Assembly: GCA_026713545.1 (NCBI GenBank) | Contig: JAPOOG010000032.1 | Location: 8,379-72,378, forward strand | Length of the DNA: 64,000 nucleotides | Reading direction: 5' to 3' | Source of the DNA: Bryobacterales bacterium | GTDB lineage: Bacteria; Acidobacteriota; Terriglobia; Bryobacterales; UBA6623 | Shown: piece by piece, positions 1-64,000 of the stretch | Numbering within the stretch: the stretch's first letter is position 1 | Layout: each line of letters opens with the position of its first letter | Translations under genes and position numbers: made by a program | Notes under the pieces: model-generated | What the model was told of the DNA's origin: nothing | Databases searched by the model: none | Seen by the model: the letters and a program-made list of their open reading frames with translations, nothing else

Positions 1-1
1 G

Positions 2-352
2 CTCGAAGGCGCTCGCTATCCCTGGGGCGACCAGAAGCCGGATCGTGACCGGGTGCGGTTCTCGACGCCTGAGGGTCCGGCTCCGGTGGCTCAGCACCCT
101 CCCAACGACTTTGGGCTGTACGACATGGCCGGCGGCGTCGCCGAGTGGTGCCAGGATTGGTTCAAGCGCGCCTACTACTCGAACAGCCCGGCCGAGAATC
201 CCAAGGGGCCGTCGGAGGGTATGTACAGGATCGTCCGCGGCGGCGCCTGGTCGGACGGCCCCAACCGCCTCACCGTGTTCTTTCGGAACTGGATTCGGCC
301 GAACCAGCGCACCCCGAACCTGGGCTTTCGCTGCGTCCAGGAGGTGCGTTGA
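2..352 (+). CDS. Formylglycine-generating enzyme (SUMF1/FGE-sulfatase) family protein, C-terminal fragment (5' end outside window)
   Basis: Open frame from the window edge. The C-terminal motifs 'GLYDMAGGVAEWCQDWF' and 'RIVRGGAW...LGFRCV' are typical of the FGE-sulfatase domain. The stop TGA overlaps the next ATG (TGATG). Confidence 0.8.
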   Translation, partial: LEGARYPWGDQKPDRDRVRFSTPEGPAPVAQHPPNDFGLYDMAGGVAEWCQDWFKRAYYSNSPAENPKGPSEGMYRIVRGGAWSDGPNRLTVFFRNWIRPNQRTPNLGFRCVQEVR

Positions 353-1656
353 TGCCGGTGGGCTCGATAGACCGCCTCGGAAGGCGGCGGTTCCTGCTGG
401 GAGCGACGGCCGCGCCCGCGTTTCTCGCTCTCAAGGAACGTCTCTTTGCGGCAGGGAACGGGCCTCTCGAAATTGAATCCGTCGAGCCGGTCGCGATTCG
501 TACTCCGCGTGGCGAGAAGCCCCCGGACTGGTACCTGGAAATGGGGCCGGTCGGCCAGGACACCGGCGGGAGCGGCCTCTGGAACCGCCTCGACCACGCC
601 TCGCCCAGCCGGTTTCGGGGAGCCACCCAGGCGACTCTCGTCAAGATCGTCACGCGGGACGGCCTGGTCGGATGGGGCGAGTGCCACGCTCCGGCCGCCC
701 CTCGCGTCCATGCGATGGTCATCAGCGACCTGCTTGCCCCGATCCTGATCGGACAGGACGCCCGGCAGGTCGAGCCGCTTTGGGAACGGCTCTATTCCAG
801 CCAGCGGCTGCGAGGCTACGCCACCGGCTTCTATACGGAGTCGATTGCCGGAGTGGACCTCGCCCTGTGGGACCTGCTGGGTAAGTACCTGGGCCAGCCG
901 CTGTACCGGATTCTCGGCGGCAAGTACAGGGACTCGATTCCGACCTACTCCGGAATCCGGGGCAGGTCCCCGCGGGAGCTGGGCGAGTCCGCAAAGCGGC
1001 AGATGGAGGCGGGCTTCCCGGCCGTCAAGATGGGGCTGAGCAAGGGGCCCGGCACATCGAATATCGAGCGGGTCATAGCCGTTTCGGAAGCCATCGGCGG
1101 CACGGGCCAGTTCCTGGTCGATTCTCTCGGGGCCTACAAGGTGCACGAGGCCCGCGCCGTCGGCGCCAGGCTGGACGAGCTTTCCAACATCGGTTGGTGG
1201 GAAGACGCCCTGTTGCCGGAGGACATTGCGGGTTACACGGAGCTCAAGGCAGCTCTCAAGACGCCGCTCTGCGCCGGCGAGACGCTCTCGAACCGCTACC
1301 AGTTCCGCGAGCTGTTCGCTGCCAGGGCCGTGGACATGGTGAATCCGGACCTCTGCCGCGCGGGCGGCGTCAGCGAGTGCCGTCGGATTGCGATTCTGGC
1401 GGACCTGCACGGAGTGCTGTTCTCCCCGCACATCAGTACCGGCACGGCCCTGTACTGGGCCGCGTCGGTCCACTTGGCCGCGCACCTGCCGAACACGGTG
1501 ATCATGGAAGGGGGGACGCTCCTCGAGCGTCCGTTTGGGAACCAGCTGCTCCGGGAACCGCTGGAGTCCCGCCCCGGCCAGGCGATCGTCCCGGAGCGCC
1601 CCGGCATCGGCGCGGAATTCGACGAGAGCGTGCTGGAGCGCTACCGGGTGGCATGA
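352..1656 (+). CDS. Enolase-superfamily (mandelate racemase/muconate lactonizing enzyme family) protein with an N-terminal twin-arginine signal
   Basis: The internal ATG at 352 gives 'MPVGSIDRLGRRRFLLGATAAPAFLA' (Tat-like RRxFL plus a hydrophobic region). The body carries MR/MLE-like motifs ('GWGEC', 'AGVDLALWDLLGK', 'WWEDAL'). Translationally coupled to both neighbours. Confidence 0.85.
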   Translation: MPVGSIDRLGRRRFLLGATAAPAFLALKERLFAAGNGPLEIESVEPVAIRTPRGEKPPDWYLEMGPVGQDTGGSGLWNRLDHASPSRFRGATQATLVKIVTRDGLVGWGECHAPAAPRVHAMVISDLLAPILIGQDARQVEPLWERLYSSQRLRGYATGFYTESIAGVDLALWDLLGKYLGQPLYRILGGKYRDSIPTYSGIRGRSPRELGESAKRQMEAGFPAVKMGLSKGPGTSNIERVIAVSEAIGGTGQFLVDSLGAYKVHEARAVGARLDELSNIGWWEDALLPEDIAGYTELKAALKTPLCAGETLSNRYQFRELFAARAVDMVNPDLCRAGGVSECRRIAILADLHGVLFSPHISTGTALYWAASVHLAAHLPNTVIMEGGTLLERPFGNQLLREPLESRPGQAIVPERPGIGAEFDESVLERYRVA

Positions 1657-2918
1657 ACATGTCCGCGAAACTATTGCCGAATGTCCGCTGGCGCATCGCG
1701 GCGCTGCTGTTCGCCGCGACCGTCATCAACTACATCGACCGGCAGACGTTGTCCGTCCTGGCTTCCGAGATCACCGCTGAGCTGGGAATCTCCGATATCG
1801 AATACTCCCAGGTGGTCCAGGCCTTCCTCATCTGCTACGCCGCCATGTACATGGTCTGGGGCCGCATCATCGATCGCTGGGGCACGCGCGTCGCCCTGGC
1901 GGTGTCGATGGTCTGGTGGTCCCTCGCAAATGCCGGGCACGCGCTTTCCCGGGGGGCATTGGGCCTGGGAGTGTTCCGGGCGTTGCTCGGACTGGGAGAA
2001 TCGGGCAACTTCCTCGCTGCGGAAAAAGCGATATCGGAATGGTTCCCTCCGCAGGAGCGCGGCTTCGCGAACGGCTTGGTGAACGCGGCGGCGTCGACCG
2101 GAGCGGTCCTGGCGCCGCCCTTGATCGTGCTGATCTTCACCCAGTGGGGTTGGCGCGTGGCCTTCGTCGTGACCGGAGCGTTCGGCTTTGTGTGGCTGGT
2201 GTTCTGGCTTCGCTGGTATTGGGTTCCGTCAAAGCACCCGCGCGTGACGAGCGGCGAGCGCGTCCTGATCGAGACGGCCCCCGGTGGTCCTCCCCGCCGA
2301 ACCGTTCGTTGGATCGAGTTGTTCGGCTTCCGGCAGACCTGGGCGCTCTTCCTGGCCAGGGTCCTGGCCGACCCCGTGTGGTGGTTCTACCTGTTCTGGC
2401 TGCCGAAGTACCTCAGCGACGAGCGGGGATTCAGCATCGTGGCGATCGGGCTGACGACATGGGTTCCGTTCCTCACGGCGGACCTCGGCGCCATCGCCGG
2501 CGGCTGGCTCTCGGGACGCTTGATCCGGCGGGGCATGGCGCCGGTTCAGGCCCGCAAATGGGTCATGCTGCCTGCCGCCGCGGTCATGCCCTTGAGCTTG
2601 ATCGTGCCGGCGAGCGATTCCTCGGTGGTCGCTGTGACGGCGATTTGTGTCGTCACGTTCGCTCACATGGCATGGAAGACGAATCTGATGACCATGACGG
2701 TCGATGTCTACCCGACCGCCGTGGTCGGCTCCGCGGCCGGAATCGTCGGGCTGGGCAGTTCGTTGGGCGGAGTGATCTTCACCGGAATCACCGGTGTGGT
2801 GGTGGAGCGGTATTCCTACGCTGCGATATTCTTTGTGATGGCCTTCCTCCATCCGATCGCATTGGCGGTGCTGCACGTCTTGGCCCGCGGCAGCGTAGGA
2901 GAGAAAACCGCGGCATGA
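1653..2918 (+). CDS. MFS transporter (anion/sugar-acid, hexuronate-type family)
   Basis: ATGA overlap with the upstream stop. 'RWRIAALLFAATVINYIDRQTLSV' and 'GLGESGNF' are typical of ACS/ExuT-like MFS proteins. Multiple hydrophobic segments. Confidence 0.85.
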   Translation: MNMSAKLLPNVRWRIAALLFAATVINYIDRQTLSVLASEITAELGISDIEYSQVVQAFLICYAAMYMVWGRIIDRWGTRVALAVSMVWWSLANAGHALSRGALGLGVFRALLGLGESGNFLAAEKAISEWFPPQERGFANGLVNAAASTGAVLAPPLIVLIFTQWGWRVAFVVTGAFGFVWLVFWLRWYWVPSKHPRVTSGERVLIETAPGGPPRRTVRWIELFGFRQTWALFLARVLADPVWWFYLFWLPKYLSDERGFSIVAIGLTTWVPFLTADLGAIAGGWLSGRLIRRGMAPVQARKWVMLPAAAVMPLSLIVPASDSSVVAVTAICVVTFAHMAWKTNLMTMTVDVYPTAVVGSAAGIVGLGSSLGGVIFTGITGVVVERYSYAAIFFVMAFLHPIALAVLHVLARGSVGEKTAA

Positions 2919-2934
2919 TGTGTGAACGAATAGT

Positions 2935-3669
2935 ATGCAGGGTAATGACAGCAAGCTGAGGACGGACTCTTTCCAGCCTCTCGAACGTCGTCGCATTTCC
3001 GACCACGTGTATGAAGCGGTGCTTCACGCGATTCTGGAGCACCGTTTCAAACCCGGCGAGCGCCTTTCCATCCCGGAGCTCTCGCAGAGCCTGGATGTCA
3101 GCCAGATGCCGGTGCGGCAGGCGATCGACCGCCTCAGCGAGGAGGGGTTTGTGGACATCCGGCCTCGCAGCGGAACGTTCGTAGCGCAGGCGAACGAGCG
3201 GGATGTCGCCGAGACCTTCGATCTCCGCCGGGCCCTTGACGGGCTGGCCGCCGAATCCGCAGTGCTGCATGTTTGCGGCCAGGACATCGCTGAACTCGGG
3301 GAATACATTCGGCAAATGGACAAGTACGCCGCTCTGGGAAGCGAAGGAATGGGAACCCATGACCGCCTCAACTGGGAGTTTCACTTGCTCATCGTCAGGC
3401 TTTCCGACAATGAGAAGCTCTACGAAATGTACAAACAACTGAACGCTCACCTCCAGATTGCCAGCGTCCACGTTTCCAGCCGCGATTGGGCTGCACGCGT
3501 GCCCCGGGCTCAAGCGGAGCACCGGGAGATGGTCGACGCGTTGGAGAATCGTTCCGCGGAAGCACTCTCGAATGTTCTGGCCAGGCATGTCGAGCGGGGC
3601 AAGGCTGCGCTGCTTTCCGACATCCGTGCCGCGCGGGAATCAGCCGCGCTCTCTGAAGAGTCCAGGTAA
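2935..3669 (+). CDS. GntR family transcriptional regulator (FadR/FCD subfamily)
   Basis: N-terminal winged HTH 'ISDHVYEAVLHAILEHRFKPGERLSIPELSQSLDVSQMPVRQAIDRLSEEGFV', followed by a helical FCD-like C-terminal domain. Confidence 0.9.
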   Translation: MQGNDSKLRTDSFQPLERRRISDHVYEAVLHAILEHRFKPGERLSIPELSQSLDVSQMPVRQAIDRLSEEGFVDIRPRSGTFVAQANERDVAETFDLRRALDGLAAESAVLHVCGQDIAELGEYIRQMDKYAALGSEGMGTHDRLNWEFHLLIVRLSDNEKLYEMYKQLNAHLQIASVHVSSRDWAARVPRAQAEHREMVDALENRSAEALSNVLARHVERGKAALLSDIRAARESAALSEESR

Positions 3670-3682
3670 GAAGACAGTAAAG

Positions 3683-4594
3683 ATGCAAGACGCTTTCCAA
3701 GGAGTAATTCCCATCCTCGTAACGCCGTTCAAGGACGACGGCAAGATCGACGTGGCCGGCCTGCTGCGGGTCGTTGACCATCTGTACGCGCACGGGTCCG
3801 TGGGCGGCTTCGGCGCCTTCGGCAACGCCGGGGAGGGCTACGCTCTCCTGCCTTCAGAGAAGCACCGGTTGCTCGATGCGATCGTGCGTCATTTGGACGG
3901 CCGGGCCCCGGTCATCGCCGGCGTGGGCGCGACCGGTACGGAAGCCGCCGTCGAAATCTGCAAGGAAGCGGAGGACCTCGGTGCGGCGGGCTTGATGGTC
4001 TTGCCGCCGTACTACTTGCGCCCCGATGCGGACGGCCTGATGTTCTTCTATTCCGCGATCAGCGATGCGGTCGGGGTTCCGATCATGGTCCAGGATGCGC
4101 CGCTGCTCACGCAGGTTGCTATGCCCCCGGCGCTCCTCGCGCGTATGGCGCGTGAAATCGAGCATGTGGACTACGCGAAGGTCGAGGCTCCGCCGACCGC
4201 CCCCAAGATCACCAGGACACTCGAAGCCGTCGACGGCACGCTGACGCTGTTCGGAGGACTGAACGGACAGTTCATGATCGAGGAGTGGCAGAGGGGATCC
4301 CGGGGAATCATGCCGGGCAGCGACTTGGTTTCGGTCTACTGCTCGATCTGGAGAGCGCTTGAGAACGGCGAGTTCGATTCGGCATGGAGCGCGTTCCAGC
4401 GGGCGCTTCCCCTGATCCGGTATGAGCTGCAGCCCGGACTGGGCGTTTCGGCGATAAAGCACAATCTCATGCATGCGGGAGTTCTCGAGAATGCCGTGGT
4501 CCGGCACCCTACCCGCTCGCTCGATGAATCCGGGTTGCGCGAGCTCGAAGTTCTGCGGTCTTTGGTTGGGACGAACAGTCAGCCGTGCCGCTAG
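3683..4594 (+). CDS. Dihydrodipicolinate synthase/N-acetylneuraminate lyase (DapA-like) family lyase
   Basis: Start chosen at 'MQDAFQGVIPILVTPFKDDGKIDV', a typical DHDPS-family N-terminus, rather than the longer ORF start at 3458. Sits among sugar-acid genes. Confidence 0.85.
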   Translation: MQDAFQGVIPILVTPFKDDGKIDVAGLLRVVDHLYAHGSVGGFGAFGNAGEGYALLPSEKHRLLDAIVRHLDGRAPVIAGVGATGTEAAVEICKEAEDLGAAGLMVLPPYYLRPDADGLMFFYSAISDAVGVPIMVQDAPLLTQVAMPPALLARMAREIEHVDYAKVEAPPTAPKITRTLEAVDGTLTLFGGLNGQFMIEEWQRGSRGIMPGSDLVSVYCSIWRALENGEFDSAWSAFQRALPLIRYELQPGLGVSAIKHNLMHAGVLENAVVRHPTRSLDESGLRELEVLRSLVGTNSQPCR

Positions 4595-5814
4595 ATCGAA
4601 TCGCGTCGATCGAGGCGTTTTCGATCAGGCTGCCTCGTGACCCGGAAGCGGTGACGGGGACTGCGGGGTCGCCGACCACGCTGGCTGCCGGCGGGTTTGA
4701 CTACCGCTGGTCCGAAACGAACAGCACGCTCTATTCGGTGAATTTCGAAGCCGCCTTGGTCAAGGTGACTTTGGAGTCAGGCCTGGCCGGATGGGGCGAG
4801 GCCCAGGCGCCTCTCGCTCCGGATGTCGCGTGCCTGATTATCGAGCAATTGCTGCGCCCGGCGGTCGAGGGCCGGGATTTTGACGGCTCTCCCGACACGG
4901 TGACGTCGCTGCGGAATCGGATGTACTCGGCCATGCGCGTTCGCGGTCAGACCGGCGGCTTCATGCTCGATGCGATTGCCGGAGTCGACATCGCCCTGTG
5001 GGACCTGGCCGGCAAGTCTCGTGGGACTTCGGTCGCGGACTTGCTGTCATCTTCCGCCCCCAAGAGCAGGATTCCGTGCTATCTCTCGGGGCTCCCGGGC
5101 GCAACGAACGCCGAGCGGGTGGCGCGGGCGCGGGAGGCCTGGGGCGCGGGCTTTCGCATCTTCAAGCTGTTCTACGACCGCACGGAAGACGAGCTCTTCG
5201 ATCTCATCGACCGCCTGCGGGAAACCTTGGGGCCGGACGTTTCCATTGCGGTGGACGCTCTCTGGCGGCTTGACGGAACCTCGGCGGGTGCCTTCGGGAA
5301 AAAACTTGACGATCGCGGAGCCCTCTGGCTCGAGTGCCCGCTGGCTCCGGAATCCCCGGCCGGCCACGCCCATTTGGCGGCCGGGATTCGCACGCCGATC
5401 GCATTGGGCGAGAGCTATCGTACGCGCTACGAGCTGGCTCCGTTCCTGGCGTCCGGCTGCGTCCGGTGGTTGCAGCCTGACATCGGCCGTATGGGCATCA
5501 CCGAAGCGGCCGGCCTTGCGCGGGAAATCGGCGTTGGCGCTCGCATCGTCCCCCACATCAGCATTGCCATGGGACCGCAGATTGCCGCGGCCTTGCAATT
5601 CGCCGCTTCGTCGAGGAATGTCGGGCTTGCCGAGTACAACCCGGTCGTCTTCACGGTTGCCAACCGCTATCTCGATCGGCCCCTCGAAATCGACGGCGCC
5701 GAGTACCTCGTGCCCGACGGTCCGGGCCTGGGCGTCGAACTCGACGAGTCGGCAGTAAGGGCGGTCGCGGGCAGAGTGAATGTCACCCCGGCTGTCGTGT
5801 CTCGTGATTCGTGA
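4585..5814 (+). CDS. Enolase-superfamily (MR/MLE, sugar-acid dehydratase-like) enzyme, cytoplasmic
   Basis: 'GWGEAQAP', 'AGVDIALWDLAGK', 'LWLECPL' motifs and no signal peptide. GTG start overlaps the upstream gene by 10 nt. Confidence 0.85.
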   Translation: MPLDRIASIEAFSIRLPRDPEAVTGTAGSPTTLAAGGFDYRWSETNSTLYSVNFEAALVKVTLESGLAGWGEAQAPLAPDVACLIIEQLLRPAVEGRDFDGSPDTVTSLRNRMYSAMRVRGQTGGFMLDAIAGVDIALWDLAGKSRGTSVADLLSSSAPKSRIPCYLSGLPGATNAERVARAREAWGAGFRIFKLFYDRTEDELFDLIDRLRETLGPDVSIAVDALWRLDGTSAGAFGKKLDDRGALWLECPLAPESPAGHAHLAAGIRTPIALGESYRTRYELAPFLASGCVRWLQPDIGRMGITEAAGLAREIGVGARIVPHISIAMGPQIAAALQFAASSRNVGLAEYNPVVFTVANRYLDRPLEIDGAEYLVPDGPGLGVELDESAVRAVAGRVNVTPAVVSRDS

Positions 5815-5856
5815 CCCGAGGAATGTACGGTTCGCCGAGCTCGCGGCAGGGAATCG

Positions 5857-7230
5857 TCAGGCGTCGTTTCCCTGCCCTCGCGACAGCCGCTCCAGCGCCA
5901 GCAGGTTCATCATCAAACGGCGGAGCGGGTGATAGTGGTCTTGGCGCACTCCGTGATAGGAGGGCTTGAAGCTGAATCGCCGGTCCTCGCCCAGGCTGTA
6001 GGTCGGGTACCCGAAGCGGCGCAATGAGAACTTCTCGTCTTGCACCTTTTGGGCGAGGTTGAAGTAGCGCGCTGCCCACTCGGCGCCGGTGTGTTCGTAG
6101 ATCTTGAGCGTCGATACGAGCACCTCCTGATTCGCCCACATGCTCTTGTAGTAGAACTTCTCGCCCTTGATCCGCAGCTCGGGCCGGTTGCCGGCCAGCT
6201 TCATCGGCGGCCACTCGTAGCCGCCTGCTCCGACGTTGATCCATTCGGGCAGCCCGCCGTAGACGTGGTCCCAGCCGATGTCGAGGTGCTGCCGGACTTG
6301 CCGCGCGGCCAGGTCGAACATGGGCTGATCGCCGCGCCGCAGCGCCTCGTCCATCACCATCCACAGGCATTGGCAGCAGTGGCCGAGCAGCGACTTGTTC
6401 CGCTCGGACGGAATCGGGCTGAAATCATGGTTGCGGTACTCGTTGGTGAGGCCGATCTCCGCGTTGTGATGCTTGTGAAGGATGGCGTCCACGCAGAAGT
6501 CAGCGATCGATTCGAGTTCCGGGTCGGGGCTGCGGTTGAGCATCTGCGTGACGGTTTGCAGTGTGACCATCCAGTTGCCTTGAATGCGGGCTCCCCGATG
6601 CGGCGCGTACTTGTCCTTGAACTCTGGTCGGTTGACGTAAGCGAACATCTTCTTGAGCAGCGCGATGCTTGCCTCGCGCGCTTCATCGTCTCCGGTCGCG
6701 GCGGCGTATTCCTGCAAACCCTCCGCAAGGAAGAACATGCCGTACACGTCCCCTTCCACTTCAGGTTCGAATGGCTTGACGATCTCGCCCTCGCGGGAGA
6801 GATCGATGGCGTAGAAGCCGTCCGCCTGCCGGGCGTGCTCGAGCCAGAACTCTTTTGCCTTGCGGGCGATTTCCAGGTGCTGCGGATCGCCTCCGAGGTG
6901 GTTGTACAGGAAGCTGTACACCCAGACGCCGCGCCCCTGATACCAGTGATATTTGTTGTCGCTGAGGCGTCTGCCCTCGTAATCGAGCGCGGTCATGAAT
7001 CCGCCGAGCCGGTGGTCGATTCCATCGGCGGACCAGAACGGGAGCTGGACGTCGAAGAGTTCGCTGCGGTAGGCGTCGCGGAGTTGTTCGAGGTTGCCGC
7101 CGCTGAGCTGATCGCTGGGTTGAGGATAGCGCTTCGAAACCGCGGCTTCACTCGGCCGGGCCGGCGTCGCCAATCCGGCCACGCCGGCGCTTGCCGCGGT
7201 GAGGAAGCGCCGTCGATTCGAGCCGGACAT
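5857..7230 (-). CDS. N-acylglucosamine 2-epimerase (AGE)-superfamily (alpha/alpha)6-barrel protein with a Tat signal
   Basis: N-terminus 'MSGSNRRRFLTAASAGVAGLA' is Tat-like. The body is W/Y-rich and resembles the AGE family ('YHWYQGRGVWVYSFLY'). Family call is moderate. Confidence 0.7.
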   Translation of the reverse strand: MSGSNRRRFLTAASAGVAGLATPARPSEAAVSKRYPQPSDQLSGGNLEQLRDAYRSELFDVQLPFWSADGIDHRLGGFMTALDYEGRRLSDNKYHWYQGRGVWVYSFLYNHLGGDPQHLEIARKAKEFWLEHARQADGFYAIDLSREGEIVKPFEPEVEGDVYGMFFLAEGLQEYAAATGDDEAREASIALLKKMFAYVNRPEFKDKYAPHRGARIQGNWMVTLQTVTQMLNRSPDPELESIADFCVDAILHKHHNAEIGLTNEYRNHDFSPIPSERNKSLLGHCCQCLWMVMDEALRRGDQPMFDLAARQVRQHLDIGWDHVYGGLPEWINVGAGGYEWPPMKLAGNRPELRIKGEKFYYKSMWANQEVLVSTLKIYEHTGAEWAARYFNLAQKVQDEKFSLRRFGYPTYSLGEDRRFSFKPSYHGVRQDHYHPLRRLMMNLLALERLSRGQGNDA

Positions 7231-7260
7231 GTCCTGAAAGCGCCAACGGGCGGCTCCGGC

Positions 7261-8682
7261 CTACGCGATCAACTCCTTGATCAGCTCTCCACCCGTCTGG
7301 CTGAGCTGTTTCTCGCGGCCTTGGGCAAAGTAGGTCAGCCTAGTGTCATCCAGGCCAAGCAGATGCAGCAGAGTGACATGCATGTTCTTGATCGGATGCA
7401 CGGCCTCGACCGCGTTCCTACCGGTCTCGTCGGTGGCTCCGACGATCTTGCCGCGCGGCGCGCCGCCTCCCGCGATCCAGAAAGCCATGGCCGGGGCGTT
7501 GTGATCGCGGCCCCAGACAGCTTGGCCGCCCCGCAGGCCATTATCTGGAGTGCGCCCGAATTCACCCGCCCATACGACAAGGGTCTCTTCCAGCAAGCCG
7601 CTGCGCTTCAAGTCCTTGAGCAGGCCTGCAATGGGCCGGTCGATGGAATCGAGCCGTTTTCCATGGGCTTTCTCGATGTAGTCGTGCGAGTCCCATCCGG
7701 AAACGATCACCTGCACGAACCGGACTCCGCGCTCCACCAACCGGCGGGCCAGCAGGCACCGGCGGCCGATCGAATCCACCTCGGAATTGTCGGAACCGAC
7801 TCCATAGAGCTCGTGCGTGGCCTTCGGCTCCAAGTCGATATTGACGGCCTCCGGCATTTCCGCTTGCATCCGGAACGCCAGCTCGTAGCTTTCGATCCGG
7901 GAAGCCAGTTCGTCATGGTGTGGATGCCGCTGCGAATGGCTGCGATTCAGTCGTCCGATGAAGTCCAGCGTCTTGCGCTGCTGGTGCTCCGTCACGTATT
8001 CCGGCGGCCTCATATCCAGCACCGGCGCGCCTTGCGATCGCAGGGGTGTCCCTTGGTAATGCGCCGGCAGGAACCCGTTCGACCAGTTCCCCGCCCCGCC
8101 CTGCGGAAAGGCCAGATCGGGCAGGACTACGAAGCCGGGCAGGTTCTGGTTCTCGGTGCCCAACCCGTAGGTCACCCAGGCGCCGATCGCCGGGTCTCCG
8201 CCGAAGCGGTTTCCCGTATTGAGGTGATAGAGCGCCGTCGGATGGTTGACGGAGGTCGCCTGCAGGCCCCGGTAAAAACAGATATCGTCCACGCAATCAG
8301 CGAATTGGGCGAGCTTGGCGTTGATCTCGATGCCCATGCGGCCGGCGCGGCGGAATTCGAACGGACTGCGGACGAAGTAGCGCTTGCCCGTGTTCATGCT
8401 GGCTTCGAACTTGTTTTTCTTCTTGACGAACTCGGTCATGTGGAGGTCGACAAGCTTGGGCTTGGGATTGAACGTGTCGATGTGGCTGGGACCGCCCTCC
8501 ATCAGCAGAAAAATGCAGTTCTTGGCCTTGGCCTCATGGTGCGCGCGTCTGGGGGCAAGCACTCCCGCCTGGGCGCGGTCTTTCTGGAGCATCGCCGACA
8601 GCGCGATCGCCCCCAGCCCCATGCCGGAGTGGTACAGGAGTTCGCGGCGGGATGGTCTTGCGGCAAGGACGGGGCGTTTCAT
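7261..8682 (-). CDS. DUF1501 domain protein (sulfatase-fold, Tat signal)
   Basis: 'RRELLYHSGMGLGAIALSAML' signal and a conserved DUF1501-like body ('MEGGPSHIDTFNPKP', 'GGWDSHD'-like 'SGWDSHDY', 'WAGEFGRTP'). Start lies 3 nt from the upstream gene's stop. Confidence 0.85.
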   Translation of the reverse strand: MKRPVLAARPSRRELLYHSGMGLGAIALSAMLQKDRAQAGVLAPRRAHHEAKAKNCIFLLMEGGPSHIDTFNPKPKLVDLHMTEFVKKKNKFEASMNTGKRYFVRSPFEFRRAGRMGIEINAKLAQFADCVDDICFYRGLQATSVNHPTALYHLNTGNRFGGDPAIGAWVTYGLGTENQNLPGFVVLPDLAFPQGGAGNWSNGFLPAHYQGTPLRSQGAPVLDMRPPEYVTEHQQRKTLDFIGRLNRSHSQRHPHHDELASRIESYELAFRMQAEMPEAVNIDLEPKATHELYGVGSDNSEVDSIGRRCLLARRLVERGVRFVQVIVSGWDSHDYIEKAHGKRLDSIDRPIAGLLKDLKRSGLLEETLVVWAGEFGRTPDNGLRGGQAVWGRDHNAPAMAFWIAGGGAPRGKIVGATDETGRNAVEAVHPIKNMHVTLLHLLGLDDTRLTYFAQGREKQLSQTGGELIKELIA

Positions 8683-8684
8683 GA

Positions 8685-11543
8685 TCAGTACACGTATAAG
8701 AATTCGTTGGAGTTGAACAGCGCCAGAGCCAGATCGGCCCAGGCGCGTATGCCGGGCGGCATCTCGCTCGGGTGCGGATTGTGCTCGTAAGGGCCGGTAT
8801 AAGCGGGCTGAACGAATTCGAAGCGTTCTCCGGTCAGCTCGCTTGTGATGGTGTGGACGATGTCCGTCGGCAATCGTCGGGCAGCAGCGGGGTTCCCCTC
8901 AAGGTGCGCCGTCATCTCCGCAACGAACTCTTCCGTCCAATCGCGCTCCTCGCTCGTGGGATCGCGGCCGAATGCCAGTCGAAATGCGCTCTCGACGCGC
9001 ATCCCCGCGGGCAAGGAATCCAGGCGCTGCGCCATGATCAGCGCCATGTCGCGCGACAGATCGGCATTGAGCAGGGCGAACGCCTGGGTCGGCACGGTGG
9101 ATGATTCCCGGCGCTCGCAGGTCAGGTCCGGATTTGCGCCGTTGAACACCTCGATCATGGGGTCCATCATGCTGCGCCGCTGGAAACTGTAAACGGAACG
9201 GCGGTTGCGTCTCCGCCGGGTCGGCTCGGCTTCGTAGACCGGCTGGAGGGTTCCCATCGCATGCCTCGGCTGGTGCGCTACTTCCGGATTGATCTGGGCG
9301 TACGTGCCGGGTCCGCCCGCGAAGTCGCTCAACTCGCCGGCAACCGCCATCATGCTGTCGCGAATTTCCTCGGCTTCCAGCCGGCGGGGTGAGAACCGCG
9401 CCAGGTAGATGTTCTCGGGGTCGAGCTTGTCCACCAACTCACGGTTCTGGTGATCGCTGGCTCGCCGGTACGCCTCCGAATACAGGATCACTCGATGGAC
9501 TGCCTTTACGCTCCAGCCCTGGTCAATGAAGAATACCGCCAGCCAATCCAACAGCTCCGGGTGCGAGGGCTTCTTTCCCATCTTTCCGAAGTTGTTCGCG
9601 TTCGAAGCCAGCCCGCGCCCGAAATGGTATTGCCAGACGCGATTGACCAGAACCCGGCTGGTCAGCGGATTGTCTGGATCCGCGATCCAGCGGGCCAGCG
9701 CGCTTCGCCGTCCGCTCAGGCGGTCCGGGATCTGCGGAGCCGGCAGATCGGAATAGCGCGCCACCGCTTCGAGCACACCTGGTGAAACCTCCTGCCCGGG
9801 CGCCTGGATGTCGCCTCCGGCCAGAACATGGGTTTTTGCTCGGGCATAGTCCCCCGGCTGCAAGTAGCTGTTCCGATACCTCAGGGCCTCCCATTCCTGG
9901 ACATAGCCGTTGCTGACCGTCATGGCCAGAGGCTCGAACCGCAACACGGACAGCTTGTGCATGATCACTCGCTTCCGCAGCAGCTTGAGCAGCTCAGCCT
10001 GCTCACTGCTCAGGTAACGCTGCAGCGTAGTGGTCCGGGCGTTGGCGGCGGCTTCGGGTCCCTTTGCCCGCGCGAGTCGCTCGCGGGCCGCTTCGTGGAG
10101 GTCGTGCATCCGGCGTTCCAGCTCTTCCAGGCGGGTCTGGATAGGCTTGCGGCCCTGGTCGAAGCCTTCCGTCGATTCTGACGGCAGGAACGGCAACGGG
10201 CGCCTCGCGAAAGCCGTCTTCGCGAAGACGGCTTGCATGCGGTAATAGTCCTTGGTGGGGATCGGGTCGAACTTGTGGTCGTGGCAGCGGGCGCAAGCCA
10301 GCGTCACCCCCAGGAACGACTGCCCCACGTGGTGCGTCACGTCGTCCAGGAAGAGCTGCCGGGTCACCGCCGCGACGGCCATGCCGGTATGCTCCCAAGG
10401 CCCCATCCTGAGAAAGCCGGTCGCAAGAATCGCCTCGGGATCGTCCGGGAACAACTCGTCGCCGGCGATCTGCTCGAGCACGAAGCGGTCGTATGGCTTG
10501 TCGCTGTTGAATGCGCGGATGACGTAGTCCCGGTAGCGCCAGGCATTGGGCCGCACGAAGTCATTGGAGTAGCCGGCGGTATCGGCGTAGCGCGTCACGT
10601 CGAGCCAATGACGCCCCCAACGCTCGCCATAGCGGGGAGAGTCCAGCAAGCGCTCGACGACTTTCTTGTAGGCCCCTTCGGATTCGTCGTCCAAAAAAGC
10701 CTGCACCTCTCCCGGAGTCGGAGGCAGGCCCGTCAGGTCGAACGTCAAACGCCGGATGAGCGTTCTCCTGTCGGCTCTCGGAGCCGGTTCGAGTCCCTTC
10801 TCTGCCAGACGGGCCAGGACAAAGCTGTCCACCGGAGTCTGCACGGCAGCCGGGTCTATCCTGCATTTCTCCCCACGCGGCGAGGTGAAGTGCGTGAGAG
10901 GGCCGTCAGGACGAGGCGCGAGCCGCTTGGCGCGCGCAGGCGTACTTGACCGTACGTCGAGCACGGCACGCAAGCGCAACGAAGTCATGGCGGTCGTATC
11001 GCGTGCTTCGGCCGTCGGGTGGGGAGAAAGGCAGGATATCCCTTCGGTTGGGGGCTCGACGCGCTTCACCGGCCGGAACGCCCAGATGTCGCCTTCCTCG
11101 AAATTCCACTTCGCCGTCGAGCGCCCATCCGCATAAGGGGCTCCCGCTGTGATCCATGCGCGGAATGCGTCCCGGGTCTCTTGGGGAAGCTGCTTCTCCG
11201 GCCCTCCGGGTGGCATGGCCAGCTCGCCGGCATGATCTATGGCCGACATCAGCAAGCTGTCGCCGGGCGATCCGCTCTCGATGGCCGGGCCTCGCTGACC
11301 GCCCTTCAGTGCGGCGTCCCGAGTGCGCAGGTCAAGATTGGCGAAGACGTTCCCTTCGCCGTGGCAGCCCAAGCATTGCTGCTTCAGCACCGGCTGGATG
11401 GTGTTGCGGAACAGTTCGGCAGGAGAATCCGCGGCGGCGGCTGAAGTCGCTCCAACCAAGCCGGAAAGGAAAATCAGGCCTGACCGCAGGAAACGAAGTC
11501 CTGACCCCGCACGGACCGCTTTCGATCGGTATCGTCGCCGCAT
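8685..11543 (-). CDS. PSCyt1 / DUF1549 (PSCyt2) / DUF1553 (PSD1) multidomain protein, carrying an in-frame repeat-element insertion
   Basis: Heme-like 'CLGCHG' near the N-terminus, then DUF1549-like 'PVDSFVLARLAEKGLEPAPRADRRTLIRRLTFDLTGLPPT', 'CARCHDHKFDP', and a DUF1553-like C-terminal part. Start set at the ATG at 11543 ('MRRRYRSK...'); the ORF is open to 11615. Confidence 0.85.
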   Translation of the reverse strand: MRRRYRSKAVRAGSGLRFLRSGLIFLSGLVGATSAAAADSPAELFRNTIQPVLKQQCLGCHGEGNVFANLDLRTRDAALKGGQRGPAIESGSPGDSLLMSAIDHAGELAMPPGGPEKQLPQETRDAFRAWITAGAPYADGRSTAKWNFEEGDIWAFRPVKRVEPPTEGISCLSPHPTAEARDTTAMTSLRLRAVLDVRSSTPARAKRLAPRPDGPLTHFTSPRGEKCRIDPAAVQTPVDSFVLARLAEKGLEPAPRADRRTLIRRLTFDLTGLPPTPGEVQAFLDDESEGAYKKVVERLLDSPRYGERWGRHWLDVTRYADTAGYSNDFVRPNAWRYRDYVIRAFNSDKPYDRFVLEQIAGDELFPDDPEAILATGFLRMGPWEHTGMAVAAVTRQLFLDDVTHHVGQSFLGVTLACARCHDHKFDPIPTKDYYRMQAVFAKTAFARRPLPFLPSESTEGFDQGRKPIQTRLEELERRMHDLHEAARERLARAKGPEAAANARTTTLQRYLSSEQAELLKLLRKRVIMHKLSVLRFEPLAMTVSNGYVQEWEALRYRNSYLQPGDYARAKTHVLAGGDIQAPGQEVSPGVLEAVARYSDLPAPQIPDRLSGRRSALARWIADPDNPLTSRVLVNRVWQYHFGRGLASNANNFGKMGKKPSHPELLDWLAVFFIDQGWSVKAVHRVILYSEAYRRASDHQNRELVDKLDPENIYLARFSPRRLEAEEIRDSMMAVAGELSDFAGGPGTYAQINPEVAHQPRHAMGTLQPVYEAEPTRRRRNRRSVYSFQRRSMMDPMIEVFNGANPDLTCERRESSTVPTQAFALLNADLSRDMALIMAQRLDSLPAGMRVESAFRLAFGRDPTSEERDWTEEFVAEMTAHLEGNPAAARRLPTDIVHTITSELTGERFEFVQPAYTGPYEHNPHPSEMPPGIRAWADLALALFNSNEFLYVY
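10860..11036. mobile_element. 177-bp TIR element, copy A, inserted in-frame in the PSCyt/DUF1553 gene
   Basis: Termini are CCTGCATTTCTCCCCAC ... GTGGGGAGAAAGGCAGG and the flanks are TAT/aTAT. Homologous to the copy at 55475-55651 and, partially, to 44489-44666, 30366-30450, 58036-58576 and 61880-61996. Confidence 0.8.
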
Positions 11544-11783
11544 GTGATCCCGAAAAGCAGGGTCAGTCGTCCGATAGCCCGTTGGAGTGCCGAACCGCAG
11601 CAGGCGGACGGCCAAGCACCCTGCAATGGTTGCTTCCCTATGGTAGCGCGAGACATCGGCCGGAAGCTCTCGATGCGGTCGGTGTGGCCCCGACTTTCAC
11701 GTACTCGGCAACCGGGCGCTGGACCGATGGGCGCTGATCGACGCTTGTCAAGCTGTCGTTACAGCATCCTTTGAATGACGCCC

Positions 11784-14279
11784 CTACGGGGCAGCTTCCC
11801 GCTGCCTCGCAACCAGGTTCGCGCGTGCCTCGCCATACTGCCGCTTGATGTCTTCCTTCTCAGCCTCGGTGTTCCAGGGGCCGGTATCCATCGCCTGCTG
11901 AAGCACTTGATCGAGGCGGTCGATGAAGTACTGCGCGTCTTCGTGCGAGCGAATCGGCTTGTCGTCGACGATCACTCTCACCGGCATCGTGGCCGCGAAC
12001 GGGAACGGCCGCCGAATCGGATGGGTCGCGTACTTCGCGCGCGTTCGCACGGCGAACCATCCGCTGCCGTCGATCGTCACCTCTTCGCTCAGGGTCGCGA
12101 TGCGCTTCTCGCCGGTCGGCTCCAGCGTCGCCACGACCTTGTTGTTGAAGAGCAGTTCGATCGATTCGATCGGCATGATCGAGCGCACTTCGGCCTTGGC
12201 TCGCATCGCGTGGGAGCCGGCCGGGAGGTTGATCGTGTCGCCGGGGTCTTTCCCGTTGATCGTGAAGTAGACCAGCGGTCCGGCGCTGACGAAGCTGCGC
12301 CCGGCCTGGAAGTCCTCGATCCACTTGTCGTAGTCAAGTTGTTTCCCGGTCTTCACGTAAACGCGGTTCGAGCCGATGATGTAGCTGCGGTAGAAGTTGC
12401 CGAAAGCGTCCTCGCCGGCTGAAGCCACCACGTCGTAGCCGCAGTTCCAGGCGCGGTAGAGCGGCTGCATCCCGCCGATGGAGTTGACCTCGACGAAGTC
12501 GACCGTCCCGAGCGCCATGTCGGCCGGGAAGTTGCGCCCGGCGCCGTGCGCGTACCCGGCCAGGGCGCCTTGTGCCCGCGCGACCATGTTCGGCACGGTG
12601 TTCGATGGATGCAGGCTCGCCACGACCGTGTTCTGGTAACCCACGTAATCGGGGATCACGTAATGCTCCTTCAGATTCAGGTAGGCGCCGTGCCCCCAGA
12701 AAGGCGGGTGATATTCCTGGTTGTGGTAGAGAATGCGCTCGCTGGTCGACACGGGATCGGGCTTGCCCGTGAAGTGGGCGATGTCGGGAATGCGCTGCTC
12801 CTTGTTGCAGATCAGGTTGTTCAGTACGTGGATGTCTTCCGCGTCCCCCTGGAACATCATCGTCTCGGACGGGTTGTAGTAGACGCCCGAATAGTTCATG
12901 TGGAAATGGTTGCCGCCGTCCCACCAGCCTTTATCGCGCGCCTTGTCGAGGCGCTTGAGGCGAATGGTGACGGACTCGGGGCGGTCCCCGCGAACCATCA
13001 CTTCCTGATCGACGGGCAGGAACTCGAACCCCTTGGCGACACCCAGCGTCGTCTTGCCCGGCGGCAGGTCGATCTCGAACTCGCCGTCCGTGTGGAAGTA
13101 GTGATACTCTTTCTCGTCCATGTGGTCGTACATGATCCAGTCGACGCGCAGCCAGCTTTCCTGGGGCGCGTAGGAACGGCCGTCCGCCGCGTTCAGATGA
13201 ACCCTCGCGGCCGTCACGCCGCCGGTGCCGTCGTCGACGATCTTCACCCGCAGCTTGCCCATCGGGCGCTTGTAGACCAGCTTGTTGGTTTCGACCGGCT
13301 CGAGCTTGCCGCCGAACCAGTGGAACAGCCACAGCGTGGTGTCGCCGGTTTCGTTCGAGATGAACGCGATGCGGTTGCCGTCCGGCGACCAGCGCGGGCT
13401 GGTGCGGTCGAAGTCGCCGTAGGTCAGCGGGAAGTAGTCGCCGCCCTTGGGGGGCATCGCCCAGAGTTGCTGCCACTGCCGCCCGAGGTACGAGCTGTAG
13501 ACCATCTTCGCCCCGTCGGGTGAGATCGTCGGCCGCGCACGCCACGTCGTTTCCTCGTAGTGAAACCGCGTCATCTCGGCGTCGGGCTCGGCCTTCATCC
13601 AATAGAACCCGCCCGAGCCGTGCTTGTTGTGCCGGTTCGTGATGAAGATCAGCTCCTTGCTGTCGGGCGTCCAGGTGGGGTGAAGGTGCACCGCCCACTC
13701 GCCGTAGTAGACCGTCCGCGGAACGAGTTGGAAGTCCTTGGTGATGGCGTACGGCTCGCCGAGCTTGCCGTCGGCGAAATCCATCATCCAGATGTTGTAG
13801 CGTCCCTGGGGCCGGCTGGAAACGAAAGCCAGGCGTTTGCCGTCGGGCGACCACTCCGGCTCGACGTTGATCGATACCCCGGAGGTCAGCGGCGTGACGT
13901 CGCCCGTTTCCAGATCGAGCAGCTTGAGGTGGATCTCTTCGTTGATCTCCGACGTGTACGCGATGTAGCGGCCGCCGGGATGCCACGAGGGCATCGATTC
14001 GTAGGCCGCTCCTTCTGTCAGCTCGTAGGCCGTCGTTTCGCCGACTTTGATCTTCCAGATCGAGCCCTTCATGCCGAAGGCGATTTCCGTGCCGTCCGGG
14101 GACCAGCTCGGGTAGTTCGGGCCGTTCGTGATCTGCGGGAGATAGCACTCGAGGATGTAGGGTTCGCCCGTCATGATCTTCGAGAAGACCCGGCGGCGCC
14201 CCTGGGCGTCGGCGTGGTCGGCGGCCGCCGCGAGAGCGAGGAGAACAAGGGGGATGCAGCGTAGGTGTGAGAGTCTCAT
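11784..14279 (-). CDS. Secreted PD40/TolB-like beta-propeller fused to a PHP/CehA-McbA-like metallohydrolase domain
   Basis: Sec signal 'LVLLALAAAADHADA'. Repeated 'WSPDG' PD40 motifs. His-rich C-terminal part ('GGNHFHMNYSG', 'YHPPFWGHG', 'GYAHG'). Paralog of 30714-33230. Confidence 0.8.
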   Translation of the reverse strand: MRLSHLRCIPLVLLALAAAADHADAQGRRRVFSKIMTGEPYILECYLPQITNGPNYPSWSPDGTEIAFGMKGSIWKIKVGETTAYELTEGAAYESMPSWHPGGRYIAYTSEINEEIHLKLLDLETGDVTPLTSGVSINVEPEWSPDGKRLAFVSSRPQGRYNIWMMDFADGKLGEPYAITKDFQLVPRTVYYGEWAVHLHPTWTPDSKELIFITNRHNKHGSGGFYWMKAEPDAEMTRFHYEETTWRARPTISPDGAKMVYSSYLGRQWQQLWAMPPKGGDYFPLTYGDFDRTSPRWSPDGNRIAFISNETGDTTLWLFHWFGGKLEPVETNKLVYKRPMGKLRVKIVDDGTGGVTAARVHLNAADGRSYAPQESWLRVDWIMYDHMDEKEYHYFHTDGEFEIDLPPGKTTLGVAKGFEFLPVDQEVMVRGDRPESVTIRLKRLDKARDKGWWDGGNHFHMNYSGVYYNPSETMMFQGDAEDIHVLNNLICNKEQRIPDIAHFTGKPDPVSTSERILYHNQEYHPPFWGHGAYLNLKEHYVIPDYVGYQNTVVASLHPSNTVPNMVARAQGALAGYAHGAGRNFPADMALGTVDFVEVNSIGGMQPLYRAWNCGYDVVASAGEDAFGNFYRSYIIGSNRVYVKTGKQLDYDKWIEDFQAGRSFVSAGPLVYFTINGKDPGDTINLPAGSHAMRAKAEVRSIMPIESIELLFNNKVVATLEPTGEKRIATLSEEVTIDGSGWFAVRTRAKYATHPIRRPFPFAATMPVRVIVDDKPIRSHEDAQYFIDRLDQVLQQAMDTGPWNTEAEKEDIKRQYGEARANLVARQREAAP

Positions 14280-14361
14280 GGCTCGGATATGGGTATAGCG
14301 TTCAGTTTTGAAACACGATCATTCAATCGAGGAATCATCTCCGCGCGGCCCCTGCATTTCT

Positions 14362-15456
14362 TCACTCGACTCCATCCTGCAGAACGTGGCATCGGGCAGG
14401 AACGTATCGTTTGGGGATCAGCGTGACGGTTGTCGTCCAATACGTGCCGATCTTGTGTTCGACAATGGAGCCCATCAACATGTGCGCTTCCCACTTGGTC
14501 AATCCGCAATCCTCCCGCAGCCAGCGGATCATGTCGGAGTTCGCTTCGCGCAGGCGCGAATCCGTATCGGCCTCCTTCGAGGGGTTGCTGACGATCGAGG
14601 CGATGTGCGTGTCGTTGACGAGCCTCGGACCGGTGAGGTTCTTGTTCTTGACGACGCGCACGGTGAACTGCACGTCCATTGACGTTTCGATGCCGGCGCC
14701 AAAACCTTCGCCGTCGCCTTGTTGCGCGTGGCCGTCCCCGAGATAGAAGTAGGCGCCCTCGTGAAAGACGGGGAAGTACATCGTGGCGCCTTCGACCACG
14801 TCGTTGTAATCCATGTTGCCGCCGTGGATGGACGTCGGACTGTATGCCCTCGTCGACTGTCCCGGCTCGCCGACGCCGATCGTGCCCAGCATCGGCCGCA
14901 CGGGTAGCTCGATCTTCCAGTCGGAGCGCATCTCGGGCTTCAGCCGGGGGCTCGTCGTGAGCTTCTCGAGATCGATGTCCCAGGGGACGAGGTCGCCGCG
15001 CTCCGGCCGCACTGCGTGCATCCCGAAAATTGGCTCGCGCGCGTTTTCGGTGTCTCCGGGCTTGATGCGGGCATCCGGGATGCCGCTCGTCGTGTAGCCA
15101 TAGTTGCGGTTCACGCGGACCTTGTCGAGATGGACTTCCAGGGCGTCGCCCGGTTCGGCGCCCTCGATATGGAACGGACCGAACAGCGGGTTGCCGCCCT
15201 CGGGTGGAACGTAGGGGTGTTTCAGGTGATGGATGCCCTTTGGGTCGCCCCCGCCCGAGTCCCACGTCTTGGTAATGACCGTGTCACCCGACTTGATGCG
15301 AAGAATCGGTTCCTTCTGGGCGGAAAGGTTGCGGGAGTGGTGATCGGGGTAGATCTCGTAGGTTTCAGCGCCGGCCAGGTGGCCAAAGAGCAGGGAAATC
15401 GCGAAGCAGAGGGGCGCGAGCACGGCTTGCCGCGCCGGCGGGCTGCCGCGGGGCAT
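14362..15456 (-). CDS. Acetamidase/formamidase (FmdA/AmdA) family protein, secreted
   Basis: Signal 'LAPLCFAISLLFGHLAGAE'. Family-like motifs 'GPFHIEGAEPGDALEVH', 'HGGNMDYNDV', 'YLGDGHAQQGDGE'. GGAGG RBS upstream. Confidence 0.85.
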   Translation of the reverse strand: MPRGSPPARQAVLAPLCFAISLLFGHLAGAETYEIYPDHHSRNLSAQKEPILRIKSGDTVITKTWDSGGGDPKGIHHLKHPYVPPEGGNPLFGPFHIEGAEPGDALEVHLDKVRVNRNYGYTTSGIPDARIKPGDTENAREPIFGMHAVRPERGDLVPWDIDLEKLTTSPRLKPEMRSDWKIELPVRPMLGTIGVGEPGQSTRAYSPTSIHGGNMDYNDVVEGATMYFPVFHEGAYFYLGDGHAQQGDGEGFGAGIETSMDVQFTVRVVKNKNLTGPRLVNDTHIASIVSNPSKEADTDSRLREANSDMIRWLREDCGLTKWEAHMLMGSIVEHKIGTYWTTTVTLIPKRYVPARCHVLQDGVE

Positions 15457-16517
15457 TCGTCACCTCCGAATTGATGACAGCGAGGGGGCAGATACTTCTT
15501 CTTCATGAGTGTGGCAATGGAGCCGTAGTAGGTGACGATCTTGTGCTCGACGACGGAGCCGAGCAGCATGTGCGCCTCGGGTGACGTAAGTCCGCATTCG
15601 TCCTGGAGCCAGTTCAGCATGTCGGAGTTCGCGGAACGGACACCGATATCCATGTTGCTGTTGAACTCGGGTTGACTCGCGATCGATACCAGGTACTCGT
15701 CATTGATGAGCCGCGGGATGCGCAGCCTCTTGCCCTTGTGCAGCTTCACCGTGAACTCGACGTCCATCGATGTTTCGACGCCCGCGCCGAAACCCTCGCC
15801 GTCGCCTTGCAGCGCGTGTCCGTCACCGACGTAGAGGTAGGCGCCGGAGGCGAATACGGGTAGCAGCACGGTTGCGCCCTCGACGATGTCGTTGTAATCG
15901 ATGTTGCCGCCGTAATCGCCTGACGGTCCCGACGTGCGCACCTGATACCCGGACGGGGCGGGCGCCACGCCGATGCAGCCCAGCATCGGGCGCGCCGACA
16001 ACTCCATGTTCCAGCCGGATTTGTCTTGCGGCCGCAGCCGCGGCGTGACGGTTTTCTTTTCGAGATCGACGTCCCAGGGAATCAGCGTGGCCCGGCCCGG
16101 CCGCACCCTGCCCATGCCGTAGTTGGGGTCATGGATCTTCTCGCCCGGATTCAGGATGCCCGGCTGCACGGCGAAGGTCGTGTAGGCGTCCTTGCGGTTC
16201 AGGCGGATCTTGTCGATGTGGACTTCCAGCGTATCGCCGTACTCGGCGCCCTCGACATGGAACGGACCCATCAGCGGATTCCCCTTTGCCGGGTACCGGT
16301 ACGGATGCTCGATGTGCCAGACGCCATCGCGGTCTTTGCCGCCCGAATCCCAGGTGCGCGTCTTGACGGTGTCGCCGGATCGAATGCGGGCTACCGGCTC
16401 CCTCTCAGCGGAAAAGACGGGAGAATGATGCTCGGGGTAGATTTCGTGGACGGCGGCGAGTGCGGGCAGAGCCGAGAGGATGAAGAAAGTGAGCGCTCCT
16501 GAGATACGTCGGGGCAT
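15222..16517 (-). CDS. Acetamidase/formamidase family protein (tandem paralog) with an apparent C-terminal read-through extension
   Basis: Start 'MPRRISGALTFFILSALPALAA'. Same motifs as the paralog ('GPFHVEGAEYGDTLEVH', 'YGGNIDYNDI', 'YVGDGHALQGDGE'). No stop at the position where the paralog ends, so the ORF runs 234 nt into the next gene. Confidence 0.75.
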   Translation of the reverse strand: MPRRISGALTFFILSALPALAAVHEIYPEHHSPVFSAEREPVARIRSGDTVKTRTWDSGGKDRDGVWHIEHPYRYPAKGNPLMGPFHVEGAEYGDTLEVHIDKIRLNRKDAYTTFAVQPGILNPGEKIHDPNYGMGRVRPGRATLIPWDVDLEKKTVTPRLRPQDKSGWNMELSARPMLGCIGVAPAPSGYQVRTSGPSGDYGGNIDYNDIVEGATVLLPVFASGAYLYVGDGHALQGDGEGFGAGVETSMDVEFTVKLHKGKRLRIPRLINDEYLVSIASQPEFNSNMDIGVRSANSDMLNWLQDECGLTSPEAHMLLGSVVEHKIVTYYGSIATLMKKKYLPPRCHQFGGDECPAAARRRGKPCSRPSASRFPCSLATWPALKPTRSTPITTPATFPPRRNRFFASSRVTRSLPRRGTRAGATQRASIT

Positions 16518-16611
16518 ATTGAGACTCCTATTCTTCAAGGGAAGATCCAGATAATATTTCCAATGCCAGCACGCATACCGGCTATGGGTTGTACGCTTTG
16601 CGGGGAACATT

Positions 16612-17874
16612 TCAGGTCGCTTTGGCGTGGCTCAACAGCGCTTCCTTGATGCCCCGTGCCGCGAAGATTTCATCGCCGTCGCGCATGCACTGTGTGGTGA
16701 GGCCGGCGCTCGGCCCGTCGCCGCCTCCGCTGATCAGGACGCGCGGCTGCCCTTCGCGGAGCTGCCGGTAGATCTCCCGCCCCGCTACGGGGATAAGGTT
16801 CTGGTCCCAGGAAAAATGCACGTTGTTGTACCCCTGCGTGTTGTCGACCAGCTCCGCCGTACAGCCGGGAACCTCGTTCAGAACATCGGCAATGTACTGC
16901 GCCTTCTTGTTCCAGCCCTCCAGGACCGCGTCATGGTCGAGAGACGCATACCGCCGAACGGCGGCGACGATACCCATGATCTCCTCTTTTCCGACCTTCA
17001 TGCCGCGGCCGATGGACTTGTACGGAGAGTGGTTGAGAGTGGCGGCTTCGATGAGATCCTTGCGGCCGGCCAGGATCCCGGAGGACTGCGGTCCGCGCAG
17101 GCCCTTGCCTCCGCTGATGACCACCAGGTCGGCGCCCGCTTCGGTATAGCGCGTCATGATGTCGGGCGGCGGCAATTCCGATGCGGCGTCGACCAGGACC
17201 GGCACCCCGTGCTGCTTGCCGATCTCGATGAACTCTTCGGGCATCAATGTCCCCGGCGGATTGTTTTTTTGTCGATAGACCCTGGCCAGGACGGCGATCA
17301 TGGCGGTCTTGTCGCTGATCTTGTCGATCATGCCCTGCTTGGTGTCGGCGTCGACGATCTTCATGCCGGCCGCGCGATAGGCCCGGTCGTAGTTGAAGCG
17401 ATGCTGGGTCTGCGTGAGACACTCGACTTTGTCCCAGGTCGGATGCGGCAGGGCTTCGATCTTTTCCTGGTCCGTGCCCGTCAGGCAAGCCGCCGCCCCG
17501 AGCAGCATCGCCGAGAACGAACCGGCGCTCACTACCGCGGCTTCAGCGCCCATGACCCCGGCGATGTAGTCCCCGGCTGCTTTGTTGAGGGCGTTCATGT
17601 CGATGAAGTAGTCGTTGGCTTCCTCCATCGCGCGCATGACTTCGTCCGGCATGCGGGACCCGCCGATGACGGTGTTGTGGCCCTGGCAGCTCAGAAACGG
17701 ACGCAGGCCGAGCCAGCGGTTGTAGATGCTGTCCTGACCCCAGGACATGGGTTCCTTGAGCCGGGAAGCGGCCGTGCCGCAGGCGGCGGCCAGACCGCTC
17801 AGCGCGGCGACCAGCCCGCGGCGGGTGATTTGCAAAGGCGAGAGACTGCTCAATTCCTTGGTGTGAGTGTCCAT
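16612..17874 (-). CDS. SelA-like (L-seryl-tRNA(Sec) selenium transferase / DgaE-like fold) PLP-dependent enzyme with Tat-lipoprotein-type signal
   Basis: 'ITRRGLVAALSGLAAACGT' (RR motif plus lipobox-like AAC). 'VISGGKGLRGPQSSGIL' resembles the SelA PLP-lysine motif. AGGAGG RBS. Confidence 0.75.
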   Translation of the reverse strand: MDTHTKELSSLSPLQITRRGLVAALSGLAAACGTAASRLKEPMSWGQDSIYNRWLGLRPFLSCQGHNTVIGGSRMPDEVMRAMEEANDYFIDMNALNKAAGDYIAGVMGAEAAVVSAGSFSAMLLGAAACLTGTDQEKIEALPHPTWDKVECLTQTQHRFNYDRAYRAAGMKIVDADTKQGMIDKISDKTAMIAVLARVYRQKNNPPGTLMPEEFIEIGKQHGVPVLVDAASELPPPDIMTRYTEAGADLVVISGGKGLRGPQSSGILAGRKDLIEAATLNHSPYKSIGRGMKVGKEEIMGIVAAVRRYASLDHDAVLEGWNKKAQYIADVLNEVPGCTAELVDNTQGYNNVHFSWDQNLIPVAGREIYRQLREGQPRVLISGGGDGPSAGLTTQCMRDGDEIFAARGIKEALLSHAKAT

Positions 17875-17973
17875 GGTGACCTCCTGGTTTCAGTGCCGCC
17901 TGGGCGGCTCGCGCCGCGGCGGCATGCCGTGCCCCTGCATGATGAATGCCGGGATTCGCCTCCGCGGGGGCGT

Positions 17974-19242
17974 TTACGTTGTCCGGCCCTCGGCAATAAA
18001 GAACTCCCGCAACCGGCGCGCGGCGAAGATTTCTTCTCCGTCCCACTGGCACCGCGTGGTCATTCTGCCGCCCTCGTCATCGTTGTAATAGACGATGCGC
18101 GGCTCGCCGGCCTTGAGCTTTTCAGCGGCCTCTTTTCCCGTCAGTGGGATGACCTCGCGGTCCCAGCTCAGGCTGATGTCCTCGAAGCCGTGCGCGTTCA
18201 TGATCTTTTCCGCGTTTAGGCCGGGTACGTCGGCCAACTGATCGATGATGTAGCGCGATTTCTTGTTCCATCCCTCGATCACCGCTTCGTGGTCGAGCGA
18301 AACGTACCGATTCAGTGCCACGACAAAGCCGACGATCTCTTCCTTGCCCACCTTCATGCCGCGTCCGAGAGCGGTGTTCGGGGAGTGGTTGAGAGCGGCG
18401 GCTTCGATGAGGTCCTGGCGGCCCGCCAGGATCCCCGTGGATTGGGGGCCGCGAATCCCCTTGCCGCCGCTGATGACAACCAGGTCGAAGCCCGCCGTGG
18501 TGTAACGGGTCAGCGTATCGACGGGGGGAAGCTCCGACGCCGCGTCGACCACGACCGGCACGCCGGCCTTCTTGCCGAGCTCGAGGAAGTCGTTGGGCAT
18601 CATGACGCCGGGTTTCGGGTTGGGATTGTTATCCCGGCTCGCCAGGCAGGCGAGAAAAGCCGTCTTGCCGCTGATGGCGTTCGCGACCTGCTCTTTGGTC
18701 TCGAAGTCCACCAGCGTGGCCCCGCCGGCCCGGTAGGCGTGGTCGTATCCGAAGCGGTGGGACGTTTGCGTCAGGCACTCGACCCGGTCCCACGTCGGGT
18801 GAGGCAGGGCCTTGACCTTCTCCGGGTCGGTTCCCGAGAGGCATGCCGCCGAAGCCAGCACCATCGCCGAATACGAACCGGCCGTCACCAGCCCCGCCTC
18901 CGCGCCGGTGACCTCGGCGATGCGCCGGCCGGCGGCATCGTTCAACTCGTACATGTCGACGAAGTAGTCGTTCGCCTCGGCGATGGCCCGGATCACTTCG
19001 GGAGGCATGCGCGAGCCGCCGACGATCGTGGTGTGCCCGCGGCAGGTCAGGAACGGGCGGATGCCCAGCAGACGCGTGTAGATGCTGTCGTGTCCCCAGG
19101 CCTTCGAACCTTCCTGCAGCTTCGAGGCGGCCGTGCCGCAGGCCGACGCAAGGCCGGTGAGTGCGGCGATCAGTCCGCGGCGCGTCATTTCCAGAGCCCC
19201 AACTCGGGGCGCATCCGGGTCGGAAATGGTCTTGTTCTTCAC
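17974..19242 (-). CDS. SelA-like PLP-dependent enzyme, tandem paralog (Tat-lipoprotein-type signal)
   Basis: 'MTRRGLIAALTGLASACGT' and 'VISGGKGIRGPQSTGIL'. Start uncertain: GTG at 19242 follows GGAGGAG, with alternatives at 19296 and 19188. Confidence 0.75.
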   Translation of the reverse strand: MKNKTISDPDAPRVGALEMTRRGLIAALTGLASACGTAASKLQEGSKAWGHDSIYTRLLGIRPFLTCRGHTTIVGGSRMPPEVIRAIAEANDYFVDMYELNDAAGRRIAEVTGAEAGLVTAGSYSAMVLASAACLSGTDPEKVKALPHPTWDRVECLTQTSHRFGYDHAYRAGGATLVDFETKEQVANAISGKTAFLACLASRDNNPNPKPGVMMPNDFLELGKKAGVPVVVDAASELPPVDTLTRYTTAGFDLVVISGGKGIRGPQSTGILAGRQDLIEAAALNHSPNTALGRGMKVGKEEIVGFVVALNRYVSLDHEAVIEGWNKKSRYIIDQLADVPGLNAEKIMNAHGFEDISLSWDREVIPLTGKEAAEKLKAGEPRIVYYNDDEGGRMTTRCQWDGEEIFAARRLREFFIAEGRTT

Positions 19243-19357
19243 TCTCTCCTCCTGCGGGCGGCTCCATCGGTGCCCGCGAAGATCATACCAAAACAAACGC
19301 CGGGCGCCCGCGAATTCTCGCGGAACGCCCGGCGAAGTGAAACCGTTATCGAACGCG

Positions 19358-22300
19358 CTAGAAGTTCCAGCGCAGGCCCATCTGCATCTCGCGGCTTTCC
19401 AGCGCGCTCGTGATCCTCCCGAAGTTACCTGACAGGATGTACATCTGCGGGGTCAGGAAGGGCGGCGTGTTCGTCGCGTTGTACATCTCCCACCGCACCT
19501 GGATCGAGTGACGTTCCGAAATGTCGATGTTCTTGAAGATCGAGAAGTCGAAGCCCGTGCGTCCCGGCTCTTCGAGGATGCTGCGCCCCGTGTCGCCGTA
19601 GAGGCCCTTGCCCAGCAGGATCCGGCTCTCGGGAGTGGCGAGCATGAAGGCGCTCGTGTCGAACCAGCGGTCCAGAGTGCGCGCGCCGCCCGAAAGGTTG
19701 CCGTCACCGATTCGGAAGGGGCGCCGGGTGCAGTTCGGGCACCCGTCTCCGGGCGTCGGGTCGACTCTCGACTGGTGCGGGTGAACGGGCAGCCCCGTGG
19801 CCAGCAGGAGAGTGCCATTGACCTGCCATCCGTCGAGGATGTGCTTGGCGGGGCCGGTCAGGTTCTTGGCGAAGGGCAGCTCCCACAGGAACGCGGTCGT
19901 CGCGCGGTGGGTGATGTCGAAATCGCCCCGGCCGCGCTCGGCCGTTCGGCGGTCGTGCGGGTTGTTCGGCCGCTGCGCCCCGCAGCAGGCGCGGAAATCG
20001 AACATCGCCTTCGCCCAGGTGTAGGTCTGCAGGAAGGTGAGTCCGCCGCTGAAGCGCCTCTCCAGCTTGGTCAGCAGGCCATGGTAGCTGCCCGAGGCCG
20101 AGCTGTCGTGAACCTCGATGCTCCCGAACCCGGCCCAGCGCCGAGTCGGGTTGGCGGTGCCGATCGTGTTCGGCAGATACGCGTTGTACTCCGCCGGGAG
20201 GTCGAAGTGGTCCGACTTCGAACCGCTGTAGCCGATTTCGGCAACGAGGTCCCACGGCAGGGACTTCTGGATGTTGATGTTCCACTGATGGACGACACCC
20301 ACCGTTTCTTCGACTTGCGCAGCTCGGATGCGGGCGAGAAAGTTCTCGCTGCTGGCCCGGTCGGCGGTCCCCATCGTGATGATCGGTCTGCGCGGCAGGG
20401 CGGCCTCCTGGATGTTCGCCGTCCCCGGCGGGTTGGCCGCCAGGTGCGGGACGAAGTTGTTGATCATGTTGACGTTGTAGAAGATCCCGTAGCCGGTGCG
20501 GATCACGAAGTCCGTCCCGCCGGTGGGCCTCCAGGCGATCCCGAAACGCGGCGCCCAGTTGTTCTTGCTCACCACGTTCAGGGGAACCCGCGCCGCGCCC
20601 GGCGCCGGGAACAACTGGCCCGAAGCCATGTCGAAGTTCCGCGACTCGCCGCGGTCATCCACGAACGGGGAGTTGTACTCCCAGCGGAGGCCGAGGTTCA
20701 GGGTCAGGTTCGGCGTGACCTTCCACTCGTCCTGGATGTAGGGGTGCAGGCGCCAGTACTCGAAGTCCGGGTACGTGCCGGCGTTGGGCTTGCCCGGAAT
20801 GTTGCCCAGCGTTACCCGTTGCGGATGGTCGAGCAGGAAGTCCGACCAGCCGTGGCCCGAGTGGATGCCGTTGAAGCTGAAGCTGCCGTTGGCGAACTGG
20901 ATCGTGCGCCGGGAGGTTCGGACGAGATTGTATTCCAGGCCGGCCTTGATGCTGTGGTCTCCCTTGATGAACGAGACGCTCTGGAAAATGGAGCGCGACT
21001 CGTCCCAGATCTGGTTGACGTCGGAGGCGCCGATGCCGCAGCAACCGGTCACGCTGATGCTGACGATGCGTGCGTCGTGCGGGTCCTCGGTCTGGCCCGG
21101 GATGCCCAACTCCGTCAGGTTGTTCCATCCGCTGTCGGTGAAACCCGTCCGGCGGAAGTAGAGGTCGCGGTTGTACGAAGCCCGGATTTCGTAGAGCGAC
21201 GTGTTGGAGAGGAAGTGGGTCCATGTCATCGTGGCGTTCTGCTGCTTCTTCGGGTTGAAGAACGTGAAGCGCGGGTCGACGGAAGCCAGGACATTGATGC
21301 TGGCCGGTTGAATCCTCTGGATGCCGTAGCGGCCGAAGATCTTGTTCTTGTCGTTGACGTTCCAGTCGCTCCTCAGGTAGAACTGGTCGTCGTCCAGGTC
21401 GTTCTTCGTGGTGCCCGAGAAGTTGTTCCTGCCGTCGAACTGCGGGTTGCCGAAGTTCGGCTGCGGCCAGAAGGGAATCACCCTTTTCGAGACGGACGAG
21501 ATTCGGCTTGATGGAATGACGTGGTTCGGGAAGGCCCCGCAAGTCGCTGCATCCGCCGGATCCGTGCAGGTGGCGATATCCAGGACCGGACTGCTGGCGA
21601 AGAAAGGCTCGCTCAGATCGCCGTTGCGCATGAGCTGCGTCGGATACGTGCCGAAGCCCTGATTGCTGCGCCGTTCGCTGAGGCTCTCCAGGTTGGCCGT
21701 GAAGAACAGCCGGTTCGTGATGATCGGGCCGCTGATCACGCCGCCGTAGGTGTTGCGCGTCAGTGGCCGCTTCGGAAGATTGGGATTCTCGAAGAAGTTG
21801 CGGGCGTCGAGCTCCTCGGCGCGGAAGAAGTGGAACAGCGTGCCGTGGAATTCGTTCGTGCCGGGCCGGATCGAGGTGATGATCTGCGCGCCCGACTGGG
21901 TCCCGTACTCGGCGTTGTACCAGCCCGCTTCGACGCGGAACTCCTGAATCGCCTCGACCGAGGGCCGCATCCGGACCATGCCGTGGATGCCGGTGCGGAG
22001 CGGAGCGCCGTCGAGAATGATGTTGTTGTTGTGCATCTTCTGGCCTAGCGCCGCGATGCCGTAGCCCGGCCCGAAGCCCGACGTCGTCACGCTGCTGCGC
22101 GGCCCGCGGCTCATGCCGGGTGCGAGCAGCGCCAGCCGGAACAGATTGCGGTCGCCCGGAATCGGCAGCTCGCGAATCTTGGATTCGTCGATGACCGTGC
22201 TGATCGTCGTGTCGTCCGTCTGGACCGACACCGCGTCGGCCTGCACCGTGATCTGCTCGGTGACGGCGCCGATCTGCAGCGTCAGGTTCTGGCGGCGGAC

Positions 22301-22660
22301 CAGGTCGACCTCGAGCCGCACGTCGGTCGCGACGGCGCGGCTGAAGCCTTCCATCGTGGCCGCCACTTCGTAGAGGCCGATGTCCAGCGCAGTGACCGCA
22401 TAGTCGCCGCGCTCGTTGGTCTCGACCGTCCGCTCCTCCTGCGTGCCTACGTTCGTGACGGCAACGCTGGCGCCGGGAATCGCGGCGCCGGATTCGTCGG
22501 TTACCGTTCCAATGATGCTGGAACTGGTGCTTTGCGCAAATGCGGTGCCCGCGCCAAGGGACATCGCCAGAGCCAAGGTAATAACGACAAAGGCGTCATT
22601 CAGCCTCCCCGCTTTCGAAAAAGCCGGGGTATGCCAACAAGAACTTCTCTTCTCGTACAT
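19358..22660 (-). CDS. TonB-dependent outer-membrane receptor with N-terminal carboxypeptidase-regulatory-like domain (1100 aa)
   Basis: 'GTVTDESGAAIPGASVAVTNVGTQEERTVETNERGDYAV' (CarbopepD_reg-like). Long beta-barrel-type sequence ending in '...MQMGLRWNF' (aromatic C-terminus). Confidence 0.9.
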   Translation of the reverse strand: MYEKRSSCWHTPAFSKAGRLNDAFVVITLALAMSLGAGTAFAQSTSSSIIGTVTDESGAAIPGASVAVTNVGTQEERTVETNERGDYAVTALDIGLYEVAATMEGFSRAVATDVRLEVDLVRRQNLTLQIGAVTEQITVQADAVSVQTDDTTISTVIDESKIRELPIPGDRNLFRLALLAPGMSRGPRSSVTTSGFGPGYGIAALGQKMHNNNIILDGAPLRTGIHGMVRMRPSVEAIQEFRVEAGWYNAEYGTQSGAQIITSIRPGTNEFHGTLFHFFRAEELDARNFFENPNLPKRPLTRNTYGGVISGPIITNRLFFTANLESLSERRSNQGFGTYPTQLMRNGDLSEPFFASSPVLDIATCTDPADAATCGAFPNHVIPSSRISSVSKRVIPFWPQPNFGNPQFDGRNNFSGTTKNDLDDDQFYLRSDWNVNDKNKIFGRYGIQRIQPASINVLASVDPRFTFFNPKKQQNATMTWTHFLSNTSLYEIRASYNRDLYFRRTGFTDSGWNNLTELGIPGQTEDPHDARIVSISVTGCCGIGASDVNQIWDESRSIFQSVSFIKGDHSIKAGLEYNLVRTSRRTIQFANGSFSFNGIHSGHGWSDFLLDHPQRVTLGNIPGKPNAGTYPDFEYWRLHPYIQDEWKVTPNLTLNLGLRWEYNSPFVDDRGESRNFDMASGQLFPAPGAARVPLNVVSKNNWAPRFGIAWRPTGGTDFVIRTGYGIFYNVNMINNFVPHLAANPPGTANIQEAALPRRPIITMGTADRASSENFLARIRAAQVEETVGVVHQWNINIQKSLPWDLVAEIGYSGSKSDHFDLPAEYNAYLPNTIGTANPTRRWAGFGSIEVHDSSASGSYHGLLTKLERRFSGGLTFLQTYTWAKAMFDFRACCGAQRPNNPHDRRTAERGRGDFDITHRATTAFLWELPFAKNLTGPAKHILDGWQVNGTLLLATGLPVHPHQSRVDPTPGDGCPNCTRRPFRIGDGNLSGGARTLDRWFDTSAFMLATPESRILLGKGLYGDTGRSILEEPGRTGFDFSIFKNIDISERHSIQVRWEMYNATNTPPFLTPQMYILSGNFGRITSALESREMQMGLRWNF

Positions 22661-23283
22661 TCAACTGCTCCCATGTTCGTTAAGTCAGTGCCGACGGGCC
22701 GGGCAGGTTGAAACCTGCTTCGCGCCTCCCAGGCGCTGTCGGGATCGGGGCTGCCTACACGGAGACGTGTCTGCATCGCCCAAGAGAATAGCAATTCCCA
22801 GACCGTTACAGAAGGTCTCGAAAGTCGGTTTCAAGCTTTTTCCTGGGGGGGAATCACCGCCGCAAGACGGCGGCAGGTTCCGTGCCCGCGTCATGGCCTT
22901 GCCGTAAAACCCTTGTTTGGTAGCCTTTGAGCGATCTTCGTGCTCCGTCTCGGCGGCCGGCGGCCCTTCACGGCTGATGCTGATGGGGCGGCATCCGTTC
23001 AGCATGCAGAACGAAATATGTTCGTACGGTTCGGTCGGAGCATGACACAAGTGATGAGGTCAGTGGCGAGACCGGGCACCACGAACCGGAGGTGATTCCG
23101 CCTGACGGATCGGAGCGCCTTCAAACTATGAGAAGACGGATGCCGCCAGGATTGGACGGCTCACTGGAGTCTGGAAGTGATGCCGAACATGGCGTCTCCA
23201 AGGCCACACACGCACTCCCAAAGAGTTTCTGAGAAGCCGCGTTGATCTTCGGGTCCCTACAAGACAAATCTCTTGATGTCCCG

Positions 23284-23750
23284 CTATGGTCTTCGCTTTC
23301 GATACTGAACCCCTTCGATTCCCTTGAAGTCTGCGTCCTGCGTCCACAGTTCCGCACCGTATTGGCGCGCGGTCGCGAGAATGACACTGTCGGCCAGGGG
23401 CAGCTTCAGTTCCACGCTGAGCCGCGCCGCGTTCACGGCAATCGCCGCTCCCAAGTCCACGACGGTTCCCTGCTGCAGGACCGCCGCCGCGTGAAGCGCC
23501 GCGCTCTCGTCGCGTTGCTGGAGCACTCGCTTGAAAACTTCGAAGAGAATCAGTGTGGAGACTACAAGCGTCTCGGTGTCCTCAATAAGCTTCGCAAAGA
23601 AGGAGGCGTTCGGACCATCGACGAAATATTCTGACCCGAAACATCCTCCTGATCAAGCGGCGTTGACACCGGTCCGGATGTTTCCCGCTTGTATGATCAG
23701 CAAGTGGGCGGGGGAAAAACCAGCCAGGCGCTGGAATCGACGACATTCAT
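23284..23750 (-). pseudogene. vapC: vapC (PIN-domain toxin) split by an 89-bp element
   Basis: The 5' piece 'MNVVDSSAWL' (23750-23721) runs into the element and hits a stop. The 3' piece 'EYFVDGPNASFFAKLIEDTETLVVSTLILFEVFKRV...WTQDADF' (23631-23284) has no start codon of its own. Deleting 23632-23720 gives one continuous PIN-like ORF. Confidence 0.8.
23632..23720. mobile_element. 85-89 bp hairpin element, copy 1 (inside vapC)
   Basis: Shares '...CCGAAACATCCTCCTGATCAAGCGGCGTTGACACCGGTCCGGATGTTTCC...GGGGGAAAAAC' with the copies at 23870-23957 and 27685-27775. Has a 9-bp inverted repeat GAAACATCC/GGATGTTTC. Confidence 0.8.
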
Positions 23751-24041
23751 GCCCGGTCCGCCTCTCGTTCGACGCTCGCGTCGATTCCTTTCAGGAAGCC
23801 CTTCATTTCCCGGACCGGGTGCACCGGAATCAACTCGATGCGGCCACCATAGGCGATTGCTTGGACCTTCTGGTCCGAAATATTCTCCTGATCAAGCGGC
23901 ATTGACAACGCTCAGCATATTCTCGCTCTAATGAACCGCGCACCGGCGGAGGAAAAACTGGCCCGGCAGGAGGCCGAGCCGGACACGGATCTCCTTCGGA
24001 ATCACCACCTGGCACTTGGGAGAAATCGTAACGGTTTCCAC
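23747..24041 (-). pseudogene. vapB: vapB-type (AbrB/SpoVT/MazE-fold) antitoxin split by an 88-bp element
   Basis: The 5' piece '(M)ETVTISPKCQVVIPKEIRVRLGLLPGQ' (GTG at 24041) runs into the element and stops. The 3' piece is 'KVQAIAYGGRIELIPVHPVREMKGFLKGIDASVEREADRA', and its stop overlaps the vapC ATG (ATGA). Confidence 0.75.
23870..23957. mobile_element. 85-89 bp hairpin element, copy 2 (inside vapB)
   Basis: Same family and same orientation as copy 1. The insertion is bracketed by CTGG...CTGG. The stem carries a paired change (C-G to T-A) relative to copies 1 and 3. Confidence 0.75.
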
Positions 24042-24257
24042 GCGGCTTCCATCGATATACCTGTTGTAATACCGATATTGTATCGATTAGCGATCACTCA
24101 TGTCACGCGTCCGCGGCTTGTGGATGGGACCCGTTCAAGCTGCCGGGAAACGCTGTCCGGCCGCGTTTGCTGACGGCTTGGCTTTCGACCGAAGCAATGC
24201 GGCCGCTCGTCGGGCTGTACACTAAGGTCGGAATTAGTCAGCTTCGGGAGAAGACGC

Positions 24258-25571
24258 ATGCAAGTGAATCGCAGGGAATGGCTGTCGGGCGGTTTGGGCG
24301 CGGTTTCAACGGCGGCGTGGGCAGGCTGCGGCGCCGGTTCGCAGACGCAGGGCGGCGCGCTGGCGCCCGTGGTCTCGGGGGGCGTTGTCGATTGGGAGGC
24401 GGTTCGCGCCCGTTTCCCGCGCGCGGTCAACGAGACCTACTTCAATTGCGCCGCGCAGCATCCCCTGGGAGTCCATACCGTCCGGGGCTTCGAGCGCTAC
24501 ATCGACTTCATGCACAATGGCCCTGGCGAGGGCCGCGAGGACTTTTGGGAAACCGGCTATCGCGAGATGAAGCCGGCGTTCGCGCGCCTGATCAATGCCA
24601 AGCCGGAAGAGATTGCCTTCTGTGCGGGAACCACGGTCGGCGAGAACCTCATCGTCAACGGCATGGACCTGAGCAACGCCAACGTGGTCACCAACGATCT
24701 GCACTACACGGCGTCGCTGGCGAACTATCTCGCGCGGCGCGACAAACATGGGTTGGACGTTCGCATCGTCAAGCACCGCGATTGGGAAATCGACATCGCC
24801 GACATGGAGAAGGCGGTGGACCGCAATACCCGGCTGATCTCGGTTTCGTTCGTGTCGTCGGTGAACGGCCACCTCGAGGACCTGAAGAAACTCGGCGACC
24901 TGGCTCATGCTCACGGCGCTTGGCTGTTCGCCGACATCATTCAGGGCTGTGGCGCGACGCCGCTCGACGTGCGCGCAATGGGTGTCGATTTTGCCTCGTG
25001 CGGGATGTACAAGTGGCTCCAGGGCGAACACGGCTTCGGGTTCCTGTACGTCAAGGAAGACCTGCAGGGCACGGCCGTCAAGGGGACACAGTTCACAGGC
25101 AGTCCTGGCCTCAACTACGAGCCCTGGACCGCCTCGCCCGACCCCGCCAAGCCCGAGTTCATCTCGCGTCCTCGGGAGGGCATCGGGCAGTTCGAGTGCA
25201 GCACGCCGGCGGCGATCAACTACGCCGGTCAGCTCGAATCGTTCCGCTTCATCGAAGAGATCGGCGTCGACAAGATTCGGGCGCACGCTCGCGAGGTGAC
25301 CGCCCGGCTGCAGAAGGAACTGCCTCCGCTCGGCTTCACCGCCATCACGCCCGACGGCACCGAATCCGGCATCCGAACCTTCCTGCACCCCGATACCGAT
25401 TCACTCAAGGCCAAGATCAACCGCGCCAACGAAGAGGGCCGCGCCAATATCTCGATCGGCGGCCCCAACTCGGGACTCACCGTGGGACGCGGCGGCAACC
25501 AGGTGCGATTCTCGGTTTCCGTCTACAACAACCACTCGGATGTCGACAAGGTGCTGGAAGTCTTGTCCTGA
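24258..25571 (+). CDS. Aminotransferase class-V-fold PLP-dependent enzyme, Tat signal + lipobox (paralog 1 of 4)
   Basis: 'MQVNRREWLSGGLGAVSTAAWAGCG'. PLP-lysine-type motif 'CGMYKWLQGEHGFGF'. Collinear similarity to the three following genes. Confidence 0.85.
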   Translation: MQVNRREWLSGGLGAVSTAAWAGCGAGSQTQGGALAPVVSGGVVDWEAVRARFPRAVNETYFNCAAQHPLGVHTVRGFERYIDFMHNGPGEGREDFWETGYREMKPAFARLINAKPEEIAFCAGTTVGENLIVNGMDLSNANVVTNDLHYTASLANYLARRDKHGLDVRIVKHRDWEIDIADMEKAVDRNTRLISVSFVSSVNGHLEDLKKLGDLAHAHGAWLFADIIQGCGATPLDVRAMGVDFASCGMYKWLQGEHGFGFLYVKEDLQGTAVKGTQFTGSPGLNYEPWTASPDPAKPEFISRPREGIGQFECSTPAAINYAGQLESFRFIEEIGVDKIRAHAREVTARLQKELPPLGFTAITPDGTESGIRTFLHPDTDSLKAKINRANEEGRANISIGGPNSGLTVGRGGNQVRFSVSVYNNHSDVDKVLEVLS

Positions 25572-25938
25572 CGGGGCGGGATGAAACCCCGCTCGGCGCC
25601 GAGAACGGCCCGCGCAGCACCGTGAAAGGCGTTGCGCCCGGCTGACAAGCCGCGGCCAGGGAGCCTATGGCGCCTGTTCGACCAAGGAGCAACGCAGTTC
25701 AGCCGGGATGCATCGCCGCTTGAATGCAGCAGAGCTCGTGCCGCGGGCTGTTGGCTTTCAGGTCTTCGCCAGCAGCCGCTTTGCGAAGCCGCCCTCCTGG
25801 GAGTGCTCGAGTGCCCTCTGGGCGCTTGCCCGCATCCCCAGCCCGAACGGCGGCTCCAACAAGAGCCGCCCCGAGCCCGGCAACCCGTTCTCCACGAAAC
25901 ACGAGACACGAGACACTGTTTTTTTGTTGCCTCTTGGT

Positions 25939-25963
25939 ACTGAAGCCCTTCAGTCTTTTTTTC
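25939..25963 (+). terminator. Terminator-like hairpin + T-run carried on a repeat module
   Basis: ACTGAAG-CCC-CTTCAGT followed by CTTTTTTT. The same module occurs inverted at 54541-54566. Confidence 0.45.
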
Positions 25964-26150
25964 CCGCCCCGGTCGGCATAGCATGAGCACAGAGAGGCTA
26001 ACGAACGACCTGCCGTCGGCGCGGCGCTCGCCTCTGGCGGCTGCCCCCCACGACGGCAACACGGCTTTCCCCGCCGTGGATGCGCAAGGGTCGCGCCACC
26101 GGAAACTGCCGTCCGGGCCACTGCGCCAGCCGGCAAGTCACCGTTCTTCA

Positions 26151-26206
26151 GTTCACGATTGTTCACCATTGTTCGCCATTGTTCGCCATTGTTCGCCATT
26201 GTTCAC
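26151..26206. repeat. 10-bp tandem repeat, about 5.6 units (GTTCRCSATT)
   Basis: GTTCACGATT GTTCACCATT GTTCGCCATT GTTCGCCATT GTTCGCCATT GTTCAC, read directly from the sequence. Confidence 0.9.
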
Positions 26207-26445
26207 TAAAAAAATATTGCCCCTGCGCCACTGTCGTTGCCCCGTCCGCCGTTCTCGGTCGGCCTTACGACGAGCCTCGCCACCGGGCAGCTCCCGCTGC
26301 GGCGAACACAAAATGAAGCCATGCCGAGAAAAGGGAACATTCCAGCCTGCATTGACTGGAGTCGTGGACACTTTGCACCGGGAGGCTTAGAGTAGAGGTA
26401 CGCTGGAGGGCCGTCTGTTGCGGCCTTTCCGGGAAAGGGGAGTTC

Positions 26446-27687
26446 ATGCCTATCAATCGACGCCAGTTCCTCGGTGCGGCGGGCGCCGCCGCGGCCGCGG
26501 CCCACGCGGCGTGCGAAAGCCAGGGGGGCGCTTCCCCCACGCTTTCCGATATCGCTTCGATCCGAGAGCGGTACCCGCGCGTGCTGCGGCAGGCGTACCT
26601 CGACACGGCGGCGCACTGCCCGCTGAGCACACATACCCGCGAGGGGATGCAAAAGTACATGGACTTCCACATGTACGGCGGCGGGGAAGGTCGCGGCGAG
26701 TATGCCGGTGAGGCGATGCGTGCCGTCAAGCCGCAGTTCGCGCGCATGATCGGCGCGAAGCCTTCGGAGATCGCCTTCGTCCAGAACACGAAAGCGGGTG
26801 AGGACATTGTGGTGAACGGCCTGGACATCCAGGCCGCGGGCGGCAACGTCGTCACGAACGACCTGCACTACGCCGGCTCGATCCACAGCTTCCTCGGCCG
26901 CAAGAAAGCCGGCATGGATGTTCGGATCATCAAGTCGAAGGATTGGGTCACCGACCTTGACGCCATGGAAGCCGCGATCGACAAGAAGACCAGGCTCGTC
27001 GCGATCACATTGGTCTCGAACGTCAACGGACACGTCGAAGACGCCAAGGCCCTCACCGGGATGGCGCACGCGAACGGCGGGTATGTCTACGCCGACATCA
27101 TTCAGGCAGCGGGCGCCATCCCGATCGACGTCAAGGCGCTCGGTCTCGATTTCGCTGCTTGCTCGAATTACAAGTGGCTCCAGGGTTGCCGCGGCTCAGG
27201 CTTTCTGTACGTCCGCGAAGAACTGCAAGGCACGGCGGTGAAAGACCTGCTCTTCCCCGGCTATGTCCGCTTCAACTACCCGCCGTGGGTGGACCCCGCC
27301 GACGGTAACGAAGATCCGATGCCCTTTTCCCCGCCCAGGAACGCCGGCCGCTATCAGCCGGGCAATACGGCCCGCGAGGGCTACTGCGGCCAGTATGAGT
27401 CGTTCAAGGTGATGGAAGCGATCGGCGTCGAAAACATGCTGGCCCATACGATGGCCCTGGTCGACCGCATCCGCAAGGAGCTTCCGGAGAGCAGGTATCG
27501 GTGCATCACGCCCGAGGGCGCTCGCAGTCCGATCCTCGTTTTCATCCCGGCGGACTACGAGGGAACGCAAGCCAGGCTGAAACAGGCGAACATTCAGGCG
27601 ACCACGACGGGGAACCGTTTGCGAATCTCGCCCAACATCTACAACAACCAGGAAGATGTCGACAAGCTGCTCGACGCCTTGGTCTGA
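26446..27687 (+). CDS. Aminotransferase class-V-fold PLP-dependent enzyme, Tat signal + lipobox (paralog 2 of 4)
   Basis: 'MPINRRQFLGAAGAAAAAAHAACES' and 'CSNYKWLQGCRGSGF'. Confidence 0.85.
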   Translation: MPINRRQFLGAAGAAAAAAHAACESQGGASPTLSDIASIRERYPRVLRQAYLDTAAHCPLSTHTREGMQKYMDFHMYGGGEGRGEYAGEAMRAVKPQFARMIGAKPSEIAFVQNTKAGEDIVVNGLDIQAAGGNVVTNDLHYAGSIHSFLGRKKAGMDVRIIKSKDWVTDLDAMEAAIDKKTRLVAITLVSNVNGHVEDAKALTGMAHANGGYVYADIIQAAGAIPIDVKALGLDFAACSNYKWLQGCRGSGFLYVREELQGTAVKDLLFPGYVRFNYPPWVDPADGNEDPMPFSPPRNAGRYQPGNTAREGYCGQYESFKVMEAIGVENMLAHTMALVDRIRKELPESRYRCITPEGARSPILVFIPADYEGTQARLKQANIQATTTGNRLRISPNIYNNQEDVDKLLDALV

Positions 27688-27775
27688 CCGGAAACATTCT
27701 CTTGATCAAGCGGCATTGACAGCGGTCCGGATGTTTCCTGCTGGTATGATCCGTGTGCGGGCGGAGAAAAAAATA
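27685..27775. repeat. 85-89 bp hairpin element, copy 3 (intergenic, directly upstream of paralog 3)
   Basis: 'TGACCGGAAACATTCTCTTGATCAAGCGGCATTGACAGCGGTCCGGATGTTTCCTGCTGGTATGATCC...GGCGGAGAAAAAA'. It starts at the stop codon of paralog 2 and ends about 12 nt before the AGGAG RBS of paralog 3. Confidence 0.8.
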
Positions 27776-27787
27776 AAAGGAGCGGCC

Positions 27788-29056
27788 ATGAACTTCAATC
27801 GAAGATCGTTTCTTGCGGGAAGCGTCGCGGCGTCCGTGGCGTCGCAGCTCGGGTGCGGTCAGGAAAGTGATGCCGCGCCGGTGCTCGGAGACCTCGACAG
27901 CGCGCGCCGCGACTTCCCGCGGTCCGCGAACGGCGTGTACATGAATCACGCCTCGCAGCACACCCTCAGCGTACAATCGGCTCGGGCAATCCAGCGGTAC
28001 GCCGACTACCTTGCGAACGAATGCTCGCGAGCCGGTTGGTACGAGGTGTCGGACGATGCAAAGGCGCTTGGCGGCGCATACAAGCGCGAAGTCAAGGAGA
28101 TGTTCGCCAGGCTGATCAATGCCCGGCCGTCTGAGATCGCCTTCTGCCTGAGCACGACCGTCGGCGAGAACATGGTCGTGAACGGCATGGGCATTCAGGA
28201 GTCCGGCGGCAATGTCGTAACGAACGATTTGCACTATTCGAGCTGCCTGTACAACTACAAGATGCGCCAGCAGCGTGGTCTTGACGTGCGCATCGTCAAG
28301 CACAGAGACTGGCGGCTCGACCCGGCCGACTTCGAAACCCTCATCGACGACAAGACGAAGCTTGTCGCGCTGACGCTGGTTTCGAACGTCAACGGATTGC
28401 TCGCCCCGGTGAAGGAGATCGCCGGCATCGCGCATCGCAACGGCGCTTATGTCTACGCGGACATCATCCAGGCCTGCGGAGCCGTGCCCATCGACGTACA
28501 AGCCATGGGGATCGACTTTGCCGCCTGCTCGACCTACAAGTGGCTGATGGGACTGCGCGGTTTCGCCTACCTCTACATCAAGGAGGACCTGCAGGGAACC
28601 GTCGTGCAGCCCACGCAGTTCGGAGGAGGCGTGAGCTTCAACTACGAGCCCTGGGTCGAAAATCCCGACTCCGGCAGTGGCGAGATCGTCTACCGGCCGA
28701 AGCAGATGGCTTCCCAGTACGAAGTGGGCAACGTATCGAGTGTCGGATGCGTTTGCCAACAGGAGGCTCTGAACTTCATCCACCGGGTCGGCGTGGATGA
28801 GATTCAGGCGCACGCGACTCCCCTGACCGAGTTCCTGCAAGAGGAGATGCCGAAGATCGGGTATGCTTCGATCACTCCGAGTGGCAATCGAAGCCCGATC
28901 ACGACGTTTCGCGTCCCTGATCCGAAAGAGGCCGAGCGGCGGCTCAAGGAAGCCCATATCGAGGTGACGCTGCGGTTCGGTAATCAGATGCGCGTATCGG
29001 TGTCGGTGATGAACAACCAGCAGGATGTCGAGGCTTTGGTGGCGGCGCTGGCGTAA
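27788..29056 (+). CDS. Aminotransferase class-V-fold PLP-dependent enzyme, Tat signal + lipobox (paralog 3 of 4)
   Basis: 'MNFNRRSFLAGSVAASVASQLGCGQ' and 'CSTYKWLMGLRGFAY'. AAGGAG RBS. Confidence 0.85.
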   Translation: MNFNRRSFLAGSVAASVASQLGCGQESDAAPVLGDLDSARRDFPRSANGVYMNHASQHTLSVQSARAIQRYADYLANECSRAGWYEVSDDAKALGGAYKREVKEMFARLINARPSEIAFCLSTTVGENMVVNGMGIQESGGNVVTNDLHYSSCLYNYKMRQQRGLDVRIVKHRDWRLDPADFETLIDDKTKLVALTLVSNVNGLLAPVKEIAGIAHRNGAYVYADIIQACGAVPIDVQAMGIDFAACSTYKWLMGLRGFAYLYIKEDLQGTVVQPTQFGGGVSFNYEPWVENPDSGSGEIVYRPKQMASQYEVGNVSSVGCVCQQEALNFIHRVGVDEIQAHATPLTEFLQEEMPKIGYASITPSGNRSPITTFRVPDPKEAERRLKEAHIEVTLRFGNQMRVSVSVMNNQQDVEALVAALA

Positions 29057-29092
29057 ATGAAATGCGGCCGACTCGATCGATGGAGAAACCCT

Positions 29093-30352
29093 ATGAACTT
29101 TGATCGACGCGATTTCCTGGCCGGTTCCGCCACGCTCGGCTCCGGCATGTTCTTTGGTTGCAGTGCGGCGGATTCCAAGATCGCCGACACTGCGCTCACG
29201 GCCGAAAATGCCGACTTCGCAACCGCCCGAGCTGCTTTCCCCTGGTCAACGAAGCAGGTCTGGCTGAACAACGCCGGCCGGCATCCCTGTGGTGTTCACT
29301 CCGTCAACGCGGCCCGCGGGTATCTCGACTACATCCTTGATGGTCCGGGAAACGGCGCCGGCTTCGGAGAAAAGCAGTTCCACGATGTGAAGGCGTTGTA
29401 CGGCGAGCTCATCAACGCCAAGGCGTCGGAAATCGCGCTCGTGCAAAGCACGCTGATCGGCGAGAACCTCGTCGCTCTCGGTCTGGGCCTGCACGACGGC
29501 AAGGGCAACGTCGTCACCGACGAGCTGCACTATCACGGCGGAAGCTATATCTATCGCCGCCTGCAGGACGCCGGGCTCGAATTGCGGATCATCAAGCAGA
29601 AAGACTGGCAAGTCACTCCTGAGGAGTACGAGCGGGTGATCGACAACGACACGAAGCTCGTCTCGCTAACCCTGGTTTCGAACATCAACGGGTTTCTCTA
29701 CGACTCCAAGGCCATCAGCGAGATCGCGCATGCCAACGGCGCCTACGTTTATGCCGACGTCGTCCAGGCGGCCGGCTGCGTTCCCGTGGACATGCGGGCC
29801 ATGGGGATCGACTTCTGCTCGGCTTCGACCTACAAGTGGCTGATGGGGATGCGCGGCCTGGGGTTGTTCTACGTGCGGGAAGAGCTTCAGGGCGGCGTGC
29901 TCAAGCCGGTGATGTACGGGGACAAGCAATACTCGAACTTCGAGTTCCACTACTTTCCGGGGAGCCCGCCGGGCGAGACGCCGATCAGCTATCAACCGCG
30001 CGGCGGGGCGCAAATATATGAGGTCGGCAACGTCTCGAACATCGCCGGGGCGGCGCAGCGCGAGGCGCTCAAGTACATCCTCAAGCTCGGTGTCGACAAC
30101 ATCCTCGCCCATGCCAAGCCCATGTGCGACAAGCTGATCGAGGAGTTGCCGAAACTTGGTTACCCTTGCATCACGCCGCCGGGCAGCCCCACGCCCATCA
30201 CGGCTTTTCTCGTCGAGAACCCCGAAGAAACCAGCGCCAGATTGAGAGCCGCCAAAGTCGCTGCCAAGGTCAAGTGGAAACAGATGCGTGTCTCGCCCTC
30301 CGTCTTCAACACGATGGCCGACGTGGACCAATTGCTGGATGCGTTATCCTGA
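29093..30352 (+). CDS. Aminotransferase class-V-fold PLP-dependent enzyme, Tat signal + lipobox (paralog 4 of 4)
   Basis: 'MNFDRRDFLAGSATLGSGMFFGCSA' and 'ASTYKWLMGMRGLGL'. Confidence 0.85.
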   Translation: MNFDRRDFLAGSATLGSGMFFGCSAADSKIADTALTAENADFATARAAFPWSTKQVWLNNAGRHPCGVHSVNAARGYLDYILDGPGNGAGFGEKQFHDVKALYGELINAKASEIALVQSTLIGENLVALGLGLHDGKGNVVTDELHYHGGSYIYRRLQDAGLELRIIKQKDWQVTPEEYERVIDNDTKLVSLTLVSNINGFLYDSKAISEIAHANGAYVYADVVQAAGCVPVDMRAMGIDFCSASTYKWLMGMRGLGLFYVREELQGGVLKPVMYGDKQYSNFEFHYFPGSPPGETPISYQPRGGAQIYEVGNVSNIAGAAQREALKYILKLGVDNILAHAKPMCDKLIEELPKLGYPCITPPGSPTPITAFLVENPEETSARLRAAKVAAKVKWKQMRVSPSVFNTMADVDQLLDALS

Positions 30353-30365
30353 CCGGTCGTATGAG

Positions 30366-30683
30366 CCTGTATTTCTCATCACGTGGCGAGACGAAGTGCG
30401 TGAGAGGGCCGTCAGGACGAGGCGCGAGCCGCTTGGCGCGCGCAGGCGTAGCGGCCATATTGCCTCCTTTGGCCTTCGGGTCACGAAACATGAGACACGG
30501 CCTTTACGGTTCACCGCCCGTCAGACATTTCTTTCGAGAACGAACCAGGCCCCCCGCCAGGGTTTTTCAAGAATCACGGCCTTGTACGCAAGCCGCCTTG
30601 GAGCGACAGCCGTACCGCCCGCCTGGGTTTTGGGGTCACGAATCACGCGACACGAGACACGAAACACGGCCTTTTAATGCAGG
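30366..30683. repeat. Long-form composite element B (one arm of the 177-bp element + S-core module + heptamer words)
   Basis: Starts CCTGTATTTCTCATCACGTGGCGAG...GCCGCTTGGCGCGCGCAGG (arm shared with copies A and D). Continues with the S-core 'CCGTCAGACATTTCT' at 30496-30568, then 'CACGAATCACGCGACACGAGACACGAAACACGG', and ends ...TTAATGCAGG. Fills almost the whole 361-bp intergenic gap. Confidence 0.75.
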
Positions 30684-30713
30684 TCAGGTTGTAGATACAT
30701 CCCGGGAGTCGTT

Positions 30714-33230
30714 ATGAATCGCTATCGCCGCAGTGTTGTCGCCCTTCTTTGCCTGACCGTTTGCATCACCTCCGGGTCGGCGCAGTTCCCGGCCAGGAAC
30801 CGCTATGCCGGAGGGTACATGTACAACTTCTACATGCCGCCGAGCGCCAGCACGCCCTGGCGGCCGGCGTGGTCGCCCGACGGCAAGGAGATCGCTTTCT
30901 CCATGTCGGGCTCGCTGTGGAAGATCAAGGTCGGCGACACCACTGCCTACGAGCTGACCGCGAACAAGACCTATGACTCCGCTCCGGCGTGGTCGCCCGA
31001 CGGCCGCTGGATCGTTTACACCGCCGAAGACGGCCAGGGCATCAACTTGATGCTCTACAACGTCGCCACCGGCGAAAGCACCGCCGTCACCCAGGGTGGC
31101 AAACTGCACGCCGACCCCGTCTGGTCGCCGGACGGCAAGACACTGGCCTATGTTCACAACGACCCCCGGAGCCGCTTCCACATCTACACGCGCTCGTTCG
31201 ACAACGGCTCCTTCGGCGAACAGGTCCGTATCACCGAGCCCAATGATTTCGGACGCGGGCGCCTCTACTTCGGGCGCTACGACGACCACATTCAGCCCAC
31301 GTTCTCGCCCGACGGCAAGGAGATCATCCTCGTTTCGAACCGCGGCATCACGTTGGGCTCCGGAGCGATTTGGCGTGCGCCGCTCGAACCGGACGCCATG
31401 TCGAAAGCCACTCGCATCCTGCGCGAAGAGACGCTGTACCGCACCAGGCCGAACTGGTCGCACGACGGCAAGCGCATCCTCTACGCCTCGCATCGCGGCA
31501 GCCAGTACACCAACCTCTACGTCCATCCCGTGCACGAAGGCGAGCCGCTGCAACTCACGCGCAATCCCTGGGACCACTTTGACCCGGCCTGGTCTCCCGA
31601 CGGCGAATGGATCGCCTACATCTCGAACGAGCACGGTCTCTCCGAGCTCCGCTTGCTCAAGACCTTCGGCGGGACCGACGAGAAAGTCGAGATCAAGCGC
31701 CGCGTCTGGCTCCGCCCGATGGGCCGCATCGAAGTGTTCGTAAAAGACGACACGACCGGCGAACTCACCGAATCGCGAATCTACATGAAGGCCTCCGACG
31801 GCAAGATCTACGCGCCCACGAACACCTACCAGCGGGTCGCCGCCCGCGCCGCCAAAGAGGACTTCTTCCACGCCCCCGGGCACTTTATCGTCGAGGTGCC
31901 GATCGGCGAGCTCATTCTCGAAGCCGCCAAGGGGCCTGAGTACTGGCCGTCCCAAGGCAACTTCTACGTCCACCCGAAAGGCGTCACGCGCATCGAGCTC
32001 GAACTCACGCGGATGGCCAGCATGAACGCCATGGGCTGGTGGAGCGGCTCGGACCATGTCCATATGAACTACGGCGGCAACCTCAACAACACGCCCGAGT
32101 ACATGTTGTTCGAGGCCAAGGCGGAAGACCTGGACCACATTGGCTGGAAGATCGCCAACAAGGACAATCGTGTCTTCGACACGCAGTACTACAAGGGCGA
32201 GCCCCTGCACTCGCTCTCCGACGATCAGAACCTGATCTCGTTCGGTGAGGAATACCGCCCCGCCTGGTACGGTCACATCAACTTCATCAATCTCACCAGG
32301 CACCTCATTTCGCCTTTCACGACCGCTTACCAGGACACCGGCATCGCCAGCCTCTATCCGAGCAACACCGACATGTTCGCCCTGGCTCGCAAACAGGGAG
32401 CCATCGGCGGGCACGTCCACCCGTTTTCACGCGAACCTTCGATGGACTCGGAATACCGCGTTGCCCAGACGTACGCCGTCGATGTGGCCCTCGGATCGTT
32501 CGAGTACCTCGAAGTGCTGACCAGCGCCAGGCACTACACGGCGACGTCGAAGGCCTGGCACCGCTCGCTGAACTGCGGCTTCAAGGTGACAGCCTCAGCC
32601 GGGGAAGATTCGATCCTGAACCTGCAGGCTACACCGCCGATCGGCGCCGCCCGCATGTATGCCTACCTGGGAGAAAAACTCACCTGGGATGGCTGGGTGG
32701 AAGCGGTCCGGGAGGGCCGGACGTTCGTCACCAATGGCCCGCTGATCCAGTTCACGATCAACGGCGAGATCCCTGGGTCGGAGATTCATTTGCCTGCGGG
32801 CGGCGGCGCGGTGGAGCTGAGAGCGACGCTCGAATCGATCGTTCCGCTCGAAACGTTCGAGATCATCCACAACGGCAAAGTCATCGAGACGATTCCTCTG
32901 GACTACGACAATCAGAAAGCGGTCTTCGAGAAACGGATCGAAGTCGCCGAAAGCGGCTGGTATACGCTCAAGGCCGCCGGTAGCGGCATCAAGCACCCCA
33001 TCGACGATGCCTATCCTGTCGCCGAAACGAGTCCGATCTACGTGCTTGTCGGCGACCAGCCCATCCGCTCGAAAGAAGATGCCGAATACTTCATCCAGTG
33101 GATCAACGACCTGATCACGCTCTGGGACGGCTACGAGTACTGGCGCTCGGACCGCGAGAAGGAGCACGTCCTCGGGCAGTTCCGCGAGGCCCTGGCGGTG
33201 TTCGAAAAGCGCCGGGACGAGGCACGGTAA
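30714..33230 (+). CDS. Secreted PD40/TolB-like beta-propeller fused to PHP/CehA-McbA-like metallohydrolase domain (paralog of 11784-14279)
   Basis: Signal 'VVALLCLTVCITSGSAQ', repeated 'WSPDG' motifs, 'WWSGSDHVHMNYGG', 'GGHVHPF'. Confidence 0.8.
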   Translation: MNRYRRSVVALLCLTVCITSGSAQFPARNRYAGGYMYNFYMPPSASTPWRPAWSPDGKEIAFSMSGSLWKIKVGDTTAYELTANKTYDSAPAWSPDGRWIVYTAEDGQGINLMLYNVATGESTAVTQGGKLHADPVWSPDGKTLAYVHNDPRSRFHIYTRSFDNGSFGEQVRITEPNDFGRGRLYFGRYDDHIQPTFSPDGKEIILVSNRGITLGSGAIWRAPLEPDAMSKATRILREETLYRTRPNWSHDGKRILYASHRGSQYTNLYVHPVHEGEPLQLTRNPWDHFDPAWSPDGEWIAYISNEHGLSELRLLKTFGGTDEKVEIKRRVWLRPMGRIEVFVKDDTTGELTESRIYMKASDGKIYAPTNTYQRVAARAAKEDFFHAPGHFIVEVPIGELILEAAKGPEYWPSQGNFYVHPKGVTRIELELTRMASMNAMGWWSGSDHVHMNYGGNLNNTPEYMLFEAKAEDLDHIGWKIANKDNRVFDTQYYKGEPLHSLSDDQNLISFGEEYRPAWYGHINFINLTRHLISPFTTAYQDTGIASLYPSNTDMFALARKQGAIGGHVHPFSREPSMDSEYRVAQTYAVDVALGSFEYLEVLTSARHYTATSKAWHRSLNCGFKVTASAGEDSILNLQATPPIGAARMYAYLGEKLTWDGWVEAVREGRTFVTNGPLIQFTINGEIPGSEIHLPAGGGAVELRATLESIVPLETFEIIHNGKVIETIPLDYDNQKAVFEKRIEVAESGWYTLKAAGSGIKHPIDDAYPVAETSPIYVLVGDQPIRSKEDAEYFIQWINDLITLWDGYEYWRSDREKEHVLGQFREALAVFEKRRDEAR

Positions 33231-33300
33231 AGCAGAGTGGTCGGGCCTGTCCGCGTCGGTCGTGAAGACGCGGTCGATCGGAGTGACGAAGGAGCAACCA

Positions 33301-34941
33301 ATGACTCGGCGCATGCGACGCAGAACCCTCTTGAAGCTGGCCGGGAGCGCTGCGGCGGCGCAGGCTTTTGCAGCGCAAGGCGAATCTGACGATGTCATCA
33401 TCAGCGAACTCGGCGCCATCGCCGTCGGTCGCGCGCCGACGGCCGCGCGCGCCGGGCATGACATCTTCGCTCGAGGGGGAAATGCCGTAGACGCGGCCGT
33501 CGCCGCAGCCTTGCCCGCGGCCGTCGTCGAGCCCGCCTCGTGCGGCATTGCCGGATACGGCACGCACATCACGATCGGCCGGGCTGACGGCAAGGTCGCT
33601 TGCATCGACGCCAACTCCATGGCGCCTCAGGCGGCGCGGCCTGACATGTTCAAGCACGACGGCACGGGGCAGGTCCCTGGCAAGGTCAACTACTACGGCT
33701 GGCTTGCCGCCGGCATACCCGGCGTCATGGCCGGACTCCAGGCGGCGCTTGACGGCCACGGCAAGAAGAAGCTGGGCGACGTGGCCGCATCGGCGATCCG
33801 TTACGCCCGCGACGGGTTCGCCGTGAACGAACGTGTTGCCCGATCGTTTCAAGGCTCTGCCGGCCACTTCCTCCGCGACGCGGCCTCGAAGAAGCTCTAC
33901 TTCCACGGGGATGAGCCGATCCGCGCAGGACAGAGGTATCGCAACCCGGACCTCGCCTCCATGCTCGAAACGCTGGCTGACCGCGGCACGGCCGATTCCT
34001 TCTACCGAGGCGACATCGGCCGCCAGATATCCGCTGCATTTCAAAAGCACGGCGGCATCGCTACGGCTGACGATTTCGCGGCCTACGAAGCCAGGCAGGT
34101 CGAAACCAACCGACTCTCGTGGCGCGGCTACTCGATGCACACCGCTCCGGTCAGCGCCGGCGGCCTTTCGACCTTGCAGGCGCTGGCCATCGTGAAGGCT
34201 CTGAAGTGGGAAGAGTGGACGGCACGGCACGAAAAGAACCACGCCGCGCTCGAAGCTCTGCGGCTCGTCTGGGCCGACCGGTTCCGGTATTTCGGCGACC
34301 CGGAACACGTCGATGTCCCCGTTGCGCGCCTGCTCTCTGACGATTATGTCCGCGATCTCGCGGACAAAGTCGAAAGCTCCGTGAAAGCGGGCCGCCCCAT
34401 CGAGCAGGACTTCGATTCCTACGAGCAGAGGGGGACCATTCACATCAGCTCGTCCGACCGGGAAGGCAACGTCGTGGCTGTCACCCTCACCCACGGCGGC
34501 GGTTTCGGCGCGCGCGTCACTGTGGAGGGCCTTGGGCTTACGCTCGGACACGGCGTTTCGCGGTTCGACCCCCGCCCGGGCCGTGCGAATTCGATCGCCC
34601 CGCGCAAGCGCCCGCTGAACAATATGACGCCCACCGTCGTTTTGCGCGATGGCCGTCCCATCCTCGCCCTCGGCGGGCGGGGTGGACGCCGCATTCCCAA
34701 CATGCTCTACTCGGCTCTGTTGCACTTCGTCGGCGAAGATCGTTCCATGGTTGAATCCGTCAACGGCCCCCGGATGCACACCCTCGGCAATATGAACCTT
34801 ACTCTCGACAACCCGTGGAAAGCCGAAGACGTCGGTTTTTTCAAAAAGATCGGGTATCGAGTCTCCCGCGGCGGAGTCGCTTTGCTGAGCGCCGCCTCTT
34901 TCGATCCGCGCACGGGGAAAGTTGCTGCCGCATTCCGCTAG
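33301..34941 (+). CDS. ggt: Gamma-glutamyltransferase family protein (Tat signal)
   Basis: 'MTRRMRRRTLLKLAGSAAAAQAFA', 'GGNAVDAAVAA', the autoprocessing-site-like 'RGTIHISSSD', and 'NNMTPTVV'. Confidence 0.85.
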   Translation: MTRRMRRRTLLKLAGSAAAAQAFAAQGESDDVIISELGAIAVGRAPTAARAGHDIFARGGNAVDAAVAAALPAAVVEPASCGIAGYGTHITIGRADGKVACIDANSMAPQAARPDMFKHDGTGQVPGKVNYYGWLAAGIPGVMAGLQAALDGHGKKKLGDVAASAIRYARDGFAVNERVARSFQGSAGHFLRDAASKKLYFHGDEPIRAGQRYRNPDLASMLETLADRGTADSFYRGDIGRQISAAFQKHGGIATADDFAAYEARQVETNRLSWRGYSMHTAPVSAGGLSTLQALAIVKALKWEEWTARHEKNHAALEALRLVWADRFRYFGDPEHVDVPVARLLSDDYVRDLADKVESSVKAGRPIEQDFDSYEQRGTIHISSSDREGNVVAVTLTHGGGFGARVTVEGLGLTLGHGVSRFDPRPGRANSIAPRKRPLNNMTPTVVLRDGRPILALGGRGGRRIPNMLYSALLHFVGEDRSMVESVNGPRMHTLGNMNLTLDNPWKAEDVGFFKKIGYRVSRGGVALLSAASFDPRTGKVAAAFR

Positions 34942-34953
34942 AGGACCACTGCC

Positions 34954-36423
34954 ATGACGCTCCTCGTCCGCTTCCTGCCAACGGCGGTTCTCTCAGCCGT
35001 CTTCGCCCTCCCCTCCGCACAAGCGGACCCGATCCGGATCGGTTCGCGGCTCGAATTGTTCGTCGACGACCATGTCATCGAAAACCTGACCGGCGGCGCG
35101 CGGCTGCGTCTTCACCGGCCGTCTCCTCGTGAGATTGCGATCGTCCTCGATGCTCCCTGGGAGGGCAACAACTCCAACTACGTCACGGTGTTCCGTGACG
35201 GCTCGATCTACCGCATGTACTACCGCGGCCGCCAAATGGACTTGAGCGGTGACAAGCTCAAGTTTGTCCATGGCCAGGTGTACTGCTACGCGGAAAGCAC
35301 TGACGGCATCCACTGGAACAAGCCGAACCTCGGACTCTTCGAGTTCCAGGGCTCGCGAGAAAACAACATCATCTGGAACCGCGAGGGCTCTCACAACTTC
35401 GCGCCGTTCAAAGACGCTAATCCGGACGCTGCCGCAGAGGCCCGTTACAAGGCGCTTGGCGGGATCAAGCGCGAAGGGGGTTTGTACGCCTTTCAGTCAT
35501 CGGACGGCATTCGCTGGTCGAAGATGCGGGAGGAGCCCGTTGTGACCGATGGCTACTTCGACTCGCAAAACCTCGCCTTCTGGGACGCCGAGCGCCGCGA
35601 ATACCGCGAGTACCATCGTGAGTTTCGCGAGGGTCGCGACATCATGACCTCGACCTCCTCCGACTTTCTCGACTGGTCCGAGCCCGTTTTCCTCAAATAC
35701 TCGCCCGGCCGGCTCACCCAACTCTATACGAACCAGGTCGCCCCGTACCATCGCGCACCGCACGTGCTGCTCGGTTTCCCGACCCGTTACATCGCGGGCC
35801 GCGGCCTGCTGACTCCGTTCAACGAAAGGCTCGCGCGGGTCAACAAACGCTATGGCGCCGATTACACCGACGGCGGGTTCATGGCGAGCCGTGACCGGGA
35901 AACATTCAAAGTGTGGGGTGAAGCCTTCATCCGTCCGGGTCTGATCGAAGAAGGCCGTTGGAGCTATGGCGCCAACTATCAGAACTGGGGCCTGATCGAA
36001 ACGAACTCGGCCCTCGAAGGCGCACCGAACGAGCTCTCGATGTACGCCACGGAAGGCGATGGCTGGGAGGGTCCCGGAATCAGCCTGCGGCGCTATACTC
36101 TCCGCATCGACGGGTTCGTTTCTGTCGAGGCCCCGCTGGCAGGCGGCGCGTTGCTCACGAACCCCCTTCTCTTCGATGGCAAGGAGTTGGTGATCAATTT
36201 CTCGACTTCCGCCGCCGGTAGCATCCGGGTCGAGATGCAAGACGGCAAGGGAAGACCCATCGATGGCTTTTCTCTCTCTGACTCGATCGAGATCTACGGT
36301 GACTCCATCGAGCGGCCTGTCGCTTGGAAGCTAGGAACGGATGTCGGTCCCCTCGCCGGCAAAGCCGTTCGCCTGCTCTTCGAGCTGAAAGACGCCGACC
36401 TGTTTTCGTTCCGCTTTCGCTGA
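34954..36423 (+). CDS. Secreted hypothetical protein, possibly a GH32/43-type beta-propeller fold
   Basis: Sec signal 'AVLSAVFALPSAQA'. The coding call is strong (long ORF, GC3 bias). The fold guess rests only on 'YRMYYRG...YCYAESTDGIHW'-type blade-like motifs. Confidence 0.6.
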   Translation: MTLLVRFLPTAVLSAVFALPSAQADPIRIGSRLELFVDDHVIENLTGGARLRLHRPSPREIAIVLDAPWEGNNSNYVTVFRDGSIYRMYYRGRQMDLSGDKLKFVHGQVYCYAESTDGIHWNKPNLGLFEFQGSRENNIIWNREGSHNFAPFKDANPDAAAEARYKALGGIKREGGLYAFQSSDGIRWSKMREEPVVTDGYFDSQNLAFWDAERREYREYHREFREGRDIMTSTSSDFLDWSEPVFLKYSPGRLTQLYTNQVAPYHRAPHVLLGFPTRYIAGRGLLTPFNERLARVNKRYGADYTDGGFMASRDRETFKVWGEAFIRPGLIEEGRWSYGANYQNWGLIETNSALEGAPNELSMYATEGDGWEGPGISLRRYTLRIDGFVSVEAPLAGGALLTNPLLFDGKELVINFSTSAAGSIRVEMQDGKGRPIDGFSLSDSIEIYGDSIERPVAWKLGTDVGPLAGKAVRLLFELKDADLFSFRFR

Positions 36424-36446
36424 AACGCCGGGCCTTGCGGAGCGCT

Positions 36447-37601
36447 TCAGGAGGCCGGTCGATTCGCGCTTCTCGCTTGCAATGTCGCAGCCGCGAAGGT
36501 GAGCAGGTCGCCCGTCGCCTTGGCCGTCTTCTGAAGCTCATCGAACCGCTTGCCCATTTGGCAAAGCTGGACTCGATTCGGACAACTCAGATAAGCAGGG
36601 TCGGCATCCGTGAGGAAATCATCGAAAACCCGAATGGCTTCGTCGAACCTCCCGAGACGCACCAGAAGCTTAACGAGCACCTGACCCGGTGCGCTCCCGA
36701 TGTCGTCGGGGTTGTAACTCGCTATCTTCTCGCGAAAGTAGCGGATTCCCTCGTCCACATCCTCGCCCACGAGGCAACGAAGATACACGCTGTAATCCTG
36801 GTAGAGGTCCTCGAACGGAGGCTCGCCCGGATATTGAAACAGTTCTGAAAGCCGCTTGCCGTACTCCGTGAGTTCGATCAGCAGGCGCAGGCTCTTTTGA
36901 TCATGCAAATCCGGTCCGAACTGAATGCACGAGCCCACATGCGATGTATCGACGTAATAGCTGTTGCCCTCGAAGAGCCAATCCCGTCCCTTCATCAGCT
37001 CGGGAAGAGATCCCGTGTCGGGCGCCTCACCTTCATTACGGGCGATCACCCGCTTCATGTTGTCGATGATCTCCTTGTGAAGCGTCTCGGTCAGCAGCCT
37101 TGCGCTCTCCTCGCGGCCTTCGACACTCGGGTACTGGCCGAAGCAGGTAATGGCGCGGCAGGTGCCGTGGTTTGACAAAATCAGCTCGAAACCCTTCCTG
37201 GGATGAACCCGCTCGTGAAACGCTACCTGGATTACGTCATCCAGATCGTCCGAGGGCGGGACTTCGTCAATCACCTTGCGGATCGTTTCGATGTCTCCAA
37301 CAGCCCGGTAGTAAGGCCAGGCGCGACCGATATCTCCCTTCGCGAGGAACAAGCCGCCCACCTCGCGCGCCGCCGCTATCGACCCCGCGTCGTAGGCTCG
37401 CTGCGTCTCAACGTCCAGGCCGTTGAGAGGTTCGGTGGGAATCAGCGGCAGACCGAGTTCGTGCCGCTTCTTCATCAAGTGCGTCTCGAAGACGAGCGGA
37501 AAGTTCTCTTCGGCGCGATAGCGCTCCAGCAGGAAGTCGAACACTGCCGCGGGCTCTCGCTCGGCAAGAAGCATCTCGAACTGTTGAAAGGGATTGCTCA
37601 C
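36447..37601 (-). CDS. Hypothetical cytoplasmic helical-repeat protein
   Basis: 384-aa ORF with consistent codon bias and no recognisable catalytic motif. TPR-like helical composition. Confidence 0.6.
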   Translation of the reverse strand: MSNPFQQFEMLLAEREPAAVFDFLLERYRAEENFPLVFETHLMKKRHELGLPLIPTEPLNGLDVETQRAYDAGSIAAAREVGGLFLAKGDIGRAWPYYRAVGDIETIRKVIDEVPPSDDLDDVIQVAFHERVHPRKGFELILSNHGTCRAITCFGQYPSVEGREESARLLTETLHKEIIDNMKRVIARNEGEAPDTGSLPELMKGRDWLFEGNSYYVDTSHVGSCIQFGPDLHDQKSLRLLIELTEYGKRLSELFQYPGEPPFEDLYQDYSVYLRCLVGEDVDEGIRYFREKIASYNPDDIGSAPGQVLVKLLVRLGRFDEAIRVFDDFLTDADPAYLSCPNRVQLCQMGKRFDELQKTAKATGDLLTFAAATLQARSANRPAS

Positions 37602-37925
37602 GGGAGGCGTCCCTCATCTTACCGAAGTCACGTCTGGGCAAAACGACTTCTGCATCCGAGAGACTGAGCAGGCGATGCGAATCGGGAGCCCCACGTTGTA
37701 AACTCACTAGTTTTAGCCGACACCGAAGTCTCGACACATGCTCGGTCGTGTCTGGCGGTCGTGCAACAGGCAGGGCCGCGTAAGATATTACGAGCATAAG
37801 CAGTTGCGGACCATGATCAGTCCAGGGAGCCCCCGAAACTCACACTGAAGCTATCCTGTCCCAACGAGCCGGGTCTCCTTGGGAACATCTGAAGCACTGC
37901 AAGGCATATCTCACTGAAACACTTG

Positions 37926-38426
37926 ATGCTGGCTCCACCACGACCAAGGCTCTCATGGAGCCGCCTGCTGGAAGTCTCGCTTTCTGTTGTGGCCGGCGGG
38001 CTGCTTTGGGGCCAACAGCAGCCAATCGAGTTCCCGCACGATAAACACGTGGCCGCCGGTGTCGACTGCATTGACTGCCACAGCGGAGCTGACATACGTT
38101 CCGCGGCGACGATCCCGTCGATCAACAAGTGCATGCTGTGCCACGGGCGGGTCGCCAACGAAGGCCCCGGAGTAAAGCTGCTGCTCGAGTATTGGAACCA
38201 GAAGCGTGAAGTGCCCTGGCAGCGGGTGTACGGCTTCGAACGCGCTGCAAACGTCAGGTTCCGGCATGCCCCGCACATCCGCGCCAAGATCGAGTGCTCC
38301 GCCTGCCACGGCAATGTGGCGGCGATGACGGTCGCTCAAAAGGCGGTCGTGCACACCATGGGAACGTGCGTCCGTTGCCACCGCCAGACGCAGGCGAGTG
38401 ATGATTGCGCCGTGTGTCATTTCTAG
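37926..38426 (+). CDS. actA: Pentaheme c-type cytochrome, Alternative Complex III ActA-like
   Basis: Five CxxCH motifs (CIDCH, CMLCH, CSACH, CVRCH, CAVCH) and an N-terminal membrane/signal segment. Confidence 0.85.
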   Translation: MLAPPRPRLSWSRLLEVSLSVVAGGLLWGQQQPIEFPHDKHVAAGVDCIDCHSGADIRSAATIPSINKCMLCHGRVANEGPGVKLLLEYWNQKREVPWQRVYGFERAANVRFRHAPHIRAKIECSACHGNVAAMTVAQKAVVHTMGTCVRCHRQTQASDDCAVCHF

Positions 38427-38444
38427 AAGCCCGGATCTCAAACC

Positions 38445-40598
38445 ATGGACCGCCGCAATTTCTTCAAACTGGTCGGGACCGCATCGGGTGGAGCGCTCAC
38501 CGGGGCGTGCGGCAAGCAGGCGCAGGAGCTGATCCCCTTGCTGGTGCCCGCAACGGAGATTGTCCCCGGCGCAGAGGAATGGCATCCAAGCGTGTGCAGC
38601 AGTTGCGCAGCCGGTTGCGGAACGATCGTCCGCGTGATGCAGGCCGAGCGCAAGATTGAAGTCGATGGCGAGACCGTCCGCCAGCCGATCGCGGCCATCA
38701 AGAAGATCGAGGGCAACCCGCTCGATCCGGTTTCAGGAGGGCGTCTGTGCGCACGCGGCCAGGCTGCCGTGCAGGGCCTTTACCATCCCGATCGGATGAC
38801 GGGGCCGCGTCGGCAGGCTGGCGCTCGCGGCTCCGGGGATTTCGAACTCGTCGATTGGGAAACCGCTTTGTCGGAAGTGGCGGCTGCGCTCGCGGGCTTC
38901 GATCGCAGGCGGATCGTCTACCTGACGTCGGCCGGGATGGGTACAGGAAGCGCCACCGCCGCGCGTTTCCTGGATTCGATCGGGGCGCCCCCTGCCAGCA
39001 CCATCGGCGTGAGCGACTTCGCCGTTGAGCGGCGCGCGAGTCAACTCGCGTTCGGTTGGGACGGGCTACCGGTTTACGAGATCCAGGATGCGACCTATGC
39101 CCTGAGTATCGGTGCCGACTTTCTGGGTGGCTGGGCTTCGCCCGTCTTCTACAGCCGGCGATTCGGACATATGCGCCGCGGCCGTCCGGGCATTCGAGGC
39201 AAGCTTGTTCACGCCGAGTCCCGCTTTTCACAAACGGCCTGGAGCGCCGACCGCTGGTTGCCCGTCGCTCCAGGCGGTGAACACGCCCTCGCCATGGCGA
39301 TCGGCCACGTTATCGCCAGCGACAACCTGCGTGAAAGCGATCAAGCCGACGAGTCGTTGCGGCAGGCATTCGTGGCTACCGATTTCTCGGGGGCGTGCAA
39401 GGCCTCGGGCCTTGAAGAAATGCGTGTTCGTGACGTAGCCCGTGAGTTGGCAGCCTCCACGTCCCCTCTGGTTTTGGGCGGGGCGAGTATTGTGCGTCCC
39501 GGCTCATCGAGGGCCGTGACCGCCGCGAATGAGCTCAATCTCTTGCTCGGAAACATCGGCGCCAAGGGTGGCGTCATGCCACCCGCCCCCCTGCCAGGCG
39601 GCCTGGCGGCTGAAAGGCCTGCGTACCGACCCTTGGAGGAACAGATCGGCAAGGCTGAAGTCGTGATGATTGACGGCGTCAACCCGCTCTACGCCGCGCC
39701 ATGGCTCGCCGGCTCTCTCGCCAAGGTTAAGTTGGTGATCAGCTTCGCCGACTTCCTTGACGACAGCGCCGCGCATGCGGACTGGATTCTGCCGGATCAC
39801 CACGAGCTTGAAGCTTCCGCGGGTGTCATCCCGCTCATATCACCAACGCCGGCCCTCGCTGGGGCACCGGAGTTCGTGAAGCCGCTCCACGAGACACGCG
39901 CAACCCCTGACGTTCTCGTCGACCTTGCCCGGCGACTCGACGCAGCCATCGAGCCGGTCACCCTCGACAGCGCCTACGCGTCGATCCACGGGCAGGCCGC
40001 TGACGAGGAATCCGCTCCCGCCGACTTCATTGACCAAGCACGGCGGCAGGGAGGATGGTGGGGGCGGGAGCGGCCTGCCGATGCCCCCCGCACACGAACA
40101 GAACCTCTGGGGGATTGGGATCCGCCCGTCTCCGACCCGGCCTATCCCTTCGCCTTTCAGCCCTATCCAACACTGCAGTTCGGCTTTGGTGGGCAGTCGC
40201 ATCTCCCTTGGCTGCAACAGTTGCCTGATCCAGCTTCGAGCGCCGTTTGGAATCTGCCCGTCGAGATTGATCCGGCAACAGCGGAGCAACTCGACGTCAG
40301 AAACGGCGACACACTCAGAGTCATTTCTCCGAGCGGAGAGCTCGAAGCGCCCGTCTACGTCAACCCCACCGCGATTCCCGGTGTCGTGAGCATGCCGATC
40401 GGACAGGGTCACGGAACCTTTGGGCGCTATGCCTCGGGCCAGGGTGCAAACCCGCTATCGATCGTCGATCCCGTCCCGGAGCAAGAGACGGGCGCGCCCG
40501 CGTTCGGCGCTACTCGCGTTCGACTTGAAAAGGGAACGACGAAACAGCGCCTGGTGCAATATGCGGCGGTGGACCGTCAGCCGCGCCCGCATCGCTAG
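38445..40598 (+). CDS. actB1: Molybdopterin-oxidoreductase-like subunit with Tat signal, ActB1-like
   Basis: 'MDRRNFFKLVGTASGGAL', an N-terminal Cys cluster 'CSSCAAGCG...C', and the size and order expected for the ACIII B subunit N-half. Confidence 0.8.
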   Translation: MDRRNFFKLVGTASGGALTGACGKQAQELIPLLVPATEIVPGAEEWHPSVCSSCAAGCGTIVRVMQAERKIEVDGETVRQPIAAIKKIEGNPLDPVSGGRLCARGQAAVQGLYHPDRMTGPRRQAGARGSGDFELVDWETALSEVAAALAGFDRRRIVYLTSAGMGTGSATAARFLDSIGAPPASTIGVSDFAVERRASQLAFGWDGLPVYEIQDATYALSIGADFLGGWASPVFYSRRFGHMRRGRPGIRGKLVHAESRFSQTAWSADRWLPVAPGGEHALAMAIGHVIASDNLRESDQADESLRQAFVATDFSGACKASGLEEMRVRDVARELAASTSPLVLGGASIVRPGSSRAVTAANELNLLLGNIGAKGGVMPPAPLPGGLAAERPAYRPLEEQIGKAEVVMIDGVNPLYAAPWLAGSLAKVKLVISFADFLDDSAAHADWILPDHHELEASAGVIPLISPTPALAGAPEFVKPLHETRATPDVLVDLARRLDAAIEPVTLDSAYASIHGQAADEESAPADFIDQARRQGGWWGRERPADAPRTRTEPLGDWDPPVSDPAYPFAFQPYPTLQFGFGGQSHLPWLQQLPDPASSAVWNLPVEIDPATAEQLDVRNGDTLRVISPSGELEAPVYVNPTAIPGVVSMPIGQGHGTFGRYASGQGANPLSIVDPVPEQETGAPAFGATRVRLEKGTTKQRLVQYAAVDRQPRPHR

Positions 40599-40609
40599 AG
40601 GAGGAGAGA

Positions 40610-41344
40610 GTGTCAGATCAACTGGTCCCGGTCAGCGAGATCCAGAGCGCCGATGACAACGTACCCCGCTGGGGCATGGCGATCGACCTCGATCGCTGCA
40701 CCGGCTGCGAGGCCTGCGTCGTCGCCTGCCATGTCGAGAACAACATCCCTATCGCGACCGAAGATGACGCCGCGATGGGCCGCTCCTCGCACTGGATTCG
40801 CATCGATCGTTATTACGAGGGTACGTTCCCCGACATCAAGGTCAAGTACCGCCCGGTCTTATGCCAGCAGTGCGACGATGCGCCATGCGAACCCGTCTGT
40901 CCGGTATACGCGACGTATCAGAACGCCGAGGGCTTGAACGTACAGGTATATAACCGCTGTGTGGGAACGCGCTATTGCGCCAACAACTGTCCGTATCAGG
41001 TGCGTGTCTTCAACTGGTTCGATCCGGAATGGCCCGAACCTCTCGATCTGCAGTTGAACCCCGACGTTTCGATTCGTCCCGGCGGCGTCATGGAAAAGTG
41101 CACCTTCTGCGTACAGCGAATCCAGCGCGGCAAGCTCGATGCCCAAGCCGAGGGCAGGAAAGTCGAAGACGGCGATATCCAACCCGCTTGCGTTCAGGGA
41201 TGCCCCGCCGAGGCCATGGCCTTTGGCGACTTGACCGACCCCGAGAGCAAAGTCTCTCAGTGGGCCGGAGTTGGGCGCTCGACACAGCTTCTCGGCGAGT
41301 TGGGCACGAAACCGAAAGTCTTCTATTTGGAAAAGTCTGACTGA
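40610..41344 (+). CDS. actB2: 4Fe-4S ferredoxin-type iron-sulfur subunit, ActB2-like
   Basis: 'CTGCEACVVACHVEN', 'CQQCDDAPCEPVCP', 'CVGTRYCANNCPY', 'CTFCVQR...CVQGCP' cluster motifs. Confidence 0.85.
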   Translation: MSDQLVPVSEIQSADDNVPRWGMAIDLDRCTGCEACVVACHVENNIPIATEDDAAMGRSSHWIRIDRYYEGTFPDIKVKYRPVLCQQCDDAPCEPVCPVYATYQNAEGLNVQVYNRCVGTRYCANNCPYQVRVFNWFDPEWPEPLDLQLNPDVSIRPGGVMEKCTFCVQRIQRGKLDAQAEGRKVEDGDIQPACVQGCPAEAMAFGDLTDPESKVSQWAGVGRSTQLLGELGTKPKVFYLEKSD

Positions 41345-41372
41345 TCGGGTCCTCCCCAGTGCAACAGAAGGA

Positions 41373-42692
41373 ATGACTACGCTTGCCAAGGCATTGAACG
41401 GTCCGCACCGTAGAGTGCGCGAAGATGTCCTCCACCCACTCGAAGGCCTCAGTTTCTGGTACTTGGCGTCGGCAGCGTTTTTCAGTGCTCTTGTGGTTGG
41501 GGCGTTGTTCTCCTGGGGCTGTCAAATTTTTTGGGGTATCGGCGTCGCGGGCATTCGTCGGCCCGTATTCTGGGGCCTCTACATCGTCAATTTCGTTTTT
41601 TGGATCGGCATCTCACACGCCGGTACCTTGATCTCCGCAATTCTTCGCCTTACGGACGCCGGATGGCGCAAGCCCGTGACCCGCGCCGCCGAAGCGATCA
41701 CCGTGTTCGCGCTCATGATCGGCGGCATGTTCCCCTTGATTCACTTGGGGCGTGTCTGGCTTTTTTATTGGCTGATCCCGTACCCGAATGATCGATTGTT
41801 GTGGCCCAATTTCCGATCGCCGCTGGTCTGGGACATGACCGCCATCTTCACCTACATCACAGGCAGCGTCCTGTATCTCTATCTGCCTCTCATCCCTGAC
41901 CTCGCGGAAATGGCCTCTCGCAGCCAGGGCTGGAAGAGCAGGGTTTACCGGCTCCTGTCGATCGGTTGGACCGGCAGCGACCGCCAGTGGCACGCCCTGG
42001 AGCGCGCAATGAAACTGATGGCCGCCATGATTCTCGCGGTCGCAGTGTCGGTTCATTCCGTAGTGTCATACGATTTCTCGATGTCCATTGCACCGATGTG
42101 GCACAGCACCATCTTTGCTCCCTACTTCGTAGCGGGAGCGATCTTCAGCGGCATCGCCGCGCTCATCCTGGTGATGTTCGCTCTGCGGAAGTTCCTGAAC
42201 TTGGGCCGCTACCTCCGCCCTCTGCACTTCCACAATCTGTCGAAGCTTCTGTTGCTGATGTGCCTCGTCTGGCTCTACTTCTCGGCTTCAGAGCACCTGA
42301 CCGTCTGGTACGGCAACGAGCACATCGAGATGGCCGTTTTCAACGCCCGTGTCTATGGCGAATACGCGCCTTACTTCTGGTTGATGGTGGCCTGTAACTT
42401 CCTGATTCCCTTCATATTGCTGGGCATTCGCCGGCTACGGACTCTCGGCGCCATCGCTGTTTCCGCCGTGGCGGTGTTGATCGGGATGTGGCTGGAGCGT
42501 TTTCTGATCGTCATCCCGACGTTGAGCTATTCGGCCCTGCCGGCCGCATGGGGGCCTTACGAAGCGAGTTGGGTGGAGCTGTCGATCACGGCCGGCACCT
42601 TTGCGGCAATGGCTCTGTTCTACATGATCTTCGTGAAGATCTTTCCGATCATCGCCATCTGGGAATACGACGAAGATGTATCTGCGAGCTGA
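41373..42692 (+). CDS. actC: NrfD/PsrC-like polytopic quinol-interacting membrane subunit, ActC-like
   Basis: About 10 hydrophobic segments. 'WGIGVAGIRRPVFWGLYIVNFVFWIGISHAGTLISA' is typical of the NrfD family. Confidence 0.85.
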   Translation: MTTLAKALNGPHRRVREDVLHPLEGLSFWYLASAAFFSALVVGALFSWGCQIFWGIGVAGIRRPVFWGLYIVNFVFWIGISHAGTLISAILRLTDAGWRKPVTRAAEAITVFALMIGGMFPLIHLGRVWLFYWLIPYPNDRLLWPNFRSPLVWDMTAIFTYITGSVLYLYLPLIPDLAEMASRSQGWKSRVYRLLSIGWTGSDRQWHALERAMKLMAAMILAVAVSVHSVVSYDFSMSIAPMWHSTIFAPYFVAGAIFSGIAALILVMFALRKFLNLGRYLRPLHFHNLSKLLLLMCLVWLYFSASEHLTVWYGNEHIEMAVFNARVYGEYAPYFWLMVACNFLIPFILLGIRRLRTLGAIAVSAVAVLIGMWLERFLIVIPTLSYSALPAAWGPYEASWVELSITAGTFAAMALFYMIFVKIFPIIAIWEYDEDVSAS

Positions 42693-43179
42693 ATTCTCCG
42701 ACGTCGAAGCGACCGCTGCCGCCGTTCAAATGATGTCCGGCACCGGCGTGGACAAGCGTGACATCGAGGTCTTCTCGGCGCGCCCGGTCGCATTCGAGCG
42801 CGGCATTCTCGACAGGTCCAGCCGCATGTCATTGTTGGCAGTCGTTTCCGCCATTGTCGTTGGAAGCGGCTCTACCGCCCTGATGTTCTACACGCAACTC
42901 GACTACCCGCTCGTCACCGGAGGCATGCCCCTCAATTCCGGCTGGGCTACAGGCGTGATTACTTTCGAACTTACGATGTTGGGCGCCATCCTCGGCACCG
43001 TCGGGGTCTTCCTTTGGGAATCGGGACTTCTTCGTAAAAACCGTTCCCCTGCCCCCGCGATTCGCGACGACGTGCTCACGCTGCAAGTCCGTTGCGACCC
43101 GGAAAGGGCCGAGCGACTCGTCCGGCTGCTCGCCGACTCGGGCGCCATCCAAAGCACGCGTGTCGAGGATGCCTCATGA
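42676..43179 (+). CDS. actD: DUF3341 / ActD-like membrane subunit
   Basis: Position after actC, two central TM helices, 167 aa. Overlaps both neighbours. Confidence 0.7.
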   Translation: MYLRAEFSDVEATAAAVQMMSGTGVDKRDIEVFSARPVAFERGILDRSSRMSLLAVVSAIVVGSGSTALMFYTQLDYPLVTGGMPLNSGWATGVITFELTMLGAILGTVGVFLWESGLLRKNRSPAPAIRDDVLTLQVRCDPERAERLVRLLADSGAIQSTRVEDAS

Positions 43180-43526
43180 CGGCGCGCCTGCTGCTCGCGC
43201 TAGCGGCGATCACGATCTCCCTTGCCTCGTCCGCCACCGAACGTAAGCCTCCGCCTTGGGAGAAGCCCCTTGCCAAAGGCCGAGACCTCTATCGCGAAAA
43301 CTGCATCGTCTGCCACGATATCGACAAAGCCGAAACCAGGAAGATCGGGCCCTCGCTGTTCCGCCTCTTTCAGAACGAGAAGCTGCCGTTCTCCGGAGGC
43401 ACGCCCAGCGAAGAATACGTGAACTTCAAAATCCAATTAGGCGGCGACGTCATGCCCGCCTTCACGGGCAGACTAACTCCGCAGCAGATCGACCTGATCG
43501 TCGACTACATCAAGTCGGCCAAGTAA
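43176..43526 (+). CDS. actE: Monoheme c-type cytochrome, ActE-like
   Basis: Signal 'MTARLLLALAAITISLASSA', a single 'CIVCHD' heme motif, and a distal 'GDVMPAF' Met ligand region. Confidence 0.8.
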   Translation: MTARLLLALAAITISLASSATERKPPPWEKPLAKGRDLYRENCIVCHDIDKAETRKIGPSLFRLFQNEKLPFSGGTPSEEYVNFKIQLGGDVMPAFTGRLTPQQIDLIVDYIKSAK

Positions 43527-43598
43527 CCACGAACTCTCGCTATTCACGGCAGGCCGCAGACCGCCCGCTCGTTCAACGCCAAGCGCCACGGAGGCTAA

Positions 43599-44495
43599 CT
43601 ACGTTTTGCGGATGTCTCTGTGAGAGACCTTCACTTCGCATCCAGCGCCCGTGAGGTTGCGGCCGACCGCATCCGCGATCATCACCGAGCGATGCCGGCC
43701 CCCCGTGCAACCGAATGCAATCGTCAGGTAGCTCTTGCCCTCACGCACGTAATGGGGGACGAGATACAGCAGCAGGTCGGAAATCCGGCCGATGAACTCC
43801 CCGGTCTGCGGAAACGACCGTACGTACCGAATGACCTTCGGATGCTTGCCGGAAAGATTCTTGCAACCCGGCACATAGTGCGGGTTCGGCAGGAACCGAA
43901 CATCGAAAACCAAGTCGCTGTCGCTTGGCAAGCCGTGTTTGAAACCGAAGCTGTTCACCGTGACGAGCAGTTGCGGTCTGTCTTGAGCGCTCTGGAATCG
44001 CGTTACGATCAGACGCCTCAGATCGTGAATGTTGAACTGCGACGTATCGAGAATCAGATCCGCAAGCTTTTGAATGGATCGTAGCGCCTGCCTCTCCGCC
44101 CGGATGCTGTTGAGGACGGACGTACCCGTGCCCAGCGGGTGTGGTCGACGTGTCTCACTGAAGCGCCTTTGTAGAACGTCGTCCGCGGCTTCAAGAAACA
44201 GCAGAAACACACGATTCTGCCTCCTCAGTTCCTGAAAGATTCCGGGAAACTTCTTGAGGGCCCGGCCTTCACGAATATCGACCACCAGAGCGGCCCGGGA
44301 GATTTCCGGAGAGTGTCTACAGAGCTCGGCGAAGGTCGGGATCAAGTCAATCGGCAGATTGTCGACGGCATAGAAACCCATATCCTCAAAGACCTTCAGC
44401 ACAGAGACTTTGCCCGAGCCGCTAAGTCCGGTCAGGATGACGAGTTCGTATGCCCCGCCCGGCGCTTCCCCCGCGCTGCTTGTCTCAGCCGTCAT
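43599..44495 (-). CDS. rapZ: RNase adapter protein RapZ (P-loop NTPase, YhbJ family)
   Basis: Walker A 'GLSGSGKVSVLKVFEDMGFYAVDNLP' and C-terminal 'IAFGCTGGRHRSV'. Confidence 0.9.
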   Translation of the reverse strand: MTAETSSAGEAPGGAYELVILTGLSGSGKVSVLKVFEDMGFYAVDNLPIDLIPTFAELCRHSPEISRAALVVDIREGRALKKFPGIFQELRRQNRVFLLFLEAADDVLQRRFSETRRPHPLGTGTSVLNSIRAERQALRSIQKLADLILDTSQFNIHDLRRLIVTRFQSAQDRPQLLVTVNSFGFKHGLPSDSDLVFDVRFLPNPHYVPGCKNLSGKHPKVIRYVRSFPQTGEFIGRISDLLLYLVPHYVREGKSYLTIAFGCTGGRHRSVMIADAVGRNLTGAGCEVKVSHRDIRKT

Positions 44496-44666
44496 TTCTC
44501 ACCCACCTGACGGCAGAAGCACGCGATACGACGTTCATGACTTCGTTGCGCACGCTTACTGTGCTCAATGTTAAGGGCAAGTACACCTGCGCGTGCCAAG
44601 CCGCTCGCGCCACGTCCTGACGGCCCTTTCAGGCACCTCACCTCCCCACGTGATGAGAAAGGTCGG
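44489..44666. repeat. Degenerate copy C of the 177-bp TIR element, between hpf and rapZ, overlapping the rapZ start codon
   Basis: 'CCGTCATTTCTCACCCACCTGACGGC...GCCAAGCCGCTCGCGCCACGTCCTGACGGCCCTTTCAGGCACCTCACCTCCCCACGTGATGAGAAAGGTCGG' aligns along its length with copy D. The CAT (ATG of rapZ) at 44493-44495 lies in the left terminus. Confidence 0.7.
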
Positions 44667-44719
44667 CTAGCCGGCTCCGTCTTGCGACGATAAGCGCTCA
44701 TAATGGCTGCGAAGAGTGC

Positions 44720-45271
44720 TCAACTTGCTTCGATGAGTTCGAGTTTGCCGTCCCGTCGTCGCACCAGCACGCGCAACTCTCCACTTTCCATGTCCCGATA
44801 CGTCAGATGATCCTTGCCCAGTTCGTCGATCTGCATCATGGCCTCTTCGATAGTCAGCGGCTTGGGAGCTACGCTGTTCGACCGCACGAGCTGCCCCCGG
44901 AAAGGTGCTTCCGAAGCGGTCACGACGTCCCGAGGCACAGGCGCTTCCGCCTGAGCAGCCCTCTGGCTCTGGTGCCGCCGCACGTCGATCAGCTTGTGCT
45001 TGTTGCGGATCACCTGTCGCGCGAGTTTCTCCACTGCCGACTGCACGGCGAGGAAGGCATCCATGCTCGAGCCGCTCACAACCAGCGTATGACTCAGAGC
45101 CCGCAACGTAATCTCCGCGTCAAAGAGATGTCTTTGCCGAGACATCTTGACGTGAGCCTCAAGATCCCTCTTTCGCCCGAGAATCTTGTGGCACTTTTGG
45201 AATTTCGCATCGAGCTTGCGCTCTTGCGCCGCCGAGAAACGAGCAGGGCGACCTGTGTAGTGAACCCTCAT
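44720..45271 (-). CDS. hpf: Ribosome hibernation promoting factor (long HPF)
   Basis: 'AHVKMSRQRHLFDAEITL' S30AE-type N-domain plus a C-terminal dimerisation domain '...YRDMESGELRVLVRRRDGKLELIE'. Sits downstream of rpoN. Confidence 0.9.
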   Translation of the reverse strand: MRVHYTGRPARFSAAQERKLDAKFQKCHKILGRKRDLEAHVKMSRQRHLFDAEITLRALSHTLVVSGSSMDAFLAVQSAVEKLARQVIRNKHKLIDVRRHQSQRAAQAEAPVPRDVVTASEAPFRGQLVRSNSVAPKPLTIEEAMMQIDELGKDHLTYRDMESGELRVLVRRRDGKLELIEAS

Positions 45272-45289
45272 GCAAAAATCTGACCTCCG

Positions 45290-46735
45290 TCAAGAAACAA
45301 CTCTCTTCTTCCTCCTGTGGTGAGTAGAAGGAATGTTCATATCCCCTCGGTACTTCGCTACCGTCCTGCGCGTCACCGAGATACCATTCTGGCTGAGAAC
45401 CTTGCTGATGCAATCGTCAGTAAGAGGATGAGTCAAGTCTTCCTGCTCGATCATCTTCTTCACCTTGAGCTTCAACAGCATCAGTGGCATCGAGGCGCCC
45501 GCGGGACCTTGCACCGCCTCGGAGAAAAAGAAACGAAGTTCGTAAATGCCATGTTCCGTGTGCCCGTATTTATTGGCGACCGCTCGACTAACTGTCGACG
45601 GGTGAACGCCGATTTCCTCCGCGACATCCTTGATCATCATCGGGCGCAAATACTCCATGCCATTTGAAAGGAAATCTCGCTGGCGTCGAACGATCGATTC
45701 ACACACTGAGCGAATTGTCTGTCGCCTCTGCTCTATGTTTCGGAGCAATTGAAGCGCTGAATGGTAGCGCTCACGCACGTAGTTGCGTACTTCCTTGCTT
45801 GCATTTCTTCGGTCGAGAAGCCTGCGATAGCTGCGGTTGAGCCTCAACTCAGGCAGGTCTTCTTCGTCGAGCACAACGCGAAAACCATTCGCCGACTTGA
45901 CGAAATAGACGTCAGGCTCGACCAGACGACTCTCCGATGCTGCGTATCGCTGTCCGGGGCGTGGATCGAGCGTCCGGATCAACTCCACTCCTCGCTCAAC
46001 CTCGTCCAGGGACCTGCCGGTCTTGTGTGCAATGGCCTCGAATTCCTTGTTCTCGAGTTCGTTTAAGAAATCCTTGACGATCGTGGTCGCCATGCCGTCC
46101 TCGGTCTCACATTCGCGAAGCTGAATCAACAGGCACTCCTGGAGATCACGCGCCGCTACGCCGAGAGGATCGAAGGTCTGTACCAACTCCACAGCCTTCT
46201 GCACGTCTTCGGCAGATACGCCGGCCGTTTCCCGAATCTCTTCCAGACTCGCCGTCAAATAGCCATCTTCGTTGAGGTTGCCCAGCACGGCTTCCGCCGC
46301 CGCCAGCACGGTTTCCGATCCGTGTGACATGCTGAGCTGCCACTCCAGGTGGTTGACCAACGTCAAGGGTTCAGCCAGGAAGGTTTCAAATGAAGGCCGT
46401 TCCACTATTTCGTCCGCCGGGGCCCTTGGTCCAGAGTCGAGATAGTCATCGAAGAACGAGCCCAGATCGATCTCTCTGAAGGGGTCTTCGCTGACCTCCC
46501 CGCTCAACTTGTCATCCGTCTCGTCAGAGCCCGTCTCCGAGGATTCGTCATATTCCTCGGGGTCGTCCCCAGACTCCTCGCTGATTTCGAGAATCGGATT
46601 CTCGGACAACTCCTGGTTGATTTCCGTCTTGAGATCCAGCTTGTTGAGCGCCAGCAGTTTGACCAACTGACGCAGGCTTTGAGTTAGGACCGGCCTTTGG
46701 GAGAGTCTAAGGCCGAGCCTTTGCTGCATCAACAT
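45290..46735 (-). CDS. rpoN: RNA polymerase sigma-54 factor
   Basis: N-terminal 'LRLSQRPVLTQSLRQLVKLLAL', an acidic linker, and the RpoN box 'ARRTVAKYR' ('TRRTVAKYRGDM'). Confidence 0.95.
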   Translation of the reverse strand: MLMQQRLGLRLSQRPVLTQSLRQLVKLLALNKLDLKTEINQELSENPILEISEESGDDPEEYDESSETGSDETDDKLSGEVSEDPFREIDLGSFFDDYLDSGPRAPADEIVERPSFETFLAEPLTLVNHLEWQLSMSHGSETVLAAAEAVLGNLNEDGYLTASLEEIRETAGVSAEDVQKAVELVQTFDPLGVAARDLQECLLIQLRECETEDGMATTIVKDFLNELENKEFEAIAHKTGRSLDEVERGVELIRTLDPRPGQRYAASESRLVEPDVYFVKSANGFRVVLDEEDLPELRLNRSYRRLLDRRNASKEVRNYVRERYHSALQLLRNIEQRRQTIRSVCESIVRRQRDFLSNGMEYLRPMMIKDVAEEIGVHPSTVSRAVANKYGHTEHGIYELRFFFSEAVQGPAGASMPLMLLKLKVKKMIEQEDLTHPLTDDCISKVLSQNGISVTRRTVAKYRGDMNIPSTHHRRKKRVVS

Positions 46736-46996
46736 GAGAGGGCTGGTCGCGCACGGTGAGTGGCAATTAGTATACCAATCACCTCAGAACGAACCGGAGG
46801 GCACAGAGCCGCAGGCAAGAGGCCGCACTACACAAAGAAAATACAGCGGAGCGCCACGGCGTCAAGTCTTACGAAATCGCTTGCTGTGACCGCATGAGAG
46901 GCACAGTGGAAGCAGGAGGCGCCGGCCAGCCTGCCCGAAGACGAAAACCCGCCGCGCGACCTCGAACCTGAGGTCCGCGGCCCTGCCGCTGTCCAT

Positions 46997-47800
46997 TCAT
47001 GGGCCTCTTCGGGCCGGCGTTTCCTGGCTCCAGGACGCCTCGTCTTCGGCCTGATCTTGATCCATCATCGGACGAATGCCGAAACGGAACGATTCCCCCA
47101 GGTAGACGCGGCGCACTTCCGGATCGGACTCCAGGTTCTCGGGAGTGCCCGAGCGGAAGACTTCACCATTGTGGATGATGTATGCCCGATCCGTTACGCT
47201 GAGCGTCTCTCGGACGTTGTGATCGGTGACCAGAATGCCGATCCCGGACGCTCTGAGTCTCGATATGATTTTTTGCAGTTCCAGAACCTGCTTGGGGTCG
47301 ATGCCGGAGAAAGGTTCGTCCAGCAACAGAAAACGGGGAGAGATCACCAGCGAACGCGCAATCTCGACGCGTCGCCGCTCGCCACCGGAGAGTTGATACC
47401 CGCGGTTGCGCCGAACCGTCTCCAAACCGAGTTCGTCAATGAGGCCGTCGAGACGCAGCCGCCGTTCACGACGGCTTATCTTGAGCGTTTGCAGGATAGC
47501 CAGGATGTTTTCTTCGACGGTAAGCTTGCGAAAAATCGACGGCTCCTGCGGCAGGTAGCTGATTCCGAGTCGGGCCCGCTCGTACATCGGCGCATCCGCG
47601 ATGTCATTGCCGTCATAGATGACCCGGCCCGAATCGGGGCTGATGAGCCCCACAATCATGTGGAACGAGGTGGTCTTTCCGGCGCCGTTCGGCCCCAGCA
47701 GGCCGACTACTTCCCCCGGATGGACGCTGAGAGAAACCTCTCGCACCACGCGGCGGCCGCGATAGCTCTTGGATACTCTTTCCGTACCGAGGCGGCTCAT
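46997..47800 (-). CDS. lptB: LPS export ABC transporter ATP-binding protein LptB
   Basis: Walker A 'GPNGAGKTT', signature '[13 protein letters not shown]', Walker B 'LLLDEPF'. Sits next to rpoN. Confidence 0.9.
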
Positions 47801-47819
47801 CCGAAGGAGCAGTAGAAAC

Positions 47820-50096
47820 CTAGGGCGCTTTGCGCCTCAAGGTGCGGGCGCGCTCCTGTGAGCTGCCCTGAACGAGCAGCCTATCATCGTCGAGATAGTA
47901 GGTCAATCGCGTACCCTCGGTCCGCCCACGGCGTCCATCCTGAACGGAGGCCGGCTCCCCGATGAGGATCACCTTTGATTCCCTGGGGTAGTATTCCGCA
48001 TTCCGACCGGCGCCTTGACGGGCATCGGAGGCACCGCTCCGGACGATCCGAACGTTTCCCGTCGCGAACGCTTTCTCGAGCCGGTTCCGGGAGCCGGTTT
48101 CTTCGTCGGAGCCCAGATGCCCCTCCAGTCGATCCGAAGAGACGGTCAGGTCGGCGCGCCGCAACTCCGCCGAACCGACGTAGACCATCAGCTTCTCCGA
48201 CTCGTCGTAGTCGAGGGAAGCCGAACGAACACAGACCTGTTCCGCAGCGGGTCTGTCATTCGCAGCCGGCCTGCTGCCGTTCGCCGGTTCGGTCAGATAG
48301 TTGACTACATTCCCTTCCGCCCGCAGAATCTTTGCCGGTCTGTCAATCCGAATCATGTCGGCCTCGAGCCGATTCCGTTCCTGCCAAAGGCGTGCTTGTC
48401 CACTGAGGATGAGAACGCCGGAATCCCGCAGGGAGGTGATCTCTTCGGCGCTCGAGAAAACGGGTTGGCCAGGAGCGAAGAAACCGTTCGCCTCCTCTCG
48501 GGACGCCGTTTCAGTCGAGACTTCGGTGAAGCTCGATGAGGCTCGGCCGCGAGCCGTGTAATCACCCGTATTCTCGTCGAACAGGATGCGGTCGGCCCGA
48601 ATCGCGCCCGAAAGATCCCAAACATGCGCATCAGCGCTCAACGCGATTTCATTGCCGGCCGGATCAAATACCGCCTCGCCCGCACGGCCCTGGCGGTGAC
48701 CCCGCTGGAAGCCGAATCCGTTCCACTGCTTCAGGAGCCGCGCCTCACCGGTTCCAGGATCGAAACTGCTCTCGAACGCCTCACTCCAGGTCTTTAACGG
48801 CGGACGTTCGGCGTTCAGCTCATCAGCACCGGGGATGCTCTCTACCATGACCTTGCCGTTTGCCTTCAGATACTCGAGGCGGTTGCCTTCACCGTAGATG
48901 CCCTGAATGCGGTCCGCTTCCAGTTGCCGCCGAACGCCTGTCTCATCGGCCGGCTCCAAATCGAGACGGCCGCGAGTGAGGGCAGAGAGCGTTTGCAGGT
49001 CTTCACCGTTGTCTGCCATGCGCAACTCGATCGAATCGGCCTGCAAGCTGCGAAGACCGATTCCCGTGGAAGCCGCAGGGTGTTCCTCCACCCGCGCTTG
49101 ATTGCGCAAATTAACCCTTCGCAGCAGGCTTTCCATCGATCCAGGACGGGTTTCGTAGTAAAGGTCAATGCGATCTCCCCAAGCCCGCATCCGCGAAGAC
49201 CCGCTCCGGGACTCCAACGTGGCCGCTCCCGTGGCACTGACCTTATCAAGCATCTGGTCTTCCGTCAGAGCCACGTAGAGCCGCCGCGAGGAGTACTGCA
49301 CCGTCCGGTTCCCTTGACGGTCCGAGCCCTTCACCTGCCAGGCCTCCACCCATCGTGTCCGGCCCTGGTCAAGGTGCACGAAGGCTCGTTCGGCGTTGAG
49401 CCGCTCAGAGCCTCGCTCAACGGAGACGACACCATTCAGCTCAACGATCTGAGCATCCTCACGGAAGATCATCGTCCCGGCTCGCACTCGGGCCGGCGGA
49501 CGCCCGTCCTCGCTGAAGCGCTCGAGAAACACGTCCGATTCCATACGAAAGAAGCGCTGCGCCGGATCATAGAACGCTCCCGTCGAATGTCCCCGTCCTC
49601 CGCCGAACTCATACTCGGCGTACCTCTCCGTAACGCAGATGCCCGTCTTGCTCTCGAATGTCACTCCGGACGTGTGGATGCGCGTCGGTACGTTGCCGGC
49701 CTGCCGGGATTGAGAAGGGATCGCCAGCGTGATCGACACCTCGCCTTCGCTATAGAGCTGCTCCTTACGGGTATCGAACAGGGCCGCGGGAGTCTCCACA
49801 AGATCGTATGTGCCGCGGTCGCCGTGCAGAATCCTGAGCTCTACGTCCTCCAGGTCCAACACAAGGCTGTCGTTCGATTGACGCAGCCCCCCCGCAGTGA
49901 TCTCGATCGCCCGTTCGCTGCCCGACGACTGTGACCAACTCCATCGGCCCGACTGCGTGTTGAGGTCCGACGGAATCGTATCCGGTTCTGCGACACGGAT
50001 CCTGAGGTTCGTTTCTCGAGTATCGATGTAATCAGAGATGACCGCGGCGACCATCACCCCGACACCGAGCAGCAGAAGGAATCGGAGGGTCTTCAT
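47820..50096 (-). CDS. Large LptC/LptA (OstA)-like periplasmic protein with N-terminal membrane anchor
   Basis: Immediately upstream of lptB. N-terminal TM '[15 protein letters not shown]'. Repeated beta-rich segments of the OstA type. Assignment is mainly by position. Confidence 0.6.
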
Positions 50097-50341
50097 GGCC
50101 GGCCGAAGAGCCGGGGAGACAGCTCAGACTGAAGTGTCTTCGGGGTTGGGATGCTTCCCTGTTGCCGCAGGCTCGTTCGCTGGTCTAAGAATAACAGAGC
50201 GGCGGTCTCCAACCGCGACAGTCGATCTGGGGGAACCACAGGCATGGCCCCCGCCTGCGGGGTCCACGGGTTTCCCTGGGGCTTGCTCCATCGGCTGAGC
50301 CTCGGCTCGGCTCGAAACCGGCAGGTAAGCTGCGGCTGCGT

Positions 50342-51568
50342 TTACCAGTTCGTCACCGACCCATCCGGCCGAAAGTACATCGGAATCGGCCGCGCGTACT
50401 CGGTTATCTCAGACACCAGGTCCAGCCGCTCCGCATCGAACTCCACCCCAAGCCCCGGCCGGTCGTTCGGCCACATCTTGCCGTCACGGAAGTCGTAGCA
50501 CCGCGGCAAGTGAGGCAGTTCGGACTTGCCGTCGCCGGTCATCTCCATCATCGCCGGCCCCGAGAAGGCCCCGCAACAATGCACAAGCGCCGCCTCGCCA
50601 ATCGGTCCGGTGAAGTGGGGGATCAGCCCCACATAGTGTGTCTCGCACAATGCCGCGATCTTCATGAACTCCGTGATGCCTCCCGAGTTCGGGATGCTCA
50701 CGCGCGAGTAGTCCATCCAGTTGTTTTCGATCAGCTCGTTCACGTCCCAGCGGTCACCAAAATGCTCGCCCACGGCGATCGGCACGTTGACCTTCTCGCG
50801 GATCGTCTCATACACGGCGACGTTTTCCGAGCGAATCAGGTCCTCCACGAAGTAGGGCGCCAGATCCTCGATCAGCGAGCTCAACCGTACCGCGTCCGCC
50901 ACGTCCAAGCGCGTGTGATAGTCAATCGCCCAGTCGCCGTCGGCCCCAACACCTTCGCGAATCTCCTGGCAGCGCCGGTACGTCTCGTCCACCATGCGTT
51001 GGGAAATGAACCCCTCGTTGGAATCGACAGCGGGCCCGGCCACGCTGGTACGGAAGGCTCGGAAGCCTACTTCCATGCAGGCGCGAGCCGTTTCCCCGAG
51101 GCTCCCCTGGCTCGGGTATCCGGTCGAGTAGCACTCGATATGGTCGCGCGTCAAACCGCCCAATAGTTCGTAGACCGGGACGCCGAGCGCCTTGCCCTTG
51201 ATGTCCCACAGGGCCATGTCGAGACCGCCCAGCGCATGAACCTTCTCGCGGCCGGGCGGATAGAAGTAGCCGCGATACATGACTTGCCAGAGGTGCTCGA
51301 TGCGCGTCGCATCCTCACCGATGATCATGGCCCCGAGCTGCTCGACCGTATCCTTCGAGCCGCCCTCACCGATCCCGATGATACCCTGATCGGTCTCCAC
51401 CGTGATCACGTTGCTGCTCTGATTGAAGATCGGCCGGCCCCGAGGGTCGTAGTAATAGCGGATGCGCGTGATCTTCATCTTCGGCGGCGCGCCCCGCGCC
51501 GGCTCCTCCCCGCCCAGAAGCGCTCCTGCCGCCAAGGCAGATGATTTCAACAGCGACCGACGTTGCAT
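50342..51568 (-). CDS. Enolase-superfamily (D-galactonate/mannonate dehydratase-like) enzyme with Tat signal
   Basis: 'MQRRSLLKSSALAAGALLG', 'GIGEGGSKD', 'LGGLDMALWDIKGKALGVPVYELLGG', 'YFVEDL'. Confidence 0.85.
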   Translation of the reverse strand: MQRRSLLKSSALAAGALLGGEEPARGAPPKMKITRIRYYYDPRGRPIFNQSSNVITVETDQGIIGIGEGGSKDTVEQLGAMIIGEDATRIEHLWQVMYRGYFYPPGREKVHALGGLDMALWDIKGKALGVPVYELLGGLTRDHIECYSTGYPSQGSLGETARACMEVGFRAFRTSVAGPAVDSNEGFISQRMVDETYRRCQEIREGVGADGDWAIDYHTRLDVADAVRLSSLIEDLAPYFVEDLIRSENVAVYETIREKVNVPIAVGEHFGDRWDVNELIENNWMDYSRVSIPNSGGITEFMKIAALCETHYVGLIPHFTGPIGEAALVHCCGAFSGPAMMEMTGDGKSELPHLPRCYDFRDGKMWPNDRPGLGVEFDAERLDLVSEITEYARPIPMYFRPDGSVTNW

Positions 51569-52032
51569 GTGAGGAATTGTATCGCTGCAAACGCCGGTCT
51601 GGCCAACCGGTTGATTCTTTGTCTTCAGGGCCGGAATCGCCTCACTTCATCGATGTCCGAGGAACTTCCTGCCGACTCCATAGAGAGACTCAGGGCCAGG
51701 AATCAATCTCTCCCGGACCCTCACAACAAGCTGCCGCTAGAGACCAACCCGCGCCTTCAAGCCGCCGAGATCGGCGACGATGGCGCTCTAACCACCGACC
51801 TCGACGCGGGTCTTGCGAATTTCCGTGGAACGGCCCTCGGAAAAAGTCACGGCAGAATCGTATCTCCGGTTTCTGCAGGGCGGCGCACGAAAGTTTTCTC
51901 TCCGCCTGCGAACCAAGGCTACGTTACCAAGACGAGCCAGGCATCCCGTTCATGCACATGACGAACTGCACGGCCTTTCGCGAGCTGGCGATTCAATAGG
52001 CAGCACACCTCCGCCCGAGCCACAGGGGCTTG

Positions 52033-53985
52033 TCACGCTTCCGATTCCAACTTTTCGGTGAGTTGCGTCCACTCCTGCTCATGGTCCTCCGCCTCCGCGC
52101 GCAGATTTTCCATCCGCGTCACGATTCCTGCCGATCGCTGGTGGTTCTTCGAGTTCGCCACGAGGCTTTCCTGCAGCTCGCCGACCTCGCTCTCGATACG
52201 GCTGATCTCGGTTTCCAGGTCGGCCACGCGCGCCCGAAGCTTCTCCGCCTGAATCGGGTTCATCCGCCGCTTTTTCTGTGCGGCGCCGTTCCGGCGGGCC
52301 TGCTCATCCTCGGTGAACCGCAGCGCGGCCTTGAGCGACTCACTGACGTCTTCGCCGGGGGTCCGTTCGCCTGGACCCGCCGCGCGCCCGGCCTGCCACA
52401 GGTAGTCCTCGTAGTTGCCCAGATAGGCGACCACCTCGCCGCTACCGATCGCGAACACTTTTGTCGCCAGCTTATCGATGAAGTAGCGGTCGTGGGAAAC
52501 AAACGCCACTGTTCCGGTAAAGTCAAGCAGTGCCTTGAGCAGAACGTCCTTGGCGCGCATGTCGAGATGGTTCGTCGGCTCGTCAAGAAGCAGGAAGTTG
52601 CTCGGCTTGACCAGCACCCGCGCCAGGGCATAGCGATTCCGTTCGCCGCCCGACAACACTCCGATCGGCTTGTAGACGTCATCTCCCGAAAACAGAAAGC
52701 ATCCCAGCAGCCCCCGCAACTCGCTGTCACTCGAGCGCGGAACGAGGCGCGTCAGATCGTCGAGAATACTCGCCTCCGGGTCGAGCACCTTGTACTGGTC
52801 CTGCGCGAAGTAATCGATCCCGACCTTGTGACCGATCGTTGGTACTCCCGCCGTCAAGGGCTCCTCGCCAGCAAGCATCCGTATCAAGGTGGATTTCCCC
52901 GCACCGTTTTCTCCCACCAAGGCGATCCGGTCGCCTCGTTCGATCGTGAAGTTCACGTCCTTCAGCACTTCCAGCGAACCGTAGCTTTTCGCCACGCCGC
53001 GAAACTGCGCCACGACCCGGCCGCTGCCCGCCGGCTGCGGAAACTTGAAGTGAATCGTCTGCGTTTCCCGCGGGACCTCGATGCGCTCGATCTTCTCCAG
53101 TTCCTTGACCCGGCTCTGCACCTGCGCCGCCTTCGTCGCCTGGTACCGGAAGCGGTTGATAAACGTTTCGAGGTGGTGAATCCGGTCCTGCTGATTCCTG
53201 TACGCAGCCTTGATCTGCTCGAGCCGCTCGCGCTTCTGGGTCTGATACTTCGAGTAGTTGCCCGTATAGAAGTTGACCTTCCTGTTCCACACCTCGATGA
53301 TCTTCCTGACCGTGACATCGAGAAAGTAACGGTCGTGCGAGACCACCAGAAACGCGTAAGGGTAACTCCCCAGGTACTCTTCCAGCCAGTTCCGCGCTTC
53401 GAGATCAAGGTGGTTCGTCGGCTCGTCGAGCAGCAGCAGGTTGGGCTTCTCGAGCAGCAGCTTGGCCAGAGCGATGCGCATCTGCCAACCGCCGGAAAAC
53501 TCCTCGATCGGCCGCTCCCAGTCATGCTTGGGAAACGTCAACCCGTCGAGGACAGTCCCCACCTGCGCTTCCTTCGTGTAGCCGTCGAGCGCCTGATAGC
53601 GGTCGATCACCCACTGGAACCGATCCGTCACGGCGCCGTATTCGGCGCCGTCCGGGTCCAGTTCACTCATCTTGCGGGCCAGGTCTTCCTGCTCTTTCTC
53701 AAGCGCAATGGCCTCGTCAAACACGCTCAGGCACTCGTCGAACAGCTTTCGCCCGGCCAGGCTCAGCCCGTCTTGCGGCAGATAGCCGATCTGCAAGCCC
53801 CTCTGCCGCGTCATCCCGCCTGCATCGAGGTGCTCGATCCCGGCCAGGATTTTCAGCAGCGTCGTCTTGCCGCTGCCGTTCTCCCCGACGATGCCAATGC
53901 GGTCTTGCGGTCCGACGAGCCAATCCAGCCCCTCGAACAAAGCCTGCCCGCCGTAGCGCATCGCCCCGCCGGAAATCTGAATCAT
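52033..53985 (-). CDS. ABC-F family ATPase (two ABC domains, C-terminal coiled coil)
   Basis: Two Walker A motifs ('GENGSGKTT', 'GENGAGKST'), two signature motifs ('FSGGWQMR', 'LSGGERNR'), no TM segments, and a helical Arg/Glu-rich tail. Confidence 0.9.
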   Translation of the reverse strand: MIQISGGAMRYGGQALFEGLDWLVGPQDRIGIVGENGSGKTTLLKILAGIEHLDAGGMTRQRGLQIGYLPQDGLSLAGRKLFDECLSVFDEAIALEKEQEDLARKMSELDPDGAEYGAVTDRFQWVIDRYQALDGYTKEAQVGTVLDGLTFPKHDWERPIEEFSGGWQMRIALAKLLLEKPNLLLLDEPTNHLDLEARNWLEEYLGSYPYAFLVVSHDRYFLDVTVRKIIEVWNRKVNFYTGNYSKYQTQKRERLEQIKAAYRNQQDRIHHLETFINRFRYQATKAAQVQSRVKELEKIERIEVPRETQTIHFKFPQPAGSGRVVAQFRGVAKSYGSLEVLKDVNFTIERGDRIALVGENGAGKSTLIRMLAGEEPLTAGVPTIGHKVGIDYFAQDQYKVLDPEASILDDLTRLVPRSSDSELRGLLGCFLFSGDDVYKPIGVLSGGERNRYALARVLVKPSNFLLLDEPTNHLDMRAKDVLLKALLDFTGTVAFVSHDRYFIDKLATKVFAIGSGEVVAYLGNYEDYLWQAGRAAGPGERTPGEDVSESLKAALRFTEDEQARRNGAAQKKRRMNPIQAEKLRARVADLETEISRIESEVGELQESLVANSKNHQRSAGIVTRMENLRAEAEDHEQEWTQLTEKLESEA

Positions 53986-54924
53986 GCCTCCAGTTTATCG
54001 TCGAAGCTGCTGAATTCCGTCTCCTCAGACATGGATGTCAACTCCCAGCATGGTTCATTCACCGCGAATGGACACGAACCAACACGAATGAGGGGCGTTT
54101 TCGCCGCGGAGGCGGGAGCTGTGCGCCAATTCGCGTCCACAGTAGCGGGTCCAGCCCGGAGGTCGACGGGAGCGGCGGTGAACGGCGCTCGTCGTGAGGC
54201 CGACCGCGAGCGGCGGACGGCGCGCCGGCACTGGCACAGATGCAATATTTTTTGCCGGGAAATAGTGGGCAATACCGGGAAATAGTGGGCAGGCAAGCAG
54301 TGGCTGGGCTGCGGGCGTGGCAGCCTGACCTGCATCTCTACCCGCCCGGCGTCCGAAGCACGCGAGGTAAAGGCCGTGATTCGTGTTTCGTGATTCGTGA
54401 AAAGCATAAAAGCCGTGATTCGTGTCTCGTGAAAAACCTTAAAAGCAGTGGCTAGTGAAAGCCTTGAAAGCTCTGATTCGTGACCCGCACCGACTGTGCC
54501 TCGTTGCCTCCCTGTCCTCATGCTATGCAGGCCGGGGAAGAAAAAAAAGACTGAAGGGCTTCAGTACCTAGAGGTATTAAAAAAACCGTGATTCGTGTTT
54601 CGTGATTCGTGAAAAACACTGGTGAGGCCTCGTTCGCTCCAGAAGAAATGTCTGACGGCCGTTGAACCGTAAAGGCCGTGTTGCCGTCGTGGGGGGCAGC
54701 CTCTACAGCGAGCGCCTCGCCGTTCACGGTGCTACGCGGGCCGTTCTCGGCGCCAAGCAGGATTTCACCACGGACTGCCAGCTCACCGGGGAACTTCCTA
54801 CATTGCGCCGACACTCCGCAGACATGAAGCTCGTTACCTCACCGCAGACTTCCAGCCGCGCCTGACGAAAATACCAAGCAGCTTTCACCTCGCCTGCCCT
54901 CTCGCAGCACCTATCTGCTAACTT
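53986..54924. repeat. Mosaic intergenic repeat zone 4 (inverted relative to zone 1; includes a 20-bp x2 repeat, heptamer words, the hairpin module and an S-core)
   Basis: Components are 54170-54250 (reverse complement of roughly 26200-26290), 54255-54294 (CCGGGAAATAGTGGGCA x2), 54371-54480 (GTGATTC/GTGTTTC words), 54518-54625 (reverse complement of roughly 25891-25985), the S-core at 54611-54680, and 54700-54790 (reverse complement of roughly 25585-25640). Confidence 0.8.
54541..54566 (-). terminator. Terminator-like hairpin + T-run (minus strand) on a repeat module
   Basis: The plus strand reads AAAAAAAAGACTGAAGGGCTTCAGTAC, which on the minus strand is a hairpin followed by T8. Confidence 0.4.
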
Positions 54925-55368
54925 GTGCATAAGGACATGGGCTCCGGACTCGAAAGCAGGCTCACGCGTGTGATCGCCCTCATCGTGATCGGGGCGCTTC
55001 TTCCGTGGCCGGGAGTCCTCAGCGCCACCGCTTCCGACGACGACCGCTGCGCCCGCCACGGCCGCAGTTGCGAATGCGTCGAGATGTGCCGGCGCGAAGA
55101 GAAAGAGCACCACACGAAAGCCGAGGCGCCTAGCTGTCATCGCGAATCCAAACAGCGCGCAGCACCACCCAAGCCGGAAACGGGTTGCCGCATGACAAGT
55201 TGCGGCTCTGACGACCCGGCCCGGGCTCAAAGCTCCGACCCCTCGACACCACCGCTTCCGCAGCACGAGCTCGCCGCCCCCAGGGCTTCCGAACGAGCCC
55301 GGCCCGCCGACGCCGAAACAGAGGCTCCGGCGTTTGCGGCTCCGCCTCACCCTCCCCCCAGAGCCTGA
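54925..55368 (+). CDS. Small exported Cys/His-rich hypothetical protein upstream of a TonB-dependent receptor
   Basis: GTG at 54925 or ATG at 54937. TM/signal 'VIALIVIGALLPWPGVLSA', then 'CARHGRSCECVEMCRREEKEHH...SCH...GCRMTSCG', then a Pro/Ala-rich tail. GC3-rich in the first half. Coding status is moderate. Confidence 0.5.
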   Translation: MHKDMGSGLESRLTRVIALIVIGALLPWPGVLSATASDDDRCARHGRSCECVEMCRREEKEHHTKAEAPSCHRESKQRAAPPKPETGCRMTSCGSDDPARAQSSDPSTPPLPQHELAAPRASERARPADAETEAPAFAAPPHPPPRA

Positions 55369-55461
55369 CCTGATTCCGCCGCATCGTCAACGGACGGCCC
55401 GCTAACGGCGGGCCCGGTTTCGGCTATTCGCAAGCCGTTCAGTTTGGGGAGGTTTCCATTC

Positions 55462-57930
55462 ATGAAGCCCTTAGCCTGCATGTCTCACCACCCGACGGCC
55501 GCAGCACGCGATAAGACCGCCATGACTTCGTTGCGCTTGCTTGCCGTGCTCGACGTACTGTCAAGTACACTTGCGCGCGCCAAGCGGCTCGCGCCTCGTC
55601 CTGACGGCCCTCTCACGCACTTCACCTCGCCGCGTGGTGAGACATGCAGGCTAGCCGGGTTCGTATTGCATTTGCTGTTTTGCACCGTTGCCGCGGCAAG
55701 CGTGACCGTTGTCGTGGAAGATCCCGGCGGTGACCGCATCGCGGGCGCGCGAGTCGCCCTGCAAACTTCTGTGGGGCGTGAGATCGAAACGCGCCGTACG
55801 TCCGACGCCGGTGAAGCCTCCTTCGAGGGAAATCAAGCCGGCCGCATCGTCGAGGTCGCCGCCGACGGTTTCGAGCCCCAGCTCGTTCTCGTCCCCGACG
55901 ACGAAACGCTCGTTGTCCGCCTGGCGATCGCGACGGTGGCCACCACGATCGAAGTCGAAGCCGAAGCGGAGCCCACCGTCGCCGTCCAGGAAACCGACGC
56001 CTCCGAGCTGGCAGCGATCCCCTCGACCGATCTCATCGAAAATCTGCGCGCCACCCCGGGAGTGAGCGTGCTGCGCCGAGGCGCCACCAACATCGAACCG
56101 GTCGTCGAAGGCCTGCGCGAAACCCAGCTCGCCATGGTCGTCGACGGCACCCGCACCTTCGCCGCCGGCCCTGCCCGCATGGACTCCGAGCTGAGTCACG
56201 TCGAGCCGGGCCACATCAGCAGCGTCGAAGTCGTCACCGGTCCCTACGCCCTGACCAAGGCCGCCGGCGCATTCGGCGCCATTCTGGTGACTTCGCCACA
56301 GGTTCCCCGCTTTGACCGCTGGCAGTTCGGAGGCGGAACCGGCAGCGGCTATCGCAGCAACGGCTCCGGCCGCTACGGACGAGCTCGCCTGTTCGCGGGA
56401 GACAACCGCTTCGGATTCAGCTTGCGCGCCGCGGGCAACCAGGGCAATGACTACCGGGCCGGCGACCGTGGACCGATCAAGGACATCACCATCCCCGGCG
56501 ACTTCAGCAATCACCAGTTCGGCGGCAAGCTGCGCTTCAACCCGGCCAGCAAGCAGGAGATCGCGCTTGGCGGTTTCTACGACGAGCAGACCGGAGTCGA
56601 CTACCCCGGCCGGCTGCTCACCGCCGAGCACTTCATTCTGCGATCGTTCTCCGGCAACTACTACGCCGCCAACCCGGCAGACGGCATCACCGCCATCAAG
56701 GGCAACCTCTACCTCAACAAGAAAAGCCACCGCATGAGCAACCGCGAAAAGCCAACAGCGCTCCCGATGATGGGCCGAAAACCTCCCTTCGCACTCGACG
56801 TAGCACTCCCCACGGAAGCCGATACGCTGGGCGGCTCCGGCAGTGTCGAGTTCGCCCTCACGGAGACGTGGCGGCTGCAGACGGGCTTCGACTTCTACCA
56901 CCTCAGCCAAGACGCGCAACGCTTCGTCGCCCGTCAAGACGACGGCCGGCTGCTCTTCAGCGATGCCGTATGGCCCGACGCCACCATCAACGACCAGGGC
57001 GTTTACGTGCAGACCGTGGGCGCGTTCGAGCGCGGCGAGGTTGCCGCCGGCGCGCGCGCCGATTTCGTGCAGGCCGACGCCGGACGCCCTTCGGACTTCT
57101 TTCTCGCCAACGCCGGCCACGGGATCGACCGTAACGAAACGAATTTCAACGCCAGCCTCGCGGGCCGCTACCGCCTCATCGACGGCGTCTCTCTCTCCGC
57201 CGGAGTGGGCAACGTGCGGCGCACGGCGAACGCGCTGGAGCGCTTCTCCGACCGCTTTCCGAGCACCCGTTTCCAGATCGCAGCCGAGTTCATGGGCCTA
57301 CCGACGATCCAGCCGGAATCCAGCACGCAAGGCAACCTGAACGTCGACGTTACGGTCCGCGACTTCCGGTTCAGCGCCGGCGGTTTCCTCCGCCGCATCA
57401 ACGACTACATCACGGTCCGCCCCGACCCCGACCTGCCGAAACGCCTGCCGCTCAGCCCTGCCGTCGTCTTCCGGTACATCAACGGCGACCACGCGACGTT
57501 CCGCGGCTACCAGTTGGGCGCGGAATACCGCGGTTCGCGCTGGTTCCAGTTCCGCAGCCGGGCCGCCAAGGTCATCGCCGATGACCGCGAGCTCAACGAG
57601 CCCGTCCTCGGCATCGCGCCCTTCGAGCTCTACTCCAGCGTACGCATCCTCGAACCGTCAGGGCGATTCTGGAGCGAGTATTCCGTCCGCAATGTCTGGG
57701 ACCAGCAGCGGGTTTCGATCAGACGCCTCGAAACCCCGTCACCCGGCTTCAGCACGCACGACCTGCGTATTGGAGTGGAAGTACATAAAAAGATCAAGCT
57801 GCACTTCGGACTCGAGAACCTGGGCGACAAGCACTATTTCGAGCACCTGAACTCGCCCAACCCATTCACTCGCCAACGGATCCCCGAGCCCGGCCGCACG
57901 GTTTACCTCAGCCTGACCACCGACTGGTGA
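55462..57930 (+). CDS. TonB-dependent receptor (CarbopepD_reg-like domain + plug + barrel) with the 177-bp element inserted in-frame in its signal-peptide region
   Basis: GGGGAGG RBS then ATG at 55462. 'VTVVVEDPGGDRIAGARVAL', plug 'VSVLRRGATNIEPVVEGLRETQLAMVVDG', and a C-terminal '...VYLSLTTDW'. Confidence 0.85.
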   Translation: MKPLACMSHHPTAAARDKTAMTSLRLLAVLDVLSSTLARAKRLAPRPDGPLTHFTSPRGETCRLAGFVLHLLFCTVAAASVTVVVEDPGGDRIAGARVALQTSVGREIETRRTSDAGEASFEGNQAGRIVEVAADGFEPQLVLVPDDETLVVRLAIATVATTIEVEAEAEPTVAVQETDASELAAIPSTDLIENLRATPGVSVLRRGATNIEPVVEGLRETQLAMVVDGTRTFAAGPARMDSELSHVEPGHISSVEVVTGPYALTKAAGAFGAILVTSPQVPRFDRWQFGGGTGSGYRSNGSGRYGRARLFAGDNRFGFSLRAAGNQGNDYRAGDRGPIKDITIPGDFSNHQFGGKLRFNPASKQEIALGGFYDEQTGVDYPGRLLTAEHFILRSFSGNYYAANPADGITAIKGNLYLNKKSHRMSNREKPTALPMMGRKPPFALDVALPTEADTLGGSGSVEFALTETWRLQTGFDFYHLSQDAQRFVARQDDGRLLFSDAVWPDATINDQGVYVQTVGAFERGEVAAGARADFVQADAGRPSDFFLANAGHGIDRNETNFNASLAGRYRLIDGVSLSAGVGNVRRTANALERFSDRFPSTRFQIAAEFMGLPTIQPESSTQGNLNVDVTVRDFRFSAGGFLRRINDYITVRPDPDLPKRLPLSPAVVFRYINGDHATFRGYQLGAEYRGSRWFQFRSRAAKVIADDRELNEPVLGIAPFELYSSVRILEPSGRFWSEYSVRNVWDQQRVSIRRLETPSPGFSTHDLRIGVEVHKKIKLHFGLENLGDKHYFEHLNSPNPFTRQRIPEPGRTVYLSLTTDW
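55475..55651. mobile_element. 177-bp TIR element, copy D (in-frame in the TonB receptor 5' end)
   Basis: CCTGCATGTCTCACCAC ... GTGGTGAGACATGCAGG, with flanks TTAG / cTAG. Removing 180 bp gives 'MKPLAGFVLHLLFCTVAAASV', a normal signal peptide. Confidence 0.8.
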
Positions 57931-58035
57931 GACTCATCACGGAGCCCCATCGCCGGGTCTTCACTCCGGGAGCGCCGCTTTTCACGCTTCGGCGGAATCG
58001 GCAACCTCGCGAGACAGTCGCGAGAAAGGGATCAT

Positions 58036-58576
58036 CCTGCATTTCTCACCACCGACGGCCGAAGCACACGAGGAAAAGGCCGTGGTTAGTGGTTAGTGGT
58101 TAGTTATTAGTGAAAAACCTTTGGCGGGGGCTTGGTCCGCTCCAGAAGAAATGTCTGACGGCCAGCGAACCGTAAGGCCATGATTCGTGCTTCATGACCC
58201 GAGGGCCGAAAGAGGCGAGATGGCCGCTAGCAGCCCGTGGTGAAAGTCACGCGGGCGGCGTTACGCGCCTTGGGGTCGATTGCGCAACGTGTGGCTGCTC
58301 CAGTAACGCAGCACCGCGCTCTCCGAGCAACCGAGCGGAAGGGGCGCGTGACCCGTTGGGCGACGGACATTTGCAGTCGTCGGCTTTGTCGTTCGTCGGA
58401 GGAGATCACCCGGACCGCCATGCTCCTCACTCCGCGCCGAGCAACCGCAGGAGCCCGCCGCGCCTTCCACGGGACTTCCACCACGGACTGCTAGGCCTGC
58501 GCGCGCCCAGCGGCTCGCTCCTCGCCCTGACGGCCCTCTCACACACTTCACCTCGCCGCGTGGTGAGAAATGCAGG
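58036..58576. repeat. 541-bp composite element E bounded by both TIRs of the 177-bp family and flanked by ATCAT direct repeats
   Basis: Left end CCTGCATTTCTCACCAC (58036). Right end GTGGTGAGAAATGCAGG (ends 58576). ATCAT lies immediately outside both ends. The interior carries GTGGTTA heptamers (58081-58112), an S-core (58112-58182) and extra modules. Confidence 0.75.
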
Positions 58577-58705
58577 ATCATCACAGGAACCGCAACGGCT
58601 CTTCGTGCTTTCGCCTGGCTGTGGCGCTCTGCCGCTCTCTTCTGCAAGGCCACAGAAGAGCTCGACGATCTATAGGAATCTGCGACTCGCCTTGCCAAGC
58701 AGGCT

Positions 58706-60418
58706 TCAACCGCCCGCTGACGGCTTCCAGCCCGGCCCACGCACGAAGCGTCCCGGAGTGGCGCCGGTGTGTTCGCCGTCTTTGAGAACGTGGCCGCCAT
58801 TGACGAAGACGTGGATCACGCCGGTCGAGAACTGGTGCGGCTCGGTATAGGTGGCGCGATCCTGAATGGTCTCGGGGTCGAAGGCGACGATGTCGGCGTA
58901 ATACCCCTCCTTGAGCATTCCCCGGCGGTCAATCTTCAAGACCTGGGCCGGAAGCGCAGACATCCTGTGCAGCGCCTGCTCAAGGCTCAGCACTTTTTCC
59001 TCACGAACGTACTTGGCCAGGATGCGCGGGTAGCTGCCGTAGGCGCGGGGGTGGATGTGGGTCTTGAGAAAGATGCCTTCGGGCGCTACCGCAGGCGAGT
59101 CCGTACAGAAGCTCATCCAGGGCAGCGGGATCTTCTTGCGGATGTTTTCTTCGGCCATCGAGAAACCGACCGACATGACGCGGCTGTCGTCTTTGATGAT
59201 CAGGTCCATCGCCGCTTCTTCGGGTGAGACGCCCCATAGCTCGGCGATCTCCGCGACGGTCTTGCCGTTCAAGTGCTTGAGTTCGGGTTTCTGCAGCCCC
59301 ACGACCAAGTAGCCGGTAGGACCTCCGACGCCGAGATAGAGGTTTTCCCAGTCATCGGCCGGGGTCAGCATCTCACGGGCGATCCGTTTGCGGAACGCGG
59401 GATCTTTCAGCCGTCGGACTCGCTCCTGCTGTCCGCCCTCGCCGACCCACGGCGGCATCGCAGCGGTCAGGCCGCCGGAACCGGCGTTGTAAGGATAGGT
59501 GTCGGCCGTGATCCGGAGGCCGTCGGCACGGGCCTGCTCGATCATGGCGACCGCCTTGTCGAGATTCCCCACGTTCTCTCGGCCTACGGCCTTCAAGTGA
59601 TAAACCTCGGCTCGGATGCCCGCCTCCTTAGCGATGGTGATCACCTCCGCGATGCCGTCGAGCAACCGCGGCCCGGAGAAGCGCATGTGGGAGGCGTAGA
59701 GGCCATCGTACTCCGCAGCTATCGAGGCGAGCGCGACCAACTCATCCGTCTTGGCATAAGGGCCGGGCACTTGCATCAGAGCCGACGCGACTCCCATCGC
59801 GCCTTCCTCCATGGCGGTCCGAGTAAGCGCCTGCATACGGGCCAGTTCCTCGGGCGCGGGCGGACGGTTCTCCTGACCCAACTCGTGAATGCGGGCGGTG
59901 GTAGCGCCGATGAACGAGGCCACGTTGGGGGATACACCTCGCGTCTCCAAGTGTTGGAGGTATTCGGCCAACGTGGTCCAAGCGATGTCGTACGGCAGGT
60001 CATCGCCTCGCTCCTGCATGTCCTGCTTGACCGCCTCGTTCACGGGTCCCATCGAACGGCCCTCGCCCATGACTTCGAGCGTGATGCCCTGATAGATGTC
60101 GCTCTGGGCGCGTCCATCGACCACGATGGTCTCCTGAGAGTGGCTCATCATGTTGATGAAACCGGGAGCGACGGCCAGTCCGCTCACATCGATTTCCGTC
60201 TTGGCTCCGTGATCTGCGAGTTGACCAATGGCCGCTATCGTATCGCCGCAGATAGCGACATCAGCCTGAACCGGCGCGTCGCCGCTTCCGTCGTAGACCA
60301 GGCCGTTACGGAGGATGACATCGTACTCCGCCGGAGCAGAACAAGAGGCGCCGAGGACCAGTCCCGCAACAGCCCCCGACAGCAGGCATCCATGGGTAAA
60401 GGAACGTTTATTCAGCAT
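58706..60418 (-). CDS. D-aminoacylase / N-acyl-D-amino-acid deacylase family amidohydrolase (secreted or lipoprotein)
   Basis: Start at 'MLNKRSFTHGCLLSGAVAGLVLGASCSA'. Also 'YDVILRNGLVYDGSG', 'IDVSGLAVAPGFINMMSHS', 'VFVNGGHVLKDGEHTG'. The upstream part of the ORF (60419-60703) is repeat DNA. Confidence 0.85.
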   Translation of the reverse strand: MLNKRSFTHGCLLSGAVAGLVLGASCSAPAEYDVILRNGLVYDGSGDAPVQADVAICGDTIAAIGQLADHGAKTEIDVSGLAVAPGFINMMSHSQETIVVDGRAQSDIYQGITLEVMGEGRSMGPVNEAVKQDMQERGDDLPYDIAWTTLAEYLQHLETRGVSPNVASFIGATTARIHELGQENRPPAPEELARMQALTRTAMEEGAMGVASALMQVPGPYAKTDELVALASIAAEYDGLYASHMRFSGPRLLDGIAEVITIAKEAGIRAEVYHLKAVGRENVGNLDKAVAMIEQARADGLRITADTYPYNAGSGGLTAAMPPWVGEGGQQERVRRLKDPAFRKRIAREMLTPADDWENLYLGVGGPTGYLVVGLQKPELKHLNGKTVAEIAELWGVSPEEAAMDLIIKDDSRVMSVGFSMAEENIRKKIPLPWMSFCTDSPAVAPEGIFLKTHIHPRAYGSYPRILAKYVREEKVLSLEQALHRMSALPAQVLKIDRRGMLKEGYYADIVAFDPETIQDRATYTEPHQFSTGVIHVFVNGGHVLKDGEHTGATPGRFVRGPGWKPSAGG

Positions 60419-60834
60419 TGCGGAGAAGTGTATCACGCGGGGGGTCGCAGACAGCGAATAAAGGCCGTGATTCGTGATTCGTGTCTCGTGAAAAACATTG
60501 GTGGGGGCCTGGTTCGCTCCAGAAGAAATGTCTGACGGCAGATGAACCGGAAAGGCCGTGTGTCGTGTCAAAAACCCGTGTTTCGTTTCTCTTGTCTCGT
60601 GTTTCGTGAAGCGAAAGGCGGAAAGGACGTGATGCGTGATGCGAAAAACCTTTGGGTGACGGACGTTTTTGTTCCGAGACCACGAATGGACACGAATCAA
60701 CACGAAGGGAGGGGTGTTTTATTGCGCCGGCGGTGATGCGGGCAAGCGCCCAGAGGGCACCCGCGCGCTACCAGGGCTCCACGCCTTCCACGGGATTTTT
60801 TACCACCACCACGGGCTGTTATGTCTTTGGGATA
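60419..60834. repeat. Mosaic intergenic repeat zone 6 (heptamer words, S-core, 'CACGAATGGACACGAA' module, 'ATGCGGGCAAGCGCCCAGAGGGCAC' module)
   Basis: S-core at 60490-60560. Word tracts at 60466-60490 and 60556-60660. The 60681-60790 stretch shares modules with 54060-54100 and, inverted, with 25790-25850. Confidence 0.75.
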
Positions 60835-61734
60835 TCACATCTGTCCGTCAGGAGGGTCCACGACCACATCTTCGCAAGCGTGCCGGAGCCTGACGGCGCC
60901 GCCTTGAAGAAAGACAGCGAGGGCCTGCTCGTAGAGGGCGCGTTGAATCCGGATTTGACCGCTCCAGCAGCCGAGTTGCTGATAGCGCCGGATCGCACGG
61001 ACCAGGCTCTCGCGCCCGACTCCCTCGAAACAGGAAGCTTCCTTTTCCGCTATCTCTTCCGGGGCGCTCTGTTGAACCCAGCGGCGTGCCTGGCGATACA
61101 CCTGCATGAAGGTCTTTGCGAGAGGGCGTCTGAGGAACTCGCGCGTCGCCATAAGAGAACTGAACGCCACCTCAGGCATGGCCTCCCCCACAGAGGCGAC
61201 AACGCGGGCGATGCCGTCGTGCTCAAGTTGCTGCGGAGCCGGTCCCTGTTGATGGATGAAGTCACCTTGTCCGGATCGAAACGCTTGATCCATTGCTTCC
61301 GCATCGCCGGCGTCGACCAAGTTTACCTTGTCCCAATCGACACCTTGCACCTGGGCGGCGTACCGCAGCATGAGAAGCGGTTGACGGCCATGATCGGCGA
61401 GAAGGGTCAATCCCTCCAGCTTTTTCCAGTTGAAGTCCCTGTCACGCCGCCTGCCTGCAAGGAAGAACCCGTCCCGGCGATTAATCAGAGCAAAATGCAC
61501 CGGCAGACCGCTCTCGCCACGCTCCATGGGACCGAAGTTCGATCCGGGAGCTGACTGCATGATGTCCACAGACCCGTTTTGCAACAAGGCGTGTGAGCGC
61601 ACTCCGGGCGGCAGGACATCGTATCGCGATTCAATGCCCTCCTTGCGCAGAAAACCCGCGGCGATCGTCGAGATCAGCGGGCTGTAGAATGCCGAGTGGC
61701 GGGCAACCATGAGGCGGATCCGGGGTCGAGGCAT
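60835..61734 (-). CDS. NMT1/THI5-like (SsuA/TauA-type periplasmic-binding-fold) protein, no signal peptide
   Basis: 'IRLMVARHSAFYSPLISTIAAGFLRKEGIE' resembles the N-terminus of the NMT1/ABC substrate-binding fold. GGAG RBS. Family call is moderate. Confidence 0.65.
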   Translation of the reverse strand: MPRPRIRLMVARHSAFYSPLISTIAAGFLRKEGIESRYDVLPPGVRSHALLQNGSVDIMQSAPGSNFGPMERGESGLPVHFALINRRDGFFLAGRRRDRDFNWKKLEGLTLLADHGRQPLLMLRYAAQVQGVDWDKVNLVDAGDAEAMDQAFRSGQGDFIHQQGPAPQQLEHDGIARVVASVGEAMPEVAFSSLMATREFLRRPLAKTFMQVYRQARRWVQQSAPEEIAEKEASCFEGVGRESLVRAIRRYQQLGCWSGQIRIQRALYEQALAVFLQGGAVRLRHACEDVVVDPPDGQM

Positions 61735-61749
61735 GGGCAGGGCTCCTAA

Positions 61750-61996
61750 CCTGCATTAAAGGCCGTGTTTCGTGACTCGTGACTCGTGTCTCGTGTCTCG
61801 TGAAAACCGTTGGCGGGGGTCTAGTTCGCTCTCGAAAGAAATGTCTGACGGTCGGTGAACCGTAAAGGGCGTGTTTCGTGAACCGAGGGGTGAAGGAGGC
61901 GATATGGCCACTACATCTGCGCGCGCCCAGCGGGGCTCACCTCGCCCCGACGGCCCTCTCACGAACTTCGCCTCGCCACGCGGCGAGAAATACAGG
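61750..61996. repeat. Long-form composite element F (heptamer words + S-core + one arm of the 177-bp element)
   Basis: Starts CCTGCATTAAAGGCCGTG. Words GTGTTTC/GTGACTC/GTGTCTC at 61764-61802. S-core at 61802-61873. Arm '...GCGCGCGCCCAGCGGGGCTCACCTCGCCCCGACGGCCCTCTCACGAACTTCGCCTCGCCACGCGGCGAGAAATACAGG'. Begins 15 nt upstream of the ATG at 61734. Confidence 0.75.
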
Positions 61997-62146
61997 CCCA
62001 ATGTCATGGGAATTTCCCGGCAGCCGGGCCTTTGCCAAGCAGCGCTTTCCATCCACGAGACTAACATGCGCGGCGCTGAGAAAAACGGCAGTTGTCTATC
62101 CGGTTCGGGGGCCGGTCTGAAACAATAAAGTCTGCCCGCCGGACTC

Positions 62147-62860
62147 ATGGATCGAGATGCCACACCTCACACGGGTCGAGCAAAGCTCTTGCGCTTGCAC
62201 AGGCCGGTCGCCCGCTACTTCCGAACGAAACGGCTGCGTTGGTTCACATCCGTGTTTGACGTCAAATCGACAACACGAGTTCTTGACTTGGGAGGATTGG
62301 CCTATTATTGGGATTTCCTGGATGAGCCTCCGGCGGTGACCATCATCAACCTCGAGCCCCCTGTCGAGGGCACCGGTTCTTCGAGATGGGTAGTGGCGGA
62401 TGCAACCCGGCTGCCTTTCCGAAACGAGGCATTCGACGTCGTCTTCTCAAACTCTCTCATCGAGCACATCATCGGGGACTCCGACCGCAAAGCCTTCGCG
62501 GACGAGGTACGGCGCGTTGGCCGTCGTTTTTGCGTGCAGACCCCCAATCGCCGGTTTCCCATCGAGCCGCACCTGATGACGCCGCTGATTCATTTCCTCC
62601 CGCGCCGGCTGCAGAAGAAGCTCGTTCGCAACTTCACGCTGTGGGGCTGGATTGCGCGGCCGACACTGGCGGAAGCGTCCGGTTTCCTGGGGCTGACCAA
62701 GCTGATCGACCGGCGTGAGTTCGAGCTATTGTTTCCCGGAGCAACGATCATCTGCGAGAGGTTTCTCGGCCTCACGAAATCGTTCACGGCGGTGGGGTTA
62801 GCGGACAAAGCCGGCATGTACCCTCGTCAGAGCCAAGCGCCGCAGGCGAGCACCGTATAA
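62147..62860 (+). CDS. Class I SAM-dependent methyltransferase
   Basis: 'VLDLGG' (motif I-like), 'ADATRLPFRNEAFDVVFSNSLIEH' (Methyltransf_11-like), and a conserved 'PNRRFPIEPH' tail. Confidence 0.8.
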   Translation: MDRDATPHTGRAKLLRLHRPVARYFRTKRLRWFTSVFDVKSTTRVLDLGGLAYYWDFLDEPPAVTIINLEPPVEGTGSSRWVVADATRLPFRNEAFDVVFSNSLIEHIIGDSDRKAFADEVRRVGRRFCVQTPNRRFPIEPHLMTPLIHFLPRRLQKKLVRNFTLWGWIARPTLAEASGFLGLTKLIDRREFELLFPGATIICERFLGLTKSFTAVGLADKAGMYPRQSQAPQASTV

Positions 62861-62907
62861 CGATGGGCACCCAGTCACCTGCTGCCGCCTGGGCAGGGGA
62901 AACACAT

Positions 62908-64000
62908 ATGCCACAAGGGGGCCGGGCTCGTCGGCGCTGCGGATATCCCGCCGTGCTCCTGGTATTTCTGAAGATCGTAATCGTAACCATCCAACCATCA
63001 CACGGACTGGCAGCCCAGCCCTTGCGGCTCGAAGACATTTTCTCGGAGCACGGACTGGAAGGCCCCACGCCAACCCAGTTCCAGTGGAGTCCCGACGGGC
63101 ACTGGCTCAGCTACATCCTGGCCGAGGAAGAGAGTGATCGGCGAAATCTCTGGGCGGCTTCGGCCGAGAGCGGCGAGAAGAAGGTTCTTGTCAGTTACGA
63201 ACAACTCCGGAATTTGGCAGAGCGGGCAACTTCGACGCAGGACGAACGCGAGAAAGAGCGTTTGCTGCGTTACGCGGTGGCTTCGTATCTTTGGTCTCCC
63301 GACTCGAAGTCCCTGCTGTTCACGAATGACGGCCGTCTCTATCTCTATCATCCGGACACGCAAAAGGCGCGGCCCATCGCCCCGGAGAAGCAAGGAGTCC
63401 GCGATGCCAAGTTTTCACCGAACGGGCGCTGGATCTCGTTTCTCTACAAGCACGACATCTGGCTCGCGCCAGCCGACGGAGGCGACGAGCGACCGCTTAC
63501 GAGCGGGGCATCCGAGAAGTTGCTTCACGGCGATCTCGATTGGATCTACCCCGAGGAATTCGGGTTACGCACGGGGTATCACTGGTCTCCGGATTCCGCT
63601 CGGATCGCCTTTCTCGAACTGAATCAGGAGCATGTTCCCGAGTTCCCGATCACTTACCTCACGCCGGCCGCGCCGCGGCTCGAACTTCAGCACTACCCCA
63701 AGCCCGGCGACCCGAACCCGATCGCCCGTGTGGGCATTGTCGAGACAAAGCCGAGGACCGGCAGGCAGCCCGACCATGTCTGGGTCAAAGGGCATGCCGA
63801 ATATACGCCGCGAATCGACTGGGCGGATGCAACGACTCTCGCCATTCAGCGATTGAACCGGCGTCAGAACGAGCTTCAACTTCTGTTCGTGGATGCCCAC
63901 CGCGGCCGTCCGCGGCGGATTCTCAAAGAAACAGATCCCTATTGGATCAATGTCACCGACGACCTGACTTTTCTTCGGGCATCCCGGCGGTTTCTTTGGA
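62908..64000 (+). CDS. S9-family dipeptidyl-peptidase IV-type protein, N-terminal propeller region (3' end outside window)
   Basis: My own translation from the ATG at 62908 gives 'MPQGGRARRRCGYPAVLLVFL...FQWSPDGHWLSYI...AKFSPNGRWISFLYKHDIWLA...DWIYPEEFGLRTGYHWSPDSARIAFLELNQEHVPEFPI'. This matches the DPPIV_N hallmark pattern. The frame is open to the window end and is not listed in the ORF track. Confidence 0.8.
   Translation, partial: MPQGGRARRRCGYPAVLLVFLKIVIVTIQPSHGLAAQPLRLEDIFSEHGLEGPTPTQFQWSPDGHWLSYILAEEESDRRNLWAASAESGEKKVLVSYEQLRNLAERATSTQDEREKERLLRYAVASYLWSPDSKSLLFTNDGRLYLYHPDTQKARPIAPEKQGVRDAKFSPNGRWISFLYKHDIWLAPADGGDERPLTSGASEKLLHGDLDWIYPEEFGLRTGYHWSPDSARIAFLELNQEHVPEFPITYLTPAAPRLELQHYPKPGDPNPIARVGIVETKPRTGRQPDHVWVKGHAEYTPRIDWADATTLAIQRLNRRQNELQLLFVDAHRGRPRRILKETDPYWINVTDDLTFLRASRRFLW

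What the first reader, a model, noticed from the sequence alone, without database searches (positions are those of the whole stretch)
58036..58576. Composite 'long forms' show the 177-bp element is one member of a modular family that sits in promoter-proximal DNA
Element E (541 bp) has both family TIRs, is flanked by ATCAT direct repeats, and carries about 365 bp of extra modules internally.

Elements B (30366-30683) and F (61750-61996) keep only one arm of the 177-bp element ('...GTGAGAGGGCCGTCAGG.CGAGG.G.GAGCC.CT.GGCGCGCGC...'). That arm is joined to an S-core module (conserved 'GAAAAAC..TTGG.GGGGG..T.GTTCGCTC.AGAAGAAATGTCTGACGG....TGAACCG.AAAGGCCGTG') and heptamer words. Their other end is CCTGCATTAAA(A)GGCCGTG, which mimics the first 8 nt of the TIR.

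B ends 30 nt before the PD40/PHP gene start. F begins 15 nt upstream of the NMT1-like gene ATG. Native promoters for these genes must therefore lie in or beyond the repeats. I could find no transposase in the window.
Basis: seen in the sequence. Interest (0 to 1): 0.7.

Follow-up and report, generated by a model that had tools for sequence, protein, structure and literature searches.

The report
Nested miniature transposons between bacterial genes
The 541-bp element and its two relatives are non-coding miniature transposons (MITEs) whose ends and target-site signature match the IS1380 family of insertion sequences; one has a second MITE inserted inside it, and the class is well known although this family appears undescribed.

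Summary
E (58036-58576) has perfect 17-nt terminal inverted repeats and is flanked by ATCAT on both sides. B and F keep one ~85-95-nt arm plus the S-core and heptamers, and end in CCTGCATTAAA(A)GGCCGTG.

The repeats are a dispersed family, not a local duplication. The arm motif occurs in more than 105 8-kb blocks of at least four Bryobacterales (Acidobacteriota) genomes.

The 176/177-bp form and a ~265-300-bp "long form" share both ends but differ in the middle. Insertions duplicate a 4-bp YTAR target. IS1380-family insertion sequences from related genomes and metagenomes have the same ends (CC[C/T]G.ATTTCTCACC) and the same YTAR duplication, so they are the likely mobilisers. The window has no transposase.

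- **E:** a long form carrying a second, unrelated 260-bp MITE at an internal CTAG.
- **B and F:** long forms that lost ~30 bp next to one end.
- **Empty sites:** E and B are absent from the same sites in three related genomes each, and F from two of three.

The "promoter-proximal" reading is only partly right. E lies between two gene 3' ends. B split a 35-44-nt spacer between two same-strand genes. No promoter or RNA signal was detected.

This is a new member of a known kind, of modest interest.

The parts
58036..58576 (.). Element E: a long-form MITE (281 bp without its passenger and one CTAG copy) carrying a nested second MITE.
   Evidence: Perfect 17/17 TIRs. With the inner element removed, E is colinear end to end with long-form copies from other genomes. 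E is absent from the orthologous site in L106, L107 and L108.
58031..58035 (.). Left copy of the 5-bp direct repeat ATCAT flanking E. The right copy is at 58577-58581.
   Evidence: Read directly from the sequence. The relatives have a single related stretch, GTGATG(GTC)ATCCC, at this site. The length (5 bp) and sequence differ from the family's usual 4-bp YTAR duplication.
58036..58074 (+). E left TIR (58036-58052) plus subterminal CGACGGCCGAAGCACACGAGG. This matches the other end of the 176-bp element.
58075..58112 (+). AAAAGGCCGTG followed by a heptamer array. In E the words are the GTGGTTA variant.
   Evidence: The number of heptamers varies from 1 to 6 among copies.
58113..58184 (+). S-core module of E.
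   Evidence: (family D12).
58185..58226 (+). Box between the S-core and the arm (…GACCCGAGGGCCGAAAGAGGCGAGATGGCCG). It is homologous to the GAAGGAGGCGAT(A/T)TGG box of other long forms.
58227..58494 (.). Nested second MITE ("MITE2", 58231-58490, 260 bp; TIR CAGCCCGTGGTG.AAGTC) with CTAG duplications at 58227-58230 and 58491-58494.
   Evidence: Five copies are exactly 260 bp, the others in different genomes, with YTAR-type flanks.
58495..58576 (-). E arm, with the right TIR at 58560-58576. It is shared with the 176-bp elements, B and F.
30366..30683 (-). Element B: a long form with an extra internal module (about 30567-30636) and a shortened end (30665-30683, rc CCTGCATTAAAAGGCCGTG). The arm is at 30366-30452 and the S-core at 30489-30566.
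   Evidence: B is absent from L109, L110 and L111, where the spacer is 35-44 nt. The flanks TGAG/TCAG are an imperfect repeat.
61750..61996 (+). Element F: a long form with a shortened end (61750-61767), heptamers (61768-61802), S-core (61803-61874), box (61875-61912) and arm (61913-61996).
   Evidence: F is present in L106 and absent from L107 and L108, which have ~80 nt of other sequence there. F has no target duplication (CTAA vs CCCA).
10860..11035 (+). Short-form copy A (176 nt), inside the PSCyt/PSD1 gene and in frame.
55475..55650 (-). Short-form copy D (176 nt), flanked by TTAG/CTAG, inserted in the signal-peptide codons of the TonB-dependent receptor gene.
   Evidence: Empty sites are seen in L106, L107 and L108.
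44495..44670 (-). Short-form copy C, with degenerate ends, abutting the rapZ start codon.
54329..54682 (+). A further mosaic: a long-form left end (54329-54378), heptamer modules, and an S-core (54587-54682) with no matching right TIR.
60460..60568 (+). S-core unit lying outside any family TIR pair. It is part of a mosaic (60457-60817) that also contains a MITE2 end.

Best explanation
E, B and F are non-autonomous DNA transposons (MITEs) of one family.

**What defines the family.**
- Its TIR is CCTGCATTTCTCACCAC.
- Its insertions duplicate a 4-bp YTAR target.
- Both traits are the signature of a subfamily of IS1380-family insertion sequences. A DDE transposase encoded elsewhere most likely moves the elements in trans. 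That step is inferred.

**Two main forms.** They share ~45 nt at one end and ~85-95 nt (the "arm") at the other.
- The short form is 176/177 bp.
- The long form is ~265-300 bp. Its centre is AAAGGCCGTG, then a variable heptamer array, the S-core, and a GAAGGAGG box.

**The three elements.**
- E is a long form that inserted between two convergent genes in the window's lineage. A second, unrelated 260-bp MITE sits in its internal CTAG.
- B and F are long forms that lack ~30 nt next to one TIR, leaving only CCTGCATT. B also carries one extra internal module.
- F's insertion was accompanied by loss of ~80 nt of flanking DNA.

**Origin of the module variety (inferred).**
- Nested insertion into YTAR sites inside older copies.
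- Slippage in the heptamer array.
- Internal deletions.
- Possibly capture of neighbouring DNA when the transposase uses a poor substitute end, as described for IS1380 members.
For: **Dispersal.**
- The blocks hold 159 full-length short copies.

**Target duplication.**
- Flanks are YTAR on both sides, and 51 of 131 copies have identical 4-mers.
- For non-palindromic targets there are 16 direct pairs and 0 inverted pairs.

**Filled and empty sites.**
- A short copy is present in L013 but absent from the window at 5859/5860.
- D, E and F were compared with L106-L108.
- B was compared with L109-L111.

**Long forms.**
- 24 copies with both TIRs and an S-core were found in other genomes, with YTAR-like flanks.
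- E without its passenger aligns with them end to end.

**Nested element.** It has its own TIRs and a CTAG duplication, and further 260-bp copies occur elsewhere.

**Other nested cases.** L057 and L039 each have a short form inside an S-core.

**Candidate partner.**
- A 1.74-kb IS with a 481-aa IS1380-family transposase (NF033539, E 3e-117) has TIRs CCCGGAAATCTCACCAG and CCCGCATTTCTCACCAG (15/17 to the MITE TIR).
- It carries a CTAG duplication and occurs in L102 and L001.
- 16 related ISs from metagenomes were examined. Most end YTAR|CC(C/T)G.ATTTCTCACC…|YTAR. L171 has CCTGGATTTCTCACCA.

**Literature.** IS1380 members capture adjacent DNA by misrecognising an end, and they carry outward promoters (PMC9330008).
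Against: - No transposase and no autonomous copy lies in the window, and its own genome was not available.
- The best IS ends differ from the MITE TIR at 1-2 positions.
- Similarity beyond the 17-nt TIR is not significant (166 of 2000 shuffles reach the score).
- E's duplication is 5 bp (ATCAT) and not YTAR. B's flanks are imperfect (TGAG/TCAG). F has none.
- S-core and heptamer units also occur outside any TIR pair and next to a MITE2 end. The origin of the long-form centre is therefore unresolved.
- The identical short end in B and F, which differ internally, is not fully explained.
Confidence: 0.85

Rival explanations
1. The elements, or their S-core, heptamer and GAAGGAGG modules, are retained because they supply expression signals to neighbouring genes: promoters, 5'UTR elements or start sites. 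On this view their position next to gene starts is functional.
For: - F abuts the ribosome-binding site of the NMT1-like gene and replaced the ~80 nt that relatives have there. The gene is nonetheless intact in both genomes that carry F.
- B lies 30 nt from the PD40 gene start.
- In both B and F the shortened end faces the gene start and creates a TTTAAT motif (my reading).
- Long forms carry GAAGGAGG followed by ATG or TTG.
- IS1380 members are known to have outward promoters (PMC9330008).
Against: - No sigma-70-like promoter was found in E, B or F.
- There is no Rfam match even at E<=1.
- The S-core has no conserved RNA fold in 44 copies.
- E lies between two gene 3' ends.
- The relatives' 35-44-nt spacer argues that the PD40 gene is co-transcribed with the upstream gene.
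- The frame after the GAAGGAGG box is not kept between variants that differ by a 10-nt indel (my reading).
Confidence: 0.12
2. The long form is not a captured or recombined subfamily. It is a short form into which an independent mobile S-core/heptamer element inserted once, after which the chimera amplified. On this view S-core units are a third mobile family with their own mechanism.
For: - Of 45 S-core hits in the sampled DNA, 9 have neither a family TIR upstream nor an arm downstream, and 17 have only one of the two.
- One S-core sits beside a MITE2 end.
- S-core units are bracketed by direct AAAGGCCGTG repeats.
Against: - The long-form centre replaces 48 nt of the short form rather than simply interrupting it.
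- S-core units show no TIRs and no consistent target duplication.
- No gene that could move them was found.
Confidence: 0.25
3. The similarities come from a local segmental duplication within this region, not from a dispersed mobile family.
Against: - More than 105 blocks spread along chromosomes of 5.8-6.3 Mb in several species carry the arm.
- The flanking sequences of copies are unrelated.
Confidence: 0.01

Closest known systems
MITEs derived from bacterial insertion sequences, with IS1380-family elements such as ISEcp1 and ISPme1 as the putative parents
   Same: - Short, non-coding and high in copy number.
- TIRs match those of a transposase-bearing IS.
- The target duplication is the same 4-bp YTAR.
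- Insertion is polymorphic between related genomes.
- IS1380 members tolerate poor second ends and capture neighbouring DNA (PMC9330008). That could explain the composite forms and the 8-nt end of B and F.
   Different: - I found no published description of an IS1380-type MITE in Acidobacteriota. This rests on a limited literature search.
- ISEcp1 makes 5-bp duplications (my recollection), whereas this family mostly makes 4-bp YTAR ones.
- Mobilisation has not been shown.
piggyBac transposons and their MITEs (eukaryotes)
   Same: - IS1380 transposases are used as the prokaryotic outgroup of piggyBac (PMC10813416).
- piggyBac duplicates a 4-bp TTAA target (PMC10813416) and has TIRs that start with CCC (my recollection). 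Here the target is YTAR, which includes TTAA, and the TIRs start CCT or CCC.
   Different: - These elements are bacterial.
- The target is relaxed to YTAR, with CTAG the most common.
- No piggyBac-type transposase domain was tested.
Mosaic intergenic repeats such as pneumococcal BOX elements and enterobacterial BIMEs
   Same: - Modules are shared among copies in different combinations.
- One internal unit varies in copy number: heptamers here, boxB in BOX (my recollection).
   Different: - Those families lack TIR plus target duplication of this kind, and they rely on hairpin-forming units.
- Here the S-core has no conserved fold, while the ends are classical transposon TIRs.
Rickettsia palindromic elements (RPEs), selfish repeats inserted in frame in protein-coding genes
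   Same: Short-form copies A and D sit inside genes. Each adds 60 codons in the one frame of the element that has no stop codon.
   Different: - This applies to the short form, not to E, B or F.
- RPEs have no known transposase partner (my recollection).
- Only two cases were seen here.

Membership tests
MITE (non-autonomous DNA transposon) | Terminal inverted repeats | tested here: met
   E has 17/17 TIRs. Family copies have CCTGCATTTCTCACCAC at both ends. B and F have one full TIR and only 8 nt of the other.
MITE (non-autonomous DNA transposon) | Target-site duplication | tested here: met
   For the family, the duplication is 4-bp YTAR. 51 of 131 copies have identical flanks, and there are 16 direct against 0 inverted non-palindromic pairs. 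E has 5-bp ATCAT, B has imperfect TGAG/TCAG, and F has none.
MITE (non-autonomous DNA transposon) | Small size with no transposase gene | tested here: met
   The elements are 176-541 bp. tblastn with the IS1380 transposase finds nothing in the window.
MITE (non-autonomous DNA transposon) | Many dispersed copies with unrelated flanks | tested here: met
   More than 105 blocks in at least four genomes carry the arm. These hold 159 full short copies, plus 24 long copies outside the window.
MITE (non-autonomous DNA transposon) | Presence/absence polymorphism at orthologous sites | tested here: met
   E, B, F and D each have empty orthologous sites, and L013 has a filled site where the window is empty.
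IS1380-family-derived element | TIRs match those of IS1380-family insertion sequences | tested here: met
   The L102 and L001 IS has a 15/17 match. Most of the 16 metagenomic ISs examined have CC(C/T)G.ATTTCTCACC ends.
IS1380-family-derived element | Same target duplication as the IS | tested here: met
   The ISs are flanked by CTAG, TTAA or TTAG pairs, as the MITEs are.
IS1380-family-derived element | Sequence homology to the IS beyond the TIR | tested here: inconclusive
   Positions 18-60 of the IS right end score 1.0 against the arm, versus a shuffle mean of -4.1. 166 of 2000 shuffles reach that score.
IS1380-family-derived element | A matching autonomous IS in the same genome, and mobilisation by its transposase | not testable with these tools
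   The window's own genome is not in the collections. The ISs were found in related MAGs only.
Structured regulatory RNA or known RNA family | Match to a curated model, or a conserved secondary structure | tested here: not met
   Rfam gives 0 hits at the gathering threshold and 0 at E<=1. RNAalifold on 44 S-core copies gives no consensus structure, and single-sequence z-scores are about 0.
Promoter-bearing mobile element | Outward-facing promoter | tested here: inconclusive
   No sigma-70 consensus site was found. However, the promoter consensus of this phylum is not covered by the tool, and no transcript data are available.

The most novel reading that the evidence does not exclude
The S-core and heptamer units may be a separate kind of module without TIRs. 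They would move or recombine between unrelated MITE backbones (this family and MITE2) and into bare intergenic DNA. Long forms would then be vehicles that spread these units, which in places supply expression signals to genes whose native upstream DNA they displaced, as at F.
Probability: 0.12. Interest if true: 0.6.

Novelty: new member of a known kind. Interest (0 to 1): 0.33.

Why it matters
**What it offers.**
- It documents a very abundant MITE family in Bryobacterales genomes, about one copy per 10 kb in this window. The isolate names suggest sponge or coral hosts; that is my inference.
- It ties the family to IS1380-type transposases, the bacterial relatives of piggyBac.
- It shows how nesting, slippage and deletion build "modular" repeats.

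**Practical use.** The family explains much of the odd intergenic DNA in these genomes. It also flags genes whose upstream regions or coding starts have been remodelled.

**Limit.** It does not reveal a new kind of system.

Tried and rejected
1. **Pairs of family TIRs 1.2-1.9 kb apart as the autonomous element.**
   - The recurrent 1618-bp unit (7 copies) is an IS110-family element sitting in the centre of a short MITE, not the partner.
   - The 1882-bp pair in L102 is a MITE interrupted by the real IS1380-type IS.
2. **Homology of the arm to the IS right end beyond the TIR.** It is not significant, so I dropped the claim.
3. **S-core as an RNA.** There are no Rfam hits and no conserved fold.
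4. **Sigma-70 promoter or terminator inside E, B or F.** None was found.
5. **A MITE2 TIR pair at 51831-54777 as a possible autonomous MITE2.** This is a chance match around an ABC-F ATPase gene.
6. **A genome-wide test of promoter proximity with a home-made GC3 gene finder.** It mis-called known genes, so I abandoned it.
7. **Looking up window proteins by exact sequence to find the source genome.** They are not on record.
8. **TA-only duplication with variable terminal bases (IS630-like).** Rejected, because non-palindromic flanks are always direct repeats (16 to 0).

Full report
**1. The observation**

E (58036-58576) begins with CCTGCATTTCTCACCAC and ends with its exact reverse complement. 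ATCAT lies on both sides.

The window holds 8 matches to this 17-mer at 3 mismatches or fewer, against 0.17 expected by chance. It holds 5 matches to the S-core motif against 0 expected.

Self-comparison of the window confirms the following:
- Three short copies: A at 10860-11035, C at 44495-44670, and D at 55475-55650.
- One ~85-95-nt arm of that element in each of B (30366-30683), E and F (61750-61996).
- S-core copies in B, E and F, and at 54587-54682 and 60460-60568.

**2. Dispersed or local?**

I scanned one genome per species for the arm motif GTGAGAGGGCCGTCRGGRCGAGG.
- Nearly all blocks come from four Bryobacterales (Acidobacteriota) MAGs: OZ242366.1, OZ241991.1, OZ244625.1 and RHO3_bin_12.
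- The window itself is about 94% identical to part of OZ242366.1. It has 62% G+C.
- These blocks hold 159 full-length short copies.

**3. Ends and target**

In 131 copies with both ends located, the element is bounded by CCTGCATTTCTCACCAC…GTGGTGAGAAATGCAGG. It is flanked on each side by YTAR, with CTAG, TTAG, TTAA and CTAA dominating. In 51 copies the two 4-mers are identical.

Where the target is not palindromic, the two flanks are direct repeats in 16 cases and inverted in none. This is therefore a true 4-bp duplication.

A filled/empty pair shows mobility directly. L013 has a short copy at ATCG-TTAG[…]CTAG-GCG, where the window (5859/5860) has ATCG-TCAG-GCG.

**4. What the long forms are**

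Using F as a query, I found some twenty similar elements in the other genomes. A stricter search requiring both TIRs and an S-core found 24 outside the window.

Their common plan is:
- YTAR, then the TIR
- CCGACGGyCGAAGCACGCGA
- AAAAGGCCGTG
- 1-6 heptamers (nTTCGTG)
- the S-core
- GTGTTTCGTGACCCGAGGGGTGAAGGAGGCGATTTGGCAAGTAC
- the arm, the TIR, then YTAR

Compared with the short form, the two ends are the same but the central 48 nt are replaced by about 165 nt.

E with its passenger removed aligns with these copies from the first base to the last.

F and its ortholog in L106 align the same way, except for a gap of about 30 nt directly after CCTGCATT. B (not in that alignment) shows the same junction by inspection of the sequences. 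The "TIR mimic" is thus the real TIR start next to a deletion.

That short end was found only in B, in F and in F's ortholog.

**5. The inner part of E**

Positions 58231-58490 are a different repeat.
- Its TIR is CAGCCCGTGGTG.AAGTC.
- It is flanked in E by CTAG on both sides.
- Other copies of exactly 260 bp lie in other genomes with YTAR-type flanks.

E is therefore a MITE within a MITE. Other nested cases exist: L057 and L039 each have a short form inside an S-core.

**6. Orthologous sites**

Homologs of the NMT1-like and PD40 genes led to six related loci.

| Element | Absent from | Present in | Detail |
|---|---|---|---|
| E | L106, L107, L108 | – | The site reads GTGATG(GTC)ATCCC in relatives. 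The window has GTGATGAT[E]ATGATCCC. |
| B | L109, L110, L111 | – | L109 is about 94.5% identical. The aminotransferase and PD40 genes are only 35-44 nt apart in the relatives. |
| F | L107, L108 | L106 | L107 and L108 have about 80 nt of unrelated sequence between CCATGACATT and the TTAGGAG ribosome-binding site. |
| D | L106, L107, L108 | – | See section 10. |

F thus came with a loss of flanking DNA, and it has no target duplication.

**7. The likely mobiliser**

Pairs of family TIRs more than 1 kb apart first suggested an autonomous copy. Closer inspection gave two results.
- The recurrent 1618-bp unit is an IS110-family element lying in the middle of a short MITE. It is not the partner.
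- L102 contains a 1.74-kb IS itself inserted in a MITE, and L001 holds an 87.5%-identical copy.

That IS has these properties:
- It encodes a 481-aa IS1380-family transposase (NF033539, E 3e-117).
- Its ends are CCCGGAAATCTCACCAG and CCCGCATTTCTCACCAG, the latter matching the MITE TIR at 15 of 17 positions.
- It has a CTAG duplication.

I then examined sixteen related ISs from environmental metagenomes.
- Most end in CC(C/T)G.ATTTCTCACC.
- They are flanked by CTAG, TTAA or TTAG pairs.
- L171 has CCTGGATTTCTCACCA.

The TIR type and the target duplication of the MITEs are thus the signature of this IS1380 subfamily.

Two limits apply.
- Similarity beyond the TIR is not significant.
- No such transposase is encoded in the window.

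From the literature, IS1380 members capture adjacent DNA by using poor substitute ends and carry outward promoters (PMC9330008). IS1380 transposases serve as the bacterial outgroup of piggyBac, which duplicates TTAA (PMC10813416).

**8. Function of the modules**

I found no evidence that the modules are RNA or promoter elements.
- Rfam gives no match, even at E<=1.
- The S-core has no consensus fold in 44 copies.
- No sigma-70-like promoter was detected in E, B or F.

The promoter tool does not model this phylum, so the promoter result is weak negative evidence.

S-core units also occur away from family TIRs and beside a MITE2 end. The origin of the long-form centre therefore stays open. It could be capture, recombination or an independent element.

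**9. The promoter-proximal claim**

- E lies between the 3' ends of the TonB-dependent receptor gene and the amidohydrolase gene.
- B split what looks like an intra-operon spacer.
- F is the only real case. It directly abuts the ribosome-binding site of the NMT1-like gene in a divergent region.

**10. Side observations**

Short copies A and D lie inside genes. Each adds exactly 180 nt (176 plus a 4-bp duplication).
- Each adds 60 codons in the only stop-free frame of the element.
- D sits after codon 5 of the receptor's signal peptide.

**11. Verdict**

The thing itself is a MITE family of the IS1380 type with nested and deleted derivatives. It is a new member of a known kind, and I rate it of modest interest.

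Noticed in passing
window 55475-55650 (D) and 10860-11035 (A): Two 176-nt short-form copies lie inside protein-coding genes and keep the reading frame. Each adds 176 + 4 = 180 nt, or 60 codons, in the only stop-free frame of the element. D follows codon 5 of the TonB-dependent receptor signal peptide, and relatives have an empty site. A lies between the PSCyt1 and PSCyt2 domains of a PSCyt/PSD1 protein. The inserted peptide contains MTSLRLLAVLDVLSSTLARA, which looks like a signal peptide.
   Followed up: partly
window 44493-44512: The rapZ ORF start codon (ATG, minus strand, 44495-44493) lies within the degenerate end of short copy C. The consensus TIR reads GGTGAGAAATGCAGG outward, so it contains an ATG.
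   Followed up: no
L014 6304-7921, L058 64-1681, L063 4244-5861, L066 2231-3838, L076 2511-4128 and 4847-6464, L096 398-2050: Seven copies of an IS110-family element (357-aa transposase, NF033542 'RNA-guided transposase', E 3.5e-100) each sit at what appears to be the same central position of a short MITE (checked at base level in one copy). This suggests that the IS targets the MITE sequence itself.
   Followed up: partly
L102 4952-6687; L001 about 356-2086: An IS1380-family IS (1.74 kb) with a CTAG duplication. In L102 it is inserted within a MITE arm. In L001 it lies directly beside a short MITE.
   Followed up: yes
window 60457-60817: The spacer between the NMT1-like gene and the amidohydrolase gene is a mosaic of a MITE2 end (60780-60817), several heptamer modules and an S-core. 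It replaces about 130 nt of native sequence seen in L107 and L108. L106 has a different small MITE at the same place.
   Followed up: partly
window 23629-23682, 23868-23921, 27682-27735: A 54-nt motif (TTCTGACCCGAAACATCCTCCTGATCAAGCGGCGTTGACA…) is repeated near the tandem aminotransferase paralogs (24258-30352). Similar sequence flanks MITEs in L023 and L089. It may be a promoter or operator box.
   Followed up: no
window 54538-54568 and 25925-25960: A hairpin next to an A/T run (ACTGAAGGGCTTCAGT beside A8 / T8), terminator-like, forms a repeat module. It is also seen in the flanks of L039 and L015.
   Followed up: no
window 26150-26205 and 54250-54290: Short tandem words of other kinds occur: GTTC(A/G)CCATT about five times, and GGGAAATAGTGGGCA twice.
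   Followed up: no
L107 9963-10028: At the site where the window carries E, L107 has a different ~58-nt insert bracketed by GTGATGGTC direct repeats. The spot may therefore be hit repeatedly.
   Followed up: no
alignment A2 (F vs L106 6739-6985): Orthologous F copies differ in the number and sequence of heptamers (5 vs 4) and by an 8-nt deletion in the S-core, at about 92% overall identity. The heptamer array behaves like an unstable minisatellite.
   Followed up: partly

What the first reader, a model, noticed from the sequence alone, without database searches (positions are those of the whole stretch)
58081..58112. Short tandem 'word' cassettes with different unit sequences occupy the same slot in a conserved repeat scaffold
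The scaffold reads AAAGGCCGTG-[words]-GAAAAAC-(S-core). The words in that slot differ between copies:
- GTGGTTA x4 at 58081-58112
- GTGATTC/GTGTTTC/GTGATTC at 54371-54400 and 54586-54616
- GTGATTC/GTGATTC/GTGTCTC at 60466-60490
- GTGTTTC/GTGACTC/GTGACTC/GTGTCTC/GTGTCTC at 61764-61802
- the complement CACGAATCACGCGACACGAGACACGAAACACGG at 30636-30668

The flanks are conserved while heptamer identity and number vary. This pattern could reflect slippage-prone contingency tracts, arrays of protein-binding half-sites, or a templated diversification process. I cannot distinguish these from the sequence alone.
Basis: seen in the sequence. Interest (0 to 1): 0.7.

Follow-up and report, generated by a model that had tools for sequence, protein, structure and literature searches.

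The report
Variable 7-base repeats inside a MITE
The variable "word" tracts are a 7-base microsatellite carried inside a small non-autonomous transposon family that litters the intergenic DNA of a sponge-symbiont acidobacterium; this is a real and tidy example of a known kind of repeat, not a new mechanism.

Summary
In 128 of 140 distinct copies of the conserved core (window plus related genomes and metagenomes), a 7-nt tandem array ends 30-36 nt upstream of GAAATGTCTGACGG. It usually starts at AAAGGCCGTG and ends at AAAAC. It holds 0-5 parsed words (up to about 9 by eye). There are two word classes: NNTCGTG (118 arrays) and NNTAGTG (7), with 2 mixed.

The scaffold lies inside a MITE-like element with 17-nt terminal inverted repeats (CCTGCATTTCTCACCAC) and YTAR flanks. 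It shows presence/absence polymorphism between related Bryobacterales genomes. A 1734-bp IS1380-family insertion sequence has the same ends.

Arrays change faster than their flanks:
- Orthologous sites differ by exact multiples of 7 nt (7, 14, 21).
- Of 42 copy pairs with near-identical cores, only 3 share the same array.
- The word class can switch with no change in the core, which fits exchange between copies.

The same cassette also precedes other modules, so it is a general connector in a mosaic repeat system. I found no structured RNA, promoter or link to particular genes.

Best reading: slippage plus recombination between copies, acting on a microsatellite embedded in a mobile repeat. 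This is a new member of a known kind, of modest interest.

The parts
58082..58112 (+). The flagged array: GTGGTTA x3, GTTATTA, GTG. This is the A-class (NNTAGTG) filling of slot 1.
58074..58119 (+). Whole cassette: anchor AAAAGGCCGTG, four words, spacer AAAAACC.
58120..58177 (+). S-core of this copy (TTTGGCGGGGGCTTGGTCCGCTCCAGAAGAAATGTCTGACGGCCAGCGAACCGTAAGG).
58036..58576 (+). Complete TIR-bounded element holding the flagged array. Its ends are CCTGCATTTCTCACCAC and GTGGTGAGAAATGCAGG, and it is flanked by ATCAT on both sides.
54329..54691 (+). Mosaic copy: degenerate left TIR (54329-54345); cassettes at 54369-54405, 54408-54438 and 54441-54462 (the last is A-class with one word); hairpin/T-run module around 54536-54568; cassette 54579-54617; S-core 54618-54681.
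60460..60650 (+). Copy without TIRs: cassette 60460-60496, S-core 60497-60560, then further degenerate heptamer cassettes (60551-60650).
61750..61996 (+). Element with its left end truncated to CCTGCATT: cassette 61758-61808 (5 words), S-core 61809-61873, second slot with one word (61864-61885), RBS-like D module, right module with TIR at 61980-61996.
30366..30683 (-). Element on the minus strand: cassette 30633-30675 (4 words, followed by the ACCCCAAAACC module), one-word cassette 30561-30583, S-core 30496-30560, right module with TIR at 30366-30382.
55475..55650 (+). Basal 176-bp form of the same MITE. It has the same TIRs and right module but no cassette and no S-core. Flanks are TTAG/CTAG. 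It lies just upstream of the TonB-dependent receptor gene.
10860..11035 (-). Basal 176-bp MITE copy.
44489..44666 (+). Degenerate basal MITE copy.
25860..25965 (-). Hairpin/T-run module, then a cassette (CAGTG TCTCGTG TCTCGTG TTTCGTG, 25893-25916), then a G-core instead of an S-core.
5796..5813 (+). Isolated remnant of a slot-2-type cassette (CGTGTCTCGTGATTCGTG followed by ACCCGAGG).

Best explanation
The word cassettes are a 7-nt microsatellite (a variable-number tandem repeat) embedded in a modular, non-autonomous transposable repeat of a sponge-associated Bryobacterales (Acidobacteriota) bacterium.

**Element structure.** The usual order is: left TIR module, cassette, S-core, second cassette, RBS-like module, right TIR module.
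- The cassette is AAAGGCCGTG, then (NNT[C/A]GTG)n, then AAAACC.
- The S-core is about 60 nt.

**Mobilisation.** The ends (CCTGCATTTCTCACCAC) match those of an IS1380-family insertion sequence in the same genomes. That IS presumably moves the element in trans into YTAR sites.

**How the variation arises.**
1. Replication slippage or unequal exchange within the array changes the number of words.
2. Homologous recombination or gene conversion between the many dispersed copies replaces whole arrays. It swaps the CGTG-class and AGTG-class fillings and the neighbouring modules.
3. The same cassette recurs at the junctions between different modules, so it probably also acts as the homology patch where modules are shuffled.

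**Shown:**
- the repeat architecture and the TIRs;
- the IS partner;
- presence/absence polymorphism;
- indels in multiples of 7 nt at orthologous sites;
- arrays changing faster than their flanks;
- class switches without any change in the core.

**Inferred:**
- the slippage and gene-conversion mechanisms themselves;
- trans-mobilisation by the IS1380 transposase;
- that the arrays have no dedicated cellular function.
For: **Slot conservation and vocabulary.**
- 128 of 140 cores have an array ending 30-36 nt upstream. Word number is 0-5 (mode 4). Classes are 118 C, 7 A, 2 mixed (raw listings).
- The commonest filling is ATTC-TTTC-TCTC-ATTC. This points to descent from a master copy.

**Mobile-element features.**
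- 173 TIR pairs occur in 744 kb, in size classes of 176-177, about 200 and 270-295 bp.
- Flanks are dominated by CTAG, TTAG, TTAA and CTAA.
- Filled versus empty sites: L073 against L049 (two sites), L025 against L086, and L064 against L019.
- A 1734-bp IS is present as two 99.8%-identical copies (L047, L085) with CTAG flanks and the same terminal 16 nt.
- It encodes a 487-aa transposase: PF13701 E=1.8e-147; NCBIfam IS1380 at 391 bits against a cutoff of 180.

**Array hypervariability.**
- Orthologous pairs: L017/L034, 1 versus 4 words (a 21-nt indel); L042/L054, 3 versus 4; L006/L060, 4 versus 2.
- Of 42 copy pairs whose 60-nt cores differ by at most 1 nt, 28 differ in word number, 11 in word identity, and 3 are identical.

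**Class exchange.** A-class copies do not cluster by core sequence. L019 (A-class) has a core identical to L030 (C-class).

**Cassette as a connector.**
- 276 arrays of at least 3 units occur in 744 kb, against 0-1 for control tetramers.
- 150 of them lie more than 400 nt from an exact core match.
- Cassettes are followed by the S-core, the G-core, other cassettes, or the R, D or ACCCCAAAACC modules.
- Neighbouring arrays are always co-oriented, 163 of 163.

**Not an assembly artefact.** The element appears in long-read chromosomes (OZ242366, OZ241991, OZ244625), in an Illumina MAG (JAPPLB01), and in the Aplysina aerophoba metagenome MKWU01 and JGI contigs (PMC5649159).

**Precedents.**
- A minisatellite inside a bacterial MITE (PMC4596501).
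- Over-represented, length-variable intergenic heptamer repeats attributed to polymerase slippage (PMC4692102).
Against: - The core tetramer [C/A]GTG of every word, the anchor and the spacer are very uniform, and arrays are almost always pure for one class. That could reflect selection for a binding site rather than shared ancestry plus homogenisation.
- The empty sites are not clean. L049 has CTGTTTGGTTAAGG where a simple TTAA target would be expected. Two other sites have several unmatched bases. Only 55 of 161 elements have identical 4-mers on both sides. The target duplication is therefore not rigorously shown.
- The IS and the MITE share only the terminal 16 nt or so.
- No IS1380 copy lies in the window itself.
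- One orthologous pair (L001/L037) has identical arrays, so the rate of change is not extreme.
- No read-level data were available.
Confidence: 0.75

Rival explanations
1. The heptamer arrays are functional arrays of protein-binding sites. The binding protein could be a nucleoid-associated protein, a regulator or a recombination factor. The two recognition classes would be CGTG and AGTG, and copy number would tune occupancy.
For: - The last five positions of each word are near-invariant, while positions 1-2 vary.
- Arrays are pure for one class in 125 of 127 cases.
- The anchor and spacer are conserved.
- Arrays in a cluster always share one orientation.
- The words are AT-richer than the 62% GC genome.
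Against: - Word number ranges from 0 to about 9 with no preferred spacing.
- The arrays are dispensable for the most abundant (basal, 176-177 bp) form of the element and are absent from the IS ends.
- The restricted vocabulary and the conserved word order are equally explained by descent from a master copy.
- Rare singleton variants hit different word positions.
- No candidate protein was identified.
Confidence: 0.12
2. The arrays are contingency (phase-variation) tracts. Gain or loss of a unit would switch or tune expression of the neighbouring gene.
For: - The arrays are intergenic and vary in length between related genomes.
- Some copies lie just upstream of gene starts, for example 61750-61996 before the methyltransferase gene and 30366-30683 before the PD40-repeat gene.
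Against: - Elements also lie between convergent gene ends (58036-576).
- In the window, orientation relative to the neighbouring genes is mixed.
- The neighbours are unrelated metabolic genes.
- No sigma-70-like promoter was found in 54000-62200.
- The array is not between promoter hexamers or inside an ORF.
- The RBS-like module and its downstream reading frame are broken by a 10-nt indel variant of the right module.
Confidence: 0.05
3. The scaffold encodes a structured small RNA or cis-regulatory RNA, and the heptamers form part of it, for example as a protein-sponge RNA.
For: - The roughly 60-nt core is highly conserved.
- Other bacterial repeats (BOX, Correia) are transcribed (PMC3184786).
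Against: - No Rfam family reaches its gathering score anywhere in the window.
- RNAalifold on 92 distinct cores gives about -1 kcal/mol on either strand, with no consensus helices.
- No terminator-like site lies inside the elements.
Confidence: 0.05
4. A dedicated templated diversification system, retroelement-based or DGR-like, rewrites the slot.
For: Whole-array class switches occur with zero change in 60 nt of flanking core (L019 versus L030).
Against: - The arrays are non-coding.
- Variation is mainly in unit number.
- The substitutions are not adenine-specific.
- There is no template/variable repeat pair.
- Ordinary gene conversion between hundreds of homologous copies is enough to explain the switches.
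- I did not run a systematic search for a reverse transcriptase in the window.
Confidence: 0.02

Closest known systems
BrickBuilt MITE of Porphyromonas gingivalis (PMC4596501)
   Same: A bacterial MITE with small inverted-repeat ends, 'leader' and 'tail' parts, and an internal tandem repeat whose copy number differs between copies. It is always intergenic.
   Different: The BrickBuilt unit is 23 nt, against 7 nt here. BrickBuilt has 19 copies; here there are hundreds. Here there are two word classes, several interchangeable cores, and an identified IS1380-family partner. There is no sequence similarity.
BOX elements of Streptococcus pneumoniae, and the mosaic repeats NIME (Neisseria) and BIME (E. 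coli) (review PMC3184786)
   Same: These are modular intergenic repeats built from a few module types, with a variable number of an internal module. The modules recombine into mosaics, and the elements are non-autonomous and dispersed.
   Different: The variable BOX module (boxB) is about 45 nt (from my own knowledge). NIME and BIME connectors are 20-40-nt palindromes, not microsatellites. The host phylum is different and the sequences are unrelated.
Intergenic heptameric simple repeats of Xanthomonas (GGGAATC) and Nostoc/Calothrix (GGGGAYT; the STRR heptamers) (PMC4692102)
   Same: The unit is 7 nt. The repeats are strongly over-represented in intergenic DNA, vary in length and sequence between close relatives, have no demonstrated function, and are explained by polymerase slippage.
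   Different: Those repeats are G-rich and can form G-quadruplexes, and they are not described as parts of a TIR-bounded transposable element. The words here (WYTCGTG, NNTAGTG) are not G-quadruplex-forming and sit in a fixed slot of a MITE.
IS1380-family insertion sequences
   Same: The autonomous element (L047:1764-3497) encodes a transposase that passes the NCBIfam IS1380 equivalog cutoff. It has terminal inverted repeats starting with CC and 4-bp flanks. From my own knowledge, these features fit the family description.
   Different: The object in the finding carries no transposase. It shares only the terminal 16 nt or so with the IS.

Membership tests
MITE (non-autonomous TIR transposon) | Terminal inverted repeats at both ends | tested here: met
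   The ends are CCTGCATTTCTCACCAC and GTGGTGAGAAATGCAGG. There are 173 pairs in 744 kb. The window element is at 58036-58576.
MITE (non-autonomous TIR transposon) | Small, without a transposase gene, and present in many dispersed copies | tested here: met
   Sizes are mostly 176-300 bp. There are 8 copies in the 64-kb window and copies in at least 4 genomes plus sponge metagenomes.
MITE (non-autonomous TIR transposon) | An autonomous element with matching ends | tested here: met
   L047:1764-3497 and L085:2166-3899 have the same terminal 16 nt. The transposase matches NF033539 (IS1380) at 391 bits, cutoff 180.
MITE (non-autonomous TIR transposon) | Target-site duplication | tested here: inconclusive
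   YTAR 4-mers dominate the flanks, and 55 of 161 elements have identical 4-mers on both sides. CTAG and TTAA are palindromic, so they cannot be told apart from an extended TIR. The empty sites are imprecise.
MITE (non-autonomous TIR transposon) | Insertion polymorphism between related genomes | tested here: met
   Four filled/empty site pairs.
Microsatellite / VNTR evolving by slippage | Head-to-tail short units whose number varies between copies | tested here: met
   TRF period 7; 0-5 parsed words, and about 9 in L064.
Microsatellite / VNTR evolving by slippage | Indels in whole units at orthologous loci | tested here: met
   Indels of 21, 7 and 14 nt in L017/L034, L042/L054 and L006/L060, with both flanks aligned.
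Microsatellite / VNTR evolving by slippage | Length heterogeneity among reads of one population | not testable with these tools
   No reads are available. Short-read contigs from other samples break inside the element before reaching slot 1.
Contingency locus (phase-variable simple repeat) | The repeat lies in an ORF or promoter spacer of a specific gene, so that unit changes switch expression | tested here: not met
   The arrays are inside the mobile repeat. No promoter hexamers were found. In the window the orientation is mixed and the neighbours are unrelated.
Diversity-generating retroelement | A coding variable repeat with adenine-specific differences from a template repeat | tested here: not met
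   The arrays are intergenic, differ in unit number and show C/A class changes. There is no template/variable pair.
Diversity-generating retroelement | A reverse transcriptase nearby | not tested
   Only 8 window proteins next to the elements were scanned, and none is a reverse transcriptase.
Known RNA family | A match to an Rfam model, or a conserved secondary structure | tested here: not met
   Rfam gave 0 hits. Alifold gave about -1 kcal/mol on both strands.
Mosaic intergenic repeats (BOX/NIME/BIME type) | A few module types combined in variable order and number | tested here: met
   The cassette is followed by the S-core (119), G-core (43), another cassette (40), D (28), ACCCCAAAACC (28) or R (14) modules. 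Orthologous sites differ in module content. This is a resemblance in organisation only; there is no sequence homology to those families.

The most novel reading that the evidence does not exclude
The cassettes may be recognition arrays for a dedicated DNA-binding or recombination protein, with two specificities (CGTG words and AGTG words). That protein would actively drive module exchange or organise the chromosome of these sponge symbionts. Under this reading, the near-absolute class purity, the fixed anchor and spacer, and the strict co-orientation are selected features rather than by-products of ancestry.
Probability: 0.07. Interest if true: 0.65.

Novelty: new member of a known kind. Interest (0 to 1): 0.3.

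Why it matters
- **Genome content.** The window alone carries 8 TIR-element copies or derivatives in 64 kb, so this repeat system takes up a noticeable share of the intergenic DNA in these symbionts.
- **Assembly.** It breaks short-read assemblies. All seven contigs from other samples end inside it.
- **Other mobile DNA.** IS110-family elements are found inserted in it.
- **Practical use.** The 7-nt arrays are ready-made strain-typing (VNTR) markers for an uncultured sponge symbiont. The module mosaic is a natural record of recombination between dispersed repeats.
- **What it does not do.** It reveals no new mechanism. Slippage, MITE mobilisation and gene conversion are all well established.

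Tried and rejected
- **Known RNA.** An Rfam scan of the whole window gave nothing.
- **tRNA/tmRNA.** None in the window.
- **Conserved RNA structure of the S-core.** RNAalifold on 92 distinct copies found none on either strand.
- **Promoter or terminator in the elements.** There were 0 promoter-like sites, and none of the 6 terminator-like sites lies inside an element.
- **Small conserved ORF starting at the RBS-like GAAGGAGG-N5-ATG/TTG module.** Rejected. Many copies carry a 10-nt indel variant of the right module (AAGCGG versus TTTTTCCTCCGCCCGG) that shifts the frame.
- **A-class arrays as a separate element lineage.** Rejected. Their cores are interspersed among C-class cores.
- **Cassettes as inverted stems of a hairpin.** Rejected. 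Neighbouring arrays are never in opposite orientation, 0 of 163.
- **Strain-level comparison at the window's own loci.**
  - Exact-protein look-ups for three flanking genes found nothing.
  - The methyltransferase is on seven short contigs that are 99.9-100% identical and stop before slot 1.
  - A unique-flank pattern found nothing in JGI metagenomes.
- **Contig L125.** It matches the window at 98% up to the cassette at 25893 and then diverges. This could be a rearrangement at the cassette or a chimeric short-read assembly, so I did not use it.
- **IS1380 transposase in the window.** No tblastn hit.

Full report
**1. Observation**

The window (62% GC) has five copies of a conserved core of about 60 nt. 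The invariant stretch GAAATGTCTGACGG lies at 54645, 58148, 60525 and 61838 (+) and at 30518 (-). That is 6 matches at up to 2 mismatches against 0.64 expected.

Each core has a period-7 tandem array upstream (alignment; TRF).
- CGTG spaced every 7 nt three times in a row occurs 16 times against 0.02 expected.
- The AGTG equivalent occurs only at 58081-58112.

The finding needs three corrections:
- The flagged array is GTGGTTA x3, then GTTATTA, then GTG, at 58082-58112.
- Two of the cited arrays (54375-54400 and 30637-30668) are separate cassettes that are not next to an S-core.
- More arrays exist at 25893-25916, 5796-5813, 54408-54438 and 60551-60650.

**2. The slot is conserved far beyond the window**

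All were in four Bryobacterales (Acidobacteriota) MAGs.

A scan of metagenome contigs found 40 more stretches. Most were in MKWU01, the Illumina assembly of the Aplysina aerophoba sponge microbiome (PMC5649159).

Pooling everything gave 140 distinct cores:
- 128 have an array ending 30-36 nt before GAAATG, and 123 of these end at 33-35 nt.
- 111 arrays start with AAAGGCCGTG.
- The parsed number of words after the anchor is 0-5, with a mode of 4. One copy, L064, has about 9.
- 118 arrays are purely NNTCGTG, 7 are purely NNTAGTG, and 2 are mixed.

The commonest filling is ATTCGTG-TTTCGTG-TCTCGTG-ATTCGTG.

**3. What the scaffold is**

Printing the repeated regions of the window shows that the scaffold lies inside an element with 17-nt terminal inverted repeats: CCTGCATTTCTCACCAC at one end and GTGGTGAGAAATGCAGG at the other.
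- The copy holding the flagged array spans 58036-58576.
- A basal 176-bp form lacks both cassette and core. It occurs at 10860-11035, 55475-55650 and, degenerate, at 44489-44666.

In 744 kb of window plus loci there are 173 TIR pairs. Their size classes are 176-177, about 200 and 270-295 bp. Their flanks are dominated by CTAG, TTAG, TTAA and CTAA.

Related genomes show filled versus empty sites at four places. The empty sites are not clean, so the target duplication remains only probable.

A 1734-bp element is present twice at 99.8% identity (L047, L085).
- It has CTAG on both sides and begins and ends with the same 16 nt.
- It encodes a 487-aa DDE transposase.
- That protein passes the NCBIfam IS1380 equivalog cutoff (391 bits against 180) and matches PF13701 at E=1.8e-147.

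The scaffold is therefore a MITE-type derivative that shares its ends with an IS1380-family insertion sequence.

**4. How the words vary**

At orthologous sites with both flanks aligned, arrays differ by whole units:

| Pair | Words | Indel |
|---|---|---|
| L017 / L034 | 1 vs 4 | 21 nt |
| L042 / L054 | 3 vs 4 | 7 nt |
| L006 / L060 | 4 vs 2 | 14 nt |
| L001 / L037 | identical | none |

Among 42 pairs of copies whose 60-nt cores differ by at most one base, 28 differ in word number, 11 differ in word identity, and only 3 are the same. The array therefore changes much faster than its surroundings. That is the signature of slippage or unequal exchange.

The AGTG class is not a separate lineage of elements. 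L019 (A-class) has a core identical to L030 (C-class), and L012 is 2 nt from C-class copies. Four parallel C-to-A changes with no change in the flanks are implausible as independent point mutations. Replacement of the whole array from another copy explains them better. With hundreds of homologous flanks available, ordinary gene conversion is enough.

Orthologous sites also differ by loss or gain of whole modules and cassettes.

**5. The cassette is a general connector**

Arrays of at least three units occur 276 times in 744 kb, against 0-1 for control tetramers. Of these, 150 lie more than 400 nt from an exact core match.

They nearly always begin with AAAGGCCGTG or AAAAGCCGTG and end with AAAAC, AAAAA or ACCC. 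What follows the cassette varies:
- the S-core;
- a related G-core (for example, window 25860-25890 on the minus strand);
- another cassette;
- the RBS-like D module, the right TIR module, or an ACCCCAAAACC module.

Cassette-plus-core units can themselves be tandemly duplicated (L120). Neighbouring arrays are always co-oriented, 163 of 163.

This organisation resembles BOX, NIME and BIME mosaics (PMC3184786) and the minisatellite-bearing BrickBuilt MITE (PMC4596501). The 7-nt unit matches the known over-representation of length-variable intergenic heptamer repeats (PMC4692102).

**6. Function**

I found no sign of a dedicated function.
- There is no Rfam hit.
- The core has no consensus RNA structure.
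- There are no promoter-like hexamers, and no terminator-like sites inside the elements.
- The apparent RBS-plus-ORF is frame-broken in many copies.
- The neighbouring genes are unrelated: a TonB-dependent receptor, an amidohydrolase, an NMT1-like binding protein, a methyltransferase, a class-V aminotransferase and a PD40-repeat protein.
- The window's elements lie between convergent, tandem and divergent genes in either orientation.

The basal element and the IS both lack cassettes, so the arrays are not needed for mobility.

Specific protein binding cannot be excluded. It is the main rival and the basis of the novel reading.

**7. Verdict**

The three-way interpretation is partly right: slippage is supported, while the contingency-locus and DGR readings are not.

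The object is a microsatellite-bearing, modular MITE family of sponge-associated Bryobacterales. I found no description of this family in two targeted literature searches, but it belongs to a well-known kind of element.

Interest is modest. It is useful for strain typing, for solving assembly problems and for studying repeat-mediated recombination in uncultured symbionts.

Noticed in passing
L034:6378-7995 (near-identical copies in L031 and L040); L033:4097-5550 and L008:6554-7978: IS110-family (DEDD) transposase genes sit inside MITE copies. One type is inserted between ...ACTGTTCA and AGTACGCC in the middle of the basal MITE. Another is inserted immediately after the 17-nt TIR of an S-type MITE. 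The MITE seems to serve as a preferred IS110 target, as REP elements do for other IS110 members.
   Followed up: partly
window 54536-54568 and 25935-25965 (minus strand); many loci: A recurrent module, GAAAAAAAAGACTGAAGGGCTTCAGTACC (a hairpin next to an A-run), lies just upstream of cassettes. It precedes 27 of the 418 arrays examined. Read on the other strand, it looks like an intrinsic terminator.
   Followed up: no
window 26151-26206 and 54255-54284; L029, L041, L053: There are 10-nt tandem arrays (GTTCACCATT x5.6; CCGGGAAATA x3; GGGAAATCGT/GGGAAATGCC in the loci), often directly upstream of heptamer cassettes. This is a second kind of short tandem repeat in the same mosaic regions.
   Followed up: no
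window 25860-25890 (minus strand); L030, L036, L041, L053: An alternative 'G-core' follows the cassette in place of the S-core. In the window copy it contains a perfect 8-bp hairpin, GGCGGCTC-TTGTTG-GAGCCGCC. I did not test it for covariation.
   Followed up: no
L088-L094 versus window 61815-63682: Seven short-read contigs carry the window's methyltransferase gene. They come from the Aplysina aerophoba assembly MKWU01 and from ENA, Logan and JGI samples. They are 99.9-100% identical to the window. All end inside or just beside the element at 61750-61996, which shows how this repeat fragments assemblies.
   Followed up: yes
L125:1-798 versus window 25893-26692: A JGI contig matches the window at 98% up to exactly the heptamer cassette and is unrelated beyond it. 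This is either a rearrangement breakpoint at the cassette or a chimeric assembly.
   Followed up: partly
window 24560-30356: Four tandem paralogous genes lie about 1.3-2.2 kb apart, with 60-75% DNA identity. The last one is a class-V aminotransferase. Conserved intergenic blocks of 54-102 nt lie at 23618-23719, 23868-23921 and 27671-27772.
   Followed up: no
window 55444-55663: The longest ORF of the TonB-dependent receptor gene runs through a basal MITE copy. This gives a spurious N-terminal extension (ARAKRLAPRPDGPLTHFTSPRGE). The real start is probably just after the element, near 55665-55680.
   Followed up: partly
L120:3030-3172: The cassette-plus-S-core unit is tandemly duplicated, giving a higher-order repeat of about 92 nt that contains the 7-nt repeat.
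   Followed up: no
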